Source: Deltaproteobacteria bacterium tcs-42 (lineage in GTDB: Bacteria; Desulfobacterota; Desulfuromonadia; Desulfuromonadales; Geopsychrobacteraceae). From it: a stretch of DNA of 64,000 nucleotides. Positions 1 through 64,000 of this stretch are shown here, piece after piece; position 1 is the stretch's first letter, and the number at the start of each line of letters is the position of its first letter. The DNA lies in NCBI GenBank assembly GCA_002049545.1, contig LLYT01000001.1:5605-69604 (forward strand). The letters run 5' to 3'. Below the pieces are notes generated by a model. It searched no databases. It worked only from the letters and a program-made list of their open reading frames with translations, and was not told where the DNA came from. The position numbers and the translations under genes are program-made.

Positions 1-1
1 G

Positions 2-283
2 GTGATCCGTGCAGAGATGGCTCGACCGGAAGTCTCTGTTATCATAACGAACCGGCCATGTATGCTGGTGCCGCGAGATAATCCGATTCCACGGCCGCCC
101 TTGCTTGTTGATCACGATAAGTGTACGGGCTGCCGCGCTTGTCTGCAGATTGGTTGTCCGGCCATTATCTGGGACGCAGAGAAGAAAAAGTCGATCGTTG
201 ACCCGATTATTTGTACCGGTTGCAAGGTTTGCCTGCAAACCTGTAAATTTGATGCCTTTTCGGAATGTGGTGATAAATCATGA
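2..283 (+). CDS. iorA: Indolepyruvate ferredoxin oxidoreductase alpha subunit, C-terminal part (5' end outside window)
   Basis: Two ferredoxin motifs (CTGCRACLQIGC, CTGCKVCLQTC); stop overlaps the iorB start. Confidence 0.85.
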   Translation: MIRAEMARPEVSVIITNRPCMLVPRDNPIPRPPLLVDHDKCTGCRACLQIGCPAIIWDAEKKKSIVDPIICTGCKVCLQTCKFDAFSECGDKS

Positions 284-867
284 GTCAAATAAACAATATT
301 CTATTGGCAGGTGTTGGAGGACAGGGGATTCTTTTGGCGAGTGAAGTTATCTCCGAAGTGATGCTCCTGGCGGGTCACGATGTTAAAAAGAACGAAATTC
401 ACGGCATGTCACAGCGGGGTGGCAGTGTTGTTTCCCATCTTCGTTATGGCGAAAAGGTCTATTCTTCAATTATTCCGGAAGGTGAAGTCGATATTCTATT
501 CAGCTTTGAATTGCTTGAAACTTGTCGATATCTCCCCTTATTGCGTCAAAACGGACAAGTTGTCGTCAGTGACTGGAAAATTGCTCCACCGGCGGTTGCT
601 CGGGGTGTGCAACCCTATCCGGAAAATCTGGCAGAGAAAATTTGTCAGCAGTTCCCTGCATCTGTCGTTGTTGATGGCTTGAATCTGGCACTCGCTGCAG
701 GCAATGCAAAAACTGTCAATACGGTCCTGCTTGGTGCCTTATCAAATATTCTCGACTATGATCGTGAATTATGGCTGACAGCACTACAAAAAATGATCCC
801 GGCGCGTCTCCTCGATGTCAATCTGAAGGCGTTTGAAGCAGGCTGTCAGGCCAGGTCAATCAGGTAG
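280..867 (+). CDS. iorB: Indolepyruvate ferredoxin oxidoreductase beta subunit
   Basis: AGVGGQG and HGMSQRGGSV motifs of IorB/POR-gamma family. Confidence 0.9.
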   Translation: MSQINNILLAGVGGQGILLASEVISEVMLLAGHDVKKNEIHGMSQRGGSVVSHLRYGEKVYSSIIPEGEVDILFSFELLETCRYLPLLRQNGQVVVSDWKIAPPAVARGVQPYPENLAEKICQQFPASVVVDGLNLALAAGNAKTVNTVLLGALSNILDYDRELWLTALQKMIPARLLDVNLKAFEAGCQARSIR

Positions 868-935
868 ATCAACACAACAGGACGGAAGCGGTTTAGACTG
901 AAAAGCCTATAAAGCCCACACGGAGGTCATAATCA

Positions 936-2243
936 ATGATCTGGAATGATGATTTTGAAACGTTACCGCGAGAAGCGCTCAAGTCTCTACAGCTGAAGCG
1001 CCTCCAGCAGACGGTTGAAAAGGTTTATGCAGCAGTTCCGTTTTATCGTAATTGTTTCGATAAATCGGGAATCAAGCCTGCTGATATCAAAAGTCTGGAT
1101 GATCTTCAGCGTTTACCGTTTACTTTAAAACAAGATATGCGTGACAGCTATCCCTATGGTCTGTTTGCCGTCCCGTTAGAGCAGATCGTGCGGATTCATG
1201 CCTCTTCCGGCACTACTGGCAAACCGACAGTGGTCGGTTACAGTCGGCGCGATATTGACAATTGGACCGAGTTGATGGCGCGATCTTTCGTTGCTGCCGG
1301 AACGAATCGTGGCGATATTATTCATAATGCCTACGGTTATGGATTATTTACCGGTGGCCTGGGGGCACATTATGGCGCTGAGCGAGTTGGCGCGTCAGTT
1401 ATCCCTATGTCGGGTGGAAACACAAAGAAACAACTGATGATCATGCACGATTTTGGTTCGACAGTTCTCACCTGCACACCCTCTTACAGTTTATATCTGG
1501 CTGAGGTTGCAGCGGACGAGGGAATCGATATCCGCCAATTGAAGCTCAAAGTTGGTATTCTTGGCGCCGAACCCTGGAGTGAGAATATGCGTCAGGAAAT
1601 TGAAAACAAACTCAACATCAAGGCAATTGATATTTATGGTTTATCAGAAATTCTCGGTCCGGGTGTCGGAATCGAATGTATTGAAGCACAAAACGGACTG
1701 CATATCTGGGAAGATCACTTTATCCCGGAAATTATTGACCCCGAAACAGGCGAAGTGTTACCCGATGGTGAAAAAGGTGAACTGGTCATTACCACAATCA
1801 CCAAAGAAGGAATTCCACTGATCCGTTACCGAACCCGTGACATCACCAGATTGATCAAGGAACCTTGCATCTGTGGCCGTACCCACGCACGCATTGAACG
1901 ACTCAGTGGTCGTAGCGATGATATGATGATTATTCGCGGCGTTAATGTTTTCCCAAGCCAGATCGAGTCGGTCCTCTTCAATATCGAAGGTGTTGAGCCC
2001 CATTATCAATTGATTATTGAACGGGATGGCAATCTTGACACCCTTGAGATTCAGGTTGAAGTCAACGAACAGACATTCTCGGATGAAATCAAGATACTGC
2101 AAGGGCTATCCAACAAAATAAAAAAAGACATCAAGGACTTGCTTGGTGTGACCTGTAAGGTTCGATTAGTCGAACCCAAAACAATTGCCCGCAGTGAAGG
2201 TAAGGCCAGGCGAGTGATTGATAACCGTCAAAAAGAATCGTGA
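936..2243 (+). CDS. paaK: Phenylacetate--CoA ligase family protein (paralog 1)
   Basis: [15 protein letters not shown] and RYRTRD adenylate-forming motifs; GGAGG RBS upstream. Confidence 0.9.
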
Positions 2244-2253
2244 GGAGGTCAGC

Positions 2254-2685
2254 ATGAAGGTTGAACAGATTTCGATTTTTATTGAAAATAAATCGGGACG
2301 TCTGGCAGAGGTTACCGGTGTTCTTGGTGATAACGGAATCAACATCCGAGCTCTGTCATTAGCTGACACCTCTGACTTTGGTATCCTCCGGTTAATTGTT
2401 GATGATAGTGAAAAAGCTCTCAAGGTGTTGAGGGAACAACAGTTCACCGTCAGCATTACTCATGTTATTGGCGTGGCCGTTCCCGATTCACCTGGCGGAT
2501 TAACGACTATATTGCAGATTCTCGATAAAAGTGGCGTCAATGTTGAATATATGTACGCTTTTGTTGAGCGCTCTGGAGATAATGCCGTTATTATTTTCCG
2601 CTTTGATGATATTGATGAGGCGATAACGGCCTTGGCAAATAATGGAATCAACATCTTGCCAAGCGAGCGGATCACCTCAATATAG
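2254..2685 (+). CDS. Tandem ACT domain protein
   Basis: [20 protein letters not shown], typical of ACT proteins next to paaK; GAGGAGG RBS before ATG 2254. Confidence 0.85.
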
Positions 2686-2749
2686 TACCTATTTTTGAGG
2701 TGTTCATTGTATGGACTTAAATAAAAAGATTAAGGTTTAGCAGCATACT

Positions 2750-4063
2750 ATGGATGTGCCGGTTAAGATCTGGAATCGAGAAGCTGAGTGTCTGCCCCGG
2801 GAAGAGCTACGTCAACTGCAGCTCAAACGTCTGCAGCAGACTCTAACTCTGGTTGCCAATAATGTTCCTTGCTACCAGGCAAAGTTCAAAGAATCGGGTT
2901 TCCAACCCGGTGACCTGAAAACCCTGAAAGATTTACAGCATCTTCCATTTACCAGCAAAGAAGATCTGCGGGTCAATTATCCCTATGGGATGTTTGCCGT
3001 CCCGATGCGTGAAGTGGTCAGAATTCATTCTTCATCGGGGACAACCGGCAAGCCGACCGTTGTCGGTTATACCAAAGCCGACATTAATACCTGGACCGAA
3101 CTGGTTGCCCGCTTTATGACCGCCGCTGGAGTCACCCCGGAAGACATCGTCCATATCGCGTTTGGTTATGGTCTCTTCACCGGTGCTTTTGGACTCCATT
3201 ATGGCTCTGAGGCCATTGGAGCCTCTGTTATCCCCATCTCTGGCGGCAATACTGAAAAGCAATTGATGATCATGCAGGATTACCGTTCCTCGGCGCTCGT
3301 CTGTACCCCCTCATACGGGTTGACACTGGCTGATCGAATCGAAAAACAGGGGATTGACCCACGCTCCCTCGCATTACGGGTTGGGCTGTTCGGAGCAGAA
3401 CCCTGGAGTGAGCAGATGCGGGTTGAACTTGAACAGCGTCTGGGAATTCTCGCAACCGACAATTACGGCCTGTCCGAAATTATGGGCCCCGGAGTGGCCG
3501 GGGAGTGCCTTTTCAAGCAGGGGATGCATTTAGCCGAAGATCACTTTCTCGCCGAGATCATCGATCCTGATACAGGTGAGGTCTTGCCTGACGGCTCTGT
3601 CGGAGAACTGGTCATCACCAGTCTGACCAAACAGGCATTTCCGATGATCCGCTATCGAACTCGAGATATCACCCGATTAAACTATGCTGTTTGCGAATGT
3701 GGCCGCACATTGGCGAGAATGGAAAAAACCCGTGGCCGAACCGATGATATGTTGATTATCAAAGGGGTCAACGTTTTCCCGACGCAGATCGAAGAAGTCC
3801 TGTTCCAGATCGAAGGGTGTGAACCCCATTACCAATTGATTGTTGATCGTGCCAACAACATGGATTCACTTGAAGTCCAGGTGGAGGTGAATGAAAACAT
3901 CTTTTTTGATGAGATGAAACAACAACGTCAATTTGTTGTTCAGGCAGAAAAACGGCTGGCGACTGTTCTGGGTGTCAGTGCCAAGGTTAAACTGGTGGAA
4001 CCGGCGAGCATCACACGCCACGAAGGAAAAGCGGTCCGGGTTATCGACCGGCGACAGCAATAA
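2750..4063 (+). CDS. paaK: Phenylacetate--CoA ligase family protein (paralog 2)
   Basis: [21 protein letters not shown] motifs; clearly homologous to 936-2243. Confidence 0.88.
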
Positions 4064-4133
4064 CCGCCAATTTTCTTGACAAGACAGGACGAATAAAAGA
4101 TAATTCGCGGCGTTTGAAGAAACAAAACAATAA

Positions 4134-4210
4134 CGGGATGTGGCGCAGTCTGGTAGCGCACTTGACTGGGGGTCAAGGGGCCGGAGGTTCAAATCCTCTC
4201 ATCCCGACCA
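4134..4210 (+). tRNA. tRNA-Pro(GGG)
   Basis: CGGGATG...CATCCCG acceptor stem, D loop GTCTGGTAG, anticodon arm CTTGA-CTGGGGG-TCAAG, GGTTCAAATCC T arm, encoded CCA end. Confidence 0.97.
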
Positions 4211-4215
4211 ATAAA

Positions 4216-4258
4216 AACAAGGACTTACCCTTTTAGGTTGAGTCCTTGTTCTGTTTTT
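4216..4258. terminator. Probable bidirectional intrinsic terminator after the tRNA
   Basis: AACAAGGACT...AGTCCTTGTT stem flanked by A and T runs, between convergent tRNA and kinase gene. Confidence 0.65.
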
Positions 4259-4274
4259 GAGTACATCTCACGTT

Positions 4275-6281
4275 TCATGATGAGGGAATATATTCAGAGT
4301 CAAGAACGGCCCTGGTTGTTTGCAGCAGCACAGATAACTTCAAGGGCTTTAAACAAAAGGCCCTCACACCAAGCTCCTTGGCAGATTTGTCGTCAATTTT
4401 TGTACTGTACCCTGTGCATAGAATTGTTGGTAGATCGGGTCTGATCTTCAGCAGCTCCTTAATTAAGTCATTACCACAAAGATCGGGCATGGTTTGATCG
4501 GTAATAACTAAATCAAAATAAGCTTGGTTAGCCGCAAACAACTTCAGCGCTTCTGTACTTTCCGTCATGGTCGTCACTTGGTAACCTGCTTGAGAAAGCA
4601 TCTGATTTCCCAATTTAGCCAACATCTCATCATCATCAATAAAAAGTATTTTTTCTGTCCCCTGGGGGAGGTCTTGATTCACGGATATCGTTTCTGCTGC
4701 CTGGGGCTGCTCTATTACAGGGAAAAAGAGTTCAAAGGTTGTCCCATTGCCGAGGCCACTTTCAAATTTTATAAATCCGCCATATTGCTCCATAATTCGA
4801 TAGACTGTCGCTAGTCCCATCCCCGTTCCGACACCAACATCTTTGGTTGTAAAAAAGGGATCAAAAATTTTCTGCTGAATTTCTTCCGACATCCCGGTGC
4901 CACTATCTCTAACACTGAGTTTGGCATAATATCCGGACTTGCACTCATGTACCGCCGGGATGTCTTGAGGCAGCAACTCAACAGTCCGCAGTGAAACTAT
5001 CAAGTCCCCCTTTTCATCCATAGCCTGTATGGCATTATTACAGAGGTTGAGAAGCATTTCTTGAATCTGTGATGAATCGGCGTTGATAGTGGCATCACCA
5101 TGACTAGATTCAATCTGCTTTTGCAGGTTAATTGTGCTGGGAATGGTCGAATTTAATAGCTTCAAGGTTTCATCAACAATTGGTGCCAGCTGAATCGGCA
5201 AGACATCCTTGTTTTCCTTACGGCTGTATAACATGATCTGTTCAATCAAGTCACGAGATCGGTGGACAGCGATTTTAGCGTTCTCAAGATAATCAACAAC
5301 ATTGCTACCTACGGGCAATTTAATCAGGCCAAGTTCAATATTCCCAAGAATAATCGCCAGATGGTTATTGAAATTATGAGCCATTCCACCAGCCAACATA
5401 CCCACCGCTTCCATTTTTTGTGATTGCAACAGTTGCTCCTGAAGCTTCTTCATCTCAGTGATATCGTGGGCAATTCCATAAATAGAGGCTATTTGACCTT
5501 GCTCATCATAATGAAAGTTAGCAGTCCACAACAGGTCATGAACACCACCGGTGATCGGGTTAACCTGACGGTTCTCGATGTTTCCCTGAATCAATTTTTT
5601 CCCCAGACAATCCTTTAGCCAGGCTTCTGTTTTTTCGCGATCGTCAGGATGGACAAACTGCAAGGCATTCTGTCCTATAAGCTGATCAAGATCAGAACCA
5701 AAAAACAATTTTCCCATATGGTTCACGTAAATCAGGTTTCCTTCTGCATCCATCTGGGTTATAAGATCTGTCGTTCCTTCCACTAGTTCCTGATAAGTTC
5801 GGGTCAGCTTTTCACGCTCGGCCATTTCTTCCTGCAGTTGAGCTGTCCGTTCCTTGACCATTGATTCAAGTTTTTTATGGTATTCTTGCAACTCCTCTTC
5901 GTTCTGTTGGCGTTTCAAAGCTAGTTCCACTGTGGTCGGAAGCACTCTGATATAAAATCCCTCTGGATCTTTAATCAGATAATCACTGGCTCCAAGCTTC
6001 ATCGCCTTAACCGCAACATCCTCATCGCCACTCCCGGTTGTGATAATAATAGGGGTTCCTTTGTAGGCATCAAACAACTCAAACGAGGTACCATCTCCAA
6101 GCATATAGTCAGAGATAATGATATCAAAATTATTCGTTTTTAATACCTCAAAAGCCTCAGCAACAGATCCGGCAATCTTATAGTCGTAGGGAAGGTTTTC
6201 GCGTTTTACGAACCGCTCAAACGACATTTGATCCACTTTGTCATCCTCAACAAGGAGAATACGGGTTGTTGCATCTGGCAT
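4275..6281 (-). CDS. Hybrid sensor histidine kinase (REC-PAS-HisKA-HATPase-REC)
   Basis: N-terminal ILLVEDD receiver, PAS, GGMAHNFNN H-box, FDPFFTTK and GTGMGL boxes, C-terminal receiver; start moved to ATG 6281 (GGAGG RBS). Confidence 0.9.
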   Translation of the reverse strand: MPDATTRILLVEDDKVDQMSFERFVKRENLPYDYKIAGSVAEAFEVLKTNNFDIIISDYMLGDGTSFELFDAYKGTPIIITTGSGDEDVAVKAMKLGASDYLIKDPEGFYIRVLPTTVELALKRQQNEEELQEYHKKLESMVKERTAQLQEEMAEREKLTRTYQELVEGTTDLITQMDAEGNLIYVNHMGKLFFGSDLDQLIGQNALQFVHPDDREKTEAWLKDCLGKKLIQGNIENRQVNPITGGVHDLLWTANFHYDEQGQIASIYGIAHDITEMKKLQEQLLQSQKMEAVGMLAGGMAHNFNNHLAIILGNIELGLIKLPVGSNVVDYLENAKIAVHRSRDLIEQIMLYSRKENKDVLPIQLAPIVDETLKLLNSTIPSTINLQKQIESSHGDATINADSSQIQEMLLNLCNNAIQAMDEKGDLIVSLRTVELLPQDIPAVHECKSGYYAKLSVRDSGTGMSEEIQQKIFDPFFTTKDVGVGTGMGLATVYRIMEQYGGFIKFESGLGNGTTFELFFPVIEQPQAAETISVNQDLPQGTEKILFIDDDEMLAKLGNQMLSQAGYQVTTMTESTEALKLFAANQAYFDLVITDQTMPDLCGNDLIKELLKIRPDLPTILCTGYSTKIDDKSAKELGVRAFCLKPLKLSVLLQTTRAVLDSEYIPSS

Positions 6282-6294
6282 GGTTGCCTCCAAT

Positions 6295-7677
6295 TTAGGA
6301 TTGCTGTTTTGAATTTTTTTCTGCTTCAAGAACCCTGATTCTTTCCTTGAGATCCTTAATTCTGAATTCACGATCAGCAAAAAGTTCATTCATTTTTTCA
6401 AGAGAAGCATTCTTTGATTCCAGTTCGGTAGTTCTCTCTTTAATCAAAGTTTCGAGCTTTGCGTGGTATAGTTTTAATTCTTCTTCTATTTTTTTACGCT
6501 CAGTTATATCACGGAAAAAATCCAGTTTACCCTGACTGCCATCTGCAAGCTTTATTGGGGTGTCCAGCAAATCGTATGTTTTGCCATCTTTTTCAGAGAA
6601 CCATTCCCACTGAACCGCTTTCCCCGCTTTGATCTCCTGGAATTTACACCAGGGACAAACGTTATCGAGGCCATAAAGATACTTATAGCATTTAACCCCT
6701 TCGAAGGAGCCAAGCCCGTTTTCCACAACCGGATTTACGTACTGGATATCAAACTGTCCATTAACAATATAAATTCCATCCTCCATACAATCGAGGATGT
6801 TAAGTAAATTATTTCTTTCTAAACGCAGATCCATTTCCGTCTGTTGTCGTTTCTCGACCATGTGTTTAAATGCAGCCGCAAGATCCCCCAGTTCATCACG
6901 GCTGGTCACTGGTATCGGAACCGTGTAGTTGCCGACAGCAATCTCTCCAACGGCTGAATTCAGTGAGGTCAAACGTTTGATGACCAATCGGTTCAATAAC
7001 CATCCCCCAAAAAAGAAAACAAGGAGAAAGCCGAACAAATGCTTCCCTGCCATTTGTAACCGGGCATCAATAATGTCCTGGAGTACCAATGAGACAGGGA
7101 GTTTGATGCTCATCACACCACGGAGTTCCCCAAGTTTATAATCAAACGAGGTATAGTAAGCCTTGCTGATCTCATCCGGGGCCTCTTCAGATGCTCCGTG
7201 GCATTTCAAGCAGTATTTCTCGACAAAGATAGGGGCAGTGAAATGATAAAAATTATCCCCCTGTTTATTTTTGAAATAGGTCATTCGCTCTTTTTCACCG
7301 GGGTTTTCACGAAAATAGGCCATTGCCTGCAGCTCAAGATCATCTGCCTGATTCCCCAGATTGCGGGGGCGATCACTCACATTGTTGAAGGTTAATCCAC
7401 TATTGCTCCAATTGAGAAAATCGCTCGAGATGCGACTGAGGGCATGGGCAGGAAGAAAACCCAGGGTTTTATCGCTGAGCGACACACCACTATCGATAAA
7501 TTGGTAGTGGTAGACCCGCCGGACCGCCATCAGGATGTGCCTGATTTCCCTTGCATTCTGGCGTAGTTCAAGTGCTATCCGTTTGCGGGCTTGTTGATAA
7601 CCTAAGAGTTCAATACCGGCAAATGTTACAATCAGCACCAATCCAAAGGAGAGCAATAATTTCAATTGAAGTTTCAT
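6295..7677 (-). CDS. Membrane sensor: periplasmic c-type heme (DUF3365-like) domain, HAMP, PAS, coiled coil; no kinase domain
   Basis: N-terminal TM, CLKCH heme motif, second TM, HAMP (SRDELGDLAAAFKHM), PAS-like segment, coiled-coil end. Confidence 0.75.
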   Translation of the reverse strand: MKLQLKLLLSFGLVLIVTFAGIELLGYQQARKRIALELRQNAREIRHILMAVRRVYHYQFIDSGVSLSDKTLGFLPAHALSRISSDFLNWSNSGLTFNNVSDRPRNLGNQADDLELQAMAYFRENPGEKERMTYFKNKQGDNFYHFTAPIFVEKYCLKCHGASEEAPDEISKAYYTSFDYKLGELRGVMSIKLPVSLVLQDIIDARLQMAGKHLFGFLLVFFFGGWLLNRLVIKRLTSLNSAVGEIAVGNYTVPIPVTSRDELGDLAAAFKHMVEKRQQTEMDLRLERNNLLNILDCMEDGIYIVNGQFDIQYVNPVVENGLGSFEGVKCYKYLYGLDNVCPWCKFQEIKAGKAVQWEWFSEKDGKTYDLLDTPIKLADGSQGKLDFFRDITERKKIEEELKLYHAKLETLIKERTTELESKNASLEKMNELFADREFRIKDLKERIRVLEAEKNSKQQS

Positions 7678-7734
7678 AGTATAAGCTCATTACAGACTGA
7701 TTTATGGCTGAAACTTTTGGCTCAGCTATTCAAA

Positions 7735-8148
7735 TTAACCAGGCAGCTCGCTCAAGGTCCAATACAGATCAATTGTTTTGACCACCTCAACAAATTTCAA
7801 ATAATCAACTGGCTTGATCATGTAGCCGGCAACCCCTAAATTGAAGCTGTCCACCTTATCCTGGTCTTCTTTGGATGTTGTCAGGACAACCACCGGGATA
7901 TTTTTAAGATCGTCGTCTTGCTTGGCAATTTCAAGAAATTCAATACCATTCATTTTGGGCATATTGAGATCGAGCAGGATAATCCCCGGTTGTTCGTTGT
8001 CCGAGTTTTGTAGAAAAGCCAGTGCTTCTTCACCATTATTAGTGATGTCCAGTCGATTCGTGACATTGATTTCTTTTAACGCCCGTTTGACTGTCATGGC
8101 ATCGACCTGATCATCCTCCACCAGCAGAATCGGTTTAGTGCTTCTCAT
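7735..8148 (-). CDS. Single-domain response regulator (Rcp1/CheY-like)
   Basis: ILLVEDD, ILLDLNMPKMNG, VVVLTTS, YMIKP. Confidence 0.9.
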   Translation of the reverse strand: MRSTKPILLVEDDQVDAMTVKRALKEINVTNRLDITNNGEEALAFLQNSDNEQPGIILLDLNMPKMNGIEFLEIAKQDDDLKNIPVVVLTTSKEDQDKVDSFNLGVAGYMIKPVDYLKFVEVVKTIDLYWTLSELPG

Positions 8149-10828
8149 CTGTTATCTCCTTATCGGGCAAAGTAAAAAAGAATGTTGTCCCGTGACCCTC
8201 TTCCGCTTCTACCCAGATTTCACCACCATAAATACTCACTATCTTTTTAACTAAGGCCAGCCCAATACCGGTGCTTTCATTTTCGTCACGGGGTGATAGT
8301 GTCTGGAATATTTGAAAAATTTTGTCGTGGTATTTTTTACTGATGCCAGGTCCATTATCTGAAATCGTGAATTGCCAGAAATTTTCCTCTTTTGTGCAGT
8401 TAATTTCTACCACACCTTTATCTTTATCCATATATTTGATGGCATTTTCGATAAGATTCTGAAAGAGCTGTCCAACTCGAAGCGTATCCAGATAAACAAC
8501 CGGTAACTCATTTGCGATAGAGATCTGAATCGTCTCTGGCGGAGCAATACTGGCGACAAGCTCAGCTATAAGTTCGTTCAAGTCGATCCGTTCCATTTTA
8601 CCCCTGATTTGGCCAATGCGTGAGTAACGGAGAATCCCCTCTATCAGACTATCCATCCGTTTAACTCTCTGCAGGATCAAGTCCATCTGCATCCTGCCGT
8701 CTTCATCAAATGCGTTTGCGTAATCTTCTGCAATCCAGTGGGTCAACTGGCTGATGGCGCGCAAAGGGGCTTTCAAATCGTGAGATACAATATAGGCGAA
8801 CTCTTTTAATTCGGTGTTAATGGCCGCATATTTGCTGTTCAGACTCTGAAGTTCGGCTCTGGATTCGTTGACGTCTTCCACGAGGTGGATGAGTGCTTGC
8901 TCTGACTTTTCAAGTTGGCCCGTTTTTGTTTCCAATGTATCGACCTTGTTTTCAAGGTCCTTCGTCTGCTCGTTAATAAGATCTTCAAGGTGCATTTTGT
9001 TCTCGAATAATTCATTTTCTACCTGTTTAAGTTCCGTAATATCGTAAACAACACCTTCATAATGGGTAATTTCACCACTGGGATTTCTACGCATATAGGT
9101 TGTATCGTTCACCCATTTTACCTCACCATTTTGCGTCAAAATCCGATAAGGTTTATGGGTAAATGTATTCTGCGTTCTCTTTTGGCTGTTGCTGACAACT
9201 TCTCCGGTGACCCTTTCTTGATCGTCAGCGTGAATTAATTCCAGATAACGGACCTTTCCCGACCGGAAATCCAGTGAAGAGTACCCAAATAACATCTCAA
9301 CATTGCCGGATACATAATCGACGGGCCAACCATCTTCATTTCGCCACAAGAAAGCGACTGCCGGGCTCCGGTTAATAATTGTATTGGCTTCTAAAAGAGA
9401 CGCCTGAGCACTCTTGCGGTCGGTCGTGTCAGTGATTATCCCAACCATTCCAATCAAGCGGCGATGGTGATCATAAAGCCCGGTTCCTGAAAGTTCCCCC
9501 CAGAAAACACTGCCATCTTTACGGATGTAACGTTTTTCTCGTTGAAACGTCTGTTGATCTACGTTTTCTGCCAACCTTTCAATTATCGGCGTTTGTAACT
9601 GTTCATCCGGGTAGCTCAGATCACGAAAATTCATGGTCAGAAGTTCATCCCGGCTGTAGCCCGTCATCACTTCCCATTGTCGATTGATCTGTTTATAGAA
9701 GCCTTCTGCATCTAAAGTGACCATCCCAGTCAATTTGTTATCATAAATCGCCTTTAATGCCTCCTCGGTTTTCTTTTTTTCCTCCAATGTGGATTGCAGG
9801 GAAGCTCGATAAATCAGGATTGCAAGGAGAACCGTCCCGGTCAAAAGGAAATAAATCAAGAATTGATCAGCCAGTTTTTCAATGTTTGGTTCCGATGTGA
9901 AACCAATCAGATAACCACTTTTTTCATAGCTGATATCCGCTACAGGATGAAAGACAACTGAAAAGGATTTATTGTTATTGGTCACAGAAAGGTTAAACGC
10001 TACTCCTTGCGACATATTTTTTTGCACCCGAGGGTTATTTTTCAGTTGTGCAAATAAATTGTGTATTTCGGTTGGAATTTCCTCCTTCTGCTCCTGATCT
10101 TGAAAAAGTTCCGAAATATATTTGGAGCGGATAAAGTCCGGGTGGATTTCGTTGGCAACATAGTAAAGTTCATTCTCTGCAAACGACTTTTCTAGACCCC
10201 CTTGTTTTTTCTGAAAAAAAACAAACTGCGTCTGCTGAGCAGTTTCAAGCTGTTGAACCTTGTGATAAATCTTACGATAAGGGTTACTGACTTCAACGGA
10301 TCCAATGTGTTCACCATGATAAAGAAGCGGGTAGACATGCCGATACCCATTGATATAACGACCAGGCTCATAACCGTGAACCGGAAGAAGAGAGCTATTT
10401 ACCAGTGCAATTGCAGGACGTATATCGGTGAGATCATCACCAACATTTTGCGGAAGATGAAACCGCAGTAAAGAGCGATTGTCCGGAAAGTGAAAGTGGA
10501 GGATTTTGACAACATTCTTCTTGCTGCGTTGATAGGTTGCAGACAAAGCTCTGTAGAGCAGGCCACGTTGAATAATCTGTTCATCACCTTCGCTGTGAAC
10601 TATTTTATGAACCAGAGCGAGAATTTTTTCCTGATTTAAAACCTCGTGATAAAATGTATCTGCCAATATTTTGTTGGATTGCAAAACGCTGGAGTAAGCA
10701 ATTTTCTGAGTTTCAGTGCGTTGTGTCAGGATATTAACCCTTAAATTTTTATAGGTTGTTTGTAGAACAAAACCGATCACGAGCATTGCCAGGAGATAAA
10801 ATAACAGAAGTTTGAGCCAGTTTTTCAT
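8135..10828 (-). CDS. Membrane sensor histidine kinase with periplasmic Cache-like domain and two PAS domains
   Basis: Two TM segments, PAS/PAC repeats, FAYIVSHDLKAPL H-box, LIENAIKY, DNGPGI, STGIGL. Confidence 0.9.
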   Translation of the reverse strand: MKNWLKLLLFYLLAMLVIGFVLQTTYKNLRVNILTQRTETQKIAYSSVLQSNKILADTFYHEVLNQEKILALVHKIVHSEGDEQIIQRGLLYRALSATYQRSKKNVVKILHFHFPDNRSLLRFHLPQNVGDDLTDIRPAIALVNSSLLPVHGYEPGRYINGYRHVYPLLYHGEHIGSVEVSNPYRKIYHKVQQLETAQQTQFVFFQKKQGGLEKSFAENELYYVANEIHPDFIRSKYISELFQDQEQKEEIPTEIHNLFAQLKNNPRVQKNMSQGVAFNLSVTNNNKSFSVVFHPVADISYEKSGYLIGFTSEPNIEKLADQFLIYFLLTGTVLLAILIYRASLQSTLEEKKKTEEALKAIYDNKLTGMVTLDAEGFYKQINRQWEVMTGYSRDELLTMNFRDLSYPDEQLQTPIIERLAENVDQQTFQREKRYIRKDGSVFWGELSGTGLYDHHRRLIGMVGIITDTTDRKSAQASLLEANTIINRSPAVAFLWRNEDGWPVDYVSGNVEMLFGYSSLDFRSGKVRYLELIHADDQERVTGEVVSNSQKRTQNTFTHKPYRILTQNGEVKWVNDTTYMRRNPSGEITHYEGVVYDITELKQVENELFENKMHLEDLINEQTKDLENKVDTLETKTGQLEKSEQALIHLVEDVNESRAELQSLNSKYAAINTELKEFAYIVSHDLKAPLRAISQLTHWIAEDYANAFDEDGRMQMDLILQRVKRMDSLIEGILRYSRIGQIRGKMERIDLNELIAELVASIAPPETIQISIANELPVVYLDTLRVGQLFQNLIENAIKYMDKDKGVVEINCTKEENFWQFTISDNGPGISKKYHDKIFQIFQTLSPRDENESTGIGLALVKKIVSIYGGEIWVEAEEGHGTTFFFTLPDKEITDEKH

Positions 10829-11679
10829 TCGCTGATCCCGCTGATATGAATTTTACTGAGCAGATCGGTAAATATTGTGAAATCATTTTCTGTGACCGGA
10901 GTCGCCCCATGTTTAATCAGGGCTCCCCAGTCTTTGGTCAATTCAGCCGCTTGTTGGTTCTCCAACGGTTTTAACTGAAGTAGATATTTTCTAACGTTGT
11001 CTATTTCAGTCGCATTGAGGGTATGGCGATTGGCAACTAGGACAAAACTAGGTACCGTTTGACTTTCAGCAATCAAATCCAGACCGAGGGGACGAAATTT
11101 TTTGCCAATTGAGGTCTTTATGCCGCAGGCATTGAACCGGCCATCAATAACAGCCAAGGCACAATCGGGGTGTTTACCGATGTATTCGAAGATATTATCC
11201 GTAAGACTTTTCCCCTCTTGGTTGAGCATGTGCTCGGTCATCAAAAAGCCACAGGTGGAGTAGGGGCGGGTCAAAGCAATCTTTTTTTTGCTGAGATCTT
11301 TCATTTGCAAATGATCGCCAGCAAACACACCCACTGAACATGTATAGCCAACGCTGCCATCAGGGTTTAAAAATTGCAGCAAAGGAATAATATCAGGGTC
11401 TTGCTGTGAAATGACCGCGAAAGGTAAGGGGCCGAGAAATGCCAAATCAATTTCGTCTGTTTTCAGCCCTTCTATGACATCTTTGTTATTGTGTCGGTAG
11501 GCGAACTGGACAGATTTCTGAAGAATCTCTTCCAGGTATTTTATGAAGGGATAAAACTCTCGGCGTATATAGTCTTCACTGTGCATGGGTAGCGGAGCAA
11601 AGCGAACCGGTTCCGCAAATATGAGTGAAGGCTGAACAAGGCAGATAAAGATGAAGGGGAGAATAACCCGAAACCACAT
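10825..11679 (-). CDS. PhnD/SsuA-like periplasmic substrate-binding protein
   Basis: Signal peptide; PhnD-like pattern (DEIDLAFLGP, YSTCGFL); overlaps the kinase start. Confidence 0.7.
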   Translation of the reverse strand: MWFRVILPFIFICLVQPSLIFAEPVRFAPLPMHSEDYIRREFYPFIKYLEEILQKSVQFAYRHNNKDVIEGLKTDEIDLAFLGPLPFAVISQQDPDIIPLLQFLNPDGSVGYTCSVGVFAGDHLQMKDLSKKKIALTRPYSTCGFLMTEHMLNQEGKSLTDNIFEYIGKHPDCALAVIDGRFNACGIKTSIGKKFRPLGLDLIAESQTVPSFVLVANRHTLNATEIDNVRKYLLQLKPLENQQAAELTKDWGALIKHGATPVTENDFTIFTDLLSKIHISGISE

Positions 11680-11914
11680 AGAGCGCTCCTGACAAATATT
11701 ATCTACAGAAAACTACGAAGTGCTATTCTTTTATGATTCTAGACCTCATGCAAAACAATTTACGCCATACGAATGTATTTCTATTCCAATATTCACTCAT
11801 AATTTTGAGTGTTTAAGTAGACCATATTTTTCCATTAAGGTCAAAATTGTTTGCCTCAACCCCCTCATCTCATATACGATCTTGTCGCTATAAATCGATT
11901 CGAAAGGACAAACC

Positions 11915-12352
11915 ATGACAAAACTCGATGAAGCCATCAAACTTGGCTTTGAGGACCAGACAAAACAGCCCCTCTTTTACGACCTGTTTCTCAACTCAAT
12001 TTTTTATGTTCCGGTGATTAAAGAGGAGGAAAAAGATAAAAATGAAGAGGGTGAACTTCCTCTGCTGGTTGAAGCGAACGATAAAACCTATCTGATGTTG
12101 TTTGATACCATCAAAAGATTGACCGATTGGGCTGATGAAAAAACCAACTACCTGCCTGTGCAAGGTCATGCGATAACCGAACTCTCTTCATCAAATATCT
12201 ATTGGGCGCTGAACTACGGAACTGAATTACAGAAGTTTTTTGATCCCGATGAAATCAAATGGCTTAAGGTTATCGTGCAGCAGACCAAGGAGGACAGTCA
12301 GAAACAATCAGCAGAAGCCGATCCCGAACAACAACAGTACAAGGAGGAATAG
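11915..12352 (+). CDS. SseB-family protein
   Basis: FYDLFLNSIFYVP ... YLMLFDTIKRL ... WALNYGT pattern; AAGGA RBS. Confidence 0.6.
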   Translation: MTKLDEAIKLGFEDQTKQPLFYDLFLNSIFYVPVIKEEEKDKNEEGELPLLVEANDKTYLMLFDTIKRLTDWADEKTNYLPVQGHAITELSSSNIYWALNYGTELQKFFDPDEIKWLKVIVQQTKEDSQKQSAEADPEQQQYKEE

Positions 12353-12365
12353 GTCTGGAATCGTG

Positions 12366-12878
12366 ATGAAAAAAATCTACCTGGCGGGCCCTGATGTTTT
12401 TGAACCCAACGCCGTTGAAGTGGGTGCACAGTTGAAGCAACTTGCAGCAGAGTATGGCTTTATTGGCCTTTTTCCCCTTGACAATGCTATTTCTGCCAAA
12501 CAAACACCCCATGAAACCGCCAGAGCGATCCGTGATGCCAATATCAAACTGATAGAATCAGCAGATATCATCATGGCCAACCTGAACCCGTTTCGTGGTG
12601 TGGAACCAGACTCTGGAACTGTTTTTGAGGTTGGCTTCGCGACAGCACTGAAAAAACATGTTTACTGCTATGCGGCGGATTGTCGTGAAATGATCGAAAG
12701 AATACGCGACAAACAACAATTGTCTGCCGCTGCAACATGCTGTCAAGATGGAAAACTTATTGAAGATTTCAACCTTTCGCACAATTTGATGATGATCGAT
12801 CTGGTGGTGGCGGTGAATGCTGAATCGTGTTTAGCGTATATCGCAAAGGAGCAGGGTACGGGGAAAAATGAGATTTGA
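12366..12878 (+). CDS. Nucleoside 2-deoxyribosyltransferase family protein
   Basis: KIYLAGPDVF, DSGTVFEVGFA, NLMM motifs; start moved to ATG 12366. Confidence 0.85.
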   Translation: MKKIYLAGPDVFEPNAVEVGAQLKQLAAEYGFIGLFPLDNAISAKQTPHETARAIRDANIKLIESADIIMANLNPFRGVEPDSGTVFEVGFATALKKHVYCYAADCREMIERIRDKQQLSAAATCCQDGKLIEDFNLSHNLMMIDLVVAVNAESCLAYIAKEQGTGKNEI

Positions 12879-13095
12879 CCCGGATCGCCACTCCATCCGC
12901 TTGCGGAATTACATTTATTCTACCCTTGATGCTTTCCCATGGGATGTTTCGGATAACGCCCCTTTATTTCATTTTAACAGGCAGGTTCATGAGTTCAGTT
13001 CAGTGTGAAGTAGCTTGAACTTGCTTCCCAGTTTTTTTTAAAGAATCTTCAAATGTGGTGATCGGTTTTGTCTCTTTTGCCACCTATCTTGCCTT

Positions 13096-13995
13096 TTATG
13101 CTTGCTTAAGTTTAGATTTCAGCGGCCAGCGTGCGATCAAAACGATCAGGCCTGAAAAAATCAACCCTATGCCACTAAGGGCTTGGCCATTAAGCTGCTC
13201 ACCGAGAACGACGATCCCTAACAGCGCCGCAGTCATCGGCTCAGCCAGAGTCAGGGTCACAGTTGTCGATAATTGCACCGTTTTCAGACCACGGACAAAC
13301 AACCAATAGGAAAGTGCCATTGTCGCAATCCCCAAGTGGAGAACCACACCGATTGCCCGAGGTTGCAATAGCCAGTTTATGTCACAATTGAGCAGAAGCG
13401 GGGATAAAATAATCGCTCCGCCACAGACTACCAGTGCCATCACCGCATTTGGTGGGTGTTTCTCCACCAGCCCCTTGATCATCAAGGAGTAGGTTGAGTA
13501 GGATGCCCCCGCGCCTATAGCCAGCACGATACCGACAAAATCAATGCGGATATCACCACCGTTAAAGCTGAGGAACATACAGCCACAAACCGCCAGCACG
13601 GTCGCTGCGTACCAGCGCCTACTCAAGCGCTCTCGGCGAAAGACCCGCCCCAGAATACCACCAAAGACAGGAGCACTGCCGATACCGATGATCGTGCCAA
13701 TGGCAACACCTGTTTTGGCTACGGCAGCAAAGAAGCATAACTGATAGCTGGCGGTAAAAGCTGCAGCCCCCAACAGGAGCGTCCAGTTCCAATCTTTGAA
13801 CGCACCCAGCTCTCGGTTGTATAACGCTAAAATGAGCAAAGCAACGCCTCCGATCAGAAGACGCATTGCGCCGATAACCTTTGGATCAAAACCAAGCGGC
13901 GAAAAAGCCTGCGCCGTGCCGGTCGTTCCCCAGAGCAGGGCTGCTCCAAGGATATACCAGATCCCGGCATAAGAGTGCTGCCTATGCATAATCAA
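13096..13995 (-). CDS. EamA/DMT family transporter
   Basis: About 10 hydrophobic helices, LWGTTG and LAEPMTA motifs; GGGAGG RBS. Confidence 0.85.
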   Translation of the reverse strand: MIMHRQHSYAGIWYILGAALLWGTTGTAQAFSPLGFDPKVIGAMRLLIGGVALLILALYNRELGAFKDWNWTLLLGAAAFTASYQLCFFAAVAKTGVAIGTIIGIGSAPVFGGILGRVFRRERLSRRWYAATVLAVCGCMFLSFNGGDIRIDFVGIVLAIGAGASYSTYSLMIKGLVEKHPPNAVMALVVCGGAIILSPLLLNCDINWLLQPRAIGVVLHLGIATMALSYWLFVRGLKTVQLSTTVTLTLAEPMTAALLGIVVLGEQLNGQALSGIGLIFSGLIVLIARWPLKSKLKQA

Positions 13996-14017
13996 TATTA
14001 CCTCCCATGATGACTAG

Positions 14018-14176
14018 TGTCGTGTCATGCATGTGATGGCAGAAAATTGCGCCGGGATTCTGCGTGTCAACAAGGTGTGGTTTTCGCTGCATAGCCATAG
14101 CTATACAGCGGTAAACGTAACGCAGTTGACGCGTAAAAGAACCAGCAAGTACCGACACTTCATGGGTGACACGACA
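14018..14176. mobile_element. MITE-like 159-bp element with terminal inverted repeats TGTCGTGTCA...TGACACGACA
   Basis: Perfect 10-bp terminal inverted repeats; left 32 bp recur at 17845-17876; no coding capacity; no clear target-site duplication. Confidence 0.5.
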
Positions 14177-14242
14177 CTGGTTTTAATCTGTCATACCAAG
14201 AGGGCGGTGCCCCGATCTTGTACAAAATTGACTTCCTGGGAA

Positions 14243-15073
14243 TTAACTGTTCAATACCTGCTGTTTGTAGTTGCCGGGGGTAACACCGAATTTTTGTTTA
14301 AAGTGTCTTGTCAGGTGACTTTGATCCGTAAAACCTGAAGAGAATGATGCGTCAACCACGCTTACCCCACGCCGCAAGAGACTCCTGGCTTTTTCCAAAC
14401 GGAGTTGGATGAGGTAAGCATGGGGAGTTAAACCGACCGCTTTTTTGAAGAAACGGATCAAATGGTATGAAGTGCAATCAACCTGCCTGGCCAATTCGTC
14501 AAGCCGCATATCATCACCCAGGTGCTGATGAAACAGCTCGATAATTTTGGCTACCCGTTCTTTCTCGTGGCTGACCGGGGTTTCCCGATAGGGAGAAGTT
14601 GCATAGCGGTTTATCAGGAGAGCCAAGGTACTGTAAAGGGATGTTTGCAGCTCCAGTGTGGAATTGGACCGCCGAAGGATCTGCCACAAAGAAAAAAGCT
14701 CCGTAAAAAGTTCCTTGTCGGTATGAAAGTCGGTGCGAATTTCCGTAGAAAAATCCAATCCATCCAGGATATCAGCAGAAATTTTACGCAGTGAAGAATC
14801 ATCCAGATAGAATGTCAGCAGTTGCCGAGAATCTGCTGCAAATGCTGTATTGTTGGAGTGAACTTCTCCCGGCGCAATGATGCCGATTTCTCCAACCGAC
14901 AGGAGACCAGTGTTTCCCTTGTGGGTATAGGCTTCAGCACCGCGAGCACTGAGCCAGATGCAATAGGAATCATGAAAATGGGGCGTAAAATGGTAGCTGG
15001 TGTCAGAACATGATAATAGCTCTAAGCCGTCTATCTTTTCAGGGATGTAATACTGAACCCTAGATTCTTTCAT
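14243..15073 (-). CDS. AraC family transcriptional regulator
   Basis: N-terminal PHFHDSY cupin; C-terminal double HTH (GFTDQSHLTRHFKQKFGVTPG). Confidence 0.92.
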   Translation of the reverse strand: MKESRVQYYIPEKIDGLELLSCSDTSYHFTPHFHDSYCIWLSARGAEAYTHKGNTGLLSVGEIGIIAPGEVHSNNTAFAADSRQLLTFYLDDSSLRKISADILDGLDFSTEIRTDFHTDKELFTELFSLWQILRRSNSTLELQTSLYSTLALLINRYATSPYRETPVSHEKERVAKIIELFHQHLGDDMRLDELARQVDCTSYHLIRFFKKAVGLTPHAYLIQLRLEKARSLLRRGVSVVDASFSSGFTDQSHLTRHFKQKFGVTPGNYKQQVLNS

Positions 15074-15103
15074 GCCACCTCATTTACAATTTGCAATATT
15101 AAC

Positions 15104-15170
15104 TGCATATCCTGGTGAAACTGGCCCATCGATTCTGAGGCAAAGTGGACCACCTGAGCGACGCTGGAGT
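15104..15170 (+). mobile_element. Probable orphan IS21-family terminal repeat
   Basis: TGCATATCCTGGTGAAACTGGCCCATCGATTCTGAGGCAAAGTGGACCACC: TG start and two tandem sub-repeats, resembling IS21-type ends from memory; no transposase follows. Confidence 0.45.
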
Positions 15171-15412
15171 CTTTTTGTAAACTGACTGTCAACTTTGGTC
15201 AAGTATTATGACATTGCGATGGGGACTTGAATTCAGTAAGGTGTATTTGATCAAGATGTCGTTATGATCCCTGCTGAAACGGTTTTAAAAGTCATGGTCT
15301 TCACCAGTGTGATGGGACAGTAAAGCAAACTCGGTAAATGGAATTTCCAATAATTTCTCAGAAGTTGAGTGAAGCAGATATAGTCGACTGAATGATATAA
15401 GGGGGGCAAACA

Positions 15413-16450
15413 ATGGCCAATATCGTTGTCTGTGCAGATGGAACCTGGAATCGTCCGGAAGAGGATATTGAAAAGGATTTTCCGACAAATGTTTTGAGGC
15501 TGGCTCGGGTTATCAAGCCTTCTGCTGATGGAGTCAAGCAGCATGTCTTTTATGACTGGGGATTGGGCTCGTACCATCACACTTTGACTGCCGGAGCAAC
15601 CGGCCGCGGCATACATAAAAATATTTTGGATGGGTATCGTTATATCGTTCAAAACTATGCCCCCGATGACAACATTTATCTGTTTGGTTTCAGCCGCGGC
15701 GCCTATACCGTAAGGGCACTGTGCGGCCTGATCAACAACTGCGGTATTTTGCATCGCCCCGATGCCAATCTTATTTCCGCCGCCTGGAAAATCTATAAAA
15801 GCCCGGCCTCTAAAAACCGGCCGAAGGGGGAAGCGGCTCGTCTTTTTCGTAAAAACCACTGTCATCCTGCCAGAAAAGTACATTTTATCGGGGTCTGGGA
15901 CACCGTCGGTGCTTTGGGAATCCCTTTCAGTCTGATGGGGCTGTTCGAGAATAACGATGAATTTTATGACACAAAAATGGGTTCAAATGTCGCATTTGCC
16001 CGCCATGCATTGGCAATTGATGAGCAACGGGAAGATTTTACCCCAACAATCTGGACACCCAGACCCAACGTGAACCTCAAACAGGTCTGGTTTGCCGGGA
16101 CCCATTCGGATGTCGGCGGATCCTATCCTCCCGACAAAGAAACAGGAGTCAGGGTTTGCGATGCACCGCTGGGATGGATGCTGGATGAAGCGACAACGGC
16201 AGAATTGAAATTCGAACCCCACATAAAAGAATCACTGACGGACGGTAGCCGCGGGAAACTGCACAAATCGCGCAACCATGTATATCGATTGAAGTCTCCC
16301 TTGCACCGACCATTGATTGTTGATGGCCAGCCTACTATGGTTCATGCCAGCGTTAAGGACCGTTACCTGTCTGATAGTGGTTATCGTCCGCCACAATTGA
16401 AAAAGCTGGTTGAGGAGACCGGGTGGGAGAATTTAAATGTGCAGCTGTGA
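15413..16450 (+). CDS. DUF2235 alpha/beta-hydrolase (Tle1-like)
   Basis: VVCADGTWN, FGFSRGAYTVR (GxSxG), FIGVWDTVGALG, WFAGTHSDVGG. Confidence 0.88.
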   Translation: MANIVVCADGTWNRPEEDIEKDFPTNVLRLARVIKPSADGVKQHVFYDWGLGSYHHTLTAGATGRGIHKNILDGYRYIVQNYAPDDNIYLFGFSRGAYTVRALCGLINNCGILHRPDANLISAAWKIYKSPASKNRPKGEAARLFRKNHCHPARKVHFIGVWDTVGALGIPFSLMGLFENNDEFYDTKMGSNVAFARHALAIDEQREDFTPTIWTPRPNVNLKQVWFAGTHSDVGGSYPPDKETGVRVCDAPLGWMLDEATTAELKFEPHIKESLTDGSRGKLHKSRNHVYRLKSPLHRPLIVDGQPTMVHASVKDRYLSDSGYRPPQLKKLVEETGWENLNVQL

Positions 16451-16602
16451 CCTGAAAAAAATCTGTAGGCTTGAGATCCGTATAGTCCGACAGCCTCCTG
16501 GGCGAGCATGTCCAGCTGATGCCTCGTTATTCAGGAGATACTGCTGATCCGCTTGGCGGTATTCGCCGGGTTATGTCGAATAGCAAGTCAATTTCGTGGG
16601 GT

Positions 16603-17556
16603 ATGATTTATATGCTGTACCAGTTCAATAACAAGTTGTCCCGGTTAACCCGACTGTTACTTATTACTCTCACCATCAATTGCTGTTTTACAGCAATCGC
16701 TAGTGGGCAGATGTACAGGTGGGTCGATGAAAATGGACAGCTGAATTTTTCCAATTCACCGCAGGATGTCCCTGCTGAAGTTCGTAATAAAAACAATGAA
16801 TATAAACCAAGTAGTTCAAGTATTACTATAAGTCCTAAAAACAAGGAATCTGCCGCCAGGCAGTCTGACTTGAGTCGCAACAAATCAACCAATCAAAACT
16901 CTATCACCATCCCATACACCGCCAAAGAGGGCTTAGCCAACCGGGTCATTATCGATGTCACTTTCAATGGTCAAGTCACGGTTCCAATGATGGTTGATAC
17001 CGGTTCCCCCGGTTTAGTTATTTCCAACAGACTGGCAGACCAACTTAATCTGTTTGATGAAGAGGGCGGCAGACTCATGGTGGTTATTTCGGGTATTGGC
17101 GGTCAAAAAATTGCGACCAAGACCATTATTGACAAGTTGACTTTAGGTGGAATAACCGAAAAGTTCATTCCAGCCCATATCGTTTCGGGCATGTCGTCGA
17201 ATCACTATCATGGATTGATCGGTATGGATGTCTTGTCAAGCTACACCATCACGATTGATCCGACACAACATAAACTGGTCGCGAATTTGCTGCCATCAGC
17301 GCAAAATTTGCCAGCAGGACGCAGCAGATCATGGTGGATGGCCAACTTCAGGGAGTTTGGTTTTTATACCAACTACTGGAAACAACAAGGGGACCTGATC
17401 GGCAAAAGTGATTCGCCATATGCACGACTTTCCAGCAGTGAAAAAGAAAAGATAAAAAAATTTATTCAGCAGCAGAAAAATATAGCAGAAGAGTTGTTTG
17501 ACAAGTTGGAACGATATGCTCGCTGGAATAGTGTTCCACGGCACTGGCGGCGGTAG
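16603..17556 (+). CDS. Exported DUF4124 + retropepsin-like aspartyl protease protein (start uncertain)
   Basis: Signal peptide, MYRWVDENGQLNFSNSP (DUF4124-like), MMVDTGSP catalytic DTG, GLIGMDVL. Confidence 0.7.
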   Translation: MIYMLYQFNNKLSRLTRLLLITLTINCCFTAIASGQMYRWVDENGQLNFSNSPQDVPAEVRNKNNEYKPSSSSITISPKNKESAARQSDLSRNKSTNQNSITIPYTAKEGLANRVIIDVTFNGQVTVPMMVDTGSPGLVISNRLADQLNLFDEEGGRLMVVISGIGGQKIATKTIIDKLTLGGITEKFIPAHIVSGMSSNHYHGLIGMDVLSSYTITIDPTQHKLVANLLPSAQNLPAGRSRSWWMANFREFGFYTNYWKQQGDLIGKSDSPYARLSSSEKEKIKKFIQQQKNIAEELFDKLERYARWNSVPRHWRR

Positions 17557-17700
17557 AGGGGGAGGGGGACGATTAATCAATCTCGCTGATTTTGCTTTTG
17601 ACTCTAAATCTATGTTTATCTCCTTTGGTTGCTGAATTTCTCCCCATTATTTCAGTGATAGCGTCTATCAGCGTGGCGGGGTTCGCAAAAAGACCGCCTG

Positions 17701-17844
17701 GCAATAATAAAGGCGGCAAAGGCAATTGAAAATCATCTTGCCCGGTTGCAAACTGAACCTGATTCGGGTCGACCGGTGGAAAGTCACATAGACCTGCGTG
17801 AGCTGATCATCTCTTTTGGCAATACCGTCTACGTTGCACTCTAA
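17701..17844 (+). pseudogene. RelE/ParE-type toxin fragment
   Basis: Frame reads ...KAAKAIENHLARLQTEPDSGRPVESHIDLRELIISFGNTVYVAL*, resembling ParE-like toxins; no start codon; ends where the 32-bp repeat begins. Confidence 0.45.
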
Positions 17845-17876
17845 TGTCGTGTCATGCATGAGATGGCGGAAAATTG
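17845..17876 (+). repeat. 32-bp direct repeat of the MITE-like left end (30/32 identical to 14018-14049)
   Basis: TGTCGTGTCATGCATGAGATGGCGGAAAATTG vs TGTCGTGTCATGCATGTGATGGCAGAAAATTG. Confidence 0.9.
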
Positions 17877-18264
17877 AATAACCCGGTTTTTAAACCCCTC
17901 GAATTCGAGGGGTTTAAAAATAAGGCTGGCCTGAATAGCTTTGTTCTTACCCCGACTCAGTGGATTAGAGCAATTGGAGCTACTGGAATCATATCAAGAA
18001 GGGGTCGCTACGGCGGCACTTTTTGCCATGACGGCGAAGCAGTGGCGCGAAGCCCATCCCGAAGACAAAGGGAATATTCGCGACCATGCCAACGCCGCAC
18101 AACTTGTGTGCCTGTCCAATCTGGAAAACCTTAATGCCCATTTTATCGCAGACGGATTGGAACGGAGCGATAGGTTGAAAAAGCTCAACGCTATCGCCAT
18201 CCGGCAGATGGAGCTGTTGAGCATGGATTCCGGCGTGAAATGGCTGGAAAATGATAAGAGCTGA
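17874..18264 (+). pseudogene. KilA-N-domain DNA-binding protein remnant (5'-truncated, internally deleted, frameshifted)
   Basis: Frame 1 NPVFKPLEFEGFKNKAGLNSF...GRYGGTF; frame 2 ALFAMTAKQWREAHP...QLVCLSNLENLNA; both resemble parts of one KilA-N family. Confidence 0.65.
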
Positions 18265-18519
18265 TGTTTATGTCGTCGTTCAAGGCATAATCCGTCCGCA
18301 GCAGCTTTGATTTTTAACTCATAATTCAGCATTCATAACTCATAATTGCTCTTTGCCCTTTTCTTTCCCGCTGAAATGGCCTACATTATATGCGTTTTTA
18401 TATGATTTGCTTGGAGGGTTGAAATGTGTATTTGCGAGGGGACAATTGAAGCACTTGAGAATCGTCTGTGCCGGACTATACTGGTGTAGGCGGTTTTTCT
18501 TTTTCAGGAGGGAGATCTT

Positions 18520-21414
18520 ATGACGCCCGCACCCGAAGCGGAAGCGCGTGTAAAGATCGATGAGTTGCTTACGGCAGCCGGATGGGATGTGCAGGACATG
18601 AATGCTGTCAACATCCATGCTGCTCGTGGTGTGGCTATTCGTGAATTCCCTCTGGCTTCTGGCCATGGTTTTGCTGATTACTTGCTTTATGTTGACGGCA
18701 AGGCCTCAGGCATCATCGAAGCGAAAAAGGTCGGCACCACGCTGACCGGGATTGAAATCCAGTCCGATAAATACACCAAAGGTCTTCCCGCAGGCCTCCC
18801 GCGCTGGCACAATCCGCTGCCATTCTCCTATCAGTCAACCGGGGTTGAAAATCGCTTCACCAACGGCCTCGACCCCAATCCCCGCTCACGCAACGTCTTT
18901 GCTTTTCATCGGCCGGAACAGCTTGCCAGCCTCATTGGCTCTGCAATTGTGGATCAGGGACTGCCTGCCGATCTGGGTGGAGCATCGTTTGCCGCTGAAA
19001 CTCTGCCGCAAACCTTCCTTGCCCGCCTGCAGAAGATGCCGCCATTAGTTGAAGAAGGTCTCTGGCCGGCTCAGATCAAAGCGATTACCAACCTCGAAGC
19101 TTCTCTGCGTGCCAATCATCCACGTTCGCTGATTCAGATGGCGACCGGTAGCGGTAAGACGTTCACCGCCATCAACTTCATCTACCGGTTGATCAAGTTT
19201 GCCGGGGCGCGGCGGGTGCTGTTCCTGGTCGATCGGGGCAACCTTGGGCGGCAGACCCTCAAGGAATTTCAACAATACGTTTCTCCCTACAACAACTTCA
19301 AGTTCAGTGAAGAGTACATCGTCCAGCATCTCAACTCGAACGTCCTCGATACCACCGCACGAGTGTCTATCTGCACCATCCAGCGACTCTATTCGATGCT
19401 CAAAGGACGTGACCTGCCCGAAGATCTGGATGAGGAATCGGTCGAGTTTGGGAGTTTGTTCAAGGAACCGGAGCCGATTGAGTACAACCCCGATATTCCT
19501 ATTGGCACTTTTGATGTTATCGTCACCGACGAGTGCCATCGTTCCATTTACAACCTCTGGCGGCAAGTGTTGGAATATTTTGATGCCTCCCTCATCGGTC
19601 TTACCGCCACCCCCAGCAAGCAGACCTTCGGTTTTTTCAATCAGAATCTGGTGATGGAGTACGGCCACGAACACGCCGTCGCCGATGGGGTCAATGTCAA
19701 CTACGATGTCTATCGCATTAAGACCGCCATTACAGAACAGGGCGGAGAAGTTGAGGCTGGTTATTACGTCGACAAGCGTGACCGTGACACCCGCCAGGTG
19801 CGTTGGGAGCAGTTGGATGATGATTTTGCCTACGAGGCCAAGCAGCTTGATCGGGATGTGTTTGCCGTTGACCAGATTCGCACGGTGATTCAGACCTACC
19901 GGAACAAACTGTTCAGCGAAATTTTCCCTGGTCGAACCGAGGTGCCAAAAACGCTGATTTTTGCCAAGGATGATTCCCACGCCGAGGATATCGTCAAAAT
20001 TGTCCGTGAGGAGTTCGGCAAGGGGAACGACTTTGCCCAGAAGATCACCTATCGTACTACTGGCGCCAAGCCGGAAGATCTGATTGCCTCATTTCGTAAT
20101 AGTTATTTCCCCCGCATTGCCGTCACTGTCGATATGATCGCCACCGGCACCGACATCAAGGCGTGTGAGTGTGTTTTCTTCATGCGTACCGTCAAGTCCC
20201 GCGCTTATTTTGAGCAGATGAAGGGTCGCGGGGTGCGGATCATCAATGACAACGACCTGCAAGCGGTGACCCCCGATGCTGTCACCAAAGATCATTTCAT
20301 CATTGTCGATGCCGTTGGTGTTTGTGAGATGGATCAGACCGATTCACGCCCCATGGAGCGCAAGAAGAATGTCGGTTTCGAAAAACTGCTGCAGGCGGTT
20401 GCTTTCGGCAATGCGGAAGCCGAGGTGATATCATCCGTCGCCGCCCGTCTGGCGCGGATGGAGAAGAAACTGACCGCCGAAGAGCATCAGCAGGTGGATA
20501 AGCTGCTCGACGGCAAAAGCCTCAAACAGCTTACCGGTGATCTGGTCGATGCCCTTAATCCGGATAATCATATCAGTGAGGTTTACCTGCGCCGAGCGGA
20601 GCAAGGCAGGCAGGCCGATACAACCGACCCGACACCGGAGGAAATTAAACAATCCGCCATTAAGCTGGTCGGTGAAACGGTTAAACCGCTCTGTAACCCG
20701 AATCTGCGTGAGCTGTTGCTGGAGATCAAAAAGAAGAACGAGCAGATTATCGACACGGTCAGTCCCGATACGCTCATTTTCGCTGGTTTTACAGAGGAGA
20801 AGGCCAAGGGCGTGGTCGAGTCGTTTGAGCAGTTTATCGCTGACAACAAAGATGAGATCACCGCATTGCAGGTACTGTACAGCAAGCCGTACAAGCAGCG
20901 GTTACGGTTTGAGGATGTACGTGAGTTGGCAGAGAAGCTGGTTGCCCAAGTGGAACAGTTGCGGGTTTACCAAACCCATCCGCAAGATTGGGAAAAACGG
21001 GTGCCGAATGAGCTGTGGCAGGCTTACCAGAAGCTGGAAGCAAGCAAAGTACGTGGCGCTGCAGCCAGCCATATTTTGACCGATCTGGTGTCACTGGTCC
21101 GTTTTGCCATGCATCAGGAGAATGAGTTGGTACCGTTTCCTGAGCGGGTCAATGCTAATTTCAAGGCATGGATGGCACAGCAGGAAAGCTCGCCTGCGCC
21201 CGGAGGGCAGGTAGGCGGCAAAAGCTTTACCGATGAGCAGCGCAAGTGGCTGGAGATGATTCGTGACCACATTGCCGCGAATCTGCTGATTGAGACGGAT
21301 GATTTTGATTATGCGCCTTTTGCGCAAGAAGGTGGGATAGGGAAGGTTTGGCAATTGTTTGGGGATGATTTGAGTAAGATACTTGATGAATTGAATGAGG
21401 CATTGGCGGCGTGA
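18520..21414 (+). CDS. hsdR: Type I restriction enzyme R subunit (EcoEI/EcoAI-like)
   Basis: ADYLL...IIEAKK nuclease motif, MATGSGKT Walker A, DECHR, EcoEI-type C-terminus; GGGAG RBS. Confidence 0.92.
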   Translation: MTPAPEAEARVKIDELLTAAGWDVQDMNAVNIHAARGVAIREFPLASGHGFADYLLYVDGKASGIIEAKKVGTTLTGIEIQSDKYTKGLPAGLPRWHNPLPFSYQSTGVENRFTNGLDPNPRSRNVFAFHRPEQLASLIGSAIVDQGLPADLGGASFAAETLPQTFLARLQKMPPLVEEGLWPAQIKAITNLEASLRANHPRSLIQMATGSGKTFTAINFIYRLIKFAGARRVLFLVDRGNLGRQTLKEFQQYVSPYNNFKFSEEYIVQHLNSNVLDTTARVSICTIQRLYSMLKGRDLPEDLDEESVEFGSLFKEPEPIEYNPDIPIGTFDVIVTDECHRSIYNLWRQVLEYFDASLIGLTATPSKQTFGFFNQNLVMEYGHEHAVADGVNVNYDVYRIKTAITEQGGEVEAGYYVDKRDRDTRQVRWEQLDDDFAYEAKQLDRDVFAVDQIRTVIQTYRNKLFSEIFPGRTEVPKTLIFAKDDSHAEDIVKIVREEFGKGNDFAQKITYRTTGAKPEDLIASFRNSYFPRIAVTVDMIATGTDIKACECVFFMRTVKSRAYFEQMKGRGVRIINDNDLQAVTPDAVTKDHFIIVDAVGVCEMDQTDSRPMERKKNVGFEKLLQAVAFGNAEAEVISSVAARLARMEKKLTAEEHQQVDKLLDGKSLKQLTGDLVDALNPDNHISEVYLRRAEQGRQADTTDPTPEEIKQSAIKLVGETVKPLCNPNLRELLLEIKKKNEQIIDTVSPDTLIFAGFTEEKAKGVVESFEQFIADNKDEITALQVLYSKPYKQRLRFEDVRELAEKLVAQVEQLRVYQTHPQDWEKRVPNELWQAYQKLEASKVRGAAASHILTDLVSLVRFAMHQENELVPFPERVNANFKAWMAQQESSPAPGGQVGGKSFTDEQRKWLEMIRDHIAANLLIETDDFDYAPFAQEGGIGKVWQLFGDDLSKILDELNEALAA

Positions 21415-22832
21415 GCAATAAGCAAAAAGAACTCCCTCAGACTTTGCCACGTTGGGAAGTGCCTGACAGTTGGAAATGGGTCAGTCTTGCTGATGTTGGG
21501 CAGGTTATTACAGGTAATACCCCTCCGACTTCTGACAAAAATAATTATGGGAATGATATCCCCTATGTAAAACCCCCGGAACTGGTGGATCGTGGGATTT
21601 GGACAACGCCCAATGGTTTGTCTGAAAAGGGTGCTTCCATTGCAAGAACCCTTCCTGCTGGTGCTGTACTTGTCTCTTGTATTGGCGGCCTTGGGAAAAC
21701 GGGTCTTGCAAAAGTACCAGTCGCATTCAATCAACAAATTAACGCAATCATTTTCAATGAGTGTGTCATTCCTGAATATGGTTTCTACTATGCTCAAACC
21801 TTAAATGAATGGCTCCAGGGGGTTTCCTCTGCGACTACTCTTCCGATAGTAAATAAGGGTAAATTTCAAAGAGCACCAATTCCTATTGCTCCTCCAGAGC
21901 AACAAAAAAGCATCGTTGCGGAAATCGAAAAGCAATTCTCCCGCCTCGACGAAGCCGTCGCCAATCTCAAGCGCGTCAAGGCCAACCTCAAACGCTACAA
22001 AGCCGCCGTCCTCAAAGCCGCCGTCGAAGGCAAGCTCACCGAAGAATGGCGTAAACAAAACCCCGATGTTGAACCAGCCGAGAAACTGCTGGAGCGGATT
22101 CTTGCCGAACGGCGTGAGAAATGGCAGGGGAGAGGGAAGTACAAAGAACCCGCTGCGCCGGATACCACCGATCTGCCGGAATTGCCTGAGGGGTGGGGTT
22201 GGTCCAACTTTGAGCAGCTCTCAGAAGCGATTCCCAATTCGCTTAAGGCTGGCCCATTTGGATCAGCTTTAAAGAAGTCCTTTTATGTTCCAGAAGGTTA
22301 TAAGGTTTATGGTCAGGAGCAAGTCATACGCGAAGACCCATATTATGGTGACTACTTCATTGACGAAGAACGTTATGAAAGCCTTAAATCTTGCGCCATC
22401 AAGCCGGGAGATATGCTTATAAGCTTGGTTGGGACAATTGGTCGTGTACTGATTTTGCCAGAAGATAGCGAGCCGGGAATAATCAATCCTCGCTTAGTAA
22501 AAATAAGTCTAAATACAGATATTGTTGAGCCTTTGTATATCAAGATTTTTCTCCAATCTCCGTTTGTAAAATACCTCTTCGCCCTGGCTTCCCATGGTGG
22601 AACTATGGATATTTTAAATCTTGGAATCTTGAAGGGAATACCTGTCCCTATTCCGCCTCTTCTAGAGCAAAAAGCAATATTGAATGAATTCGCTAGTTTT
22701 TCTTCGGTTGAGGAGAGATTGGAAGATACGGTGGGGGCAAATCAGGCGAGAAGTAATAGGTTGCGTCAGTCAATTTTGAAAAAAGCTTTCTCCGGTCAAC
22801 TGCTGCCAAGTTCTTACGTCGCTGAGAAGTAA
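21411..22832 (+). CDS. hsdS: Type I RM specificity subunit with two TRDs
   Basis: IPIAPPEQQKSIVAEIEKQFSRLD central region; PVPIPPLLEQ...LRQSILKKAFSG C-terminal region; GTG start overlaps hsdR stop. Confidence 0.92.
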   Translation: MSNKQKELPQTLPRWEVPDSWKWVSLADVGQVITGNTPPTSDKNNYGNDIPYVKPPELVDRGIWTTPNGLSEKGASIARTLPAGAVLVSCIGGLGKTGLAKVPVAFNQQINAIIFNECVIPEYGFYYAQTLNEWLQGVSSATTLPIVNKGKFQRAPIPIAPPEQQKSIVAEIEKQFSRLDEAVANLKRVKANLKRYKAAVLKAAVEGKLTEEWRKQNPDVEPAEKLLERILAERREKWQGRGKYKEPAAPDTTDLPELPEGWGWSNFEQLSEAIPNSLKAGPFGSALKKSFYVPEGYKVYGQEQVIREDPYYGDYFIDEERYESLKSCAIKPGDMLISLVGTIGRVLILPEDSEPGIINPRLVKISLNTDIVEPLYIKIFLQSPFVKYLFALASHGGTMDILNLGILKGIPVPIPPLLEQKAILNEFASFSSVEERLEDTVGANQARSNRLRQSILKKAFSGQLLPSSYVAEK

Positions 22833-22843
22833 AGGGGTTTGCT

Positions 22844-23545
22844 ATGAAATCTGAAAAGCTATGTCACATCAATATTTATTGCGACGAAAGCAGGCACACT
22901 TCTAACAGTGAAGATCCCTATATGGTTATTGGCGCTCTCGCCTGTACGCGTGAAAAAAAACAGGAAATTTATCACGTCATAAACCTGCTAAGAAAAAAGT
23001 ACAATGTTTGGAAAGAATTCGGCTGGAAAACTTTGTCGCCAAGTCGGAAGGATTTTTATTGGGAACTGCTTGAGCTTTTCCGTAATTCTGCTGATTTGAG
23101 TTTTCGCTGTCTTGTAGTCGATAGGAATGTTCTGGATCATGAGCAATACAGCGACGGTGATTCAGAGCTTGGTTTTTACAAGCTTTATTACCAGATGTTA
23201 GTGCATTGGTTGCAGCCGCAATGTGCTTATCACCTTTATCTTGATTGGCAGCAGAACAGAGAACAGGGACGTTTTCGGGATTTAGGTCATATTCTAGAGC
23301 GAAAGCTTTCTGGCCGAGCCAAAATTGAATGTCTTGAGCCGGTAAGCTCCAAAGAGCAGCACCTTGTCCAATTGTGTGATCTGTTTATTGGGGCGGTTGG
23401 ATACGCTTGGAATACCAGGGCGGGAAGTGACACCAAGGTTGAGTTTTGCAATGCATTGGCCGCGAACATGGAAATGTCTTCTTTGAAGGTGAGTACCTAC
23501 AAAAGTGAACAGAAATTCAATATCTTTCATTTTATAGGTCGCTGA
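22844..23545 (+). CDS. DUF3800 domain protein (RNase H-like acidic motifs)
   Basis: IYCDES N-terminal motif, YLD mid motif, VQLCDLFIGA C-terminal motif. Confidence 0.8.
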   Translation: MKSEKLCHINIYCDESRHTSNSEDPYMVIGALACTREKKQEIYHVINLLRKKYNVWKEFGWKTLSPSRKDFYWELLELFRNSADLSFRCLVVDRNVLDHEQYSDGDSELGFYKLYYQMLVHWLQPQCAYHLYLDWQQNREQGRFRDLGHILERKLSGRAKIECLEPVSSKEQHLVQLCDLFIGAVGYAWNTRAGSDTKVEFCNALAANMEMSSLKVSTYKSEQKFNIFHFIGR

Positions 23546-23546
23546 A

Positions 23547-24065
23547 ATGTCTGAACATCTCTGGTCTTTACTGAGGCTAAAGGCTGAATCGGGTGATGAA
23601 GTAAAGCAGGCATATTTTAAGAAATATCTTGAAATCTATGTACGCACTTCCGATGGGCAAACGGTCGAAATTTTCGATTGGTTAGGCAATCGAATTTTTT
23701 TCAATCCGCATTTTAATTCTTTTGATCACGCGTTTACTGAGAACAGGAATTACCGTCATAGTCATGGAGTGCATTCAAAAAAGTTATGTAAAAACCGTGC
23801 GAGACGGCTTCTCTGGATAAAGGAAACTCTCAAAGGAGAAGTAGGGACGATTGAGCGTCGGCAAGAGTTTCGAGAAGACAGTCGAGGGCGGATGAAAAAG
23901 AGACGGACTCTGGTTGTGTTGGAAGAGCTATATGTAGTTGTTCTGGAGGAGAGAGAGGGGCGCAATGGGTATGATTTTGTTTCCGCATTCCCTGCTGACG
24001 CAGATTATCTTCGGAAAATACGAAAAAGAAGTACTCTGCTGGAAACAAAAAAGCCCCAGTCTTAA
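23547..24065 (+). CDS. Basic hypothetical protein, possibly BECR/RelE-fold RNase
   Basis: 172 aa, Arg/Lys-rich; FDHAF, RARRLLWIK, YVVVLE, FVSAFP resemble PBECR-type nucleases from memory; starts 1 nt after the DUF3800 stop. Confidence 0.5.
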   Translation: MSEHLWSLLRLKAESGDEVKQAYFKKYLEIYVRTSDGQTVEIFDWLGNRIFFNPHFNSFDHAFTENRNYRHSHGVHSKKLCKNRARRLLWIKETLKGEVGTIERRQEFREDSRGRMKKRRTLVVLEELYVVVLEEREGRNGYDFVSAFPADADYLRKIRKRSTLLETKKPQS

Positions 24066-24129
24066 CGGCGACTGAGGCGCTGCCACGGTCCTGAGCCTTA
24101 AGCAAAGGGCCAACAGCCTTACGGCTTAA
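24043..24129 (-). ncRNA. Predicted ~85-nt small RNA convergent on the 23547-24065 gene
   Basis: Own sigma70-like promoter upstream, two hairpins, intrinsic terminator (fully paired with a U-G wobble only on the minus strand, followed by TTTTTTGTTT). Confidence 0.6.
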
Positions 24130-24134
24130 TTTAA

Positions 24135-24163
24135 ATATTACCCGACCTCGGCTTTCTGTGCAA
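24135..24163 (-). promoter_or_regulatory. sigma70-type promoter TTGCAC-N17-TAATAT for the predicted sRNA
   Basis: Plus strand ATATTA 24135-24140, 17-bp spacer, GTGCAA 24158-24163. Confidence 0.6.
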
Positions 24164-24209
24164 CAAAAATGTTGATTCAGTAAACAACCGACTCAAATGG
24201 ACAATAGAT

Positions 24210-24314
24210 ATGATTCCTGCAGCAACCATGTTAATACTCTGGAATTATTGTAATGCCCTCCCTGTCTGCCTCATTGTTTTCAGCGCGGGCAATCGCGATT
24301 TTTCGTGGAAGTAG
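24210..24314 (+). pseudogene. Degenerate hsdM 5' remnant #1 with a 33-nt palindromic insert
   Basis: MIPAATMLILWNYCNAL-[11 codons]-RD aligns to MTPAAIVSKLWNYCNVLRD of intact hsdM. Confidence 0.7.
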
Positions 24315-24420
24315 AATACGACACCTGTAGCTATTGTTAAGTAAGTATTGGATTTTGTTCGGGACACAATATTTGATTGCCCGGATCAATAAACGCTTAC
24401 GGCGGATAAAGGTATGATAA

Positions 24421-25422
24421 ATGAACCCTCAAACTGAACAGAATGAGATTGTTCTCTTTCAGACGGACGATGGTCAGACGCAGCTTAAAGTTCAGCTTGA
24501 CCATGATACCGTCTGGCTGAGTCTCTATCAAATGGCAGAGCTTTTTCAGCGGGACAAATCAGTCGTCTCCAGGCACGTGAACGCTATTTTTAAAAGTGGC
24601 GAATTGGTGCGAGAGACAACTGTTGCAAAAAATGCAACAGTTCAGATTGAAGGCGGGCGTGAGGTCCAAAGGAGCATCGAATACTTTAATCTTGATGTTA
24701 TTATCTCCGTCGGCTATCGCGTCAATTCCAAACTCGGAATTCTGTTCCGCCAATGGGCTACCCGCGTTTTACGTGACCACCTGGTCAAAGGCTACAGCAT
24801 CAATGAACAGCGTTTGCGTGAAGAGACTGCCAAGTTGCGGGAAATGCAACAGACTGTCGATTTGCTTGCACGCACCCTGACCACTCAGGAATTGATCACT
24901 GCCACCGGTAAAGATGTGTTGCGTGTCATCAGTGACTATGCCTACGCACTGGCCACGTTGGATCGTTATGATCACGGCAGCTTGATTATTGATAAAACCA
25001 CCGCCAAAGTCTTGCATGTCATCGACTACGAGGAAGGCATTGCTCTGGTCAGGTCGATGAAAGGGGAGTTTGACGGTCTGTTTGGCATCGAAAAAGATCA
25101 GGGGTTCAAGAGTGCTCTTGGCACCATCTACCAGACATTTGATGGTAAAGAACTCTATCCCAGTGTCGAGGAAAAAGCCGCCAATCTGCTCTATTTTGTG
25201 GTGAAAAATCACGCATTCAGTGATGGCAACAAGCGTATAGCTGCGGCAATATTTATCTATTTTCTCGCTGCCAACGGTATTTTGTATCGTCCCGATGGCT
25301 CCAAGCGCCTTGCCGACAACGCTTTAGTGGCATTGACCCTGTTGATTGCCGAAAGTCGGCCTGAAGAGAAAGAGACGATTGTCAAAGTCATCATCAACCT
25401 TATCAACCGGAGTAACGACTAA
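24421..25422 (+). CDS. RhuM-like DNA-binding domain fused to Doc-type Fic domain
   Basis: TVWLSLYQMAELF, YFNLDVIISVGYRVNS (RhuM-like); HAFSDGNKRIA (Doc-type motif). Confidence 0.85.
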   Translation: MNPQTEQNEIVLFQTDDGQTQLKVQLDHDTVWLSLYQMAELFQRDKSVVSRHVNAIFKSGELVRETTVAKNATVQIEGGREVQRSIEYFNLDVIISVGYRVNSKLGILFRQWATRVLRDHLVKGYSINEQRLREETAKLREMQQTVDLLARTLTTQELITATGKDVLRVISDYAYALATLDRYDHGSLIIDKTTAKVLHVIDYEEGIALVRSMKGEFDGLFGIEKDQGFKSALGTIYQTFDGKELYPSVEEKAANLLYFVVKNHAFSDGNKRIAAAIFIYFLAANGILYRPDGSKRLADNALVALTLLIAESRPEEKETIVKVIINLINRSND

Positions 25423-25427
25423 ATATT

Positions 25428-25661
25428 ATGACCTCAGCTGCAATTGTATCCAAACTTTGGAATTTCTGTAACGTTCTTCGCGACGATGGCATGAGCTACC
25501 TGTCTGCGTGCGGTCACGCACAGGCAGGCGGCGACTACGTCCCTGCCTGCATTTCATGCGCAGGCAAGGAACAGTTCACCTATCTGCTTTTTCTCAAAAT
25601 GGCAGACGAGCGAACCAAACCGCCCTACAACCAGCTAAGCAATATCCCGAGTCATTGTTGA
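25428..25661 (+). pseudogene. hsdM 5' remnant #2 with two in-frame palindromic inserts (30 and 27 nt)
   Basis: Collinear with the first ~56 codons of intact hsdM apart from inserts LSACGHAQAG and PACISCAGK; homology stops just before the fic gene. Confidence 0.9.
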
Positions 25662-25662
25662 T

Positions 25663-26304
25663 ATGATGTCCCCTTCAGTTCGCTACGACACATCCGGCTT
25701 GCCGGAAGACCAATATGAACCCGGTTCAGATAGATCTGTTCTGAAAAATCTGCGTGGAATTACCTCTTCGGAAGAGATGCAGATTGTTGAGACAGAGGAA
25801 TTGTGGCGAACACAAGAATATCTATTGGGAGAGATTGAACAAGATCAGAAATTCACTGTTAATGATATCTATGAAATGCATCGAATCTGGCTCGAAACGG
25901 TTTATTCGTGGGCCGGAAAAGATCGTCAGGTCAATATCAGCAAAGGCGGGTTCGATTTCGCCATGGCTCGGGTGATTCCGAACATGATGGCGGAGTTTGA
26001 GCGGAAACAGTTGGCGGTACATACCCCGTGCCAATGTACCGATATAAATGAAATCGCTCAGGCTCTGGCGCAAGTGCATGTAGAGCTGATGCTGATACAC
26101 CCCTTTCGTGAGGGGAACGGTAGACTCGGTCGTTTATTTGCCACACTGATGGCATTGCAGGCAGGTTTGCCGCTACTTGATTTCAGTGATTGGTCAGGAT
26201 TAAAGAGAGAAGAATACTTTGCTGCGGTTCGTGCAGGCATGGATATGAAATATGATCCGATGAGGCAACTATTTCTTGAGGTGATAGAAGGTTCAGGCAG
26301 ATAA
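25663..26304 (+). CDS. Fic-domain AMP-transferase (class I FicT-like toxin)
   Basis: Canonical HPFREGNGRLGR motif; YEPGS...VLKNLRGI N-terminus. Confidence 0.9.
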   Translation: MMSPSVRYDTSGLPEDQYEPGSDRSVLKNLRGITSSEEMQIVETEELWRTQEYLLGEIEQDQKFTVNDIYEMHRIWLETVYSWAGKDRQVNISKGGFDFAMARVIPNMMAEFERKQLAVHTPCQCTDINEIAQALAQVHVELMLIHPFREGNGRLGRLFATLMALQAGLPLLDFSDWSGLKREEYFAAVRAGMDMKYDPMRQLFLEVIEGSGR

Positions 26305-26317
26305 CGGAAGAGGCCGG

Positions 26318-26536
26318 TTAAGATTTCTTTGAGGTGTTGTAGTTCGTCCCGGAGGTAGATTCGTGGACGCAGTTTGTCGAGCTGCTGTTCTTGGATACGA
26401 ACTGTCCCGTAACAGCATCACGCTTGACGCTAATCCCTTCAATTGCGGAAGACGATTCTATGTTGCGAGTCATCGATTTTTCACGAATTGAGCGGTTTTG
26501 AAGATGTCGATTGGTTGTTAATAGTGACTTTTTCAT
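26318..26536 (-). CDS. Small putative Fic antitoxin (FicA-like)
   Basis: 72 aa with SSAIEG matching the (S/T)xxxE(G/N) inhibitory motif; ends 13 nt from the fic stop. Confidence 0.6.
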   Translation of the reverse strand: MKKSLLTTNRHLQNRSIREKSMTRNIESSSAIEGISVKRDAVTGQFVSKNSSSTNCVHESTSGTNYNTSKKS

Positions 26537-26600
26537 GTCGCTAATTATACAAGAAGCAACAATTTTTATCAGTAAAATAATAAACAGGACAGGAACTTAA

Positions 26601-28136
26601 ATGACACCTGCAGCAATCGTATCAAAACTCTGGAACTACTGTAACGTCCTCCGCGACGACGGCATGAGCTACGGCGACTATGTCGAACAGCTCACCTATC
26701 TGCTTTTTCTCAAAATGGCAGACGAACGGACCAAGCCGCCGTACAATCAACCGAGCAATATCCCGGCTGAATATTCATGGGCAACACTGGCGAAGAAGGA
26801 CGGTGACGAACTGTTCGACCACTACCGCCATACCCTGGAAAACCTCGGCAACGAAAAAGGTCTGCTCGGTCTGATCTTTAACAAGTCGCAGAACAAATTC
26901 CAAGACCCTGCCAAACTGCGTCGCCTGATTGTCGATTTGATCGACAGTGAAAACTGGTCGGTGATGAGCGCCGATGTCAAAGGTGATGCCTACGAGGGGC
27001 TGCTGGAGAAAAATGCTCAGGACACCAAGAGCGGTGCCGGGCAGTATTTTACCCCGCGTCCGCTGATTCAGGCGATAGTTGATGTGGTTGCTCCCAAACC
27101 GGGGGAGACCATCAGTGACCCGGCCTGCGGAACCGGTGGTTTCTTGCTTGCGGCGCACGACAGCCTGGTCGACAACCATCCGCACATGACCAAAGACGAG
27201 CGGAAAAAGCTTAAGGAGGGGACCTTCAAGGGTTGGGAGTTGGTGCAGTCGACAGCACGGCTCTGTGCCATGAACCTGATGCTGCATGGTATCGGTGCCG
27301 GTAATGGCAGTACGAATCTTCCTTTAGTCGTCTCTGATTCTCTAGCGGCTGATCCGGGCGACCGTTTCGACATCATCCTCACCAATCCCCCCTTCGGAAA
27401 GAAGAGCAGTACTACCATTGTTGGTGAAGACGGCAAGGTTGCCAAAGAGAAGGAAACCGTTGAGCGTGACGACTTCTGGGCAACAACCTCAAACAAGCAG
27501 CTCAACTTCATCCAGCACGTCAAAACCCTTCTCAAACAGCATGGCCGTGCCGCCGTAGTTGTGCCGGACAACGTGCTGTTCGAAGGCGGAGCAGGGGAGA
27601 CCATCCGCCGCAAGCTGCTGCACGAATGCGATGTTCACACCATCCTGCGTCTGCCGACCGGACTCTTCTACGCCCAAGGGGTCAAAGCGAACGTTATCTT
27701 TTTCGACCGCAAACCAGCCAGTGAAACGCCCTGGACAAAAAAGCTATGGATTTACGATCTGCGCACCAATACGCACTTCACCCTGAAAACCAATCCGCTC
27801 AAACGCAGTGATCTGGATGATTTTGTCGCTTGCTATTCTGCGGGGAACTTGAAAGCTCGCAAACCGACTTGGACGGAAAATATGAAGGACGACTTGCCTG
27901 CGCAAAACGACAGTTTTGCAGGCAGGTGGCGCAGTTACGACTACGAAGACTTGATCGCCCGCGACAAAGCCAGCCTCGATATCTTCTGGCTCAAGGATGA
28001 TTCGCTGGAGGATTCAGACAACCTTCCAGAGCCGGGTGTACTGGCTGCAGAGATTGTTGAAGATCTGCAGGCGGCTTTGGAGCAGTTTAGGGAGATTGCT
28101 GAGGATTTGGGCGAAGACGAGTTTGTTGCCGAATAA
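26601..28136 (+). CDS. hsdM: Type I RM N6-adenine methyltransferase
   Basis: GQYFTPR, DPACGTGGFL (motif I), NPPF (motif IV); AGGA RBS. Confidence 0.95.
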   Translation: MTPAAIVSKLWNYCNVLRDDGMSYGDYVEQLTYLLFLKMADERTKPPYNQPSNIPAEYSWATLAKKDGDELFDHYRHTLENLGNEKGLLGLIFNKSQNKFQDPAKLRRLIVDLIDSENWSVMSADVKGDAYEGLLEKNAQDTKSGAGQYFTPRPLIQAIVDVVAPKPGETISDPACGTGGFLLAAHDSLVDNHPHMTKDERKKLKEGTFKGWELVQSTARLCAMNLMLHGIGAGNGSTNLPLVVSDSLAADPGDRFDIILTNPPFGKKSSTTIVGEDGKVAKEKETVERDDFWATTSNKQLNFIQHVKTLLKQHGRAAVVVPDNVLFEGGAGETIRRKLLHECDVHTILRLPTGLFYAQGVKANVIFFDRKPASETPWTKKLWIYDLRTNTHFTLKTNPLKRSDLDDFVACYSAGNLKARKPTWTENMKDDLPAQNDSFAGRWRSYDYEDLIARDKASLDIFWLKDDSLEDSDNLPEPGVLAAEIVEDLQAALEQFREIAEDLGEDEFVAE

Positions 28137-28158
28137 AAAATGAGAAGGGTACATTTAA

Positions 28159-29061
28159 ATGCAATCCATAATTTCTATTGCGACGCCTGCAGCTCTTTAC
28201 CTACTAGGTGTTTTCCTCTTTACCTTTCCGCTTGTCTGGCTACAGAAACGCAAGCAGAAAGGTAAAAGATCACCTTTAAGTGGTCATTTGTTGCGTAGTC
28301 CTGGCACTTCATTGCAGAGCCGGATCGAAGAATTGAGTTTGGATATCATGGCATATATTGCTATTTTTCCTGCCTTCCCGCTGCTGATTTATTCGTTTTA
28401 TCTCCCATTGATTCATGCTCAAAAGACCACGACCTATAGTGTTTTGATCATCATTGGTATCGTGATTGTAGTGTTACTTTGGATTGGCATTAAGGTCTAT
28501 CGATTGATGACGGAAAGAAATAACTGTCGCTTGGGTCTCGATGCAGAAATGGCGGTAGGTCAAGAACTTAACCAGCTTATGTTTAATGGGTTTCGAGTTT
28601 ATCATGACTTTCCGGCGGAAAATTTCAACATTGATCATGTCGCGGTTGGTCCGACAGGCGTCTATGCCGTTGAGACGAAAGGGAGGACAAAGGCGATTAG
28701 AAAGGCCGGAAAGGTTGAGGCGACTGTCGTTTATGATGGAAAGACACTGCAATTTCCAAGTTGGTATGAAACCGAACCGTTACTGCAGGCACAACGTCAA
28801 GCCGACTGGCTCAGAAAATGGCTAACCAGTGCAGTTGGCGAGCCGGTGTATGTGCAAGCAGTTTTGGCTCTCCCAGGATGGTATGTTGTACGTAAAGCTG
28901 ATCGACCAATAAAACTGATCAGTGGTAAAGAAGCCTATTCCCTGGCAAAACCAAGCGGCATTACCCTTCTTGGTAACGACATGATCCAACGGATTTCCCA
29001 TCAGGTCGAACAGCGTTGTCGGGACGTTGAACCGGTTGCTTACCGAAAAGAAAAGAAATAA
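28159..29061 (+). CDS. Membrane-anchored NERD (nuclease-related) domain protein
   Basis: N-terminal TM helices, GLDAEMAV, YHD, NIDHVAVGPTGVYAVETK. Confidence 0.8.
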   Translation: MQSIISIATPAALYLLGVFLFTFPLVWLQKRKQKGKRSPLSGHLLRSPGTSLQSRIEELSLDIMAYIAIFPAFPLLIYSFYLPLIHAQKTTTYSVLIIIGIVIVVLLWIGIKVYRLMTERNNCRLGLDAEMAVGQELNQLMFNGFRVYHDFPAENFNIDHVAVGPTGVYAVETKGRTKAIRKAGKVEATVVYDGKTLQFPSWYETEPLLQAQRQADWLRKWLTSAVGEPVYVQAVLALPGWYVVRKADRPIKLISGKEAYSLAKPSGITLLGNDMIQRISHQVEQRCRDVEPVAYRKEKK

Positions 29062-29113
29062 CCGGGACGCTCTTAAATAATTAATAAGCAAAAAATGTTA
29101 ATTGATTATTTAA

Positions 29114-29407
29114 GAGAATGTCCCACCGTCCACAGTTGCAAAGGTTAGGGAGGAGGTAGCTGACGCGAAGAAGACACAAAAGATAGACACTGGGATTGAG
29201 GCCCAAGCCAAGGTTCTAGAGTTTTCTGGTCAGCAGTGGGCTTTCATTATGGTGGAGGGGGCAAGTAAGGGACTCTTCACTCCAAAAGAGATGGGGATAC
29301 TAAGCTCTGCGACTAAGATCCCGAACGTAATTCCATCTGAAAAACAATCAAAGATTCTGGTTGATGTTTTAGGTAAGTCTGAAATGGAAGGTATAACAGT
29401 ACCATGA
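29114..29407 (+). pseudogene. Start-less 3' gene fragment, possibly AIPR C-terminus
   Basis: Open frame ...DAKKTQKIDTGIEAQAKV...IPSEKQSKILVDVLGKSEMEG* resembles AIPR C-termini from memory; in-frame stop directly upstream. Confidence 0.35.
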
Positions 29408-29471
29408 TTCAGCTCTGCCACAAGAATTCTGGTGACATAATATACTTGGGATAATCCTGTCCGGTTGCATC

Positions 29472-29744
29472 ATGACTCCGCAGAAAGACCAGAACACACG
29501 CAGCACCGCTGCGGATATGGTTGACGGCAAGACCTGCAGCGGGTTGATTCATTTTATGTCGAAGGCGGTCAGCTTTATCTGGAACTGCCACGTGACAGTG
29601 GTTCTTTATGGAAATCCGTCGTCAACCACCGACCTGGAAGAAAAACTTGCAGCTGGACAGATTGTACTAGGTGGCTGCACTTTTGAGAGTGACGCACCAG
29701 CCTGGCGCTGTGTTGATTGTGATGAAGATTTTTATAAGGGTTAA
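29472..29744 (+). CDS. Small Cys-containing hypothetical protein or remnant
   Basis: C-terminal VLYG...IVLGGC...WRCVDC resembles small Zn-binding proteins, but the N-terminal CxxC is absent. Confidence 0.3.
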   Translation: MTPQKDQNTRSTAADMVDGKTCSGLIHFMSKAVSFIWNCHVTVVLYGNPSSTTDLEEKLAAGQIVLGGCTFESDAPAWRCVDCDEDFYKG

Positions 29745-29854
29745 CGAGAGTCTAAACCGGTCATCTATAAATAGCATGCCGGAAGCAGGGGGCAGAATAA
29801 ACAGGGTAAACGGTCAAATCATTTAGAGCAATAGTTATCACAGCTCACCACACA

Positions 29855-29882
29855 ACGTCGCATAATGTATATTATGTAAACT
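29855..29882 (+). other. dif: Chromosomal dif site (XerC/XerD recombination site)
   Basis: ACGTCGCATAA-TGTATA-TTATGTAAACT vs E. coli GGTGCGCATAA-TGTATA-TTATGTTAAAT; intergenic. Confidence 0.88.
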
Positions 29883-29909
29883 AAAACATATTCTCGCCTA
29901 ATACTGAAT

Positions 29910-30875
29910 CTATGGAAGCAAGATGATCTTCCCATTCACCCCATCTTGCATCACTAAATCATGAGCTTTTCCAGCAGCAGATAGTGGCATTTCAGAATGG
30001 ATGACCGGTTTATATCGCCCATCAATCAGCCCGGCTTTGATTTCCGCATGGATTTGATTCAACTCTTTGATGCTGGCATTAAAGAGTGACATGCCAAGGA
30101 TCGATCCGTTTTTTCCCATGGTGTCACGTGGATCAATTTCAATTCTGCCACGATTGCCGATGACAACAACACGACCAAACTTTGCAAGAAGTTTGAGGTC
30201 TTTGTCCAGGTTGACATTGGCAAGCATCTCCAGAATAACATCAACACCTTGACCGCAGGTCAACCCATCAATGGCATCGAGATAATTCTCACTATTATGA
30301 TTCAGTGCAGCGATAACACCCTGTTCCTTTAACAGTGCCAATCCGTGTTCAGTTCCAGCAGTGCCGATAACCCGCATACCGTTTGCTTTTGCAATCTGGA
30401 TGGCGGCAATTCCAACGGCTCCACTGGCACCATGAATCAGTAACGTTTCACCCGGCAATGCAGCGGCGCGATAATTCAAGGCGAAAGAAGCTGTACTATA
30501 TGGCACCCCCAATGCCGCTCCGGAACTAAAAGTTATATTATCAGGAAGAATATAGGCCTGATCCTCTTCACAAATAAGGCTTTCCGCATAGCTTCCAGAT
30601 ACACTGCCACAGACATAAACTCGCTCGCCAACCTTTCTGTGTTTCACTTCCGGGCCAATTTCCGTAATGATTCCGGCAGCATCCTTCCCTGGAGTATATG
30701 GGAGCTGAGGTTTTATCGGATAAATCCCCGCGCGGATATACGTATCAACCGGATTGACGCCAATGGCTTTAACTTGAATTTTTAGTTGGTTTTTACCCGG
30801 GGCGAGATCAGGGATGTTATCCAGCTTCATCACCTCTGACCCGCCAAATTGATGAACTTGTATCGCTTGTCGCAT
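29910..30875 (-). CDS. qor: NADPH:quinone reductase (zeta-crystallin-like)
   Basis: GVNPVDTYIRAG, LIHGASGAVG, GKIILLP. Confidence 0.88.
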   Translation of the reverse strand: MRQAIQVHQFGGSEVMKLDNIPDLAPGKNQLKIQVKAIGVNPVDTYIRAGIYPIKPQLPYTPGKDAAGIITEIGPEVKHRKVGERVYVCGSVSGSYAESLICEEDQAYILPDNITFSSGAALGVPYSTASFALNYRAAALPGETLLIHGASGAVGIAAIQIAKANGMRVIGTAGTEHGLALLKEQGVIAALNHNSENYLDAIDGLTCGQGVDVILEMLANVNLDKDLKLLAKFGRVVVIGNRGRIEIDPRDTMGKNGSILGMSLFNASIKELNQIHAEIKAGLIDGRYKPVIHSEMPLSAAGKAHDLVMQDGVNGKIILLP

Positions 30876-30897
30876 GCTAGCCTCCAGTCAAAAAAAT

Positions 30898-30922
30898 GTA
30901 GAGGCGATTTACGAATCGCCCT
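30898..30922. repeat. GTAG-type REP-like hairpin
   Basis: GTAGAGGCGATTTACGAATCGCCCT; related to 33328-33355. Confidence 0.5.
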
Positions 30923-30940
30923 TTCGTCATAATAATTCTA

Positions 30941-33094
30941 TCAGCCAATCGCTGCTAATTCCAGCCTGCCACCCCAGCGTCGAATCAGTTCCTGTTTTAC
31001 TGGTTCAGCCTCTTCAGTACTGAGTCGTTGCGTTTTTTCTACAAAGTCAAAGGCCTCCTGGCGGGCGGTTTCGAGAAGGCGCATATCCTTCAATAGACTG
31101 GCAACACGAAAATCGGCAAGCCCCGCCTGACGAGTACCGATAAAATCACCGGGGCCGCGAATCTCCAGATCGGCTTCGGCAATACGGAAGCCGTCATTTG
31201 TTTTGACCATAACCTGCAATCGACGTGCAGCATCTTCACTGTAATGTTCTGATGGAATCAGGAGACAATAACTCTTATCAGCTCCTCGACCAACTCGCCC
31301 ACGCAATTGATGTAACTGGGAAAGACCAAAACGATCGGCATGTTCGATCATCATAACTGTCGCATTCGGCACATCAACTCCGACTTCAATAACAGTTGTC
31401 GAGACTAAAAGCTGGGTTTCTCCCTGTCTGAATGAATTCATCACTGCATCTTTTTCGACAGTTTTCATCTGGCCATGGAGAAGCCCAACTCTTGAACCGG
31501 GGAATATCTCGTTGGCCAAAGATTCAGCTGCCGATGTTGCCGCCTGCAGATCACTTTTTTCCGACTCTTCTACCAGAGGGTAAACAACATAGACCTGTCT
31601 CCCCTCTTCTAGCTCTCGCTGAATTGTCTGGTAAGCCTGGTGTCGCTGCGACGAACGAAATAGTTGGGTAACAACCGGTTTTCTTCCGGGAGGTAATTGG
31701 TCGATGACGGAAACCGAAAGATCACCATAAAGGGTCATTGACAGGGTGCGTGGAATCGGCGTTGCCGTCATCACCAGAATGTCCGGATTCACCCCTTTGT
31801 GTTTAAGCAGACTTCTCTGACGGACACCAAAGCGGTGTTGTTCATCAACAATCCCCAGCCCCAGATAATGGAATTCAACCCCTTCCTGCAGGATTGCGTG
31901 GGTTCCAACAACCAGATCGATGTCACCATGAGCTATCTGTTCCAGCATGTTTCGTTTTGCCGCCGCGGGCATGCTTCCTTGTAATAATCCAGCCTTTAAA
32001 TCAAGCCTGTTCAGCCAGTTACTGAAGGTCTGATAATGTTGCTCTGCCAGTATTTCGGTTGGAGCGACAACGGCAACCTGCGCCCTGTTTTCTATAGCGA
32101 TCAACGCGGCCATCAAAGCAACCAGGGTTTTACCGCTGCCAACATCGCCTTGCAGTAATCGGTGCATCGGCTGTGAGGCCATCATGTCGTGTTTGATTTC
32201 ACCAAGAACCCGACGTTGTGCCTCAGTCAGTTTAAATGGAAGCATTTTATTCAGCGGGATGGTGAATTTATGCTCAAATTTGAAAGCAATCCCCACTTCC
32301 AGTTGCACCCCTGCCCGTTTTAGTGCCAGCCCAAGTTCCAAAAAGAAAAATTCATCAAAAACCAGAGACTTGCGGGCACTGTCTTTGCCCTGTTCCAAAT
32401 CCCGCAAATCAACCATTTCGTCGGGCCAGTGAATTTGTTGCAGAGCTTCTGAAATGGTTTTTAAATGGTATTTTTGTCTGATGGGTTCAGGGACAAAGCT
32501 CTGGGACAGGTTGGCAAAATTATGCACCAGATGATACCAGATTTTACGAGCTTGTTTTTGACTCAAACCTTCGGTGAGAGCATAGACAGGGAGGATTCTA
32601 CCGTAATCAAGGGGATCGGACTGTAGTAACTGCTGTAGATCTGTATCAGAATCTATGAGTTCAGAATCGGGGTGATGAATTTCACGGATAGCGGAGAAAC
32701 GCTTAACTTCGCCGATGAAAATAGCTTTTTGTCCGACTGGATAACGTTTTTGCAGCCAGGGCTTACGATACCGAAACCATTTGAGAGATATTTTTCCGGT
32801 ATCATCTCCGACAATAACTTCATAGATACGTCGCCGACTGCGAGTTGTGACCGTTTCACCTGAAGCGAGGACAGATCCGACAAAAACTTCCTGCTGGTTA
32901 TCAGTCAGATGATTGATTGTTTTGAACTGACGGCGGTCTTCATAACGAAGCGGAAGATGATACAGGGCATCTTCAATGCTATTGAGTCCGAGTTTTTTTA
33001 GTTTGGGAACCATTCGTGGCCCGACACCCGGGAGGATATCGAGCTTTTGATCGAGCCTGGATTGATAGTCAAGGTGTGAGTTGCGCGCTGACAT
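30941..33094 (-). CDS. recG: ATP-dependent DNA helicase RecG
   Basis: LLQGDVGSGKT, DEQHRFG, MTATPIPRT, QLRGRVGRG, RGPGDFIGTRQAG. Confidence 0.97.
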   Translation of the reverse strand: MSARNSHLDYQSRLDQKLDILPGVGPRMVPKLKKLGLNSIEDALYHLPLRYEDRRQFKTINHLTDNQQEVFVGSVLASGETVTTRSRRRIYEVIVGDDTGKISLKWFRYRKPWLQKRYPVGQKAIFIGEVKRFSAIREIHHPDSELIDSDTDLQQLLQSDPLDYGRILPVYALTEGLSQKQARKIWYHLVHNFANLSQSFVPEPIRQKYHLKTISEALQQIHWPDEMVDLRDLEQGKDSARKSLVFDEFFFLELGLALKRAGVQLEVGIAFKFEHKFTIPLNKMLPFKLTEAQRRVLGEIKHDMMASQPMHRLLQGDVGSGKTLVALMAALIAIENRAQVAVVAPTEILAEQHYQTFSNWLNRLDLKAGLLQGSMPAAAKRNMLEQIAHGDIDLVVGTHAILQEGVEFHYLGLGIVDEQHRFGVRQRSLLKHKGVNPDILVMTATPIPRTLSMTLYGDLSVSVIDQLPPGRKPVVTQLFRSSQRHQAYQTIQRELEEGRQVYVVYPLVEESEKSDLQAATSAAESLANEIFPGSRVGLLHGQMKTVEKDAVMNSFRQGETQLLVSTTVIEVGVDVPNATVMMIEHADRFGLSQLHQLRGRVGRGADKSYCLLIPSEHYSEDAARRLQVMVKTNDGFRIAEADLEIRGPGDFIGTRQAGLADFRVASLLKDMRLLETARQEAFDFVEKTQRLSTEEAEPVKQELIRRWGGRLELAAIG

Positions 33095-33103
33095 GCAGCA
33101 GGT

Positions 33104-33307
33104 TCAATCTTCAAAAATGGCATTCAGCGCAGCAAGAATTTCATCGACGTCAAGACCATGAGCCCTGACACCTTGAGCAATAGACTCAGTTGTTGCACCA
33201 AGACAGCCAACGCACCCCAGATTGAATTGTTCAAGAACTTTGGCTGTCTCAGGATTCATCTGTAGAACCTGATCAAAGGTCATATCTTTCGTGATTTTCT
33301 GACTCAT
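33104..33307 (-). CDS. DUF1858 (hybrid-cluster-associated redox disulfide) protein
   Basis: ITKDMT...LGCVGC...HGLDVDEIL. Confidence 0.8.
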   Translation of the reverse strand: MSQKITKDMTFDQVLQMNPETAKVLEQFNLGCVGCLGATTESIAQGVRAHGLDVDEILAALNAIFED

Positions 33308-33327
33308 GGAGATCTCCGTTAATTACG

Positions 33328-33355
33328 GTAAGGGCGATTCATGAAACGCCCTTAC
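33328..33355. repeat. GTA(A/G)-type REP-like hairpin
   Basis: GTAAGGGCGATTCATGAAACGCCCTTAC inverted repeat. Confidence 0.55.
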
Positions 33356-33410
33356 GTTTCTGTCGTGTTTATCGAATTGTTCCAGAAGACGTGTGAAAAT
33401 GCAAGAAAAA

Positions 33411-33440
33411 CGGGGCATTGCCAATAATGACAATGCCCCG
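33411..33440 (-). terminator. Probable terminator downstream of greA
   Basis: CGGGGCATTG-N10-CAATGCCCCG followed on the minus strand by a T-rich run. Confidence 0.65.
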
Positions 33441-33493
33441 GCAACAAGAGACAGCAAGATAAGGATGAGGCAATCACTACAGCCTACAAGCCT

Positions 33494-33970
33494 TCAACTA
33501 TATTCAATATCAGTGATTTCATAAACTTTGACGCCAGAGGGGACATTAATGTTCACTTCTTCATCAACTTTGTGACCAACCAGTGCCCTGCCCACAGGAG
33601 AAGTGATAGATATTTTACCGACCTTGATATCTGCCTCATCAACGCCAACAATCTGATAAGTGACCTCTTTTTCGGTGTCGATATCGAACAGAGTCACTTT
33701 TGCACCAAAAACAATTTTATCACTCTTGATCGTGGCCGGATCAATCACCTGTGCAACAGCAATCTTATGATTCAGTTCCTTGATCCGCCCCTCAACAAAC
33801 CCCTGCCGATCTTTGGCAGCATCATACTCTGCATTTTCAGAGAGATCACCGTGACTACGTGCCTCAGCAATATCCTGAACAACCTTCTGACGTTCAAATC
33901 TCACCAGGTTTTTTAATTCGTCCTGCAGACGCTGATGCCCCTCTGTTGTCATCGGAACCGTTTCTTCCAT
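33494..33970 (-). CDS. greA: Transcription elongation factor GreA
   Basis: HGDLSENAEYDAAK, SITSPVGRAL. Confidence 0.97.
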   Translation of the reverse strand: MEETVPMTTEGHQRLQDELKNLVRFERQKVVQDIAEARSHGDLSENAEYDAAKDRQGFVEGRIKELNHKIAVAQVIDPATIKSDKIVFGAKVTLFDIDTEKEVTYQIVGVDEADIKVGKISITSPVGRALVGHKVDEEVNINVPSGVKVYEITDIEYS

Positions 33971-34050
33971 ACTGGTTACTCCTCAAAAAAACAGTGGACG
34001 GAAAAACCGCCCACTGGGTTATAACTCAATCTTGTCTTGCTTCAATGGGC

Positions 34051-37000
34051 TTAATAGTACTCCTGTAGGGGCTTAACGTCAAGGTTTTCTCTTTGCATCG
34101 CCAGAATCCCGTCGGTTCCTGCCCTGATTCCTTCCATTGTCGTGAAGTAGGCGATCTCATAAATGATCGCAGAACGCCGAATTGAATAAGAATCGGAAAT
34201 CGATTGTGCGCCCATGGTGGTGTTAAAAACCAGACAAAGATCACCACTTTTTATGGCATCAACACAGTGGGGTCTCCCCTCTTTGACTTTGTTGATTTTC
34301 TCAGCTGTAATGCCGTTTTGATTAAAAAAGTCAGCGGTTCCACCTGTCGCCACAATAGAGAATCCGGCAGCGACCAGCTTGCGGGTCGGTTCGAGGATCA
34401 TTTCTTTATCCGCGTCTTTCACACTGATAAATATTTTCCCGCTGTGTGGCAATTTGACCCCGGCGCCCAGCTGCGACTTGGCATAAGCATAACCAAAATC
34501 GTAGTCGATCCCCATAACTTCGCCGGTCGATTTCATCTCTGGACCAAGCAGTGTATCAACACCGGGAAATTTGACAAACGGGAACACGGCTTCTTTGACC
34601 GAAATATAATCGGGGACAATATCGCCAGAAACACCCAATGCTGCCAGACCTTTTCCAGCCATCACTTTTGCCGCCACCTGTGCCAGAGGTCGCCCGGTTG
34701 CTTTAGAAACAAACGGAACCGTGCGGCTGGCTCGTGGATTGACTTCGAGTAAATAGATGGCACCATCCTTGATCGCAAACTGAATATTCATCAGCCCGAT
34801 AACTTTTAATTCGAGAGCAAGAGCAATGGTTTGACGGCGAATCTCGGCAATAATCGCATCCGGAAGTGAAAACGGCGGTAAGGTACAGGCAGAATCTCCC
34901 GAATGGATACCGGCTTCTTCGATATGCTGCATGATCCCGCCGATGACCACTTCACTTCCATCTGACAGAGCATCGACATCAACCTCAATGGCATTCTGTA
35001 AAAATTTATCCACCAGAACCGGATGTTCAGGGGATGCATCAACGGCATACTGCATATAATCGCGTAGTCGCTCGATATCGTAAACAATCTCCATGGCGCG
35101 GCCACCCAGGACATACGAAGGCCTGACAACCACCGGATAGCCGATTCGTGCAGCGATAACCTCCGCTTCGTCATACGTACTGGCGATACCGTTCTGTGGT
35201 TGAAGCAGGTTGAGTTTATTCAATAATGCCTGAAAACGTTCGCGGTCTTCTGCTCTGTCAATGGCATCGGGAGATGTTCCGATGATCGGCACCCCAGCTT
35301 GTTCTAATGCGACAGCAAGTTTCAGTGGTGTTTGTCCCCCATATTGAACAATCACCCCTTCCGGACGCTCCGTTTCAACTATTGCCAATACATCTTCGAG
35401 GGTCAGTGGCTCAAAATAAAGACGATCAGAGGTGTCATAATCTGTCGATACCGTCTCGGGGTTACAATTGATCATGATCGTTTCAAACCCGTCAGACGCT
35501 AACGAAAAGGCGCCGTGGACACAACAGTAATCAAATTCAATACCCTGCCCGATCCGGTTCGGCCCACCACCGAGGATGATGATCTTAGGTTTGTCGGTCG
35601 GCTCTGCTTCACATTCTGATTCATAGGTCGAATAGAAATAAGGGGTAAAAGCTTCAAACTCGGCGCCACAAGTATCAACTCGTTTGTAAACGGGAAGGAC
35701 AGCAAGCTTGTGCCGCTTTTCGCGAACATCACCCTCCGTAATTCCCCAGAGGAAAGCGAGCCGTCGATCAGAAAATCCATACTGTTTTGCGTCGCGCAAC
35801 AGGTCAGTAAAATCATCCGAGTCGCTATTCAGTTGATCACGATGGGACAATAAAACTGATTCCATCTCAACTATCTGGGCGATATTTGACAGGAACCATG
35901 GGTCGATTCCACTCAACTGATAAATTTGATCAATACTGAAACCGGCCCGGATTGCATCGGCCAGGTACCACATCCGTTCCCAGCTGGGCACCTGTAATTT
36001 ATTAATCAGATCATCACGTTCCCGGGAGGTTATCTGGCGAACATAATCGGCCGGATTTTTGAAGATCTGACTTTCAAAACCGTAGGAACCAATTTCGAGA
36101 GAACGCAGTGATTTTTGCAGACTTTCTTTAAACGTACGTCCAATCGCCATAGCTTCGCCGACCGATTTCATTTGTGTGGTCAGGGTCGCATCCGATTGTG
36201 GAAATTTTTCAAATGTAAAACGGGGGACTTTGGTGACGACGTAATCGATTGTCGGCTCAAATGATGCGAGGGTTTCGCGAGTAATGTCATTTTGAATTTC
36301 ATCAAGGCGATAACCGACAGATAATTTCGCTGCAATTTTGGCAATTGGAAATCCGGTCGCTTTTGATGCCAGCGCAGAGGATCGAGATACCCGGGGGTTC
36401 ATTTCGATCACCACCATGCGTCCGTTTCTTGGATTAACACCAAACTGAATATTTGAACCACCGGTTTCAACCCCGATTTCCCGGATAATTTTCAAGGAGG
36501 CTTCACGTAAAAGCTGATACTCTTTGTCGGTCAAAGTCTGGGCCGGAGCAACAGTAATAGAGTCACCGGTATGGACACCCATGGCATCAACGTTCTCGAT
36601 CGAACAAATAATGACGACGTTATCGGCGAGATCACGCATCACTTCAAGTTCATACTCTTTCCAGCCGATAACCGACTCTTCGATCAAAATCTCACTGGTT
36701 GGCGACGCATCAATTCCGACCACGGCCATCCGCTCAAACTCTTCACGATTGTAGGCAATCCCGCCACCAGTCCCCCCCAGGGTAAAGGAAGGGCGAATTA
36801 TCGCTGGAAAACCTATCTCAGCAACAACCTCCTGCGCTTCCTTGAAGCTATGAGCCAGGCCTGAACGTGGAACAGCAACGCCAATCTTTTCCATTGCCTG
36901 TTTAAACAACGTACGGTCTTCAGCTTTTTTAATCGGCCCAAGCTTTGCGCCAATCATTTCAACGTTATACTTTTTCAGCACACCAGACTCAGCAACAGAA

Positions 37001-37299
37001 ACAGCCGTATTGAGGGCAGTCTGGCCGCCTAAGGTTGGCAATAAAGCATCGGGACGTTCTTTTGCAATGATTTGGGTGAGAACTTTGGGGGTCACCGGTT
37101 CAATGTAGGTCCTATCGGCAAAATCGGGATCGGTCATGATGGTTGCCGGATTAGAATTCAGCAGGACAACCTCGTACCCCTCCTCTTTTAAAGCCTTACA
37201 AGCCTGGGTCCCCGAATAATCAAATTCACAGGCCTGACCGATAACAATCGGTCCAGCACCAATAATCAGAATCTTTTTCAAGTCTGTCCTTTTAGCCAT
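34051..37299 (-). CDS. carB: Carbamoyl-phosphate synthase large subunit
   Basis: [17 protein letters not shown]; second [15 protein letters not shown]; 1082 aa. Confidence 0.98.
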
Positions 37300-38431
37300 T
37301 TTGACCCCCCTTTTTGTGCTCTTTCATCAAATCGATAAAACGCTCAAACAGATATTGAGCATCGTGAGGCCCTGGTGAGGATTCAGGGTGATATTGTACA
37401 GAATAGGCTGGAGACGACAGAAGTTGTATCCCTTCAACGGTCTTATCATTCAAATTAATATGGGTCACCTTGATGTTATCATCCAGGCTGTTTTCATCTA
37501 CGGCAAAGCCATGATTCTGCGAGGTTATCTCAACCTGTTGCCGTTTATGATCCAGAACCGGCTGGTTGCCGCCGCGATGACCAAACTTGAGCTTGTAAGT
37601 TCGTCCACCCGATGCAATTGAAAGCAGCTGATGACCGAGACAGATACCAAAAACCGGCACCTTGCCAAGTAAATTGCGAATATTCTCCTGGGCATAATGG
37701 AGTGGTTCCGGATCTCCCGGTCCATTACTCAAAAACACACCGTCTGGATTCATTTCCAGGACATCTTCAGCCGACGTTGTTGCTGGAACCACCTTCACAT
37801 CACAGCCAAGAGTCGCTAGATTCCGTAAAATGTTGCGCTTAATACCAAAATCATAAGCAATAACTCTATAGGGCGATGGTGTCTGACTGCAATCAGCATA
37901 GCCTTGCCCCAGAGACCAGAGCCCTTCGGTTGGCTGATATGGCTCTCGACAGGTGACTTCTTTCACCAGATCACGTCCAACAATAGAAGGGGCTTTGCGT
38001 GCCTTCTCAATTAAACTTTCGGGATCTGTATCGGTTGAAGAAATGATTCCTGTTTGTGCCCCAAAAGTCCGGATGTGGCGCACCAGAGCCCGGGTGTCGA
38101 TTGCTTCGATACTGACAATATTATTATTTTTCAGATAAGCATCGAGACTCACCTCGGAACGAAAATTACTGGGGAAAGGACACGCTTCTTTGACCACAAA
38201 ACCAGACAGAAAAGGTCGACCAGACTCAATATCCTCAGGATTAATCCCGTAATTTCCGATTTGAGGATAAGTCATAGTGACAATTTCACCATGATAAGAG
38301 GGATCGGTCAAAATTTCCTGATAACCTGTCATACTGGTATTAAAAACGACCTCACCTGTGACCTCACCAACTGCACCCAGTGCTTTTCCAATAAAATACT
38401 TGCCATCGGCAAGAGCTAATACTGCTTTCAT
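37292..38431 (-). CDS. carA: Carbamoyl-phosphate synthase small subunit
   Basis: [33 protein letters not shown]. Confidence 0.98.
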
Positions 38432-38548
38432 TGAGACCTCTTGTGTTATATGTTTAAGCCGTAAGGCTTCAGGCTATACAAAGCTGTGCAGGCTCAGGTT
38501 TAAAACCTGTCAGCCTGAAACCTGCAGACTTGTTTTGCCACTTTTCAG

Positions 38549-39820
38549 TTATCTTTCAAAAACCGTCTTTCCTGCCAGAATTGTCCGAACGGCATAGCCG
38601 CGTAAAGTCTGACCGCTGAAAGCGGTATTTTTACTTTTGGAATGGAGTTCGTCGGCTTTCACAAGCCACTCCTTATTCGGATTAATCAGAGTCATGTCGG
38701 CAACAGCACCAACGGTGAGAGTTCCACGATCAATACCGAGAATGTCTGCCGGCTGACAGGTCACCAGTGCAATCGCCTGCGACAGGTCAAGAACCTTTTC
38801 AGAAACCAGTTTAAGGGTCAACGGTAGCAAGGTTTCAAGTCCAACGACACCATTCAATGCGACCGCAAATTCAACATTCTTCTCATCGATATGGTGTGGT
38901 GCATGATCGGTCGCTATAGCGTCGATAGTTCCGTCAGCCAGACCAGCACGGACCGCATCAACATCGTCTTGCGAACGCAGTGGTGGGTTCATCTTGAAAT
39001 TAGCGTTGTAACCGCGAACCGCCTCATCGGTCAGCATGAAATGGTGCGGAGTCGCTTCACAGGTGATCCGCACGCCGCGCGCTTTGGCATGCCGCACCTG
39101 TGCAATACTCCCCCTGGTGGAGACATGACAAACGTGCAGGTGTGCACCTGTGAGTTCAGCCAGCATAATATCTCTGGCCGTAACGGCATCTTCGGCAACC
39201 CAGGGAATCCCCTTGAGTCCCAGTTCAGTAGCCACCGGACCTTCGTTCATACTACCACCGGCAACCAGACTGAGATCCTCGGCATGGGTAAAGATTGGCA
39301 CGCCGAAGGTATTGGCGTATTCCAGACCACGACGCATCATTTCACCATCGACAACCGGAAGTCCATCATCGGAGAATCCGACGCAACCACCCTCCTTAAG
39401 TTCACCCATTTCAGTCAGTGTGCCACCTTTCATCGCTTTGGTGATCGAACCAATCGGGAAAACGTTGGCACTGCCCTGGGCCTGCGCTTTGTTGATGATA
39501 TATTTTGTAATCGCAAGATTGTCATTGACCGGGCTGGTGTTAGGCATGCAGGCAACCGATGTCACCCCTCCGGCGGCAGCCGCACAGCTGCCACTGATGA
39601 TATCCTCTTTATACTCATATCCCGGATCGCGTAAATGGGTGTGCATATCGACCAGACCGGGGGTAACAATCAACCCCGCAGCATTGATGACATCGGCATC
39701 GCCGGGATCAATATTTGCGGCCAATTCTGCAATTTTTCCGTCAATCACCAGAATGTCGAGTTTTTCGTCTATTTTGTTAGCGGGATCGACAACTCGTCCC
39801 GATTTAATCAATGTTTTCAT
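38549..39820 (-). CDS. pyrC: Dihydroorotase
   Basis: [29 protein letters not shown]; start chosen by RBS spacing. Confidence 0.95.
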
Positions 39821-39856
39821 TATCATCACCTTTTATTTATAAAATTGTTCAGTCCA

Positions 39857-39957
39857 TTCTCTCTGGAGGAGAAGGTGCCCATCAATGGATGAAGAGCTTT
39901 ACGGGGAAATTCCCTTAACCCGTCGCTTCGCCTCACCGCTTTGCCAAAGGGAGAGGG
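39857..39957. repeat. Degenerate CCCTCACCC/GGGAGAGGG-type palindromic repeat between pyrB and pyrC
   Basis: CCCTTAACCCGTCGCTTCGCCTCACC...GGGAGAGGG, decayed form of a common REP-like family. Confidence 0.35.
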
Positions 39958-39964
39958 AAATACC

Positions 39965-40900
39965 TCATTCACCTTTCAGCTTCTCACCACCCGAAACCAG
40001 GTAGAGCAGTGCCATGCGTACAGCAACACCGTTTTCCACCTGATCGAGAATCACGTTCTGCGATCCATCGGCAATGGCAGTCCCCAGTTCAACACCACGG
40101 TTGATTGGTCCAGGGTGCATCACAATGGCATCTTTCTTTGCCAGTTCCATCTTATTTCCGTTGAGTCCGAAGAAACGTGCATATTCACGCACCGAAGGGA
40201 TCAACGGTGCCCCCTGTCGTTCCCGCTGGATCCGCAGCATCATAACAACGTCGGCATTACGGATGGCATCCTCGAGATTATTGAAAACCTCACAGCCCAT
40301 TTTTTCTATACCCGGCGGCAGCATGGTTCCCGGACCAGCCAGACGAACCCTGGCTCCCAGCTTGTTCAGACAATAGATATTGGAACGAACCACCCGGCTG
40401 TGGGTAATATCACCGACAATCGCCACCGTCAGTCCTGCGATCGACCCCTTGTGTTCGCGGATGGTCAAAGCGTCCAGAAGCGCCTGACTCGGGTGTTCGT
40501 GCATCCCATCTCCGGCATTAATCACCGAACAATCGAGCCGGTCAGCAAGATATTGGCAGGAACCTGAGGCGTTGTGGCGCATAACGATGATATCGGGATG
40601 CATGGCTTGAATATTTTTTGCCGTATCCTCCAGCGTTTCCCCTTTGGCCACCGAAGATCCCGAAGCACTGATATTGACGGTGTCCGCAGAAAGTCGCTTG
40701 CCGGCAATTTCAAAGGAAGTCCGGGTTCGGGTGCTCGCTTCATAAAACAGGTTGATAATGGTTTTACCCCGCAGAGTCGGTACTTTCTTGATTTGCCGGG
40801 TATTGATCTCTTTAAAGCTTTGAGCTGTATCAAGGATGAAATTGATCTCTTCAGCGGTCAAACTTTCTATTCCAAGGATATGCTTCGGATTGAAAGACAT
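39965..40900 (-). CDS. pyrB: Aspartate carbamoyltransferase catalytic subunit
   Basis: [30 protein letters not shown]; GGAGG RBS before ATG 40900. Confidence 0.97.
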
Positions 40901-40916
40901 ACTGATAGCCTCCACA

Positions 40917-41453
40917 TCAAGTTCTAAGTAAATGAACAGCCTGAGCAGTATTACGGTCATCAAAATCGACCTCAATCTGTTCATTTCGAGCCGTTGGCAG
41001 GTTGCGGCCGATATAATCGGGACGAATTGGTAATTCTCGGTGGCCCCGATCTATGAGGATAGCCAGCTGGATGAGTTCCGGACGACCGATATCCATGACA
41101 GCTTCCATTGCGGCACGGATAGTGCGCCCGGTAAACAGAACATCATCGACCAGAATAACTTTACGGTCACCGAGTGGAAATGGAATATCGGTGAGGCCAA
41201 CTGCCAGATTGTTCCGTGACGCAAGATCATCCCGATACAGTGTGACATCAATGGTGCCGAACAGGACATCTTGCCCTTCAATCTCAGCAATCTTCTGTTG
41301 CAACTGGGCTGCAAGGTGTGCCCCACCCGTCCTGATTCCAACCAGCACCAGATCCTCAACCCCTTTGTTTTTTTCAAGAATCTCATGCGCTATTCGGGTT
41401 ATTGCCCGATTGACTCCATCAGAGTCGAGTATTTCAATTTCTTCCGCTGCCAT
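40917..41453 (-). CDS. pyrR: Pyrimidine regulatory protein / uracil phosphoribosyltransferase PyrR
   Basis: [29 protein letters not shown]. Confidence 0.96.
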
Positions 41454-41477
41454 AAAAACCTCCCGGGAAAAAGGCAT

Positions 41478-41516
41478 AAAAAAACACCTGCACAAGTTAT
41501 CTTATGCAGGTGTTTT
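41478..41516 (-). terminator. Attenuator terminator in the pyrR leader
   Basis: AAAACACCTGCA-N12-TGCAGGTGTTTT with U-tract on the minus strand, 25 nt upstream of the pyrR start. Confidence 0.8.
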
Positions 41517-41552
41517 GATTGGTTTTTTAACTGTATCAGTCATTATTGCATT

Positions 41553-41584
41553 CCCTTGCCAATCTCTCGGATTGGTTTAAAGGG
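41553..41584 (-). promoter_or_regulatory. PyrR-binding RNA element
   Basis: Minus strand CCCUUUAAACCAAUCCGAGAGAUUGGCAAGGG matches the PyrR binding loop pattern (CUUUAA...ARUCC.GAGAG...AAGG). Confidence 0.8.
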
Positions 41585-41611
41585 TTAACTTGATGTCAAT
41601 TTCGGCTCACA

Positions 41612-41641
41612 ACACTACCAACGTAGCAACAGAGATGTCAA
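41612..41641 (-). promoter_or_regulatory. Candidate sigma70 promoter for the pyr operon (TTGACA-N18-TAGTGT)
   Basis: Perfect -35 and TAnnnT -10 upstream of the PyrR element. Confidence 0.45.
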
Positions 41642-41655
41642 TCATAGATTTTGTC

Positions 41656-42336
41656 TCAATCTATGGGACGTCCAATCCGGTTAAATCTGATTTTATGCAG
41701 CAAATCGGCCTTGGAATTCCATGACCAGTATTTTATAAAAGCGAGTCCCTTGATTTTTGATTTATGGACATAGCCCCAGAAACGGCTGTCAAATGAGAAA
41801 TCACGATTATCCCCCATCACAAAATAGTTATCATCGGGGACTTTGATCGGACCGACAAAATCGCGCGGACTGGCACCGGACGGAATCATTTCCTGATCTT
41901 TATGCAACTCCTGAGGTATGGAGAACGGTTGGCCGTTAACATAAACCTGCTTGGCTTTCACTTCTATCATGTCACCGGGCAATCCAATCACCCGCTTGAT
42001 AAAATCACGCCGCTTGAAATAAGATTTTCCTTCATCTTCAGGAAACTCAAACACAACCACATCGCCACGCTCAGGATCACGGATCGAAAGATAACGTTCA
42101 TCACTCCCCGGAATTTTAGTTCCATAGATAAACTTGTTAACCAGTAAATGATCGCCAATCAACAGGGTATCAAGCATCGATCCAGAAGGAATTTTAAAGG
42201 CCTGGAAGAGGAAGGTGCGGATGATCAATGCCAGCACAACGGCAACAATCAGTGCCTCCGACCATTCGCGATACCAGGGCTTTTTCGGGCCTACAGCTTT
42301 CTTCTTTTTAAAAATTGCCATAATTGATGCACTCAC
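41656..42336 (-). CDS. lepB: Signal peptidase I
   Basis: IPSGSM catalytic Ser, FIKRVIGLPGD catalytic Lys, GDNRDFSFDSRFWG. Confidence 0.96.
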   Translation of the reverse strand: MSASIMAIFKKKKAVGPKKPWYREWSEALIVAVVLALIIRTFLFQAFKIPSGSMLDTLLIGDHLLVNKFIYGTKIPGSDERYLSIRDPERGDVVVFEFPEDEGKSYFKRRDFIKRVIGLPGDMIEVKAKQVYVNGQPFSIPQELHKDQEMIPSGASPRDFVGPIKVPDDNYFVMGDNRDFSFDSRFWGYVHKSKIKGLAFIKYWSWNSKADLLHKIRFNRIGRPID

Positions 42337-42368
42337 AAAATAACATTGGATGGCGTCGCCATCATAAT

Positions 42369-44168
42369 TCAGTCTTTAACCTTGAGAATTGCCAGAAAAG
42401 CATCCTGGGGCAGTTCAATGCTCCCCACCTGTTTCATCCGTTTTTTTCCAGCTTTCTGTTTTTCCAACAGTTTCCGTTTTCGGGTGATATCACCACCATA
42501 ACATTTGGCAGTCACATCTTTTCTTAACGCTTTGACCGTAGAACGGGCAATAACCTTGTTACCAATAGCAGCCTGGATCGCAACCTCATACTGTTGCCGG
42601 GGGATGAATTCCTTCATCTTTGAGACCAGTTCACGACCTCGAAATTGCGCTTTGTCCTGATGCACAATCAAGGATAAGGCATCAACGATATCACCATTGA
42701 TCAACACATTTAAGCGAACCAGCCTGCTGATTCTGAAATCAAGGTGCTCATAATCAAGGGAAGCGTAACCGCGGGTTATTGATTTGAGGCGATCGAAGAA
42801 ATCGAGGACGATTTCATTGAGCGGCATTTCGTAAACAACCATCACTCGATTCGCAGTCAGGTATTTCAGTTCTCGCTGCGTTCCACGCTTTTCAATACAC
42901 AAGCTCAAGACCGCACCAACAAATTCATTCGGGACATGAATCGAAGCCAGAATAAAGGGCTCCTCGATCTTTTCGATCAACTGAACGTCAGGAAGCATGT
43001 TGGCACTTTCAACTTCCAATAATTCCCCTTTTGTCGTCGTGACGCGATAAACAACTGTCGGAGCTGTGGTAATCAGCTCTACACCAAATTCCCGCTCCAA
43101 ACGCTCCTGGATGATTTCCATATGGAGCAGGCCAAGAAAGCCACAACGGAAACCAAAGCCCAACGCTACCGAATTTTCAGGTTCAAATGAAAAAGCAGCA
43201 TCATTCAGACGCAACTTTTCAATAGCATCGCGCAGATTATCATAATCTGCGGCATCGATCGGGTAGAGGCCGGAGAAGACCATCGGCTTGACTTCCTGAT
43301 AACCAGGAAGTGCCATCTCTGCCGGATTGTGCAAATGGGTGATGGTATCGCCAACCTTTGCATCGTCAACAACTTTTATGCCCGCAATGACAAAACCGAC
43401 TTCACCGGCAGATAACTGGTCCAAACTGACGGGATTAGGGGTAAAAGCTCCAACCTTCTGAACCTCGTAAACCCCGCCGGTCGCCATCAACTTGATTTTA
43501 TCCCCTTTCCTAACGGTGCCATCGAAAATTCGCACCAGGATAATAACGCCCTGATAGGCATCGTACCAGGAGTCAAAAGTCAGAGCTTTCAACGGGGCTT
43601 GGGGATCCCCTTGCGGGGCTGGGATTCTTTCAACCACAGCCTCAAGAATTTCATCGATTCCAATACCTTCTTTAGCACTGGAAAGGATCGCATCACTGGT
43701 ATCGATACCAATGATCTCCTCAACTTCTTCTTTGATTCTTTCGGGCTCGGCACTGGGTAAATCTATTTTGTTGATAACCGGAAAGACTTCCAGATCGAGA
43801 TCAATCGCCAAATAGACATTGGCAAGAGTCTGTGCCTCAACACCCTGAGCAGCATCAACCACCAGCATTGCACCTTCACAGGCCGAAAGAGAGCGACTGA
43901 CTTCATACGAAAAGTCGACATGGCCAGGGGTATCAATCAAATTAAGGATATAATCCTGTCCATCCCTGGCCTTGTAGGGAAGCCGGACCGATTGTGCCTT
44001 GATGGTGATGCCACGCTCTTGCTCCAACTCCATCTTGTCCAGAAACTGATCAGACTTTTCCCGATCAGACAATGCCCCTGTTGTTTCCAGCAAGCGATCA
44101 GCGAGGGTCGATTTACCATGGTCAATGTGGGCAATAATGGAAAAATTACGGATATTTCTCTGCTTCAT
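42369..44168 (-). CDS. lepA: Translation elongation factor 4
   Basis: [38 protein letters not shown]. Confidence 0.98.
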
Positions 44169-44273
44169 AAATTCTCTACTGCAAATGGTTGAAATAACCT
44201 TTTATATTAGGCTTGGAATTTGGTTGATGTAAAGATAAAAAAGAGACAATGTTTTTGTTGATTGCCATAGAGG

Positions 44274-45188
44274 TTAATTGAGGGATGGTTTTTCAGGCAT
44301 AAATAGTGGCCAGGCCTCCGCAAAAATCATCCCGAAAACAATCAGAGCACCTCCAAACCAACCCAGTACAGTTAATCTATCACCGGCTAACCAGATCGAG
44401 AATAGTGCTGCAAAGACCGGTTCAAGTGTATAGATAAGTGCCGCCCTGGTTGGAGTTGTGCGGTTTTGAAAAGTTGTCATAGCCCAGAAAGCATAGACCG
44501 TAGCAAATAACGAGGTAATGACAAAGGCGAAGATCAACGACCCACTCCAGGTCTGCGGCCAGGAAACCGGCTCAAAAAACAGACTGCCAGTTAAATACAG
44601 CAACGTCGCTGTGGCAATCTGGACAAAGGTGAGAGCCTTACCATCATACCCCTTGGTGAAAACATCCAGTCCAAGGATGTGCAAAGCTATGAATACTGAA
44701 CATATCATTACCAGAAGATCGCCAAAATTGATTATCCAAGGGGTATGCCAGGTTAGTAGTAACAATCCAGGAAGGGCAAAACAGACCCCGATTTTCGACC
44801 CTAAAGCTGCTGGTTTTTTCAACAACGCCCCTGCCATCAAAGGAACCCACACAACCCCGAGACCGGTCAGAAAGCCGGCGTTGGCGGAAGATGTCAGTTC
44901 CAGTCCAAAGGTCTGGAAGATAAAAGCAAGCGCCAGCAGGGCCCCAAGGAGAATGCCCACCGTCCAACCACGTCGATCTAAAGTGGCAAAACCAGTTCGC
45001 CCCGCTAAGAATGCCAGTACGATTGCAGCAATAGCAAATCGCATCCAAAGAAAAGCCATTACCGGCATTTCGGTGATCGCATCTTTAACAATTGGAAAAG
45101 TGGCACCCCAGAACAAGGTGACAGACGCCAGAATCAACTCAGCAGATAATTGCTGCTTGTTTATTTTATGGGTTTTTATCGCAGTCAT
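44274..45188 (-). CDS. EamA/DMT family transporter
   Basis: LFWGATFP, about 10 TM helices, LEPVFAALF. Confidence 0.85.
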   Translation of the reverse strand: MTAIKTHKINKQQLSAELILASVTLFWGATFPIVKDAITEMPVMAFLWMRFAIAAIVLAFLAGRTGFATLDRRGWTVGILLGALLALAFIFQTFGLELTSSANAGFLTGLGVVWVPLMAGALLKKPAALGSKIGVCFALPGLLLLTWHTPWIINFGDLLVMICSVFIALHILGLDVFTKGYDGKALTFVQIATATLLYLTGSLFFEPVSWPQTWSGSLIFAFVITSLFATVYAFWAMTTFQNRTTPTRAALIYTLEPVFAALFSIWLAGDRLTVLGWFGGALIVFGMIFAEAWPLFMPEKPSLN

Positions 45189-45296
45189 GTAAATACAAAC
45201 ATTGTTTGTTAGTCTCTTGTTGCAGGGGAAGAGCTATGGTATAAGCATAATTCTTTGAATACAATGATATTCTGATTGATTTTATGGAGATAGGAC

Positions 45297-45461
45297 ATGG
45301 ACCGTACGGATCGTTCAAAACAAGAACCTGTTGAGGTGATCTGCCCCAAATGTCGCTACATTGAAATCATTTATCTCCCTGTTGACGATTTACCCTGCTG
45401 TCCTTTATGCAACACGCAAATGTCGATATCAGAACTTCTGGACGAAGGGAAGTCTTATTAA
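45297..45461 (+). CDS. 54-aa zinc-ribbon-like small protein (missing from the ORF track)
   Basis: MDRTDRSKQEPVEVICPKCRYIEIIYLPVDDLPCCPLCNTQMSISELLDEGKSY; CxxC...CxxC; GGAG RBS. Confidence 0.7.
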   Translation: MDRTDRSKQEPVEVICPKCRYIEIIYLPVDDLPCCPLCNTQMSISELLDEGKSY

Positions 45462-45527
45462 ATTCAACCTGACCTGCCGATAGGGATCGGCTCGACTTTC
45501 ATCACTATTTAATGAGGAGGAAAAACA

Positions 45528-46331
45528 ATGAAACTGGTAAAACTTGCACTTGCTTGTCTGTTGGCTTTTGGTGTTGTGATTCCAGGTGTTGCCACCGCTG
45601 ACACCCTGGATGATATTCAGGCTCGTGGCGTTCTGAAGGTTGGTATGGAGCCTGGCTACATGCCCTTCGAGATGACCAACCAAAAAGGGGAAATCATTGG
45701 TTTTGACGTCGATATGGCAAAAGGTATTGCCAAAGCTATGGGTGTCAAGCTGGAGCTGGTCAATACTGCCTGGGACGGTATCATCCCCGCCCTGCTCACC
45801 AAAAAGTTTGACATGATCATGAGTGGCATGACGGTCACCCAGGAGAGAAACCTGAAAATCAATTTTGCCGACCCCTACATTGTCATCGGACAAACGATTC
45901 TGATCGGGAAAGAGCACGCTGCTGATGTTAAATCCTACAAGGATCTTGACAAGAAAGGGTACAAGGTTGGTTCCAAGCTTGGCACCACCGGTGAAAAAGC
46001 AACCCATAGGATGATCCCGAACTGTTCTTATATATCATTTGATACCGAGCAAGAAGGAATTACTGACCTGGTAAACGGCAAGATCGATGCGTTTGTTTAT
46101 GACCTCCCCTACATGGAAATTGCATACGCCCAAAAAGGGAAAGGGAAACTTACCTATCTTAACAAGCCATTCACTTATGAGCCTCTGGCCTGGGCAATCC
46201 GTCGCGGCAACCATGACTTCCTCAACTGGCTGAACAACTACATGGCTCAGGTTAGAAGTGATGGGACCTACGACAAAATTTATGCGAAGTGGATCCAGAG
46301 TGACGCTTGGTTGAAACAGATCCAGAAGTAA
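45528..46331 (+). CDS. Polar amino acid ABC transporter substrate-binding protein
   Basis: Signal peptide, PFEMTNQKGEIIGFDVD, WDGIIPAL; GAGGAGG RBS. Confidence 0.93.
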   Translation: MKLVKLALACLLAFGVVIPGVATADTLDDIQARGVLKVGMEPGYMPFEMTNQKGEIIGFDVDMAKGIAKAMGVKLELVNTAWDGIIPALLTKKFDMIMSGMTVTQERNLKINFADPYIVIGQTILIGKEHAADVKSYKDLDKKGYKVGSKLGTTGEKATHRMIPNCSYISFDTEQEGITDLVNGKIDAFVYDLPYMEIAYAQKGKGKLTYLNKPFTYEPLAWAIRRGNHDFLNWLNNYMAQVRSDGTYDKIYAKWIQSDAWLKQIQK

Positions 46332-46344
46332 TTTGATCAAATAT

Positions 46345-46386
46345 ATGGAGGATGCAGTTTATTTATAATTGCATCCTCCATTTTTT
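46345..46386 (+). terminator. Intrinsic terminator
   Basis: ATGGAGGATGCA...TGCATCCTCCAT followed by a T run. Confidence 0.75.
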
Positions 46387-46475
46387 ATCAATCTTGATGG
46401 CGTCGCCATCCCATAAGTTTTTTTGCGAAAGCATCAATCTTTCATTTTAATTTAATTCTAGAAAGACCCAGTCAA

Positions 46476-47435
46476 GTGAATAAAAAAACCAATAACGGAC
46501 TTTGGTGGGCTCTCACAATATTAGTTTTAGCACTGATTGTTTTTGGTCTTTGGGTTGCGACCAAAAGAATCGACTATACCTGGCGCTGGAATCGAGTTCC
46601 ACAATACTTTGTCTATCTCGACAAAGATGTAAAATCGGCAACCTCTAATGGCACCGTGACCCAGCTCGAAAATAATGGTGACCAAACAACTGTAACGGTT
46701 CAGGGTGAGGATGGTGAAGAGAGCACCTATATTATTGATAGCAAAACTGCCAACCTGAAAGTTGACGAATACCTTTTAGAGGATGATACAGTTGGATCTA
46801 TTGGAGAGTGGAAAGCAGGCCCGCTAAGTGTTGGTCTCTGGGTCACTCTCTGGATATCGGCTATTGCCAGCGTCATTGGCCTGGTTATTGGTGTCATAAC
46901 CGGTTTGTGCCGGGTATCTCAAAATCTGACCCTGCGCCAACTCTCCATCACCTACATAGAAATAATTCGCGGCACACCGCTGCTGGTTCAGCTTTTTATC
47001 TTTTATTTTTTCCTGGGTACCGTTCTCGATATCGGGAGAATCCCTTCTGGAATTGGTGCACTGGCCGTTTTTGCCGGAGCTTATGTCGCTGAGATTATTC
47101 GTGCCGGAATTCAGTCAATCCCCAAAGGGCAGATGGAAGCATCGCGCTCACTGGGTATGAATGTCCCCCAGGCGATGACGTATATTATCCTGCCGCAGGC
47201 GTTTAAACGAACCCTGCCGCCACTGGCTGGCCAGTTTATCAGCCTGATTAAAGATTCATCGCTGGTTTCAGTCATTGCCATCACTGACCTGACTAAAAGT
47301 GGTCGTGAAGTTATCACTTCAACCTTTGCGGTCTTTGAAATCTGGTTTGTTGTGGCATTTCTCTATCTGATATTAACATTCAGCTTATCGCAAGTGGTTG
47401 CCTGGGTTGAGCGGAGGCTAGCAGTCAGTGATTAA
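46476..47435 (+). CDS. Polar amino acid ABC transporter permease
   Basis: [34 protein letters not shown]. Confidence 0.93.
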
Positions 47436-48162
47436 AACAGTTGGTTTAGAAAAAGTATTTGTTGTTCGTGATCAAGAAGTGCGTGCCGTCGATGGCATCT
47501 CCTCCCACATCAAGTCTGGCGAAGTTGTCGTTGTTATTGGCCCTTCTGGTTCAGGGAAATCGACATACCTGCGTTGTTTGAATGGTCTCGAAACCTTAAC
47601 CGGTGGCCATGTTCATATTGATGGAATCGATCTCGCTGATCGAAAAACCGACATGAATAAAGTGCGTCGTGAAGTGGGGATGGTGTTTCAACAATTCAAC
47701 TTGTTCCCCCACAAAACAGTTCTTGAAAATCTGGTTCTGGCACAAATGAAGGTCCGGAAACGGAAGCGCTCTGAGGCCGAAAAAACTGGTCGTGCCCTGC
47801 TCAAAAAAGTTGGTATTTCGGAAAAAGAAGCGAACTACCCAAGTCAACTCTCCGGTGGTCAACAACAACGTGTCGCTATTGCCCGCGCATTGGCGATGGA
47901 ACCGAAAGTGATGCTGTTTGACGAACCAACCAGTGCCCTCGATCCGGAAATGGTTGGTGAGGTCCTTGAAGTCATGAAACAGCTTGCCCGTGAAGGGATG
48001 ACTATGGTCGTTGTCACCCACGAGATGGGTTTCGCCCGCGAAGTTGCCGACCGTGTACTGTTTATGGATTACGGCAAGCTGGTCGAAGAAGGGACTCCTG
48101 AGCATTTCTTTACCGATCCGCAGGAAGAGCGGGCCAAGTTATTCCTCAGGCAGGTTTTGTAG
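47428..48162 (+). CDS. Polar amino acid ABC transporter ATP-binding protein
   Basis: [35 protein letters not shown]. Confidence 0.95.
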
Positions 48163-48182
48163 TTTTTGACAAGGAACGTTTC

Positions 48183-48208
48183 AGGGCGCCTTTCGGGCGC
48201 CCTTTTTT
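48183..48208 (+). terminator. Intrinsic terminator
   Basis: AGGGCGCC-TTTCG-GGCGCCCT followed by T run. Confidence 0.85.
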
Positions 48209-48218
48209 GTGGTAAACC

Positions 48219-48935
48219 ATGGATCAGCGCGACACATCAAACCCTTCCCTGCGGTCTGACATTCTACGTCAAGGAGCCGCCGCCGCCTGGCCAATCTGTC
48301 TTGGGTATTTCCCCATTGGTTTGGCTCTTGGTGTCTTAGCCCGACAAGCAGGCTTGCACTGGTGGGCGGTGGCACTGATGTCAATTATGGTCTTTGCCGG
48401 GAGTGCTCAATTTATCTGTGTTGCCATGCTCGCGGCAGGTGCATCGGTTCCATCAATTATTTTCACGACTCTGGTCGTAAACCTGCGCCACACCCTGATG
48501 AGTTCAGCCCTGGCGGTCTACCTGGCCGGCGTTAATCAAAAATTTCTGGCTGTTTTTTCTTACGGTATCACCGATGAAAGCTTTGCCGTCAACATGACCC
48601 AATTCAAAAAGGGGCATTGGGATCGATGGCGGGCACTGGTGGTTAACCATCTGGCAAATTCGGTCTGGATTCTGGCTACGGTGGCCGGAACGCTGGTCGG
48701 GCAATTTGTTCCTCAAGGCGCTTTTGGTATCGATTACGCACTGACCGGAATGTTTATCTGCTTATTGGTTTTTCAGCTACAGGGGCGGATATATCTTCTG
48801 ACCGGTCTTCTTGCCGCAGTGTTTTCGGTGGTATGGTATCTGTTGATTCCGGGAGATTCCTACATTGTCGGTGCTTCGGTTTGTGCGGCAACTCTCGGCT
48901 ATCTACTGAAACGACGCTATCGGAGGAAAAAATGA
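48219..48935 (+). CDS. azlC: AzlC family branched-chain amino acid exporter
   Basis: FAGSAQF, VNLRHTLMS, ITDESFAV. Confidence 0.9.
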   Translation: MDQRDTSNPSLRSDILRQGAAAAWPICLGYFPIGLALGVLARQAGLHWWAVALMSIMVFAGSAQFICVAMLAAGASVPSIIFTTLVVNLRHTLMSSALAVYLAGVNQKFLAVFSYGITDESFAVNMTQFKKGHWDRWRALVVNHLANSVWILATVAGTLVGQFVPQGAFGIDYALTGMFICLLVFQLQGRIYLLTGLLAAVFSVVWYLLIPGDSYIVGASVCAATLGYLLKRRYRRKK

Positions 48936-49255
48936 CTTTCTCCGATTATTTTTTTCTCTTCGCCGGGATGGGTCTGGTCACATATCTGCCACGCACCCTG
49001 CCGTTACTTTACCTTGCCCACAAACAACTTCCTCAATGGATGATTGACTGGCTCAGCTTGATTCCTGTTGCGGTATTGAGTGCTCTGTTGGCTCCCTCTT
49101 TATTTGTTGATGCCGAACACCGCAGTTTTTCACTGGGAAAGCCAGAACTCATCGTTGCAATTCCGACATTGATCTTTGCCTTGAAAACCCGTAGCCTCGG
49201 CGGCACCGTTCTGGTTGGTATGTTTTTGTACTGGTTGGCGGGAATTTTTATGTAG
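48932..49255 (+). CDS. azlD: AzlD family protein
   Basis: VTYLPRTLP, IPVAVLSALLAP; ATGA overlap with azlC. Confidence 0.88.
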   Translation: MTFSDYFFLFAGMGLVTYLPRTLPLLYLAHKQLPQWMIDWLSLIPVAVLSALLAPSLFVDAEHRSFSLGKPELIVAIPTLIFALKTRSLGGTVLVGMFLYWLAGIFM

Positions 49256-49318
49256 GGGCGCTGCTTGCCGCGCCCTTTTTTTGGTGACACCGACAGGGCG
49301 CAGCAAGCAGCGCCCCAC
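49252..49318. repeat. GTAG-type REP doublet (REPIN-like)
   Basis: GTAGGGGCGCTGCTTGCCGCGCCC ... GGGCGCAGCAAGCAGCGCCCCAC inverted pair. Confidence 0.75.
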
Positions 49319-49335
49319 ACACAGGAACACAACTA

Positions 49336-49638
49336 ATGAAATTAACCGGAAAACAAGCGCGTTATTTGCGCGGTTTGGGACATCACTTAAAACCAGTTGT
49401 CATGATCGGCAAAGACGAGGTCAACGAAGCCATTATTACCGCAACCGATGAAGCTTTGACGATTCATGAGCTGATAAAAGTAAAACTGCAGGATGGGTGC
49501 CTGGGGGATCGGAAAGATATTGCCGCAGAACTGGCAACAGCGACGGATTCGAGCGTTGCCCAAATTCTGGGGAAAAATTTCCTGTTGTATCGGCAATCAG
49601 AAGACCAGAAGATCAAACTTCCAGCTGGCAAATCATGA
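49336..49638 (+). CDS. yhbY: YhbY/CRM RNA-binding protein
   Basis: LTGKQARYLRGLGHHLKPVVMIGK, HELIKVK. Confidence 0.93.
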   Translation: MKLTGKQARYLRGLGHHLKPVVMIGKDEVNEAIITATDEALTIHELIKVKLQDGCLGDRKDIAAELATATDSSVAQILGKNFLLYRQSEDQKIKLPAGKS

Positions 49639-49641
49639 CCC

Positions 49642-50265
49642 ATGTTCCATTTTGATCTAACTCAAGAGCCACTGACAAACCGGGAACTGGAAGCAGAACG
49701 GCAGTCCATCAAAGAAATGCGCAGAACCCAGATCAAATACTCCTGTATTTCAGATGTACTGCACGCATTTGTCTTTATCGGTCTCTATTTCAATCATTTT
49801 CTTTCGGGATACGCGATTCTGCTTGCCGTTGCTCTAAGCACTGTCATTGCCCTTGTCCTGTCCACAACCTGTCGTGACAACCTGAAGGTAACCGACCAGA
49901 TTGCTATCGGAATCCTCTCGTTGGCGACGGCCAGCACCACCATGATAATTCTTGTCATGGCAATGCAACAAGCTCTTACCGGGAGTATTATAGCCGGCTT
50001 AACCACCGGCTCAATTGTTATTGTCGGAGCGACACTGGGTCGAAAAATCAAAAAGGTGCTGGCGACAATCGAAGCGATGAAGCCGATTATCGATGACAAT
50101 ATCGCGCACCAGGAAGTCATGACCCTCTGCCGCAAGTTTCCAGAATTGGAGACTTACCGCGAGTCAGCCGCTCGGTATCTGCGTCCTCACCTCACCTACG
50201 GAGAGTTGGAAGAGATGCGTAAGTGGATGGAAGGAAAACAGCAGAATAAAGCTGAAGCCGTTTAG
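49642..50265 (+). CDS. Hypothetical membrane protein
   Basis: Four hydrophobic segments; in operon with yhbY. Confidence 0.6.
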   Translation: MFHFDLTQEPLTNRELEAERQSIKEMRRTQIKYSCISDVLHAFVFIGLYFNHFLSGYAILLAVALSTVIALVLSTTCRDNLKVTDQIAIGILSLATASTTMIILVMAMQQALTGSIIAGLTTGSIVIVGATLGRKIKKVLATIEAMKPIIDDNIAHQEVMTLCRKFPELETYRESAARYLRPHLTYGELEEMRKWMEGKQQNKAEAV

Positions 50266-50309
50266 CCCTCCCCTTTTCAGTCTACCAGCCCTCAGCCTGC
50301 CGCCTGATT

Positions 50310-51443
50310 TCAAGCTCTCTCAAACGGCTCATACAGCTTTTTATACTCATCCTGAGCATAACGATCGGTCATGCTGGCAATGTAGTCACAAATCACCCGT
50401 TCGGTTCCATATTTTTCAAATCTTTGTTGATGTCGTTCCGGCAACAGGGTTGGGTTTTGTATATAATTTTCAAACAACAGGGTCAGAAAACGCTCAGCCT
50501 TGACTCTCATCCGCTCAACTTTTGAATGTCGGTAAAGACGCTGGTAGAGAAATTTTTTCAATTGCTGATTCATCTCACTCATACCAGGGCTGAAACTGAC
50601 AAGATTTTCAGGCTGCCTACGAACATCTTCCAACGTTGAAATCTGATGATGTTGCAGGTTGCCCGTTGTCGTATTCACCAGATCATGAATCAATTCGCCA
50701 ATCAGGTAGCTGATCGTTTGCAGAATCTGGCGTTTATCATCTAATCCCGGAAACTTTTCCCCGATCATCAAGTAGGTCTGCTGCCACAATTCAACCTCTT
50801 CAAGATCTTTCAGCGTAATGTATCCAGCCATCAAACCATCATCGATATCGTGGTTGTTGTAGGCAATTTCATCGGCCAGATCGATAATTTGCGCTTCAAG
50901 GGGGGCCCGTTGTTCAGGATCATAAGGGAGAATCGCCTTTTTGCCAGCCCGGTCATAATCGGATGAATGTTTGATGATCCCCTCTCTGGTTTCCCAGCTC
51001 AGATTAAGACCGTCAAAACCGGGATAGCGTTGCTCAAGGTGTTCCACAATCCGCAATGATTGTTGATTGTGCTCAAAGCCACCAAAATCTTGCATCAGTC
51101 GTTTGAGAACATGTTCACCGGTGTGCCCGAATGGAGTATGCCCAAGGTCATGCGACAATGCCAGTGCCTCAACCAGATCTTCGTTCAGATGTAAATTCCG
51201 GGCAATACCACGGGCGATCTGCGCAACCTCCAGAGAGTGGGTCAAACGGGTGCGATAATAATCCCCTTCATGATTGACAAAAACCTGAGTTTTATATTCC
51301 AGCCGCCGAAATGCCGCACAATGGATAATTCGATCCCGATCCCGTTCAAATACCAACCGTTCATCCTTAAACGGCTCATCATACTCACGACCACGACTTT
51401 GATCACTGCGAGCGGCAAAATCTGCTAATCCATGTTCACGCAT
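50310..51443 (-). CDS. dgt: Deoxyguanosinetriphosphate triphosphohydrolase
   Basis: RRLEYKTQVF, RTRLTHSLEV, HDLGHTPFGH (HD), DYIASMTD; start moved to ATG 51443. Confidence 0.95.
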   Translation of the reverse strand: MREHGLADFAARSDQSRGREYDEPFKDERLVFERDRDRIIHCAAFRRLEYKTQVFVNHEGDYYRTRLTHSLEVAQIARGIARNLHLNEDLVEALALSHDLGHTPFGHTGEHVLKRLMQDFGGFEHNQQSLRIVEHLEQRYPGFDGLNLSWETREGIIKHSSDYDRAGKKAILPYDPEQRAPLEAQIIDLADEIAYNNHDIDDGLMAGYITLKDLEEVELWQQTYLMIGEKFPGLDDKRQILQTISYLIGELIHDLVNTTTGNLQHHQISTLEDVRRQPENLVSFSPGMSEMNQQLKKFLYQRLYRHSKVERMRVKAERFLTLLFENYIQNPTLLPERHQQRFEKYGTERVICDYIASMTDRYAQDEYKKLYEPFERA

Positions 51444-51593
51444 AAAAAACCTCCTACTGATCCTAACTTGATTACAAATCAAAGAATACACTATCAGCAT
51501 GACAAAATAAGTCACACTTAAAATCAGTTGATTTTGGTAGTATATCAGGAGGGTATCCCGTCCAGGCAATCATTCAATGCTTGCGATAATAAA

Positions 51594-51629
51594 ATGAACG
51601 ACCCTGCAGCAAGCAGCAGGGTCGTTCAT
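51594..51629. terminator. Strong hairpin downstream of rocD (terminator or REP-like)
   Basis: ATGAACGACCCTGC-N8-GCAGGGTCGTTCAT perfect 14-bp stem. Confidence 0.55.
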
Positions 51630-51705
51630 CAGTTACGGGCGTGGTAGTTATTGACTTTTTTTTCAAAACCGTTGGACACTGAATGCAAACAATACTGCTG
51701 AATAT

Positions 51706-52980
51706 CTACAGAAGAACCCGCTCCAGGTGTTTAACCAGAAAATCAATCTCTTCATCGCTGATATTAAGTGGTGGGGAAATGCGGATTGTGTGACCATGAC
51801 TGTCATTGACAATCAATCCAAGATCGAGAAGCTGACGACAGAAATCCATAGCATTTCCTTTAACAACTTCGATCCCGATAAACAGCCCTTTCCCGCGCAC
51901 TTCTTTGACATGTGGAGATTTTTCGGCAATTTTTTCGATGGCTGCTTTCAGTTTTTTCCCCTGCAGGGCTGAACTTTCAACCAGTTTTTCTTCTTCTATG
52001 ACGGTCAGAGCAGCAATCCCGGCAATGCAGGCGAGTGGGTAGCCACCGAAAGTCGACCCATCAGAACCGACCTTGAACGCCATATCCATCAACTCACTGT
52101 TGGTCATGAAAATCGACAGTGGCACCAAACCACCCGATAAAGCCTTTCCAAGAACCAGACCATCAGGTACGACATTTTCATGCTCAAAGCAGAAACGTTT
52201 TCCGGTACGCCCCAGACCAACCTGAATTTCATCAAAAACCAGCAGCAGATCTTCTTGATCAGCAATATCCCTTAAACCTTGCAGAAATCCCTGCGGGGGA
52301 ACCAGCATACCGCCCTCCCCTTGCATCGGCTCAACCAGGATACCGCAGGTGTTTTTATTCACCAGTTTTTTAACATCTTCAAGATTGCCGAATTCTGCCG
52401 AAACAAATCCGGGTGTCAGCGGCCCGAACCCTTCCCGGTATTTTTTTGTCGAGGAGAAAGAAATAACGGTGATCATGCGACCGTGAAAATTATTGTCGAA
52501 GATGATAATTTCTTGTTTGCCATCTTCAATCCCTTTTTTCTTCCAGCCGTAATAACGCATCATCTTGATGGCCGTTTCAACCGATTCTACCCCTCCGTTC
52601 TTGGGCAACACCTTATTCCCTTTATTACCGAAACGGGGAGCAAGCTGCGGAGCAAAATTGGCGGCTTTTTCAAGGAAGACACCAAGGGGATCGGTATAGA
52701 CAACATTTGAGATAACTGATGCATAGTTACCAATCAATGCTTCAGTCATAGCATGAACTATTTTCGGATGATGATGTCCAGGATTTGCTGCCGAATAAGC
52801 CGCCAGACAATCAAGATACTGACGTCCGCTGGCATCGGTCAACCAACATCCTTTAGCCTGACGTACAACCAGATTCAGCCGGTCGTAATGGTGGGCACCA
52901 TAAGTTTCCTCAAAATTAACAATTTTATCGTCAGCTACCGTTGCGCAGGCTGACATTAAACCGATATTGGGATTATACAT
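51706..52980 (-). CDS. rocD: Ornithine aminotransferase-like class III omega-aminotransferase
   Basis: AYSAANPGHHHP, NFHGR, EPMQGEGG, DEIQVGLGRTG, LGKALSGG; AAGGAG RBS before ATG 52980. Confidence 0.85.
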   Translation of the reverse strand: MYNPNIGLMSACATVADDKIVNFEETYGAHHYDRLNLVVRQAKGCWLTDASGRQYLDCLAAYSAANPGHHHPKIVHAMTEALIGNYASVISNVVYTDPLGVFLEKAANFAPQLAPRFGNKGNKVLPKNGGVESVETAIKMMRYYGWKKKGIEDGKQEIIIFDNNFHGRMITVISFSSTKKYREGFGPLTPGFVSAEFGNLEDVKKLVNKNTCGILVEPMQGEGGMLVPPQGFLQGLRDIADQEDLLLVFDEIQVGLGRTGKRFCFEHENVVPDGLVLGKALSGGLVPLSIFMTNSELMDMAFKVGSDGSTFGGYPLACIAGIAALTVIEEEKLVESSALQGKKLKAAIEKIAEKSPHVKEVRGKGLFIGIEVVKGNAMDFCRQLLDLGLIVNDSHGHTIRISPPLNISDEEIDFLVKHLERVLL

Positions 52981-53138
52981 GGCGACTCCTTGATGAAAAA
53001 TCATACAAACAGTATGTGTTGCTACCTAGATAACAACATACCATAAAGAGAGTATTTGTCAATAATTTTGCTAACTATGCTATGCTTGGCTGGTGTCACA
53101 TTTGACGGCAAGTTGGCTGCTGTATTGAAGGAGAGTAA

Positions 53139-53927
53139 ATGGTGGAATCATACATAATGACTGAATTTGGTTTTTCACAGTATGAAACATCCTGCTATAT
53201 GGCGCTGGTAGCTCACCATCCATCAAATGGATCGCAGCTGAGCAAGCTTTCAGGAATTGCCCGATCCCGAATTTATGATGTACTGAACACCCTGAGTCGC
53301 AAAGGGCTGGTTTTTGAAATAGAACAGGGGAAGTATGTTCCGTTGCCACCCCAGGAACTGAAAAAACGGCTGAAAAGCCGATTCGAATCAAATCTTCACA
53401 GTTTTGCAGAAGAGCTCGAAGCAGCGACAACTGTGACAGAATACGAATATATTCTAACCCTGAGGGGATATGACGAAGTCATTCAAAAAGCTATTGAAAT
53501 TATTGATCATGCTGAAAAAGAACTCTATATCAGGCTATTTCCACCCTGCGGAAAAAAACTTGCCCCGCATATAGATAAAGCCGCCGCACGGGGGGTCGGA
53601 ATCCGCTATGTCTGCATGGGTTCCATGGTGCACAATTTTGAGATTCAGATCGAGCATCCCGATTCACAGGAGCTGATTCATAAAATTGGCGGAGAGTCGG
53701 TTGATATCATTGCTGATAAAGAAGAAGCGCTGATCGGGATGTTCGAACTGGGGAAAGAAGACCTTTCCCCGTTTATCTGGACCAAGAACAAATGGTTTGT
53801 GATCGGCAATCGTGACAGTTTGCGGCACGATTTTTACCACTATTTTCTCAATAAAACCTATGACTGCAACGAACAACTTACCGTTGAGGAAAAGAACATC
53901 TACGAATTTATCAAAGCTGATGAGTGA
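53139..53927 (+). CDS. TrmB family transcriptional regulator
   Basis: FGFSQYETSCY, SGIARSRIYDVLNTLSRKGLV wHTH plus effector domain. Confidence 0.85.
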   Translation: MVESYIMTEFGFSQYETSCYMALVAHHPSNGSQLSKLSGIARSRIYDVLNTLSRKGLVFEIEQGKYVPLPPQELKKRLKSRFESNLHSFAEELEAATTVTEYEYILTLRGYDEVIQKAIEIIDHAEKELYIRLFPPCGKKLAPHIDKAAARGVGIRYVCMGSMVHNFEIQIEHPDSQELIHKIGGESVDIIADKEEALIGMFELGKEDLSPFIWTKNKWFVIGNRDSLRHDFYHYFLNKTYDCNEQLTVEEKNIYEFIKADE

Positions 53928-53986
53928 TGGTTTTCACTCCCGGATGACGCTGCCGGAATGAAACAGGTTATTTGAGAGATTTCAGC

Positions 53987-54106
53987 AAAATCGGGACTGT
54001 CCCCGCATGGGGGCTGTCCCAGACTTTTGCGGCGCAACCCACTACAGTTTCATGATCCGTAAATATCCGGGACTGCCCCCGATGAACCCGGGACAGTCCC
54101 GAATTT
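53987..54106. repeat. Palindromic element with four GGGAC(T/A)GTCCC-type motifs
   Basis: Copies at 53993, 54010, 54069, 54090; outer arms AAATCGGGACTGTCCC / GGGACAGTCCCGAATTT inverted. Confidence 0.7.
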
Positions 54107-54107
54107 A

Positions 54108-55307
54108 CTACACCCGTTCAAGAACCAGAGAAACTCCCTGTCCGACCCCAACACACATAGTACACAAAGCCCGCTTGGCACCGCTGTGCAAAAGCTGATG
54201 AGCCGCCGTGGTCGCAAGCCGGGCACCACTCATTCCCAAAGGATGTCCCAGAGCAATAGCCCCACCAAGAGGATTGATCCGCAGGTCATCATCGGCAATA
54301 CCAAGCTCACGGGTACAGGCCAGAGATTGCGCTGCAAAAGCTTCATTCAATTCGATAATATCAAAATCATTAAACCCCAGACCAAGCCGTTTTAACAATT
54401 TTTGTGTCGCTGGAACCGGGCCGAGCCCCATGATACGCGGTGGCACACCGGCCGAAGCCATACCACATATCCTGGCTACAGGCTTGAGGTTATACCGCGT
54501 GGCAGCCTGCTCCGAAGCAATCAGCAATGCTGCCGCACCATCATTAACCCCAGATGCATTCCCCGCAGTAACCGTACCGTCAGGAAACAGAACTTTGAGT
54601 TGACTCAACTTTTCCAGTGAAGTTAAACGCGGATGTTCATCCTTATCAACAATCACAGCCTCACCTTTACGCTGCGGAACCCGGACCGACACAATCTCAT
54701 GCGCCAACCGTCCGTCAGCCTGGGCAGCAGCCGCCTTGCTCTGGCTCCAATGGGCAAATTGATCCTGATCTTCACGACTGATTTTGAATTCACGAGCGAG
54801 ATTCTCTGCCGTTTCGGGCATTGAATCGGTACCGTAGAGAGCTTTGAACTGCGGATTAATAAAGCGCCAGCCAATGGTCGTGTCATAAACCTCGGCGTTG
54901 CGGGAGAAAGCAGTTGTCGCCTTGCCGATAACAAAAGGGGCCCTGGACATGCTCTCTACACCACCGGCAATAATCAATTCAGCATCTCCGGCTTTGATTG
55001 CCTGAGCAGCACTACCAACAGCATTAAGACCAGAAGCACAGAGGCAATTGATGGTACTGGCAGGTACACTGACAGGTAATTCTGCCAGCAGTGAAGCCAT
55101 CCGAGCCACATTGCGATTATCTTCACCCGCCTGGTTAGCACAACCAAGAACCACATCATCAACCGCTTCCCAGTCGACATCAGGATTGCGTGCCATCAAT
55201 GCTTTGAGTGGGACGACAGCCAGATCGTCAGGACGCACAGAAGAAAGTGAACCGCCATAGCGTCCGACGGGAGTACGGATTGCATCACAAATAAATACTT
55301 CACTCAT
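54108..55307 (-). CDS. pcaF: 3-oxoadipyl-CoA thiolase-like (PcaF/PaaJ clade)
   Basis: GCANQAGEDNRNVARM, ESMSRAPFV, DTTIGWRF, NEAFA, GHPLGMSG, CVGVGQG. Confidence 0.85.
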   Translation of the reverse strand: MSEVFICDAIRTPVGRYGGSLSSVRPDDLAVVPLKALMARNPDVDWEAVDDVVLGCANQAGEDNRNVARMASLLAELPVSVPASTINCLCASGLNAVGSAAQAIKAGDAELIIAGGVESMSRAPFVIGKATTAFSRNAEVYDTTIGWRFINPQFKALYGTDSMPETAENLAREFKISREDQDQFAHWSQSKAAAAQADGRLAHEIVSVRVPQRKGEAVIVDKDEHPRLTSLEKLSQLKVLFPDGTVTAGNASGVNDGAAALLIASEQAATRYNLKPVARICGMASAGVPPRIMGLGPVPATQKLLKRLGLGFNDFDIIELNEAFAAQSLACTRELGIADDDLRINPLGGAIALGHPLGMSGARLATTAAHQLLHSGAKRALCTMCVGVGQGVSLVLERV

Positions 55308-55342
55308 AAATCAAGCTCCAATGGGCAGGTTTTCAACCAATG

Positions 55343-56671
55343 TTACAGCTTTGCCTTAATTTTACGGAAGCCACCAAGCATAACCTCAGTCAGGATATCA
55401 ATTTCATTATCAGTGATTGCCGTCGAGAGAACTCCGGAGCAGGTATTGATCATCATCAGGCCGTTATCAAACAGGTGATCGAGCATGATTTCAAGGTGAC
55501 GATTTTCAGCTTCGCTCATGAATGCTTCACGGTAATTCGCCGGGGCAGTTGCTTTCATATGGACCCGGAACATCGATCCGCCACCTGTGACGCAGGCGGG
55601 AACAGCGGCAATATTTATTGCTTCAGCGATACTGCTACGAGCTCGGTCTGCCAAACGGTTAAGTTTCTCCACCGCGGCTTGATCAAACAACTCCATCGAA
55701 ACCCGTCCTGCGGTCATGGTGATTGGGTTTGCAGAGAAAGTTCCGGAAAGGGGAAAAACTATATTATCAACCAGAGGATTCATCACCTCCATAATCTCTT
55801 TTCGACCAGCGATAGCTCCAACCGGGAACCCGCCACCGATCATCTTTCCCATGGCAGTCAAGTCTGGATGAATATCGTACCACTGTTGCGCACCACCATA
55901 ATTGGAACGAAATGAAATCACTTCGTCATACACCAGCAGGGTATTATTTCTACGAGTCCAATCGTAAAGAGCCTGGATAAAATCTGCAGTGGCAGGGACA
56001 AGTCCGACCCGGTGGGGCAGTAGATCAATCAATACACAGGAGAGCTCAGCAGCATGATGATCAAGAATTTCAATCGCCCTTTCTGGATCATTAAAAGGGA
56101 TGATAACGACATCATTCAGCGCAGAAGCTGGGGTCCCCCGGGAGACGGTAACACTTACGGGGTTTTTCGCATCACCCCAGTTTGACGGCGCTGCCGTCTG
56201 GCTGACTTCAGCATAATCGTAGAGCCCGTGGTAAGCCCCTTCCACCTTGGCAATTTTGGGTCGACCGGTATAAGCTCTGGCTGCCTTCAGGCAACTCATC
56301 ACCGCCTCGGTTCCGGAATTAACAAACCGAACCTTATCAAAGCCGCGATTACGACTGCACAGATGCTCGGCATAGAGAATCTCTGCTTCGGTTGCCAGGG
56401 TGAATGCTGTCCCCTTCTGCAATTGTTCTGTAACGGCTGCAATAACTTGTGGATGAGCGTGGCCATGAATCAAGGACGCCATATTGTTGGCAAAATCGAT
56501 CCGCTTGACTCCCTCAATATCGGTGACGTAGCAACCCTCGCCCCGTTCAGCGTACAGGGGATGTGGGCTACGTAGCACCGTATTGCGACTGACCCCGCCA
56601 GGCATAACCTGACAACCACGTTGATAGAGTTTTGCACTTCTGGAGGGTTCTGTTTTGATGCCATTTTCCAT
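55343..56671 (-). CDS. Class III PLP aminotransferase, GSA-aminomutase/beta-transaminase-like
   Basis: MPGGVSR, FVNSGTEA, YHG, DEVISFR, AMGKMIGGGFPVGA, SGTFSANP; divergent from true HemL. Confidence 0.8.
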   Translation of the reverse strand: MENGIKTEPSRSAKLYQRGCQVMPGGVSRNTVLRSPHPLYAERGEGCYVTDIEGVKRIDFANNMASLIHGHAHPQVIAAVTEQLQKGTAFTLATEAEILYAEHLCSRNRGFDKVRFVNSGTEAVMSCLKAARAYTGRPKIAKVEGAYHGLYDYAEVSQTAAPSNWGDAKNPVSVTVSRGTPASALNDVVIIPFNDPERAIEILDHHAAELSCVLIDLLPHRVGLVPATADFIQALYDWTRRNNTLLVYDEVISFRSNYGGAQQWYDIHPDLTAMGKMIGGGFPVGAIAGRKEIMEVMNPLVDNIVFPLSGTFSANPITMTAGRVSMELFDQAAVEKLNRLADRARSSIAEAINIAAVPACVTGGGSMFRVHMKATAPANYREAFMSEAENRHLEIMLDHLFDNGLMMINTCSGVLSTAITDNEIDILTEVMLGGFRKIKAKL

Positions 56672-56680
56672 ATGCGAAAC

Positions 56681-57337
56681 CTACCCTTTTGCAGGCAATA
56701 ATTTGCCAGCTGTTCTCTGCTGGACGTAATCAAAACTGACACCTGGAGCCAATTCCAAAACCTTGAAACCTGCCGGAGTCACGTCCAGTACCGCAAGGTC
56801 GGTGTAAATTCGATCAACAACATTTTTCCCGGTGAGTGGATAGGTGCACGATTCAACCAGCTTAGGACCTCCATCCGTGGTACAGTGCTGAGTGATAACA
56901 TAAATAGTTTTAACCCCGGCGACCAGATCCATGGCGCCACCCACTGCAGGAATGGCATCAGGTTCACCGGTTGACCAGTTAGCCAGATCCCCCTGTTCGG
57001 AAATCTGCATTGCCCCCAAAACACAAACATCGATGTGCTGGCCACGAATCATAGCGAAGCTGTCGGCATGGTGAAAGAATGCGGCGCCAGGAATTGTGGT
57101 CACTGCCTTCTTCCCCGCGTTGATCAACTCTGGATCTTCTCCCCCTGAAGCAGGAACAGGCCCCATTCCCAGCAGACCATTTTCGGTATGATAGATCACC
57201 TCACGCCCTTCCGGGACATGCTGGGCAACCTTCTCGGGGATACCAATACCCAGATTGACATACGAACCATCAGGAATATCCAAGGCAGCCCGTTTGGCCA
57301 TCTCATCCCTGTTCCAGCCGATAATATCTGCTGTCAT
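56681..57337 (-). CDS. pcaJ: 3-oxoacid CoA-transferase subunit B (PcaJ-like)
   Basis: VNLGIGIP, HTENG catalytic Glu, VGGAMDLV. Confidence 0.82.
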   Translation of the reverse strand: MTADIIGWNRDEMAKRAALDIPDGSYVNLGIGIPEKVAQHVPEGREVIYHTENGLLGMGPVPASGGEDPELINAGKKAVTTIPGAAFFHHADSFAMIRGQHIDVCVLGAMQISEQGDLANWSTGEPDAIPAVGGAMDLVAGVKTIYVITQHCTTDGGPKLVESCTYPLTGKNVVDRIYTDLAVLDVTPAGFKVLELAPGVSFDYVQQRTAGKLLPAKG

Positions 57338-58044
57338 GGATAAAATCTCCCTTCAGCAACCAGCTTTGATTCCTGCTCCGGGTTAGCGACAGTGACAATA
57401 CGGTCAACAAAAATTCCAGGGGTCACAACAATTTCGGGATCAATCTCACCAGCGGTAACCATCCTCTCGGCCTGAACAATCGTGGTCTCTGCCGCCATCG
57501 CCATGATCGGGGCAAAGTTACGTGCGGTTTTGTTGTAGATCAGGTTGCCATAGCGATCGGCCTGTTTAGATTTAATCAGGGCAAAATCGGCTTTCAAACC
57601 ATATTCCATAACGTAGTCACGACCAGCAAAATGACGTTGCTCTTTTCCCTCTGCCAGCGGGGTTCCAACAGAAGTCGCAGTGTAAAAAGCCGGAACACCA
57701 GCACCACCGGCACGAATCCGTTCAGCCAGGGTTCCCTGGGGTACCAGTTCCAGATCTATTTTGCCGCTGCGGTACAATTCGGGGAATACCTTGGAACCGA
57801 CGGTGCGTGGATAGGAGCAGATCATTTTGGCGACCCGGCCATTTTCAATCAAAGCTGCCAACCCGACGTGACCGCTGCCGGTATTATTATTCACCACGGT
57901 CAGGTTTTGAGCCCCTTGATCAATCAAGGCATGGATCAGCTCAATCGGACTTCCTGCCTCACCGAATCCACCAATCATCACGGTCGCGCCATCAAAGATA
58001 TCGGCAACCGCTTTCGCCGGTGAATCAACTTGTTTATCAATCAT
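57334..58044 (-). CDS. pcaI: 3-oxoacid CoA-transferase subunit A (PcaI-like)
   Basis: DGATVMIGGFG, PQGTLAERIRAGGAG, KTARNFAPIMA; start moved to ATG 58044. Confidence 0.82.
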   Translation of the reverse strand: MIDKQVDSPAKAVADIFDGATVMIGGFGEAGSPIELIHALIDQGAQNLTVVNNNTGSGHVGLAALIENGRVAKMICSYPRTVGSKVFPELYRSGKIDLELVPQGTLAERIRAGGAGVPAFYTATSVGTPLAEGKEQRHFAGRDYVMEYGLKADFALIKSKQADRYGNLIYNKTARNFAPIMAMAAETTIVQAERMVTAGEIDPEIVVTPGIFVDRIVTVANPEQESKLVAEGRFYP

Positions 58045-58118
58045 CTTGAAAAACCATCCGTTTATCCATATCAGGGGCGAGCCACCGTCCCCGTCCATTT
58101 TTTGATCCCGACATTATC

Positions 58119-58152
58119 CATCGATGGACAACCACGGGGGGGCTGCACCTAC
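58119..58152. repeat. Degenerate GTAG-type REP
   Basis: Minus strand GTAGGTGCAGCCCCCCCGTGGTTGTCC; decayed partner near 58073-58096. Confidence 0.35.
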
Positions 58153-58158
58153 AACAAA

Positions 58159-59760
58159 TCAGGCTAAACGTTTACGTAATGCTTCAGACAGGTTCTCTTC
58201 TATTTCTTTCAACTCATCCTCGAAAAAATAGTTTTCAGTGTCAAACGGAAGCAACAAGTCGATCTTGTTTTTTTCCTCATCGTATTTAGCGTGAAATACG
58301 CGATTCATCCACTCCATATTGCGTGCTTCAGTAAACTGCAGGGCAAAACATTTCTCACCACCAATAACCGAGGTGCCAAGAATTGCCAGTTTGCCTGCCG
58401 AAATAGTCATCGAAATATGTCTTGATGGACGGTTGATTGAGGCCAGAGAATTGTAAATTTTACTAAAAACCCGTTCGATATCGGCCATTGGCGCGGCGAA
58501 GTAAAGGTGTTCACCGGTCGGGCGAGCGGCATACATAGAATGGAATCCAATCCCCAGCATCGCCAGGATATTAGCCAGATCAATCCAGTTCTGTGCCGAT
58601 TTATTGACATCAACTTTGCCATTTTTATCGGTAAATAAGCTGATGTGGTTCATGATCGGGCTCTGACTGCGAACCATGACTCCATGCGCCTTCAGTCGCC
58701 TGATAGCGGCAATAGTGCGCGGATTCAGTAATTCGCGCGGGGTAGAAAAATGAGCCATCCACGCCATCTGGATACCATTCTCATAAAGGAGGTCGTAAAG
58801 TTCGAACATCTTCTCGAATTTTTTGGTCAGGATCATCTCTGGTTGAAACGTCAACGCACGAGAACCAAGCCTGATGGTACGGATATGAGACAGTTCCGGA
58901 TCCTCAATAATCGGGGTGATATACTGGGCAAACCGACTGGCTGGCATAAAGCCGCCATCACCACCGGTAATCAGGATATCGGTCACCCCTTTATGGAGCT
59001 TCAGATAGTTGTGCAGCTGAGCTATGTCTTTCTGCAGAAACATATCTTCATCTCCACGCACCTGGGCGTGGCGGAAACAATAGGTACAGAATGAAAAACA
59101 ATTCTGGGTCGTCGTATCAAACACCAGCTGACATTGGGGATATTTGTGCTGACTCCCCTCAAGAAACTCAACCTCCCCCCTATCGTTGTCAAACCAGGGC
59201 TTGTTCAGCTGCTGATTGCCATCGTGAGGATTGGTCTTTTCACTGTAATCGACAACAATACGAGCCCGCTCTTCTGCAGTTTCTGCCTCAACATAAGCCC
59301 TGGTTGCTTCGGGGTCGATCATCCCCGGCTGCGGCAACACCAGTTGATAAAGCGAATCAGTTTTGTAATTATCCCAGTTGATAATATTTAACGAATGGCT
59401 GGTAGCGAGAAACCGATAGACCTCGATATAAAATTCCCGTTCCTTAATTTTATCCAGCTTGACCCCATTTTCTTCAAGGATCTGACAGACTTTTCTGAAT
59501 CCATCAAGCCCGGCGTAATTACTGCCAGCTTTAAAGAGAAATGGTCTGGTTTCACGTAACCCGGAGTGCTGCGGATAATTCACCTCAAGCCGGTTCAAAA
59601 CCCCAGCCGGCAACAGCCGTTCCAACTTGACAATATTGCGGGCCTCTTCACTGAAGTGGTAACGCTCTATCAATGCATTAATATCATCCCCGTTAAAAGA
59701 AGGGTTCACACTGCCTGAAGTTGCCTGGCTTACAATCGAAAGGTTGCCTGGACTTACCAT
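58159..59760 (-). CDS. KamA-like radical SAM/PLP 2,3-aminomutase (non-canonical, 533 aa)
   Basis: HKYP...CFSFCTYCFRH (CxxxCxxC), ILITGGDG, IRLGSR, AHFSTPREL, SAGK candidate PLP Lys. Confidence 0.8.
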   Translation of the reverse strand: MVSPGNLSIVSQATSGSVNPSFNGDDINALIERYHFSEEARNIVKLERLLPAGVLNRLEVNYPQHSGLRETRPFLFKAGSNYAGLDGFRKVCQILEENGVKLDKIKEREFYIEVYRFLATSHSLNIINWDNYKTDSLYQLVLPQPGMIDPEATRAYVEAETAEERARIVVDYSEKTNPHDGNQQLNKPWFDNDRGEVEFLEGSQHKYPQCQLVFDTTTQNCFSFCTYCFRHAQVRGDEDMFLQKDIAQLHNYLKLHKGVTDILITGGDGGFMPASRFAQYITPIIEDPELSHIRTIRLGSRALTFQPEMILTKKFEKMFELYDLLYENGIQMAWMAHFSTPRELLNPRTIAAIRRLKAHGVMVRSQSPIMNHISLFTDKNGKVDVNKSAQNWIDLANILAMLGIGFHSMYAARPTGEHLYFAAPMADIERVFSKIYNSLASINRPSRHISMTISAGKLAILGTSVIGGEKCFALQFTEARNMEWMNRVFHAKYDEEKNKIDLLLPFDTENYFFEDELKEIEENLSEALRKRLA

Positions 59761-59955
59761 GAGAACTCCTTGTCTGCCTATATTGTGCTACTATTTTAAA
59801 AGTTTATTATGTAGCTGTGATGGTGTAAAACGATATAAACATATATTGATGACTTTGATGCATCAATATTGACAGATGCCCTCTGCTGCACCTGGCTTTC
59901 CGTCCAGATGCCTGGAATAACTGCAATACCCTTTACCGATTCTCAATGCCAGGCC

Positions 59956-61488
59956 TTAAATATCAAACTTGATCCCTTGGGCTAATGGCAATGTCCTGCC
60001 GTAATTAATGGTGTTAGTCTGACGCCGCATATACGCCTTCCAGGCATCAGAGCCCGATTCACGGCCACCACCAGTCTCTTTTTCACCACCAAAGGCTCCG
60101 CCGATTTCAGCCCCAGAAGTTCCAATATTGACGTTGGCAATACCACAATCTGAACCAGCTGCAGAGAGGAATTCTTCAGCTTCCAAGAGGTTCTGGGTAA
60201 ATATGGCAGATGACAATCCCTGCACAACGCAATTATGTAATTCAATCGCATTTTCAACGTCACCCCGATACTTGATCAGATAAAGAATTGGCGCAAAGGT
60301 CTCTTCCTGGACAATTTCGTAACTGTTTTCAGCCTCTACAACGGCTGGATTCACGTAACAGCCCGATTCATAACCTTCCCCCTCAAGAACTTCACCACCA
60401 CAAATAACCGAGCCCCCCTCGTCCTCTGCGCGTTCAAGAGCCCTTTTGAATTCACCAACGGCAATTGTATCAATCAGCGGGCCAACATGATTGTTTTCAT
60501 CCAACGGATCACCGATCTTCAGGCCACTGTAGGCTTTGACAATGGTTTCCTTGATCTTGTCGTAGATTGATTCATGAATAATAAGCCGGCGAGTTGAAGT
60601 ACAACGCTGACCGGCGGTGCCCACCGCGCCAAAAACGATGGCTGGCAGTGCAACTTTAAGATCTGCATTTGGAGTCAGAATAATTGCATTGTTGCCGCCA
60701 AGTTCGAGTATCGATTTACCAAACCGTTTAGCGATGATTTGCGCACCGCGCCGCCCCACCTCGGTCGAACCGGTGATCGATATCAAAGGCACCCGTTTGT
60801 CGTTGAGCAGTTTTTCTCCGACAGAAGACCCACGTCCGATAATCAGGCTGAATAATCCTTCGGGAAGGTCATTGGCCTTAATAACCTCTGCCAGAATATT
60901 TTGTACCGCGATGGCCGTCAGAGGCACCTTCGATGAGGGTTTCCACAAGTTTGTGTCGCCACAAACCGTGGCAATCATGGTGTTCCATGACCACACTGCA
61001 ACAGGAAAATTGAACGCGGTGATTGTGCCAACGATTCCAAGCGGATGGTATTGATCGTACATTCGATGTTGTTCACGTTCTGAAACCATCGTGGAACCGT
61101 AAAGCTGCCGAGACTGACCAACCGCGAAGTCACAGATATCAATCATCTCCTGAACCTCGCCCTTCCCTTCCTGTAGTGATTTGCCCATTTCGTAGGAAAC
61201 AAGAGCACCAAGAGCATCTTTATATCTGCGCAGTTGTAAACCAATCTGGCGAACAATTTCACCCCGTTTCGGTGCTGGGACTACTTTCCATTGCTTGAAC
61301 GCCTCAACTCCCCTGGCAACCAGCTTGTCGTAGTCTTCTTCCGAGGCAAGGTAAACACTGGCGATATACTTGCCATCAACGGGTGAAACAATCTTCAATT
61401 CCCCCTGATCGGTAGTGTCATTCCATTCAATACCGGTCGAAGCACCAAAATTCTTTTCCTTAATGCCGAGCTCTTGCATAAAATCCAT
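59956..61488 (-). CDS. Aldehyde dehydrogenase, ALDH7 / aminoadipate-semialdehyde (P6C) dehydrogenase-like
   Basis: [68 protein letters not shown]. Confidence 0.88.
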
Positions 61489-61660
61489 TCTATTTCTCCT
61501 TGATCAAAAATATGGATACGCCGATTTTCTAGTTTTTCAAAGGATAAGAAAAAACGAACTAAAGGTGAAATATTGTTTTCCTTTGAGGGATAAATGTATA
61601 AACTATAGCTCTTACCTCAATCAAAATTGTTTAACTAGCACTGAAGAGAGCGATATTGCG

Positions 61661-62506
61661 TTGGAACTTCGAGCCCTACGATATTTTGTTTCTGTCTATG
61701 AAGAATTGAGTTTGAGCCGTGCTGCAAAACGGTGCTTTGTAGCGCAACCATCAGTTTCAGCAGCGATTCATCAGCTGGAATCAGAACTCGATTGCCAGTT
61801 GTTTATTCGTCACTCCAAAGGAGTGAGTCCCACCCGGGATGGAAAAACCTTCTATCCCCATGCTATCAAAGTGATGGGCGATATCCAGGCGATGCAGCAG
61901 TTATTTCAAAATAAAGTTCCGTTACTGCCATTAAAAATCGGCCTCATGCCATTTTTATCCGGGGAGCGGATTGGACAAATTATCAAGGGATGGCTGGACA
62001 ATATTCAGGGATTGGACTTGACTGTTGTAGACTGGAACGAAGAGGCAGACGCAAGGATTGTTTCGAGCACAATGGTTTCGCAGAATGAAAGTTTCAACAA
62101 ACTCTGGTGTGATGAATATGTTCTCGCCATGCCGGCAGGACATCCACTGTCTCTGCAGAAAACTGTCAAGTTACGCCAACTGGATGGAGTCCCTTTTATC
62201 AGTCGAACTTTTTGTGATGCACTCGATTCGTGGAATTTTGCCATCCAGAAACAAAACATCCAGATCAATACGAAAGCGACCTTCAGTACTGAAGAATACG
62301 CACTGGATCTGGTTGCAGCAGGTCTCGGTATTTCGTTGGTTCCAAGTCATTCCACAACCCTGCGCACCGACATTATCACCCGGGAAATAAGTGATATACA
62401 CCTTGAACGTATCGTCGGGCTGGCATATAAAATTGATCATCCCCTGCCATCGCAACTATTAACCACGATCGACAAATTTAAAGATCGTATCGAAAGTGTC
62501 ACCTGA
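61661..62506 (+). CDS. LysR family transcriptional regulator, divergent from the ALDH gene
   Basis: (M)ELRALRYF...SLSRAAKRCFVAQPSVSAAIHQLE; TTG start after GAGAG. Confidence 0.92.
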   Translation: MELRALRYFVSVYEELSLSRAAKRCFVAQPSVSAAIHQLESELDCQLFIRHSKGVSPTRDGKTFYPHAIKVMGDIQAMQQLFQNKVPLLPLKIGLMPFLSGERIGQIIKGWLDNIQGLDLTVVDWNEEADARIVSSTMVSQNESFNKLWCDEYVLAMPAGHPLSLQKTVKLRQLDGVPFISRTFCDALDSWNFAIQKQNIQINTKATFSTEEYALDLVAAGLGISLVPSHSTTLRTDIITREISDIHLERIVGLAYKIDHPLPSQLLTTIDKFKDRIESVT

Positions 62507-62507
62507 T

Positions 62508-63068
62508 ATGCGCATCATCAGTGGAACTGTACGCGGACGTCAATTGACCCCCTTCTCCGGTAAAGAGATCAGGCCGACTCCGGATCGAGTCCGTGAGGCC
62601 CTTTTCAGTATATTAACCAGCCGCTTCGGATCTTTTAATGGTCTCAATATTCTAGAGCTCTTTGCTGGAAGTGGTGCACAAGCACTCGAAGCGCTGAGTC
62701 GCGGAGCGAAATCGGCAGTCCTGGTTGACTCAGGCGATGTCGCCGCAAAAACGATCGTCGAAAATATTAAATGTTGTCGGTTTGAATCGAGTGCCCGTTT
62801 TATCATGCAAGATGTTTTTGCGGCACTACCACAGCTGCCCCCTGCGGCTCCCTTCGATCTGATTCTCCTCGATCCCCCCTATCACCAGAATTTACTACCA
62901 CAAGTTATCGAAAAGATTGCGCACTTGAATTTGCTGGCAGAAAATGGAATAATCTGTGCCGAATCTGCCAAAGATGAAGAACTGAGCGATATCGGGTCGT
63001 TGAGTTTAATTGAAAGCAGAGTCTACGGCTCAACCAGAATCTATCTTTATCGCATGAGCAAAGGTTAG
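62508..63068 (+). CDS. rsmD: 16S rRNA m2G966 methyltransferase
   Basis: MRIISGTVRGR, RPTPDRVREALF, LFAGSG, DPPY. Confidence 0.95.
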   Translation: MRIISGTVRGRQLTPFSGKEIRPTPDRVREALFSILTSRFGSFNGLNILELFAGSGAQALEALSRGAKSAVLVDSGDVAAKTIVENIKCCRFESSARFIMQDVFAALPQLPPAAPFDLILLDPPYHQNLLPQVIEKIAHLNLLAENGIICAESAKDEELSDIGSLSLIESRVYGSTRIYLYRMSKG

Positions 63069-63070
63069 AC

Positions 63071-63568
63071 ATGAATCGTCATATTGCTATTTATCCCGGT
63101 TCTTTTGATCCCCTGACCAATGGACATATGGACATTGTCCGGCGCGGTCTCAAAATTTTTGACACGGTGATCATAGCCGTTGCCAATAATTCCGAAAAGA
63201 ACAGCCTGTTCACGGCTGCTGAGCGGGTTGATATCCTCATGAAATTAACGGCTGACAACCCGCGATTGAAGGTTGAGTCTTTCGATGGTTTACTCGTCAA
63301 TTATGTGGTTGAAAAAAAAGCACGGGTGATCTTGCGGGGATTGCGAGCTGTGACAGACTTTGAATTTGAGTTCCAATTAGCCCAAATGAATCATACCGTC
63401 TGTGAACAGGTAGAGACGTTGTTTATGATGACATCGCCTAAATTCGCTTATCTAAGCTCATCTATCGTCAAAGAGGTTGGTCGATTAGGCGGTGACATCA
63501 GCAAGTTTGTGCCACCCCTGGTCAGAGATGAATTATTGAATAAGTTTGGCCAGAGCGAAATGAAATAG
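63071..63568 (+). CDS. coaD: Phosphopantetheine adenylyltransferase
   Basis: YPGSFDPLTNGH, LRGLRAVTDFEFE, SSSIVKEV. Confidence 0.97.
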   Translation: MNRHIAIYPGSFDPLTNGHMDIVRRGLKIFDTVIIAVANNSEKNSLFTAAERVDILMKLTADNPRLKVESFDGLLVNYVVEKKARVILRGLRAVTDFEFEFQLAQMNHTVCEQVETLFMMTSPKFAYLSSSIVKEVGRLGGDISKFVPPLVRDELLNKFGQSEMK

Positions 63569-63591
63569 TTAAAGTATATCCCTAAGAAATA

Positions 63592-64000
63592 TCACAGAAC
63601 ACCCAGGAATCTATGGGTTTGTGGGATTACCCTCAAGTTTGGATTGATATCTGCGATGAGAGCCTGCATCTGCAAAAGACGGGTTGTAGAAATTCCGATT
63701 TTGTTATCCAAGGTGACTGGCTGCAGAATCATAGGGATATCCTTTGATACCCCTGACACCAGATCCGCTGCCAATTGCAGCTCCAGATCTGGCGTTTGTT
63801 CACCGACGACCAGTTTTACATAACAATCAGCCTCCATTGCTATTTCAAGAAACCTGCGATGCGTCTCCCAGTCAGTTCTTTCACCAGTCAGTGAATGTAG
63901 CTTGATATCCATAGAAACCCAGTCAAGATACTCGACCAAAGATTCTAGCTGGTTGGGTAAAGTACCGTTCGTCTCAAGAAAAACAGGGAGAATTTTACTC
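63592..64000 (-). CDS. queE: 7-carboxy-7-deazaguanine synthase QueE-like radical SAM protein, C-terminal part (5' end outside window)
   Basis: FLETNGT, WVSMDIK, ILQPVT, RVIPQTHRFL. Confidence 0.8.
   Translation of the reverse strand, partial: SKILPVFLETNGTLPNQLESLVEYLDWVSMDIKLHSLTGERTDWETHRRFLEIAMEADCYVKLVVGEQTPDLELQLAADLVSGVSKDIPMILQPVTLDNKIGISTTRLLQMQALIADINPNLRVIPQTHRFLGVL

What the first reader, a model, noticed from the sequence alone, without database searches (positions are those of the whole stretch)
20586..27926. Family of 23-34-nt palindromic mini-elements inserted in frame into the hsd genes
Seen: six related hairpins with CCTG(C/T)CTGC or CTTGCCTGC...GCAGGCAGG-type ends at 20586-20614 and 21193-21215 (hsdR), 24261-24293, 25500-25529 and 25542-25568 (hsdM remnants), and 27893-27926 (hsdM). 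Comparison with intact hsdM in this window shows three are clean insertions of 33, 30 and 27 nt, all multiples of 3. The reverse complement of 25542-25568 (CTTGCCTGCGCATGAAATGCAGGCAGG) shares both ends with 27893-27926 (CTTGCCTGCGCAAAACGACAGTTTTGCAGGCAGG), so both orientations occur; loops vary. I noticed none in the core genes. Established analogy: Rickettsia palindromic elements and REP sequences. Inference: a tiny mobile element family that adds peptide loops to defence proteins and arrived with horizontally acquired hsd DNA; insertion status of the hsdR and hsdM copies is inferred.
Basis: partly seen in the sequence, partly recalled or inferred. Interest (0 to 1): 0.75.

Follow-up and report, generated by a model that had tools for sequence, protein, structure and literature searches.

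The report
Tiny palindromic inserts in restriction genes
Six copies of a 27-34-base hairpin-forming DNA repeat have been inserted, in reading frame, into the genes of one restriction-modification defence system; the same repeat family is scattered through many environmental bacteria and sits mostly inside defence genes, so it is a gene-tolerated kind of selfish DNA and not a chance sequence feature.

Summary
Three copies (25499-25528, 25542-25568, 27893-27926) are strong hairpins. The two in the hsdM fragment at 25428-25661 are clean 30- and 27-nt insertions relative to the intact hsdM. Three more (20582-20614, 21189-21215, 24261-24293) are decayed copies, recognised only by comparison with homologues. 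All six lie in the hsd locus, and none lies elsewhere in the 64 kb.

The family has a fixed architecture: 7-bp outer stem CYTGYCT/AGRCARG, a 2-nt GC bulge, a variable but complementary 4-7-bp inner stem, and a 3-5-nt loop. Lengths are nearly always 27, 30 or 33 nt, and most copies have no stop codon in any frame.

The 30-mer at 25499 occurs, with two loop bases left free, in more than 120 metagenome contigs at about 110 different sites. These insertions show no target duplication and often lie in hairpin loops. Verified internal hosts are mostly R-M, BREX or DISARM-type genes. In 84 hsdM-centred loci from several phyla, 18 of 19 model hits lie in hsd operons.

Best reading: a REP/RPE-like non-autonomous element, moved in trans by an enzyme I could not identify. 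It is a new variant of a known kind (intragenic REPs). Its bias towards defence genes and towards the hsdM 5' end is unexplained.

The parts
25499..25528 (+). 'Type A' 30-mer: CCTGTCT GC GTGCG GTCA CGCAC AGGCAGG. It is inserted between A and C of codon 24 (AGC TA|C) of the hsdM 5' fragment and encodes LSACGHAQAG.
   Evidence: Clean 30-nt insertion versus the intact hsdM, with no target duplication. Model hit at E 2e-5. Fold z = -2.9. The same 30-mer occurs at about 110 other contexts.
25542..25568 (-). 27-mer in reverse orientation. On the minus strand it reads CTTGCCT GC GCAT GAA ATGC AGGCAGG. It is inserted between codons 28 and 29 (GTC|GAA) and encodes PACISCAGK.
   Evidence: Clean 27-nt insertion with no duplication. 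The best model hit is on the minus strand, E 0.015. Fold z = -2.3. No exact copy was found in viral contigs.
27893..27926 (+). 34-mer in the intact hsdM: CTTGCCT GC GCAAAAC GACA GTTTTGC AGGCAGG. It encodes LPAQNDSFAGR in the variable linker before the C-terminal region. The net insertion is about 30 nt.
   Evidence: Absent from 116 of 120 homologues, and present at the same site in P0059, P0072 and P0114 and in L140. Stem pairs show compensatory changes. The close relative L334 has an empty site. The segment aligns to a gap in the solved HsdM structure 2okc. Fold z = -3.7.
24261..24293 (+). Decayed 33-nt copy, CCTGTCT GC CTCATTGTTTTCAGCGC GGGCAAT, inserted between codons 17 and 18 (NAL|RD) of the first hsdM 5' fragment. 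Homology to hsdM ends 6 nt after it.
   Evidence: 33-nt insertion versus the intact hsdM. The same site carries well-formed family copies in L140 and, twice, in L177. It no longer folds and the model does not detect it.
21189..21215 (+). Partly decayed 27-mer in the second variable loop of hsdR: CTCGCCT GC GCCC GGA GGGC AGGTAGG. It encodes part of S-PAPGGQVG-GKS.
   Evidence: 8-aa insertion shared only with P0123. The same site carries other variants with the same ends in P0122, P0138, P0141 and P0181. The orthologue in L335/L336 is better preserved. Fold z = -1.25 and model E 3.6, so the sequence alone is not significant.
20582..20614 (+). Old, decayed 33-nt copy in the first variable loop of hsdR: TTTACCT GC GCCGAGCGGAGCAAGGC AGGCAGG. 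It encodes VYLRRAEQGRQ.
   Evidence: It replaces AKAKKDFA of most homologues and is shared by P0122, 123, 125, 126, 138, 141 and 179-182. Fold z = -1.8 and model E 6.6. This is the weakest member.
18520..21414 (+). hsdR, the host gene of two copies.
   Evidence: ORF.
24210..24314 (+). hsdM 5' fragment 1 (codons 1-17, then the insert, then RD). It lies upstream of a RhuM/Fic gene (24421-25422).
25428..25661 (+). hsdM 5' fragment 2: a 77-codon ORF covering codons 1-57 of hsdM plus two inserts. It stays open through both inserts, and its stop lies 1 nt before the ATG of a Fic gene (25663-26304).
   Evidence: L123-L125 have the same fragment-Fic-hsdM layout, with an ATGA overlap.
26601..28136 (+). 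Intact hsdM. It is the host of one copy and the reference for the empty sites. Its codons 22-32 (26663-26696) form a native DNA hairpin whose loops are the insertion hot spot.
   Evidence: The native hairpin has z = -2.8.

Best explanation
These are copies of a non-autonomous, REP/RPE-like miniature palindromic element family.

Shown:
- The unit is a 27-34-nt hairpin. It has a conserved 7-bp foot (CYTGYCT / AGRCARG), a 2-nt bulge (GC, sometimes GT) on one side that gives it an orientation, a freely varying but complementary inner stem, and a small loop.
- Copies are placed at many unrelated sites without duplicating the target. Type-A copies sit between a purine and a C.
- Insertion in loops of existing hairpins, including loops of other copies, is far more frequent than chance.
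- Family sequences are nearly all 3n long and mostly free of stop codons in all six frames.

Inferred:
- Because of the 3n length and the lack of stops, a copy landing in a gene adds 9-11 residues rather than breaking the gene. Copies therefore persist where extra loop residues are tolerated: the variable linkers of HsdR and HsdM, and non-functional hsdM 5' fragments. In fragment 2, staying in frame may also preserve translational coupling to the downstream Fic gene.
- Copying is done in trans by a single-strand, hairpin-recognising enzyme of the HUH (RAYT or IS200/IS605) type. I give this about 0.4, because no such gene was found.
- The hot spot at hsdM codons 24-28 arises because those conserved codons themselves form a 30-nt DNA hairpin.

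In this window the two hsdR copies and the copy in the intact hsdM are old and came with the hsd genes. The age of the three copies in the hsdM fragments is unknown.
For: Family and architecture:
- The arm pattern occurs only in the hsd locus (shuffles give 0.2).
- The architecture was parsed from 42 copies.
- Inner-stem covariation across variants: 16 double-change cells against 6.4 in shuffles, 0 of 500 shuffles as high.
- At the orthologous hsdM site, 90% of cells pair, 3 pairs have compensatory changes, and 1 of 500 shuffles reaches the score.

Insertion, not ancestry:
- Empty sites exist in the paralogous intact hsdM, and 120 homologues have no insertion in that N-terminal stretch.
- L334, 85.6% identical at the nucleotide level, has an empty site for the 27893 copy and carries copies at other sites.

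Dispersal:
- The 30-mer is in 8 viral contigs and more than 120 metagenome contigs, with 111 distinct flank pairs, some of them AT-rich and intergenic.

Mode of insertion:
- No target duplication in any case with a known empty site (window copies, L226, L300, L141, L176, L177).
- For type A, the base before the element is R in 95 of 110 contexts and the base after it is C in 82 of 110.
- 11 of 110 copies are nested in the loop of another family member. 8 have flanks complementary over 6 bp or more, against 0.6 in controls.
- The native hsdM hairpin at codons 22-32 has z = -2.8. Its loops hold the SY|G, DY|V and V|E sites, which are used by this family and by an unrelated Nitrospira repeat family.

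Compatibility with coding:
- 36 of 43 distinct sequences are 3n (p about 1e-11 against one third). Arm pairs with no inner stem are 47% 3n.
- 36 of 44 have no stop in any of six frames, against a shuffle mean of 17.
- 17 of 18 extra copies in the type-A contigs are 3n.

Tolerant positions:
- The same two HsdR loops and the same HsdM linker carry other repeat-derived peptides in other lineages.
- The HsdM linker is a gap in the alignment to solved structure 2okc.

Precedent: short REPs inside genes that encode 7-16 residues are documented (PMC3733652).
Against: - No mobilising gene was found. There is no RAYT in the window. The only two RAYT-like ORFs in 128 element-bearing contigs are flanked by other repeats.
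- There is no GTAG or CGTC tag, which marks most described REPs.
- Copy number per genome is unknown.
- In about 1 Mb flanking 84 hsd loci the model finds no copy, although 18 lie inside the hsd operons. Tolerance alone does not easily explain such concentration, nor the excess in short non-coding hsdM fragments.
- Near-identical 30-mers occur in loci from different phyla, which is unusual for REP families. These are normally specific to a species or genus.
- All 12 verified internal type-A copies are in the sense orientation. A purely neutral DNA parasite would not be expected to show that.
- No read data for this organism could be found to show filled and empty alleles side by side.
Confidence: 0.7

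Rival explanations
1. The hairpins are recombination sites, comparable to integron attC sites or Xer sites. A recombinase uses them to move cargo genes (Fic, RhuM, DarTG and others) into hsd operons, and this process creates the duplicated hsdM 5' fragments.
For: - The architecture is attC-like in miniature: conserved foot, extrahelical bases on one side, variable centre and variable length.
- hsdM 5' fragments upstream of cargo genes are common, in at least 20 of about 82 loci.
- In several fragments the homology to hsdM ends within 9 nt or less after a copy (window 24261-24293; L123; L140 at 8958; L177 at 2994).
- In L195 a copy joins hsdM codon 71 directly to codon 18.
- In L177 the same 33-mer occupies one site in both orientations in two fragments.
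Against: - Most copies are not at cargo boundaries. They lie inside intact hsdM, hsdR and hsdS, in unrelated genes, and in intergenic DNA.
- Window fragment 2 ends without a copy at its boundary.
- No recombinase gene recurs in the element-bearing loci I annotated.
- Breakpoints next to hairpins are also expected from ordinary hairpin-induced breakage, or from recombination between 30-bp repeats.
Confidence: 0.1
2. The hairpins are selected, functional structures in defence-gene mRNA or in the non-template DNA strand. They would, for example, tune the expression of restriction subunits or of downstream cargo genes. They are not neutral parasites.
For: - Stem pairing is kept by compensatory changes at the orthologous hsdM site in five diverged loci.
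- The T-G wobble lies on the sense strand in type A and in the 27893 copy. All 12 verified internal type-A copies are in the sense orientation.
- There is a strong excess in defence genes.
Against: - Across all variants in hsd loci, orientation is 10 plus to 9 minus. The 25542 copy is antisense.
- Three of the six window copies have decayed without loss of the host ORF.
- Sites differ between close relatives: L334 lacks the 27893 copy.
- Copies also occur in intergenic, AT-rich DNA and nested inside each other.
- Palindromes can keep their pairing through template-switch repair without any selection.
Confidence: 0.1
3. The element is aimed at defence genes. A mobile genetic element would encode an enzyme that shoots hairpins into conserved R-M, BREX or DISARM sequences to disable host immunity. 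The in-frame copies seen today would be the survivors.
For: - Concentration in defence loci: 18 of 19 model hits lie in hsd operons, with none in about 1 Mb of flanks.
- 9 of about 110 type-A contexts lie inside R-M or BREX-type genes or hsdM fragments.
- There are 6 copies in an 8.8-kb DISARM-like plus DarTG locus.
- The hot spot sits in the most conserved part of hsdM.
Against: - No such enzyme or carrier element was seen.
- A family that is 3n long and free of stop codons is poorly suited to knocking genes out.
- Other, unrelated repeat families occupy the same HsdR and HsdM loops in other lineages. This fits tolerant positions, long exposure through horizontal transfer and hairpin-structured targets at least as well.
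- Most copies are outside defence genes.
Confidence: 0.07
4. These are not insertions. The peptides would be ancestral loops lost elsewhere, or the palindromes would be chance products or local template-switch (quasi-palindrome) products.
For: - hsdR site 1 and the hsdM linker copy are shared by sub-clades of homologues and are not clean indels.
- The 3' arm of the 27893 copy overlaps native codons.
- Codon periodicity alone gives 47% 3n spacing for arm-like words.
Against: - Empty sites exist in the paralogue and in 120 homologues.
- The 30-mer (two loop bases free) lies at about 110 unrelated contexts.
- Shuffles give 0.2 hits against six sites.
- A local template switch cannot create the same 30-mer at unrelated loci.
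Confidence: 0.02

Closest known systems
Intragenic REPs (repetitive extragenic palindromes found inside genes; Di Nocera et al. 2013, PMC3733652), thought to be mobilised by RAYT transposases
   Same: They are 20-40-nt imperfect palindromes that are dispersed and occur singly, paired or nested. Some copies sit in frame inside genes and encode 7-16 residues. The reported hosts are biased towards DNA-handling enzymes (UvrA/B/D, RecBCD, helicases, polymerases). G-T pairs in the stems indicate one preferred strand.
   Different: This family has no GTAG or CGTC tag and no linked RAYT gene was found. The 30-mer, allowing two free loop bases, occurs in loci of several phyla rather than one species or genus. 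Lengths are almost always 3n. Hosts are mainly R-M, BREX or DISARM genes. This family and hsd hosts are not in that paper's tables.
Rickettsia palindromic elements (RPE; Ogata et al. 2000, from my own knowledge; cited in PMC3733652)
   Same: Palindromic selfish DNA that inserts in frame into protein-coding genes, has no stops, adds a peptide segment and is tolerated by the host protein.
   Different: RPE-1 is about 100-150 nt and is restricted to Rickettsia. This family is 27-34 nt, occurs in free-living environmental bacteria and viral contigs, and concentrates in defence genes. Sequence similarity to RPEs was not tested.
IS200/IS605-family single-strand transposition and its miniature derivatives (PATEs)
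   Same: Hairpin ends with an irregularity in the stem, insertion without target duplication, a short target motif next to the insertion point, and a preference for single-stranded or structured DNA. These parallels rest on established knowledge of IS608 and ISDra2. They are works-like comparisons only.
   Different: The target information here is only about 2 nt (R|C). The elements are one hairpin, not two different ends. No TnpA gene is associated with them.
Integron attC sites
   Same: Imperfect palindromes with conserved ends, a variable centre and length, and extrahelical bases that define the active strand. They are associated with arrays of promoterless accessory genes.
   Different: The core sites (RYYYAAC/GTTRRRY) are absent. 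The length is 27-34 nt against 57-141 nt. No integrase is present, and most copies are not at cassette boundaries.
Bacterial MITEs (Correia/NEMIS, RUP and others)
   Same: Non-autonomous, dispersed, and sometimes inserted in genes.
   Different: MITEs are 70-300 bp with terminal inverted repeats and target-site duplications made by DDE transposases. Here there is no duplication and the whole element is a single small hairpin.

Membership tests
REP elements (sensu Di Nocera 2013 / RAYT-mobilised) | Short (20-40 nt) imperfect palindrome able to form a stem-loop | tested here: met
   Copies are 27-34 nt. Fold z is -2.3 to -3.7 for three window copies. Covariation was shown.
REP elements (sensu Di Nocera 2013 / RAYT-mobilised) | Many dispersed copies within a genome, mostly extragenic | tested here: inconclusive
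   About 110 distinct contexts were found across metagenomes. No whole genome could be examined, so per-genome copy number is unknown. There are 0.25 further copies per 10 kb in element-bearing contigs and none in about 1 Mb flanking hsd loci.
REP elements (sensu Di Nocera 2013 / RAYT-mobilised) | GTAG or CGTC tetranucleotide tag at one end | tested here: not met
   Flank composition for 110 type-A contexts shows only R at -1 and C at +1. Flanks of the other variants are heterogeneous.
REP elements (sensu Di Nocera 2013 / RAYT-mobilised) | A RAYT (PF01797) gene flanked by copies (REPtron) in the same genome | tested here: inconclusive
   None in the 64-kb window. Two RAYT-like ORFs were found in 128 element-bearing contigs, and both are flanked by other repeats. 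Whole genomes were not available.
Rickettsia palindromic elements (RPE) | In-frame insertion in functional genes, no stop codons, palindromic | tested here: met
   Insertions of 27, 30 and 33 nt that stay open. 36 of 44 family sequences have no stop in any of six frames. Hosts are intact and have Pfam domains.
Rickettsia palindromic elements (RPE) | Sequence homology to RPE-1..RPE-8, and a Rickettsia host | not tested
   No RPE sequence was compared. The host is Desulfuromonadales-like, judging by the best HsdM and HsdR relatives.
MITE derived from a DDE transposon | Target-site duplication flanking the element | tested here: not met
   No duplication at any site with a known empty allele (window 25499 and 25542; L226, L300, L141, L176, L177).
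Integron attC site | R''/R' core sites (RYYYAAC ... GTTRRRY) and an adjacent IntI integrase | tested here: not met
   The ends are CYTGYCT ... AGRCARG. No integrase was found among the annotated neighbours.
IS200/IS605-type (HUH) single-strand mobile DNA | Insertion without duplication next to a fixed short target, with hairpin recognition | tested here: inconclusive
   No duplication, an R|C target and a preference for hairpin loops are compatible. The enzyme and the strand bias relative to replication could not be tested.

The most novel reading that the evidence does not exclude
The family is more than a tolerated parasite. It would be a cross-phylum mini-hairpin element whose life cycle is tied to defence loci. 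It could preferentially enter R-M, BREX or DISARM genes and the conserved hairpin in the hsdM 5' end. Alternatively it could serve as the breakpoint or recombination site through which cargo genes are shuffled into type I R-M operons, leaving the hsdM 5' fragments behind. Its 3n, stop-free design would then be an adaptation to living inside genes.
Probability: 0.2. Interest if true: 0.85.

Novelty: new variant of a known kind. Interest (0 to 1): 0.62.

Why it matters
Selfish DNA that lives inside genes without breaking them is known from only a few cases, namely Rickettsia RPEs and some intragenic REPs. This family is much smaller than RPE-1, is found in loci of several phyla, and appears built for coding DNA: lengths are multiples of three and most copies have no stops in any frame.

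Its concentration in restriction-modification and other phage-defence genes has three consequences:
- Many small "lineage-specific loops" in defence proteins may be repeat insertions and not adaptations. This matters for annotating, aligning and engineering these enzymes.
- The element can serve as a marker for tracing horizontal movement and rearrangement of defence operons.
- The hot spot at a native hairpin in the hsdM 5' end gives a concrete, testable target for working out how REP-like elements choose their sites and which enzyme moves them. That question is still open for most REP families.

Tried and rejected
- **RAYT search.** tblastn with the RAYT domain of P0232 against the window and all fetched loci found only L149, which is the same in-frame RAYT inside hsdR. 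An HUH...YxxNP motif scan gave two ORFs (L216, L244), both flanked by other repeats. No enzyme can be assigned.
- **Length periodicity in the broad viral-contig pattern scan.** It gave 66:42:19. I did not use it as evidence on its own, because codon periodicity alone gives 47% 3n for arm pairs without an inner stem.
- **Exact searches for the 25542 and 27893 variants in viral contigs.** No hits.
- **Type-A 30-mer in PLSDB plasmids.** No exact match, only partial chance-level hits.
- **Public reads for this locus, to look for filled and empty alleles.** No run holds more than 7% of the words.
- **The look-up of encoding contigs for the window's own HsdM.** Not on record.
- **Survey of the protein database for hosts of the element peptide LSACGHAQAG.** A padded 12-sequence profile retrieved only 3 candidates and none scored. 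This used the last protein search without result.
- **DNA-level hyperconservation of the hsdM 5' end as the reason for the hot spot.** Synonymous-codon identity is only slightly raised (0.58-0.62 against about 0.52). Rejected as the main cause.
- **A shared cargo gene in element-rich hsd loci as candidate mobiliser.** Cargo differs between loci (DUF3800, RhuM/Fic, Fic, NERD; DarT/DarG, Mrr-like, DUF6883; TPR protein, Fic).
- **A low-gap-penalty DNA aligner for listing insertions.** It over-extended into non-homologous DNA. Only insertions also seen by tblastn or by eye were used.

Full report
**1. The locus**

The finding lies in a type I restriction-modification locus. Its parts are:

| Coordinates | Feature |
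|---|---|
| 18520-21414 | hsdR |
| 21411-22832 | hsdS |
| 22844-23545 | DUF3800 gene |
| 23547-24065 | unknown ORF |
| 24210-24314 | first hsdM 5' fragment |
| 24421-25422 | RhuM/Fic gene |
| 25428-25661 | second hsdM 5' fragment |
| 25663-26304 | Fic gene |
| 26601-28136 | intact hsdM |
| 28159-29061 | NERD gene |

The best HsdM and HsdR relatives (85-90% identity) are from Desulfuromonadales. L334, a relative with shared flanking markers, carries a differently loaded hsd operon between the same tRNA-Pro and ADH gene, so the locus lies in a variable region.

Yes. The proposed regular expression hits 25499-25528, 25542-25568 and 27893-27926 exactly. Allowing two mismatches recovers all six claimed sites. 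Every hit at that threshold lies between 20582 and 28262, while shuffled windows give 0.2.

Against the intact hsdM, the second fragment carries clean insertions of 30 nt and 27 nt on either side of the native GDYV codons. The first fragment carries a 33-nt insertion after codon 17. None of 120 HsdM homologues has an insertion in that N-terminal stretch.

The six copies differ in quality:
- As DNA hairpins, three are clearly better than shuffles (z = -2.9, -2.3 and -3.7). The two hsdR copies are marginal, and 24261-24293 no longer folds.
- A covariance model built only from copies found elsewhere detects the same three and nothing else convincing in the 64 kb. The hsdR copies score at noise level.

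**3. The hsdR copies**

Alignment of 120 HsdR homologues shows two variable loops.

- Loop 2: the window and P0123 have an 8-residue insertion (PAPGGQVG). P0122, P0138, P0141 and P0181 have insertions at the same place with the same end residues (SLP...GQ(V/A)G) but different middles. The DNA of P0122 (L335) is a well-formed 27-mer, CCTGCCT AC GCCC GTA GGGC AGGTAGG, which is orthologous to window 21189-21215.
- Loop 1: the window's VYLRRAEQGRQAD replaces AKAKKDFA. It is shared with about ten homologues, some only 70% identical. It is therefore an old, inherited and decayed copy, not a clean insertion.

**4. Architecture**

Parsing copies from the window, from hsd loci and from a pattern scan of viral contigs gives one plan:

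5'-C(C/T)TG(C/T)CT | GC (sometimes GT) bulge | inner stem of 4-7 bp | loop of 3-5 nt | inner stem' | AG(G/A)CA(G/A)G-3'

- The bulge makes the element asymmetric. By this criterion five window copies are in the sense orientation and 25542-25568 is reversed.
- Inner stems differ between variants but stay complementary: 16 cells have changes on both sides against 6.4 in shuffles, and 0 of 500 shuffles score as high. The sequences had been chosen partly for pairing, so this result is descriptive.
- At the orthologous hsdM linker site in five diverged loci, 90% of cells pair. Three pairs show compensatory changes (for example A-T, G-C and C-G at one position), and 1 of 500 shuffles reaches the covariation score.

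**5. A dispersed family**

With its two central loop bases left free, the 30-mer at 25499-25528 (pattern CCTGTCTGCGTGCGNNCACGCACAGGCAGG) is present in 8 viral contigs.

The 130 matches have 111 different flank pairs, including AT-rich and apparently intergenic DNA. This rules out chance, local template switching and ancestral peptides for the strong copies.

Further family members occur in those contigs at about 0.25 per 10 kb, and 17 of 18 are 27, 30 or 33 nt long. No exact copy is in the PLSDB plasmids.

**6. How copies are placed**

- Wherever an empty site is known (window 25499 and 25542; L226, L300, L141, L176, L177), there is no target-site duplication.
- For the 30-mer, the base before the element is a purine in 95 of 110 contexts and the base after it is C in 82 of 110.
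- Eleven of 110 copies sit in the loop of another family member, once in the loop of the same 30-mer. Eight have flanks complementary over 6 bp or more, against 0.6 in flank-swapped controls.
- These features are those of hairpin-recognising, single-strand (HUH-type) transposition as known for IS200/IS605 and proposed for REP/RAYT. That is an inference. No such gene was found in the window or beside copies elsewhere.

**7. Compatibility with coding**

- Among 43 distinct well-formed sequences other than the 30-mer, 36 are multiples of three (p about 1e-11 against one third).
- Arm pairs without an inner stem, a control for codon periodicity, are 47% 3n.
- 36 of 44 family sequences have no stop codon in any of the six frames, against a mean of 17 in shuffles.
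- The 30-mer keeps its length in intergenic DNA too. The 3n length is therefore a property of the family, not only of the genic survivors.

**8. Where the copies live**

I fetched 80 loci around hsdM homologues from species-representative genomes (72-90% protein identity). They come from Desulfuromonadales, Nitrospirota, Beta- and Gammaproteobacteria and even Actinomycetes.

Over 84 such loci (1.3 Mb) the model gives 19 distinct hits at E <= 1. Eighteen are inside hsd operons, and none is in the roughly 1 Mb of flanking DNA (hsd genes cover 22% of the DNA). Orientation among these hits is 10 plus to 9 minus.

Sites recur:

| Site in HsdM | Loci |
|---|---|
| KL\|WN | L123, L179 |
| NVL\|RDD | window 24261, L140, L177 twice (opposite orientations) |
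| RDD\|G | L300 |
| SY\|G | window 25499; L131 has a different, poorly palindromic 30-nt insert at the same site |
| V\|E | window 25542 |
| ADE\|R | L226 |
| PPY\|N | L141, L176, L140, L126, L179 |
| C-terminal linker | window 27893, L121, L123, L126, L140 |

Independently of hsd, the Pfam-verified hosts in which the 30-mer is truly internal are:
- BrxC;
- a DUF1156 DNA methylase;
- three HsdR of another family;
- a Type III Res;
- an N6/N4 methylase;
- Prim-Pol;
- one epimerase.

In ordinary genes (glycosyltransferase, VanY, HAD, DHQ synthase, SPOR protein) the element sits at the very end of the open frame, which probably means outside the gene.

One 8.8-kb DISARM-like locus with DarT/DarG (L218) holds six copies.

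All 12 verified internal copies of the 30-mer are in the sense orientation. By my calculation the two-sided p is about 5e-4.

**9. Why the hsdM 5' end?**

The same codons also attract an unrelated Nitrospira repeat family (PSTxLRTG) at GDY|V. Other repeat-derived peptides (PSPxxGEG, PEPVEG, GRHPGESRG) fill the same two HsdR loops and the HsdM linker in other lineages. So the targets, not only this element, are special.

- The HsdM linker is a gap relative to the solved structure 2okc, which suggests a tolerant loop.
- For the N-terminal hot spot, the native sequence of codons 22-32 (CATGAGCTACGGCGACTATGTCGAACAGCTCACC) is itself a DNA hairpin: z = -2.8 in the window and -2.55 in L162. The SY|G, DY|V and V|E sites fall in its internal and apical loops.
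- The NVL|RDD site lies in the loop of a weaker 4-bp hairpin (z = -0.8, not significant).
- Given the loop preference measured in section 6, I consider structure-directed insertion the best explanation for the hot spot. This is an inference.
- DNA-level hyperconservation is not the cause.

**10. History of the window's copies**

- The 27893 copy shares its left flank (N(M/L)KD(D/A)) and its core with copies in hsdM genes only 78-81% identical at the protein level. The close relative L334 has an empty site and a different copy 20 codons upstream. This copy is therefore old. It has moved with, and between, hsdM alleles, and the pattern of copies turns over.
- The hsdR copies are likewise inherited.
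- For the three copies in the fragments no close relative with the same fragments was found.
- The 77-codon fragment ORF stays open through both inserts and stops one base before the Fic start codon. L123-L125 have the same fragment-Fic-hsdM layout. Selection for translational coupling may explain why this fragment remained in frame. This is an inference.

**11. Comparison with what is known**

Short REPs inside genes, encoding 7-16 residues and frequent in repair and helicase genes, were described by Di Nocera et al. (PMC3733652). Rickettsia RPEs are the classic in-frame palindromic insertions.

The present family works like these. However, it fails one defining REP feature (the GTAG or CGTC tag) and cannot be shown to meet two others (a linked RAYT, and high copy number per genome). 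It is absent from that paper's tables, as are hsd hosts. A literature search for REPs in hsd genes found nothing relevant.

I therefore class it as a new variant of a known kind. The unexplained parts are the extreme concentration in defence operons, the cross-phylum spread of near-identical 30-mers, and the sense-strand bias. These keep open a more interesting reading, in which the element's life cycle or function is tied to defence loci.

Noticed in passing
window 24210-24314 and 25428-25661; also L121, L123, L132, L133, L135, L139-L141, L144, L149, L150, L161, L162, L173, L176-L179, L195: Fragments of the hsdM 5' end (first 17 to about 150 codons) lie upstream of the intact hsdM in at least 20 of about 82 loci from several phyla. 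They are usually followed by a cargo gene (Fic, RhuM, DarTG and others). This looks like repeated insertion of cargo by recombination at the conserved hsdM 5' end (for example single-crossover integration of a circle carrying that end). In the window and in L123 the fragment ORF is translationally coupled to Fic.
   Followed up: partly
L149 5707-6426 (protein P0232, 1147 aa): A complete REP-associated tyrosine transposase (PF01797) gene is fused in frame into HsdR variable loop 1. This is the same loop that carries repeat-derived peptides in other homologues.
   Followed up: partly
HsdR and HsdM homologues P0084-P0120 and P0185-P0240; L133, L141, L161, L138: Unrelated repeat families (peptides PSPxPxxGEG, LPSPASGRGAGG, PEPVEG, GRHPGESRG; PSTxLRTG in Nitrospira) occupy the same two HsdR loops, the HsdM linker and the GDY|V site. 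In L133 the insert is present both in a fragment and in the intact hsdM.
   Followed up: partly
L334 8693-10699, L335 4865-6463, L218 (DUF1156 methylase): A GIY-YIG nuclease domain is embedded in HsdS genes and in a DUF1156 DNA methylase of element-bearing loci. This is another apparently selfish insertion inside R-M genes.
   Followed up: no
L218 1-8845: A DISARM-like locus (DUF1156 methylase, SNF2 helicase with NOV_C) with DarT/DarG embedded holds six family copies in 8.8 kb. L140 (hsd locus of a Nitrospira MAG) also carries DarT/DarG and many copies.
   Followed up: partly
L177 1977-2009 and 2994-3026: The same 33-mer sits at the same hsdM site (NVL|RDD) in two neighbouring fragments but in opposite orientation (one mismatch). 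This is a flip/flop pair, which could arise from two insertions or from inversion of the hairpin interior.
   Followed up: no
L195 865-891: A family copy joins hsdM codon 71 directly to codon 18, so a rearrangement breakpoint lies exactly at the element.
   Followed up: no
window 4134-4210 versus L334 4013-4104: tRNA-Pro lies about 560 nt upstream of hsdR in the related contig L334 but 14 kb upstream in the window. The extra DNA encodes sensor kinases, an AraC regulator, an EamA transporter, a Tle1-like T6SS phospholipase (15413-16450) and an aspartyl protease. No integrase was seen.
   Followed up: partly
window 26318-26536 (minus strand): A 72-codon ORF of unknown function, with no Pfam match, lies antisense between Fic and hsdM. 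In L176 the equivalent Fic-hsdM spacer carries a type-A 30-mer.
   Followed up: no
L239, L240, L290, L305: The 30-mer is the core of a longer recurrent palindrome (GGGCACAATT-30-mer-CATTGTGCCCCTACAAAAT). This suggests composite or nested repeat families in some genomes.
   Followed up: no

Follow-up and report, generated by a model that had tools for sequence, protein, structure and literature searches.

In the window (the 64,000-nucleotide stretch of Deltaproteobacteria bacterium tcs-42 that was analysed), a three-part module is inserted between hsdS and hsdM of a type I restriction-modification (RM) operon, and consists of a DUF3800 gene (M04A), a gene for a predicted RNase (M04B) and a small structured RNA on the opposite strand (Table 1). 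The linkage of the three parts is obligate and tightly conserved across relatives, and homologues of the RNA are found, without the two proteins, in uncultivated phage contigs. The reading that we put forward, at slightly less than an even chance, is that the RNA inhibits the nuclease pair in trans, bound to protein, as a type III-like antitoxin or guard, and that the phage copies are decoys. The interval 22844-24163 holds both genes, the small RNA and the -35 box of the latter. The gene order and spacing given in the preliminary description are confirmed by the ORF coordinates: 11 nt separate hsdS from the DUF3800 ORF and 1 nt separates that ORF from the 172-aa ORF (junction TGA A ATG), and M04A and M04B appear to be translationally coupled.

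Table 1. Features of the module and of the operon around it (window coordinates; parts of the small RNA are predicted).
Feature	Position	Strand	Description	Evidence
hsdR	18520-21414	+	type I RM operon, upstream of hsdS	ORF list
hsdS	21411-22832	+	host type I RM operon	ORF list
M04A	22844-23545	+	DUF3800 gene, 233 aa	Pfam PF12686, PADLOC PDC-M04A
M04B	23547-24065	+	gene for basic 172-aa protein	PADLOC PDC-M04B
Small RNA gene	about 24128-24043	-	about 80-87 nt	covariance-model match, covariation
Putative small-RNA promoter	24135-24163	-	-35 TTGCAC (24163-24158), 17-nt spacer, -10 TAATAT (24140-24135)	
P1 hairpin	24115-24126	-	AGCC-GUAA-GGCU	4/4 pairs changed on both sides
P2 helix	24087-24111	-	GGCCC/GGACC, C.A middle pair, around P2a	covariation
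P2a	24103-24095	-	GCU-UAA-GGC	covariation
Linker	24082-24086	-	GUGGC, single-stranded, near-invariant	alignments
P3 terminator hairpin	24053-24078	-	GCCUCAGUC-GCCGUUAA-GACUGGGGC	terminator scan

RM loci had been named at the outset as hotspots for defence cargo, and the type I RM locus here is indeed packed with defence candidates, with PDC-S23, PDC-S04 and NERD flanking the PDC-M04 pair in the Pfam and PADLOC annotation. Duplicated hsdM 5′ ends are also present in the window. Among the 43 related loci, about 20 have hsdS upstream and/or hsdM downstream by tblastn, and in 14 loci hsdM starts about 104-112 nt past P1 of the small RNA. When all loci with M04AB plus the RNA and enough flanking sequence are counted, hsdM is nearby in only 14 of 67, and RM genes do not adjoin most of them. 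The possibility that the small RNA is primarily a partner of hsdM was rejected on this account, hsdM being found in 14 of 67 loci and the RNA at 43 of 43 M04B genes. PrrC, in the EcoprrI type I RM locus, is likewise an RNase-type effector nested in the operon as a second line of defence. It is RM-embedded, unlike most of the loci considered here; the RM proteins keep it in check until the phage peptide Stp sets it off, and RNA plays no part. RM failure as a trigger for the present module is an analogy with PrrC and no more, and hsdM is nearby at only about a fifth of the loci counted above.

The preliminary description knew of no characterised system with this composition. The protein pair is already catalogued as PDC-M04, a PADLOC phage defence candidate with two protein models, PDCs having been picked by guilt-by-embedding (Payne et al. 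2024, bioRxiv 10.1101/2024.01.29.577857); the main text of that preprint makes no mention of DUF3800, M04 or an RNA component. The window carries the same pair, with full-length model matches and the type I RM embedding of the PDC definition. The catalogue entry is without the RNA, and it is the small RNA and its phage homologues that are added here.

M04A matches the Pfam model of DUF3800 (PF12686) at E 1e-12 (49.3 bits, with a cut-off of 21), PDC-M04A at E 7.2e-75 over profile positions 4-226 of 232, and phrog_3732 at E 3e-36. The RNase H-like acidic motifs that had been read in it hold across the family: D14 and E15 are invariant among 45 homologues, and the QxxD motif is present as QLCD (residues 176-179). 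With an AF2 model (pLDDT 87.6), the top 17 Foldseek matches in the PDB are all RNase HII/H2, the best being 1eke (E 2e-5, probability 1.0, with TM only 0.35-0.45). As modelled, the M04A fold is RNase H2-like, with a conserved DE...QxxD signature, and its catalytic activity is a prediction from that fold.

M04B is basic (K+R 35 against D+E 25) and matches PDC-M04B at E 6.1e-73 over profile positions 1-170 of 171. The BECR-like character proposed for it emerges from the family, since the window protein by itself gives a score against PBECR2 (PF18810) of just 14.9 bits (E 0.032; gathering cut-off 27.1), while E<=0.01 is reached by 29 of 38 family members, the best of which, at 31.5 bits (E 2e-7), exceeds the gathering score. 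His61 (in FDHAF) is invariant in the family and lies within helix 56-64, and a serine or threonine is kept at position 146, in the SAFPA strand, where the stretch F144-A150 is conserved and A147 is invariant. Judged by sequence and by helix and strand position, M04B carries the PBECR active-site pattern of a histidine plus S/T (PMC5512222), with S/T146 as the candidate catalytic partner of His61. Structural comparison, proposed earlier for both proteins, gave a clear answer for M04A and a divided one for M04B. The AF2 model of M04B (pLDDT 89.6) matches a phage PBECR-type protein in BFVD (A0A8S5VG57, E 3e-7, TM 0.59) and, more weakly, polyvalent and MuF-like proteins; in the PDB, Foldseek found nothing significant (best match the TA toxin 7vd7_A, E 0.21), and neither did a sequence-profile search. 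M04B is predicted to be a metal-independent endoRNase of the PBECR2 (phage Barnase-EndoU-ColicinE5/D-RelE) family. At the C-terminus, homologues of M04B use two different frames of the same DNA, ending in KKPQS or K(S/N)PSLNGD before the stop.

The convergent structured RNA said to overlap the M04B stop is borne out by a terminator at 24078-24053, by a covariance-model match and by covariation. Three hairpin domains with four helices make up the RNA. P3 includes a conserved U.G pair and is directly followed, on the minus strand, by six U residues (24052-24047), and the M04B stop codon (24063-24065 on the plus strand) sits inside the P3 loop. The putative promoter in the window matches the consensus at 7 of 12 positions only. 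A sigma70-type promoter matching at 9/12 or better is found in 60% of 100 homologous loci, against 1.8% of control 60-mers, and at 66 of the 100 loci the -10 box has a common end position in the model. Transcription would start at about 24128, some 7 nt past the -10 box, and end in the U-run 24052-24043; promoter, GC-rich hairpin and U-tract all lie on the minus strand, as in an intrinsic-terminator sRNA gene. The stem of P1 varies in sequence under a GNRA or UUCG loop, most sequences have YAA in the P2a loop, and the UGGC of the linker is retained even among remote relatives. The P3 stem is invariant across the close family; when remote relatives are added, 6 of its 9 pairs covary and the loop GCC..UAA is unchanged. 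A pseudoknot between two invariant segments, the GUGGC linker and the GCC of the P3 loop, is possible.

Because the single-sequence folding z-score of the window RNA is weak (-1.9), a structured RNA could not be proved from the window sequence by itself. The covariance model has one match in the window (24042-24140, 104 bits, E 1e-25), where 0.00 chance occurrences of the P3 pattern are expected. In three separate alignments the covariation exceeds that of the shuffles (0/500): the score is 0.286 against 0.111 in shuffles for 101 sequences (0/500), and 0.481 against 0.164 for 16 diverse sequences, in which 15 of 21 pairs have changed on both sides. Alignment pair 49-71, for instance, is AU in 53 sequences, GC in 32 and UA in 10, and pair 56-64 is GC in 55 and AU in 42. 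The minus strand is the probable RNA strand, as the GNRA and UUCG loops occur on it only and 94.2% of cells pair there, against 89.5% on the other strand. A DNA site of the integron attC type was considered separately and rejected, there being no R′/R″ core sites; the strand-specific G.U pairs, the GNRA and UUCG loops, the promoter and the U-tail also rule it out.

The position of the RNA raises the possibility that it is chiefly a cis antisense or terminator element, one that, through convergent transcription and pairing with an M04AB (and hsdM) read-through transcript, would set mRNA stability or shield the cargo from hsdM. Such a mechanism would be type I TA-like, analogous to that of bsrG/SR4 and txpA/RatA, type I pairs that work through a 3′ overlap. 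The RNA does overlap the M04B stop codon, M04B has no plus-strand terminator behind it (the U-tract of the hairpin is confined to the minus strand), and the short spacing to hsdM would suit such a role. Metatranscriptome contigs from soil, wetland and sludge span the RNA locus of relatives and run into M04B, connecting its 3′ end with the RNA region, although these are unstranded unitigs that reveal no discrete transcript. Yet no more than about 20 nt overlap around the stop codon, and in a gammaproteobacterial group, whose RNA also has no U-tail, the RNA is placed after the stop codon with no overlap at all. Moreover, M04B is a basic, enzyme-like protein of 172 aa and not a small hydrophobic membrane peptide, so the module does not qualify as type I TA. 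The covariation maintains an intramolecular fold, and stand-alone copies exist in phage tRNA arrays and beside unrelated cargo. Finally, since both strands mutate together, cis-antisense pairing needs no sequence conservation, and the invariance of loops and linker across phyla would be superfluous for it; because these stay fixed while the stems covary, a partner in trans is indicated. We consider a chiefly cis-acting RNA quite improbable.

Structured RNAs beside DUF3800 genes are not new in themselves. The motifs DUF3800-I to DUF3800-XI, along with drum and skipping-rope, were described by Weinberg et al. 2017 (PMC5737381), lying beside DUF3800 genes on either strand or side, with no function assigned there; several have Rho-independent terminators, and UAA trinucleotides are frequent. 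The main text of that paper does not contain a constant PBECR2-type partner or copies in phage tRNA arrays. The window RNA resembles DUF3800-I to XI in DUF3800 adjacency, terminator and UAA trinucleotides, and it shares the trait of the Rfam DUF3800 class, a conserved structured RNA consistently adjoining DUF3800 genes. Its fold, however, is unlike theirs, and no Rfam 15 model matches. Rfam 15 contains DUF3800-I (RF02969) and DUF3800-IX (RF02968) and, presumably, the other nine motifs. The connection drawn at first to published DUF3800-associated motifs therefore does not extend to identity, the window RNA not being among DUF3800-I to XI as in Rfam 15. No Rfam 15 family was found for it in 13 kb at E<=1 or in 171 nt at E<=10, and the loci of remote relatives likewise returned no Rfam 15 family and none of the DUF3800 motifs. 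Rfam 15 scans of the viral loci (at the gathering score) and others gave only tRNAs and terminator-driven noise (Spot_42, 15 bits). On comparative grounds, the small RNA is structured and new, probably with a promoter of its own from which it would be transcribed.

What turns these three elements into a module is their linkage. The protein search returned 43 M04B homologues, spanning Desulfuromonadales to Gammaproteobacteria, Nitrospirota, Zetaproteobacteria and Campylobacterota, and the small RNA is at the stop codon of all 43; M04A is directly upstream of M04B wherever the contig permits. Cultured carriers of the module include Desulfuromusa kysingii DSM 7343 (same architecture as in the window, 85-89% protein identity), Geopsychrobacter electrodiphilus, Alteromonas sp. 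IB21, Halioxenophilus aromaticivorans KU68F and Spongiibacter pelagi KMU-158. The order DUF3800, M04B, RNA recurs among remote relatives of M04B (profile E 1e-10 to 1e-35), with RNA scores of 67.5 bits at L175, 54 at L173, 31 at L180, 29 at L178 and 19 at L179. The preliminary description had named the absence of a downstream structured RNA from homologous gene pairs among its grounds for abandoning the idea; in all 43 homologues and in the remote relatives, the RNA is there. BLAST of the locus and RNA against E. coli genomes, cultured phages and plasmids found no RNA or M04B match, yielding just three 20-nt chance matches (E 0.8) inside phage CDSs.

The RNA also occurs apart from the protein pair. 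Its homologues are present in uncultivated viral contigs, at least 30 distinct ones, that have neither M04A nor M04B nearby, the absence of both from these contigs being the outcome of a degenerate-pattern scan and of HMM searches on the flanks. About half of the classified full phage copies lie inside tRNA arrays, in the orientation of the tRNAs. By BLAST, no cultured phage carries the RNA; the phage copies come from uncultivated contigs predicted to be viral. About a quarter of the copies from the RNA-pattern search are without M04AB; those in RM loci adjoin other cargo, namely a zeta-toxin-like kinase, RhuM plus Doc, and PIN, and orphan copies occupy the same position before hsdM. Locus L014 has two copies. 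In at least six orphans the final 20-40 codons of M04B survive, which marks these copies as remnants; the others are not demonstrably so.

The orphans before hsdM with other cargo, the pair of copies in L014 and the hsdM 5′ duplications in the window would fit a scheme in which M04A is a protein antitoxin or regulator of M04B, type II-like, and the RNA is an accessory with a role of its own, as a tRNA-like stable RNA, a recombination-hotspot landmark next to hsdM or a hitch-hiker. M04A and M04B are closely coupled, and the would-be antitoxin gene precedes that of the toxin, an order seen in many type II TA operons. Furthermore, Legionella Tn-seq scored a strain-specific DUF3800 gene as essential, together with antitoxins; this result is consistent with DUF3800 cassettes holding a toxin that needs restraint, but it could instead mark the DUF3800 protein, and not the RNA, as the antitoxin. 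Against an accessory RNA stands its presence at all 43 close loci and in remote relatives, many with no hsdM nearby, and the derivation of at least six orphans from modules that contained M04B. The acidic, catalytic-type residues conserved in M04A argue for an enzyme over a plain antitoxin. We regard the type II-like scheme as distinctly unlikely.

The phage copies bear on the sign of the regulation. A phage gains from carrying an inhibitor of the nucleases, not an activator, and the phage-borne copies are thus circumstantial support for an inhibitory role. According to the model that we put forward, the small RNA, of about 85 nt, would be constitutively transcribed, convergent to the 3′ end of M04B, and would act in trans by binding protein and inhibiting the M04A/M04B nuclease pair. 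The recognition surface would comprise the GCC..UAA loop of P3, the YAA of P2a and the UGGC linker, and the RNA may be a pseudo-substrate of the BECR RNase. Infection would halt host transcription or destroy the RNA, releasing the RNase, which would cut cellular RNA (tRNA, rRNA or mRNA) so that the infection is aborted; phages would reply by expressing a decoy, the same RNA, from their tRNA arrays. The proposed logic is analogous to that of ToxIN, in which an endoRNase toxin is held inactive by a cognate structured RNA and released on infection, and from which phages escape by encoding a pseudo-ToxI RNA. The module would nonetheless be type III-like by definition and not by architecture. In ToxIN, tandem repeats of the RNA precede the toxin gene on its own strand and are processed by the toxin, whereas the RNA here is single-copy, convergent and downstream, with a putative promoter of its own, which counts against the type III-like reading; the module also has an extra RNase H-like protein, and its toxin fold would be BECR as opposed to that of ToxN/AbiQ. 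Other points against the inhibitor model are the M04AB-less copies near other cargo, the 7/12 match of the window promoter and the absence of the U-tail in the gammaproteobacterial group.

The regulation could also have the opposite sign. By analogy with the msDNA of type VII retrons and with the guide RNAs of other RNase H-fold enzymes, the RNA could be a positive cofactor of a ribonucleoprotein effector, serving as scaffold, activator or a substrate processed by DUF3800. RNase H-fold enzymes often work on or with bound nucleic acid, and type VII retrons combine an RT with DUF3800, either as a domain or as a separate protein (Mestre et al. 2020, PMC7736814). DUF3800 is fused to or associated with their reverse transcriptases, and it is present in Cas12a2/a3 and Cas13 loci as well. 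The window module and these retrons, each presumed to serve in defence, share an RNase H2-like DUF3800 part with an N-terminal DE, and a structured non-coding nucleic acid. Here, in contrast, there is no reverse transcriptase and no msr/msd, the partner is a BECR RNase, and M04A retains the Q of QxxD that the retron-associated DUF3800 proteins lack. The obligate linkage of the RNA, its conserved loops and the association of eleven unrelated RNA motifs with DUF3800 genes would all be accommodated by a cofactor. Nevertheless, the RNA has no variable guide-like segment, the variable P1 being a closed tetraloop hairpin, and no RNA:DNA hybrid partner is evident. A phage that carries the RNA without the proteins would, moreover, be arming the host effector against itself, unless the phage RNA is what is sensed. 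We judge a positive cofactor to be unlikely.

A broader version of the inhibitor model, possible in our view though rather doubtful, is that DUF3800-BECR pairs constitute a widespread Abi system with an RNA antitoxin or guard, that phages of many lineages counter it with RNA mimics encoded in their tRNA arrays, and that the eleven orphan DUF3800 motifs are likewise cognate regulators, of analogous DUF3800 toxin modules. DUF3800 genes and their RNA motifs have been without a functional hypothesis since 2017. The present locus joins a DUF3800 RNase H-like protein, a constant BECR-type RNase and a new covarying RNA that crosses phyla, and the occurrence of that RNA in phage tRNA arrays without the proteins makes a long-standing DUF3800 puzzle directly testable. 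If the inhibitor model is true, RNA-antitoxin defence would be known in a new architecture, part of the non-tRNA genes that lie in phage tRNA clusters would gain a function, and defence annotation tools would have to count RNA components.

Conservation at the 3′ end of M04B, the 172-aa basic protein of the cassette, provided the first clue to an RNA. The C-termini of its homologues are of two kinds, KKPQS or K(S/N)PSLNGD, each followed directly by the stop, and both are one nucleotide string, AAAA(A)GCCCCAGTCTTAACGGCGACTGA, in two reading frames; it is the DNA, rather than the peptide, that is conserved here. Around this site the preliminary description had the layout exactly right, with gaps of 11 nt and 1 nt, a DUF3800 gene (M04A), the 172-aa gene and a convergent RNA over its stop, as judged from ORF coordinates and a terminator scan that places the M04B stop within a minus-strand hairpin (table). 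One U.G pair of this hairpin on the minus strand would be a C.A mismatch if read on the plus strand, and its U-tract is found on the minus strand only.

Features of the type I restriction-modification (RM) locus, the M04 cassette and the small RNA in the window
Feature	Position	Strand	Remarks
tRNA-Pro(GGG)	4134-4210		sole tRNA gene within the window
hsdR	18520-21414	+	first gene of RM locus
hsdS	21411-22832	+	after hsdR
M04A ORF, 233 aa	22844-23545	+	starts 11 nt past hsdS
M04B ORF, 172 aa	23547-24065	+	1 nt past TGA of M04A ORF
M04B stop codon	24063-24065	+	inside loop of minus-strand terminator hairpin
GC-rich terminator hairpin	24078-24053	-	then TTTTTTGTTT (terminator scan)
P1 of small RNA		-	hairpin, sequence variable; GNRA or UUCG cap
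P2 of small RNA	24087-24111	-	5 bp, encloses P2a
P2a of small RNA		-	3 bp, YAA loop
Linker of small RNA		-	invariant GUGGC
P3 of small RNA		-	9-bp hairpin, loop GCCGUUAA; followed by U-tail
hsdM 5′-end remnant	24216-24262		degenerate; just past small RNA promoter (PAATMLILWNYCNAL)
RhuM+Fic	24421-25422		PADLOC PDC-S23, E 2e-136; defence candidate; fusion gene on promoter side of small RNA
hsdM 5′-end fragment	25428-25661		77 codons with internal insertions
Fic protein	25663-26304		PADLOC PDC-S04, E 1e-74; VbhT/Fic-like by NCBIfam; defence candidate
Small convergent ORF	26318-26536	-	past Fic gene, same RM locus
hsdM, intact	26601-28136	+	after cargo
NERD-domain protein	28159-29061		after hsdM; defence candidate in RM locus

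Loci gathered by scanning one genome per species for a protein pattern (n=43, at least 5 bacterial phyla or classes) have a ~95-nt element at the M04B stop codon in 43/43 cases. A covariance model trained on these sequences gives 101 loci scores of 43-110 bits, with one match in the window; in the resulting alignment, which like all covariance-model alignments leans toward the model's own structure, 94.2% of cells are paired and the covariation score is 0.286 versus 0.111 in shuffles (0/500), with slid controls at or below 0.088. P2, P2a and P3 were recovered independently by MAFFT and RNAalifold. GNRA (28) and UUCG (~19) loops occur on the minus strand only, the other strand having none, and pairing would drop to 89.5% on that other strand. 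Moreover, a sigma70-type promoter stands at a fixed distance (at least 9/12 match in 60% of loci versus 1.8% of control 60-mers), the end of the -10 box falls at one shared position in 66/100 loci, and the boxes in the window are TTGCAC-17-TAATAT. On these sequence comparisons the small RNA is real, as had been claimed. Its behaviour resembles that of the DUF3800-associated motifs described by Weinberg et al. (PMC5737381), but the Rfam scan proposed in the preliminary description, once run, placed it outside the DUF3800 motifs of that database: no family in Rfam 15 matches, though DUF3800-I and DUF3800-IX are among them.

Several variants of the RNA are worth recording. In some copies (L043 at 5491-5603 on the minus strand, also L061 and L133) an extra GC-rich hairpin (GCGCGCUAGUGCGCG) sits between the GUGGC linker and P3, marking a permissive site, variable insertion being typical of structured RNAs. 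In Gammaproteobacteria (L026-L032, L038) the RNA lies wholly past the M04B stop and has CUUAUCUCC instead of the U-run after P3, so something other than intrinsic termination keeps P3 in this subgroup. At its middle pair P2 has a C.A mismatch in the window RNA and ~40% of sequences, with U.G or U-A in most of the others; this may reflect conservation of a non-canonical pair, perhaps a protonated one, or a role in recognition.

The association with the two proteins runs deep. In virtually every locus that extends far enough, M04B is directly preceded by M04A. An exhaustive profile search puts M04B relatives in 286 clusters at 50% identity (the close ones, 14), and for the remote members whose contigs were examined (profile E 1e-10 to 1e-35), a DUF3800 gene is immediately upstream wherever upstream sequence exists, and a convergent RNA at the stop codon scores 67.5, 54, 31, 29 and 19 bits with the covariance model. 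Gene pairs lacking a downstream RNA would have told against a linked module; the RNA was found at 43/43 stops and at remote loci. The P3 stem in the most remote loci reads CCCCGUGA/UCACGGGG instead of CCUCAGUC/GACUGGGG, with compensatory changes at 6/9 pairs, and the loop GCC(C)GUUAA, the UGGC linker and the P2a loop are kept. With the remote relatives added, both-sided changes are seen at 15/21 pairs and covariation is 0.481 versus 0.164 (0/500). Such covarying stems around fixed loops are the hallmark of an RNA that is recognised in trans. The alternative that the RNA is mainly a cis-antisense or terminator element seems quite improbable, since both strands of a purely cis-antisense pair change together and no fixed sequence is needed.

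As to the proteins, M04A is a DUF3800 protein by Pfam (E 1e-12) and PDC-M04A by PADLOC (E 7e-75), and also matches phrog_3732, an uncharacterised phage protein family. D14-E15 and D179, the last residue of the Q176xxD179 motif in the window protein, are invariant in an alignment of 45 homologues, and the only PDB structures that an AlphaFold2 model (pLDDT 87.6) matches significantly are those of RNase HII/H2 (E 2e-5, probability 1.0, TM modest at 0.35-0.45), in agreement with published statements of an RNase H2-like fold for DUF3800. M04B is PDC-M04B (E 6e-73) and has nothing above threshold in Pfam. The window protein matches PBECR2 weakly (E 0.03), and 29/38 aligned homologues do so at E<=0.01, the best exceeding the gathering score. 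Across the family His61, which lies in a helix (FDHAF[ST]E), is invariant, and an S/T is kept in the C-terminal SAFPA strand, the active-site pattern reported for PBECR and colicin D-like RNases (PMC5512222). For the M04B model (pLDDT 89.6) nothing in the PDB reached significance, a TA toxin coming closest (E 0.21); in BFVD the model matches a siphovirus protein that is uncharacterised (E 3e-7, TM 0.59), with weaker matches to polyvalent and MuF-like proteins. The PBECR2 matches, the active-site pattern and the phage-protein match support the BECR-like assignment at family level.

The order of the RM locus is hsdR, hsdS, cargo, hsdM. The hsdM 5′ end is present three times in the window, with RhuM-Fic and Fic cassettes between the copies, which suggests serial cargo insertion or exchange through recombination at this end; L014, a related locus, likewise has an hsdM′ fragment (5687-5929). 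A metagenome scan for the exact P3 pattern, in which P3 is fixed by construction and its invariance is no evidence, gave ~123 true RNA copies, ~83 with M04B and ~25 with enough flank and no M04B, the counts being approximate because copies were classified by ad hoc regular expressions. At least 6 of these orphan RNAs retain the final 20-40 codons of M04B and are therefore remnants of cargo replacement. Others adjoin zeta-toxin-like kinase, RhuM+Doc or PIN genes and usually lie ~104-112 nt before an hsdM. A distinct subtype (P2/P2a CCAUUACCUAUGGUUCAGG) recurs beside a zeta-toxin-like P-loop kinase gene directly before hsdM (L014, L088, L099, L118, L143); L014 has two minus-strand copies ~3.2 kb apart (5490-5588 and 8743-8838), one kinase-linked and one M04B-linked. 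In L073, L087/L139 and L090 the orphan is convergent to a RhuM-like + Doc/Fic gene pair, and no remnant of M04B could be detected beside it.

Unexpectedly, both RNA types also occur in predicted viral contigs of IMG/VR, and no M04A/B was found in the flanks of the RNA there. About half of the classified full viral copies sit in tRNA arrays, in tRNA orientation: 8 nt upstream of tRNA-Ser in a 147-kb contig, within a 20-tRNA array (L213), adjoining tRNA-Tyr (L047), and between tmRNA and tRNA-Leu in a 345-kb, jumbo-phage-like contig (L045/L107). The bacterial promoter is absent from the tRNA-array copies, which are thus probably matured from the tRNA transcript. Aligned together, 3 bacterial M04-linked and 14 phage RNAs are 96.8% paired, with covariation of 0.304 versus 0.121 (0/500). 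Neither the RNA nor M04B was found in cultured phages, plasmids or E. coli genomes. Near the RNA of L045/L107, the tmRNA, the tRNA-Leu, a PTH2-like peptidyl-tRNA hydrolase and a YqeY-like protein, the last two labelled from ORF translations alone, make a translation-related neighbourhood (features at 3355-3737, 7619-8011 and 5932-6381, all minus strand). A "minimal" phage version, made up solely of AGGCUUCGG and the type-2 P3 hairpin (CCCGUGAGCC-UUYAA-UCACGGG), lacks a U-tail and directly follows a conserved phage CDS, whose strand it shares (L184, L186, L189, L192, L200, L206, L212, L220, L239 and duplicates).

The best-supported reading, tentatively held, is an RNA-restrained nuclease module with the small RNA as inhibitor. 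In it the effector RNase would be M04B, with M04A as an RNase H-like partner, perhaps for RNA turnover, processing or sensing, and the RNA as a constitutively made, trans-acting, protein-bound inhibitor. Phages already use tRNA arrays to counter tRNA-directed defences, and the phage copies would fit as decoys, since an inhibitor of a host RNase would benefit the phage. The loops display UAA/YAA, and we speculate that they act as pseudo-substrate for a RelE/colicin-like enzyme; this feature had been noticed in other DUF3800-associated motifs by Weinberg et al. (PMC5737381). That the RNA is instead a positive cofactor is unlikely. In Legionella Tn-seq a DUF3800 gene, next to antitoxins, scored essential, which hints that DUF3800 cassettes are toxic when unbalanced; the same essentiality fits equally well with M04A as the antitoxin, and a small probability is given to an arrangement with a protein antitoxin in which the RNA is an accessory. 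The logic of an inhibitor RNA resembles that of type III TA (ToxIN, pseudo-ToxI), whose defining layout differs from the architecture here, and partial parallels exist in retron type VII and PrrC. In PADLOC the two proteins belong to PDC-M04; PDC systems are candidates whose sole defining feature is that they lie within BREX, DISARM or type I RM loci, and the text describing them mentions neither DUF3800 nor RNA (Payne et al. 2024, bioRxiv 10.1101/2024.01.29.577857). These results give the uncharacterised candidate system PDC-M04 a third component: an RNA of a new class, homologues of which are carried by phages.

Follow-up and report, generated by a model that had tools for sequence, protein, structure and literature searches.

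The 64,000-nucleotide stretch of DNA analysed here (the window) very likely contains a real gene for a folded RNA of ~85 nt next to a two-gene candidate defence cassette, as judged by comparing the window with homologous loci. The preliminary description of this DNA had proposed an unannotated, independent small RNA of ~85 nt on the minus strand, and comparative evidence (covariation, a U.G pair, the position of the promoter and a U-tract) strongly supports that proposal, although the structure drawn for the 5′ part of the RNA proved wrong. In our best reading, the RNA would be the third, so far unannotated component of the candidate defence system PDC-M04.

The cassette and its neighbourhood

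The cassette lies inside a type I restriction-modification operon, where the interval between hsdS and hsdM holds two genes, M04A and M04B, a 355-nt gap that contains the candidate RNA, and then three more ORFs (a RhuM/Fic-DOC gene, a 5′ fragment of hsdM and a second Fic gene). The protein-coding features are:

18520-21414, hsdR of the type I restriction-modification operon
21411-22832, hsdS of the same operon
22844-23545, plus strand, M04A, 233 aa, DUF3800 (Pfam 1e-12) with an RNase H-like fold, PADLOC PDC-M04A 7.2e-75
23547-24065, plus strand, M04B, 172 aa, PADLOC PDC-M04B 6.1e-73, last codons encoded by the DNA of the RNA hairpin P4
26601-28136, hsdM of the type I restriction-modification operon

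M04A and M04B are separated by one base (M04A stop codon at 23543-23545, M04B start at 23547). In PADLOC, PDC-M04 is a two-gene candidate defence system, and both profile matches in the window are full length, so that the pair belongs to PDC-M04 as defined there. A literature search for PDC-M04 returned no paper that mentions it. The pair is kept in nearly all of 76 related loci, with M04A directly upstream of M04B, and hsdS and hsdM flank the cassette in many of them. The space between hsdS and hsdM is a known hot spot for insertions.

The DUF3800 family has been assigned an RNase H-like fold in the literature (PMC7736814, PMC10910872), and its members also accompany retron type VII and the Cas12a2, Cas12a3 and Cas13 loci. 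M04B belongs to a rare family: a search of 1.8 billion proteins gave 275 cluster representatives at E<=1e-3. Each of the 37 aligned M04B relatives (37/37) matches PBECR2 weakly, the Pfam entry for a family of Barnase-EndoU-ColicinE5/D-RelE-like nucleases, with a best E-value of 2e-7 among the relatives and a score for the window protein that is below the curated Pfam cut-off. The AlphaFold model of M04B is confident (pLDDT 85, pTM 0.81) and describes a globular alpha/beta protein, for which a Foldseek comparison with the PDB returned no significant neighbour, the best match being a RelE-like toxin at E 0.13. It is these weak Pfam matches, and no other line of evidence, that hint at M04B being a BECR-fold RNase. 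A literature search for PBECR2 found it mentioned only in its original description.

Promoter, extent and terminator of the small RNA

The preliminary description had placed a promoter, a transcript start and an intrinsic terminator on the minus strand, and the elements concerned were read from the sequence as follows:

24158-24163, minus strand, -35-like hexamer TTGCAC, identical in Desulfuromusa kysingii
24135-24140, minus strand, -10-like hexamer TAATAT, separated from TTGCAC by a 17-nt spacer
24043-24128, minus strand, predicted small RNA of ~84-85 nt, with a probable 5′ end near 24128 and a 3′ end in the U-tract
24053-24078 and 24043-24052, minus strand, P4 intrinsic terminator (hairpin 24078-24053, U-tract 24052-24043), from a terminator scan and conservation

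Both hexamers and their spacer were confirmed where they had been described (TTGCAC at 24163-24158, 17 nt, TAATAT at 24140-24135). The window promoter agrees with the consensus at 7/12 positions, falls under the threshold of a promoter scan and, taken alone, is no better than chance. Across homologous loci, the position of the best σ70-like match within 95 nt upstream is shared by 43/55 unique loci; in these the -10 element ends 54-61 nt before P4, or 39-43 nt before it in variants that lack the 5′ hairpin P1, and TTGACA-like hexamers stand at the equivalent position in most homologous loci. The hexamers are thus fixed in position across loci while the spacers diverge, and it is because of this conserved position, and not because of its own score, that the window promoter is taken to be real.

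At the other end of the predicted RNA, P4 consists of an arm GCCUCAGUC (24078-24070), an 8-nt loop GCCGUUAA (24069-24062) and a second arm GACUGGGGC (24061-24053), followed by the U-tract UUUUUUGUUU (24052-24043). Direct reading and the terminator scan both find this terminator and its U-tract on the minus strand, as had been claimed, and in a scan of 22500-26700 P4 was the only long G+C-rich terminator-like hairpin, present on the minus strand only. The wobble noted earlier also holds: the P4 stem has one U.G pair on the minus strand, to which a C.A mismatch corresponds on the plus strand. So does the antisense overlap: the TAA stop codon of M04B (24063-24065, plus strand) lies in the P4 loop, and the 3′ end of the RNA is antisense to the codons for ...KKPQS*. 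By blastn, conservation begins at 24128/24127 and ends near 24042.

Conservation and linkage across homologous loci

Homologues were collected by a genome scan, which gave Desulfuromusa kysingii (M04B 85% identical), and by a metagenome scan with protein alignment, which gave 75 more loci at 36-64% identity. Because the loci were picked by protein, the set is unbiased with respect to the RNA. Between D. kysingii and the window, the RNA is 100% identical over 88 nt and the adjoining coding DNA ~80% identical; in D. kysingii both promoter hexamers are kept, the spacer has diverged, and homology stops ~60 nt upstream of the promoter, where hsdM follows directly. By blastn, the element is present in 63 loci at 86-100% nucleotide identity, next to neighbouring proteins that share 31-92%.

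A check that had been suggested for the RNA, a covariance model built from the 3′ flanks of homologous genes, was carried out with 47 distinct sequences and revealed structural conservation. This model, R1, matches 73 of the 77 sources with M04B homologues at 45-107 bits, and in all of these (73/73) the match is convergent with M04B, on the other strand and directly adjoining the 3′ end of the gene; the RNA thereby lies ~500 nt downstream of the DUF3800 gene in 73/77 sources. On the 64-kb window, R1 finds a single copy at 103 bits. Among the four sources lacking a match (4/77), three are cut at contig ends or are fragments, and the fourth is a locus with an intact cassette (L039) that has no recognisable RNA within 127 nt of flank.

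The way in which M04B genes end also bears on what is being conserved. Homologues end in ...KKPQS* (stop codon in the P4 loop), in ...PSLNGD* (stop codon in a P4 arm) or before P4, and the KKPQS and PSLNGD endings are encoded by the same nucleotides in different frames. Since M04B reads the P4 DNA in at least two reading frames, and since P4 stays conserved even in copies with no coding sequence across it, the constraint acts on the RNA and not on the protein. Several metagenome loci retain an intact RNA beside a truncated remnant of M04B.

Rfam scans of the window region, the 151-nt core, the whole window and the related loci found no family for the RNA, and E. coli genomes and GenBank phages contained no similar DNA. 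Public sequencing runs included none with this genome, and their RNA-only matches were to the conserved 80-nt core or to unstranded contigs; metatranscriptome contigs over a homologous locus are shallow and unstranded, and their ends differ from the predicted ends of the RNA. No tandem repeats were found in 22700-24500.

Fold and covariation

The conserved fold differs from the one proposed at the outset, which had paired UUAAGC with GCUUAA as a 5′ stem around an inner AAGGC/GCCCUU hairpin. Although these segments exist, the stem and hairpin are missing from the minimum free energy fold, are not complementary in homologues, and give -24.4 kcal/mol as against -29.2 kcal/mol for the consensus fold. 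A pairing of GCUGUUGG with CCGUGGCAGC in the minimum free energy fold was rejected as it conflicts with the covarying helix P1. Apart from P4, the conserved elements are:

24115-24126, minus strand, P1 hairpin AGCC-GUAA-GGCU, variable and missing in some homologues
24087-24111, minus strand, P2/P3 module GGCCC-UUU-GCU-UAA-GGC-UCA-GGACC, supported by covariation
24111-24107 with 24091-24087, minus strand, P2, with one pair that is AU in 24, GC in 20 and UA in 7 sequences
24103-24101 with 24097-24095, minus strand, P3, with one pair that is AU in 30 and GC in 26 sequences
24082-24085, minus strand, UGGC linker, invariant and able to pair with GCCG of the P4 loop (24066-24069)

In P1, all four pairs (4/4) have changed on both sides, and the loop is a GNRA tetraloop in some sequences and a UUCG tetraloop in others. 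In a subgroup of the homologues P1 is missing and the promoter lies ~15 nt closer, so that P1 is dispensable. On this comparison, the core of the RNA is P2/P3, the linker and P4. The P2/P3 module is made of two stacked helices with a 3x3 internal loop and a UAA loop. In P4, 7/9 pairs show no variation, and all sequences (57/57) keep the U.G wobble. The UGGC linker and the P4 loop may tentatively be drawn as a pseudoknot, as 99.6% of cells preserve the UGGC-GCCG pairing; U.G is replaced by U-A in 13 sequences, and one sequence has a double change.

In the model-guided alignment, 94% of cells are paired and 10 pairs have changes on both sides, counts that are biased towards the model's own structure. 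In a shuffle control, 0/500 reach any of five observed measures, and in a control in which partners were slid by one column, pairing was halved. An independent analysis with MAFFT and RNAalifold recovers P3, part of P2, and P4. Of the alignment columns, 35/88 are invariant, beside proteins that go down to 31% identity. Judged from these alignments, three helices (P1, P2 and P3) covary, and the constraint is one at the RNA level. The RNA is placed on the minus strand because U.G pairs, U-tract and promoter are found in that orientation, as are the GNRA/UUCG tetraloops, which appear in no other.

A related RNA on the coding strand

Among IMG/VR sequences, DUF3800 relatives with 29-40% identity led to four Firmicutes-like prophage cassettes in which the DUF3800 gene is followed by a gene for a 147-aa M04B-like protein. 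Just downstream, and on the coding strand, these four cassettes have an RNA with a promoter and a terminator of its own. The RNA contains a P2/P3 module of the form GUCC-UYU-ACYUAnRGU-nnR-GGAYC, in which P3 has a compensatory change from U-A to C-G, and its 3′ domain differs. This RNA, too, is absent from Rfam, and a search of it against the DUF3800-* models of Rfam 15 (E<=10) gave no match. Because the RNA of these distant cassettes sits on the coding strand, the feature that is common across cassettes is the P2/P3 module and not the antisense overlap.

Copies of the RNA outside the cassette

A scan of IMG/VR with a P4 pattern found seven viral contigs, on which R1 scores 72-78 bits. No M04A or M04B was found within the inspected parts of these contigs, and protein-pattern scans of the whole IMG/VR collection did not return any of the seven. 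Four of them belong to a single type of phage, AT-rich and contractile-tailed, whose genes include those for tail sheath, baseplate and DNA ligase; in this phage the RNA lies inside a tRNA array, on the same strand and directly abutting tRNA-Ser(UGA), with the U-tract cut to four U and with HEARO-like RNAs nearby. P4 is conserved in the phage copies although no gene codes across it. A scan with the P2/P3 core added a further phage contig (L106), where a variant RNA directly follows tRNA-Thr in an array of nine tRNAs, so that copies which are co-oriented with a tRNA array and abut a tRNA occur in two phage lineages. Another IMG/VR contig (L107) was set aside, its 19-nt partial match being judged due to chance.

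Stand-alone copies were also seen in two other settings. In one of them (L080), a copy flanked by tRNA-Tyr and an int-alpA RNA sits where an integrative element ends, and a Vibrio cidicii plasmid has a copy at 75 bits beside hsdR and M48 peptidase genes, with no M04 genes.

The stand-alone copies hint that the RNA could be a regulator, such as an antitoxin-like inhibitor, that has been copied by phages. Their position among tRNA genes suggests that the phage copies may be processed together with the tRNAs and, more speculatively, that the activity of the cassette might be directed at tRNA.

Possible function of the RNA

The role that we consider most probable, with about even chances of being right, is that the ~84-nt RNA acts in trans as a protein ligand which restrains the nuclease(s) of the cassette in the manner of an antitoxin. 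The RNA would be transcribed from its own σ70-type promoter on the minus strand and ended at its own intrinsic terminator, and its invariant parts (P2/P3 with the UAA loop, the UGGC linker and P4) would serve as the recognition site of one or both cassette proteins. In a relation of the type III style, the RNA would keep the nuclease(s) inactive for as long as the complex is not disturbed by infection, and the stand-alone copies of phages would be mimics that keep the system off. Transcription, protein binding, inhibition, nuclease activity and its target are all features that we infer.

Several observations favour an inhibitor: M04B resembles a BECR RNase, the RNA persists where M04B is reduced to a truncated remnant, and a phage would gain from mimicking an inhibitor. 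The last point is documented for ToxIN: the phage mutants that escaped this system had either expanded a pseudo-ToxI locus or acquired ToxI (PMC3475682). The suggestion that the RNA is an antitoxin, which had been made in the preliminary description with protein binding and antisense pairing as its two forms, is plausible, and binding to protein would fit the comparative data better than antisense pairing because the sequence is near-invariant, stand-alone copies exist and the core module is found elsewhere on the coding strand.

The main rival of an inhibitor is a positive cofactor or sensor, a role to which we would give perhaps half the weight. Here the RNA would be needed for the cassette to act, either as a scaffold for the DUF3800 and M04B proteins or as a bait whose cleavage or modification during infection turns the nucleases on, as is comparable to retron msDNA with its effector. 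Conservation, linkage and structure speak for a cofactor as much as for an inhibitor; DUF3800 also occurs as an effector partner in retron type VII and with some CRISPR effectors whose ligands are RNA or DNA; and the many different structured RNAs beside DUF3800 genes (Weinberg 2017, PMC5737381) suggest that an RNA is an obligatory partner of these proteins. Two observations suit an inhibitor better and are not decisive. An activator would be of no benefit to a phage except as a decoy, in which case the cofactor merges with the inhibitor, and the retention of the RNA beside truncated M04B is more easily understood for an inhibitor.

A purely antisense role, similar to that of type I systems, is unlikely. 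The RNA would then pair in cis, either with the M04B mRNA at its 3′ end or with transcripts that read through the operon, and control their stability or translation termination. The window and all 73 sources with the RNA do have the convergent overlap with the last M04B codons, and no plus-strand terminator follows M04B at the overlap, so that the entire sequence complementary to the RNA is probably part of the operon transcript. However, such pairing is complementary by construction and would not need an invariant sequence, yet more than a third of the alignment columns (the 35/88 given above) do not vary, and the extent and frame of the overlap differ among loci, some of whose genes end before P4. 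Copies that have no gene opposite them and the coding-strand position of the related RNA in distant cassettes also speak against it, as does the nature of the candidate toxin, which is a soluble protein of 172 aa and not a small membrane peptide. In addition, the RNA shows no enrichment over shuffles in its pairing with the M04A or M04B start regions (z -0.2 and -0.5).

That the conserved block is no RNA gene, and functions only as a terminator or insulator or as a DNA site (for recombination or as the end of the cassette), is very improbable: the block does lie at the 3′ edge of the cassette, with homology to D. kysingii ending ~60 nt beyond it, and the cassette does occupy the hsdS/hsdM insertion hot spot, but compensatory changes in three helices, tetraloop switches and the invariant U.G are RNA-level signatures, a terminator needs neither 50 nt of conserved structure upstream nor a promoter at a fixed distance, and the phage copies are co-oriented in tRNA arrays with a weakened U-tract.

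A guide RNA of the OMEGA type (TnpB, IscB) was considered and rejected, there being no variable single-stranded segment: the only variable part, P1, is a closed hairpin preceded by 3-4 nt, and at its 3′ end the RNA consists of the terminator.

Taking the inhibitor further, PDC-M04 might be a three-component RNA-protein abortive-infection system in which the RNA checks a BECR RNase (possibly one that cuts tRNA) and its RNase H-like partner, and to which phages respond with an RNA mimic that is carried in their tRNA arrays and processed out with the tRNAs. We offer this fuller model tentatively, and regard it as possible but clearly less secure than inhibition as such.

Relation to known RNA-protein systems

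The closest known class comprises the DUF3800-associated RNA motifs (Rfam RF02969, RF02968 and others). Eleven unrelated structures (DUF3800-I to -XI) were described beside DUF3800 genes with no function proposed (Weinberg et al. 2017, PMC5737381); several have 3′ terminators, UAA is common, they occur in either orientation, and they are not 5′ UTR elements (PMC5737381). Like these motifs, the window RNA is structured, covarying and encoded beside a DUF3800 gene, and it has a 3′ Rho-independent terminator, UAA in the P3 loop and UUAA in the P4 loop. A search of Rfam 15 with a 151-nt query containing the window RNA matched no model at E<=10, those of the DUF3800-* motifs included. The RNA would therefore appear to be a new DUF3800-associated RNA with respect to the motifs deposited in Rfam, which are what this comparison covers, and it may still equal a motif absent from Rfam. 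What is new relative to the known motifs is the strict three-part linkage with a PBECR2-like gene, the overlap with the last codons of that gene and the copies in phage tRNA arrays.

With type III toxin-antitoxin systems (ToxIN, CptIN, TenpIN), the cassette shares a structured small RNA, possibly with a pseudoknot, that is locked to an RNase-like protein, as well as an anti-phage context and the precedent of phages that mimic the antitoxin RNA (PMC3475682). The cassette does not belong to these families: their RNA consists of tandem repeats upstream on the same strand, whereas this RNA is a single copy that lies downstream, is convergent and has its own promoter. M04B, moreover, has a weak BECR signature and not the ToxN/AbiQ fold, and a second protein, DUF3800, is always present.

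Among type I systems, TxpA/RatA and BsrG/SR4 have antisense RNAs that overlap at the 3′ end. The arrangement at M04B is similar in that a convergent small RNA has a 3′ part complementary to the 3′ end of its partner mRNA. It is no type I system, since the partner is a globular protein of 172 aa according to the AlphaFold model, not a small hydrophobic peptide. It differs also in that the RNA is invariant far beyond the needs of pairing and has homologues that lack an opposing gene or lie on the coding strand.

Retron type VII, which combines a reverse transcriptase with DUF3800 (PMC7736814), resembles the cassette in being a defence-type module in which DUF3800 is joined by a dedicated, structured nucleic-acid partner. 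Unlike that retron, the cassette has no reverse transcriptase and no msr/msd architecture, and the partner would be a plain transcript.

Defence islands, retrons and CRISPR loci commonly contain DUF3800 genes, which have been known since 2017 to adjoin many unrelated structured RNAs, so far without an explanation. If PDC-M04 were indeed a three-component system, it would provide a first function for DUF3800-associated RNAs and an example of natural RNA-based anti-defence outside ToxIN. The result also means that one component is missing from the PADLOC definition of PDC-M04, which matters when the two genes are cloned alone for a defence assay. The copies in phage tRNA arrays make the role of the RNA a testable hypothesis of defence and counter-defence, and the locus is a compact case in which to pursue it, with two small proteins and an RNA of ~84 nt that has a defined promoter, a defined fold and invariant nucleotides. 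An isolate with an identical RNA exists in Desulfuromusa kysingii DSM 7343.

Insertions into the restriction operon of the window

The interval between the RNA, a predicted small RNA convergent with the candidate defence gene M04B, and hsdM (26601-28136) contains several additional features, listed here with the tRNA gene that is the sole Rfam gathering-level match in the whole 64-kb window.

Features of the window
4134-4207 (+): tRNA gene (Rfam)
24284-24307 (+): terminator-like hairpin CGCGGGCAATCGCG, then ATTTTTCGTG
24421-25422 (+): RhuM + Fic/DOC protein gene (PADLOC PDC-S23, 2e-136)
25428-25661 (+): 77-aa ORF, copy of the hsdM N-terminus
25663-26304 (+): Fic protein gene (PADLOC PDC-S04, 1e-74)
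26318-26536 (-): 72-aa ORF

The PDC-S23 and PDC-S04 genes are two further defence candidates. In Desulfuromusa kysingii, a relative with an identical RNA, hsdM directly follows the RNA with neither gene in between, so comparison of gene order indicates that the RhuM-Fic/DOC and Fic genes were inserted later into the same restriction operon. The 77-aa ORF, which is disrupted internally, matches the start of hsdM (MT.AAIVSKLWN.CNVLRDDGMSY...LLFLKMADERTKPPYNQ) and is followed immediately by the Fic gene and then by the minus-strand ORF, an arrangement that looks like insertion of a cassette in the hsdM 5' end with duplication of the target.

DNA around the plus-strand hairpin is also absent from D. 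kysingii. The transcript of M04A and M04B could stop at this hairpin, past the full complement of the RNA.

Related RNAs in phages, prophages and plasmids

Four viral contigs (L079, L081, L082 and L083) have a HEARO RNA, a class tied to IscB/HNH elements, that directly adjoins a stand-alone M04-type RNA within the same phage tRNA array.

HEARO RNAs (RF02033, 86-123 bits)
L079 710-921
L081 1688-1911
L082 12754-12961
L083 3927-4150

No large ORF is attached to these HEARO RNAs in the stretches of the four contigs seen. Host-type non-coding RNAs appear to gather in the phage tRNA array. In another viral contig (L080 4164-4523, minus strand), tRNA-Tyr, an M04-type RNA and int-alpA RNA (RF02996) form a row that resembles the border of a P4-like integrative element.

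A second RNA lies 3' of Firmicutes-like DUF3800 + 147-aa gene cassettes in prophages.

Second RNA, plus strand
L086 about 4130-4290
L087 about 4150-4300
L088 about 4185-4330
L100 4152-4310

It has its own promoter, the P2/P3 module (the stacked-helix core shared with the M04-type RNA), a conserved CAAAGGUUU...GCUGAACCC...AAUCAGCG domain and a terminator; this RNA has no Rfam match and is apparently undescribed.

A stand-alone copy of the M04-type RNA (L084 1118-1206, 75 bits) on the Vibrio cidicii plasmid CP035920.1 lies within about 1.5 kb without any ORF of at least 60 aa, flanked by PTS genes on one side and an M48 peptidase + hsdR pair on the other; this stretch may be the leftover of a lost cassette. 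Elsewhere, the RNA and its promoter are intact beside truncated or frame-disrupted M04B 3' fragments in two metagenomic loci, one fragment adjoining an AIPR-like abortive-infection gene and the other a HigA/ImmA-like gene.

M04B 3' fragments
L047 2477-2841
L074 2461-2789
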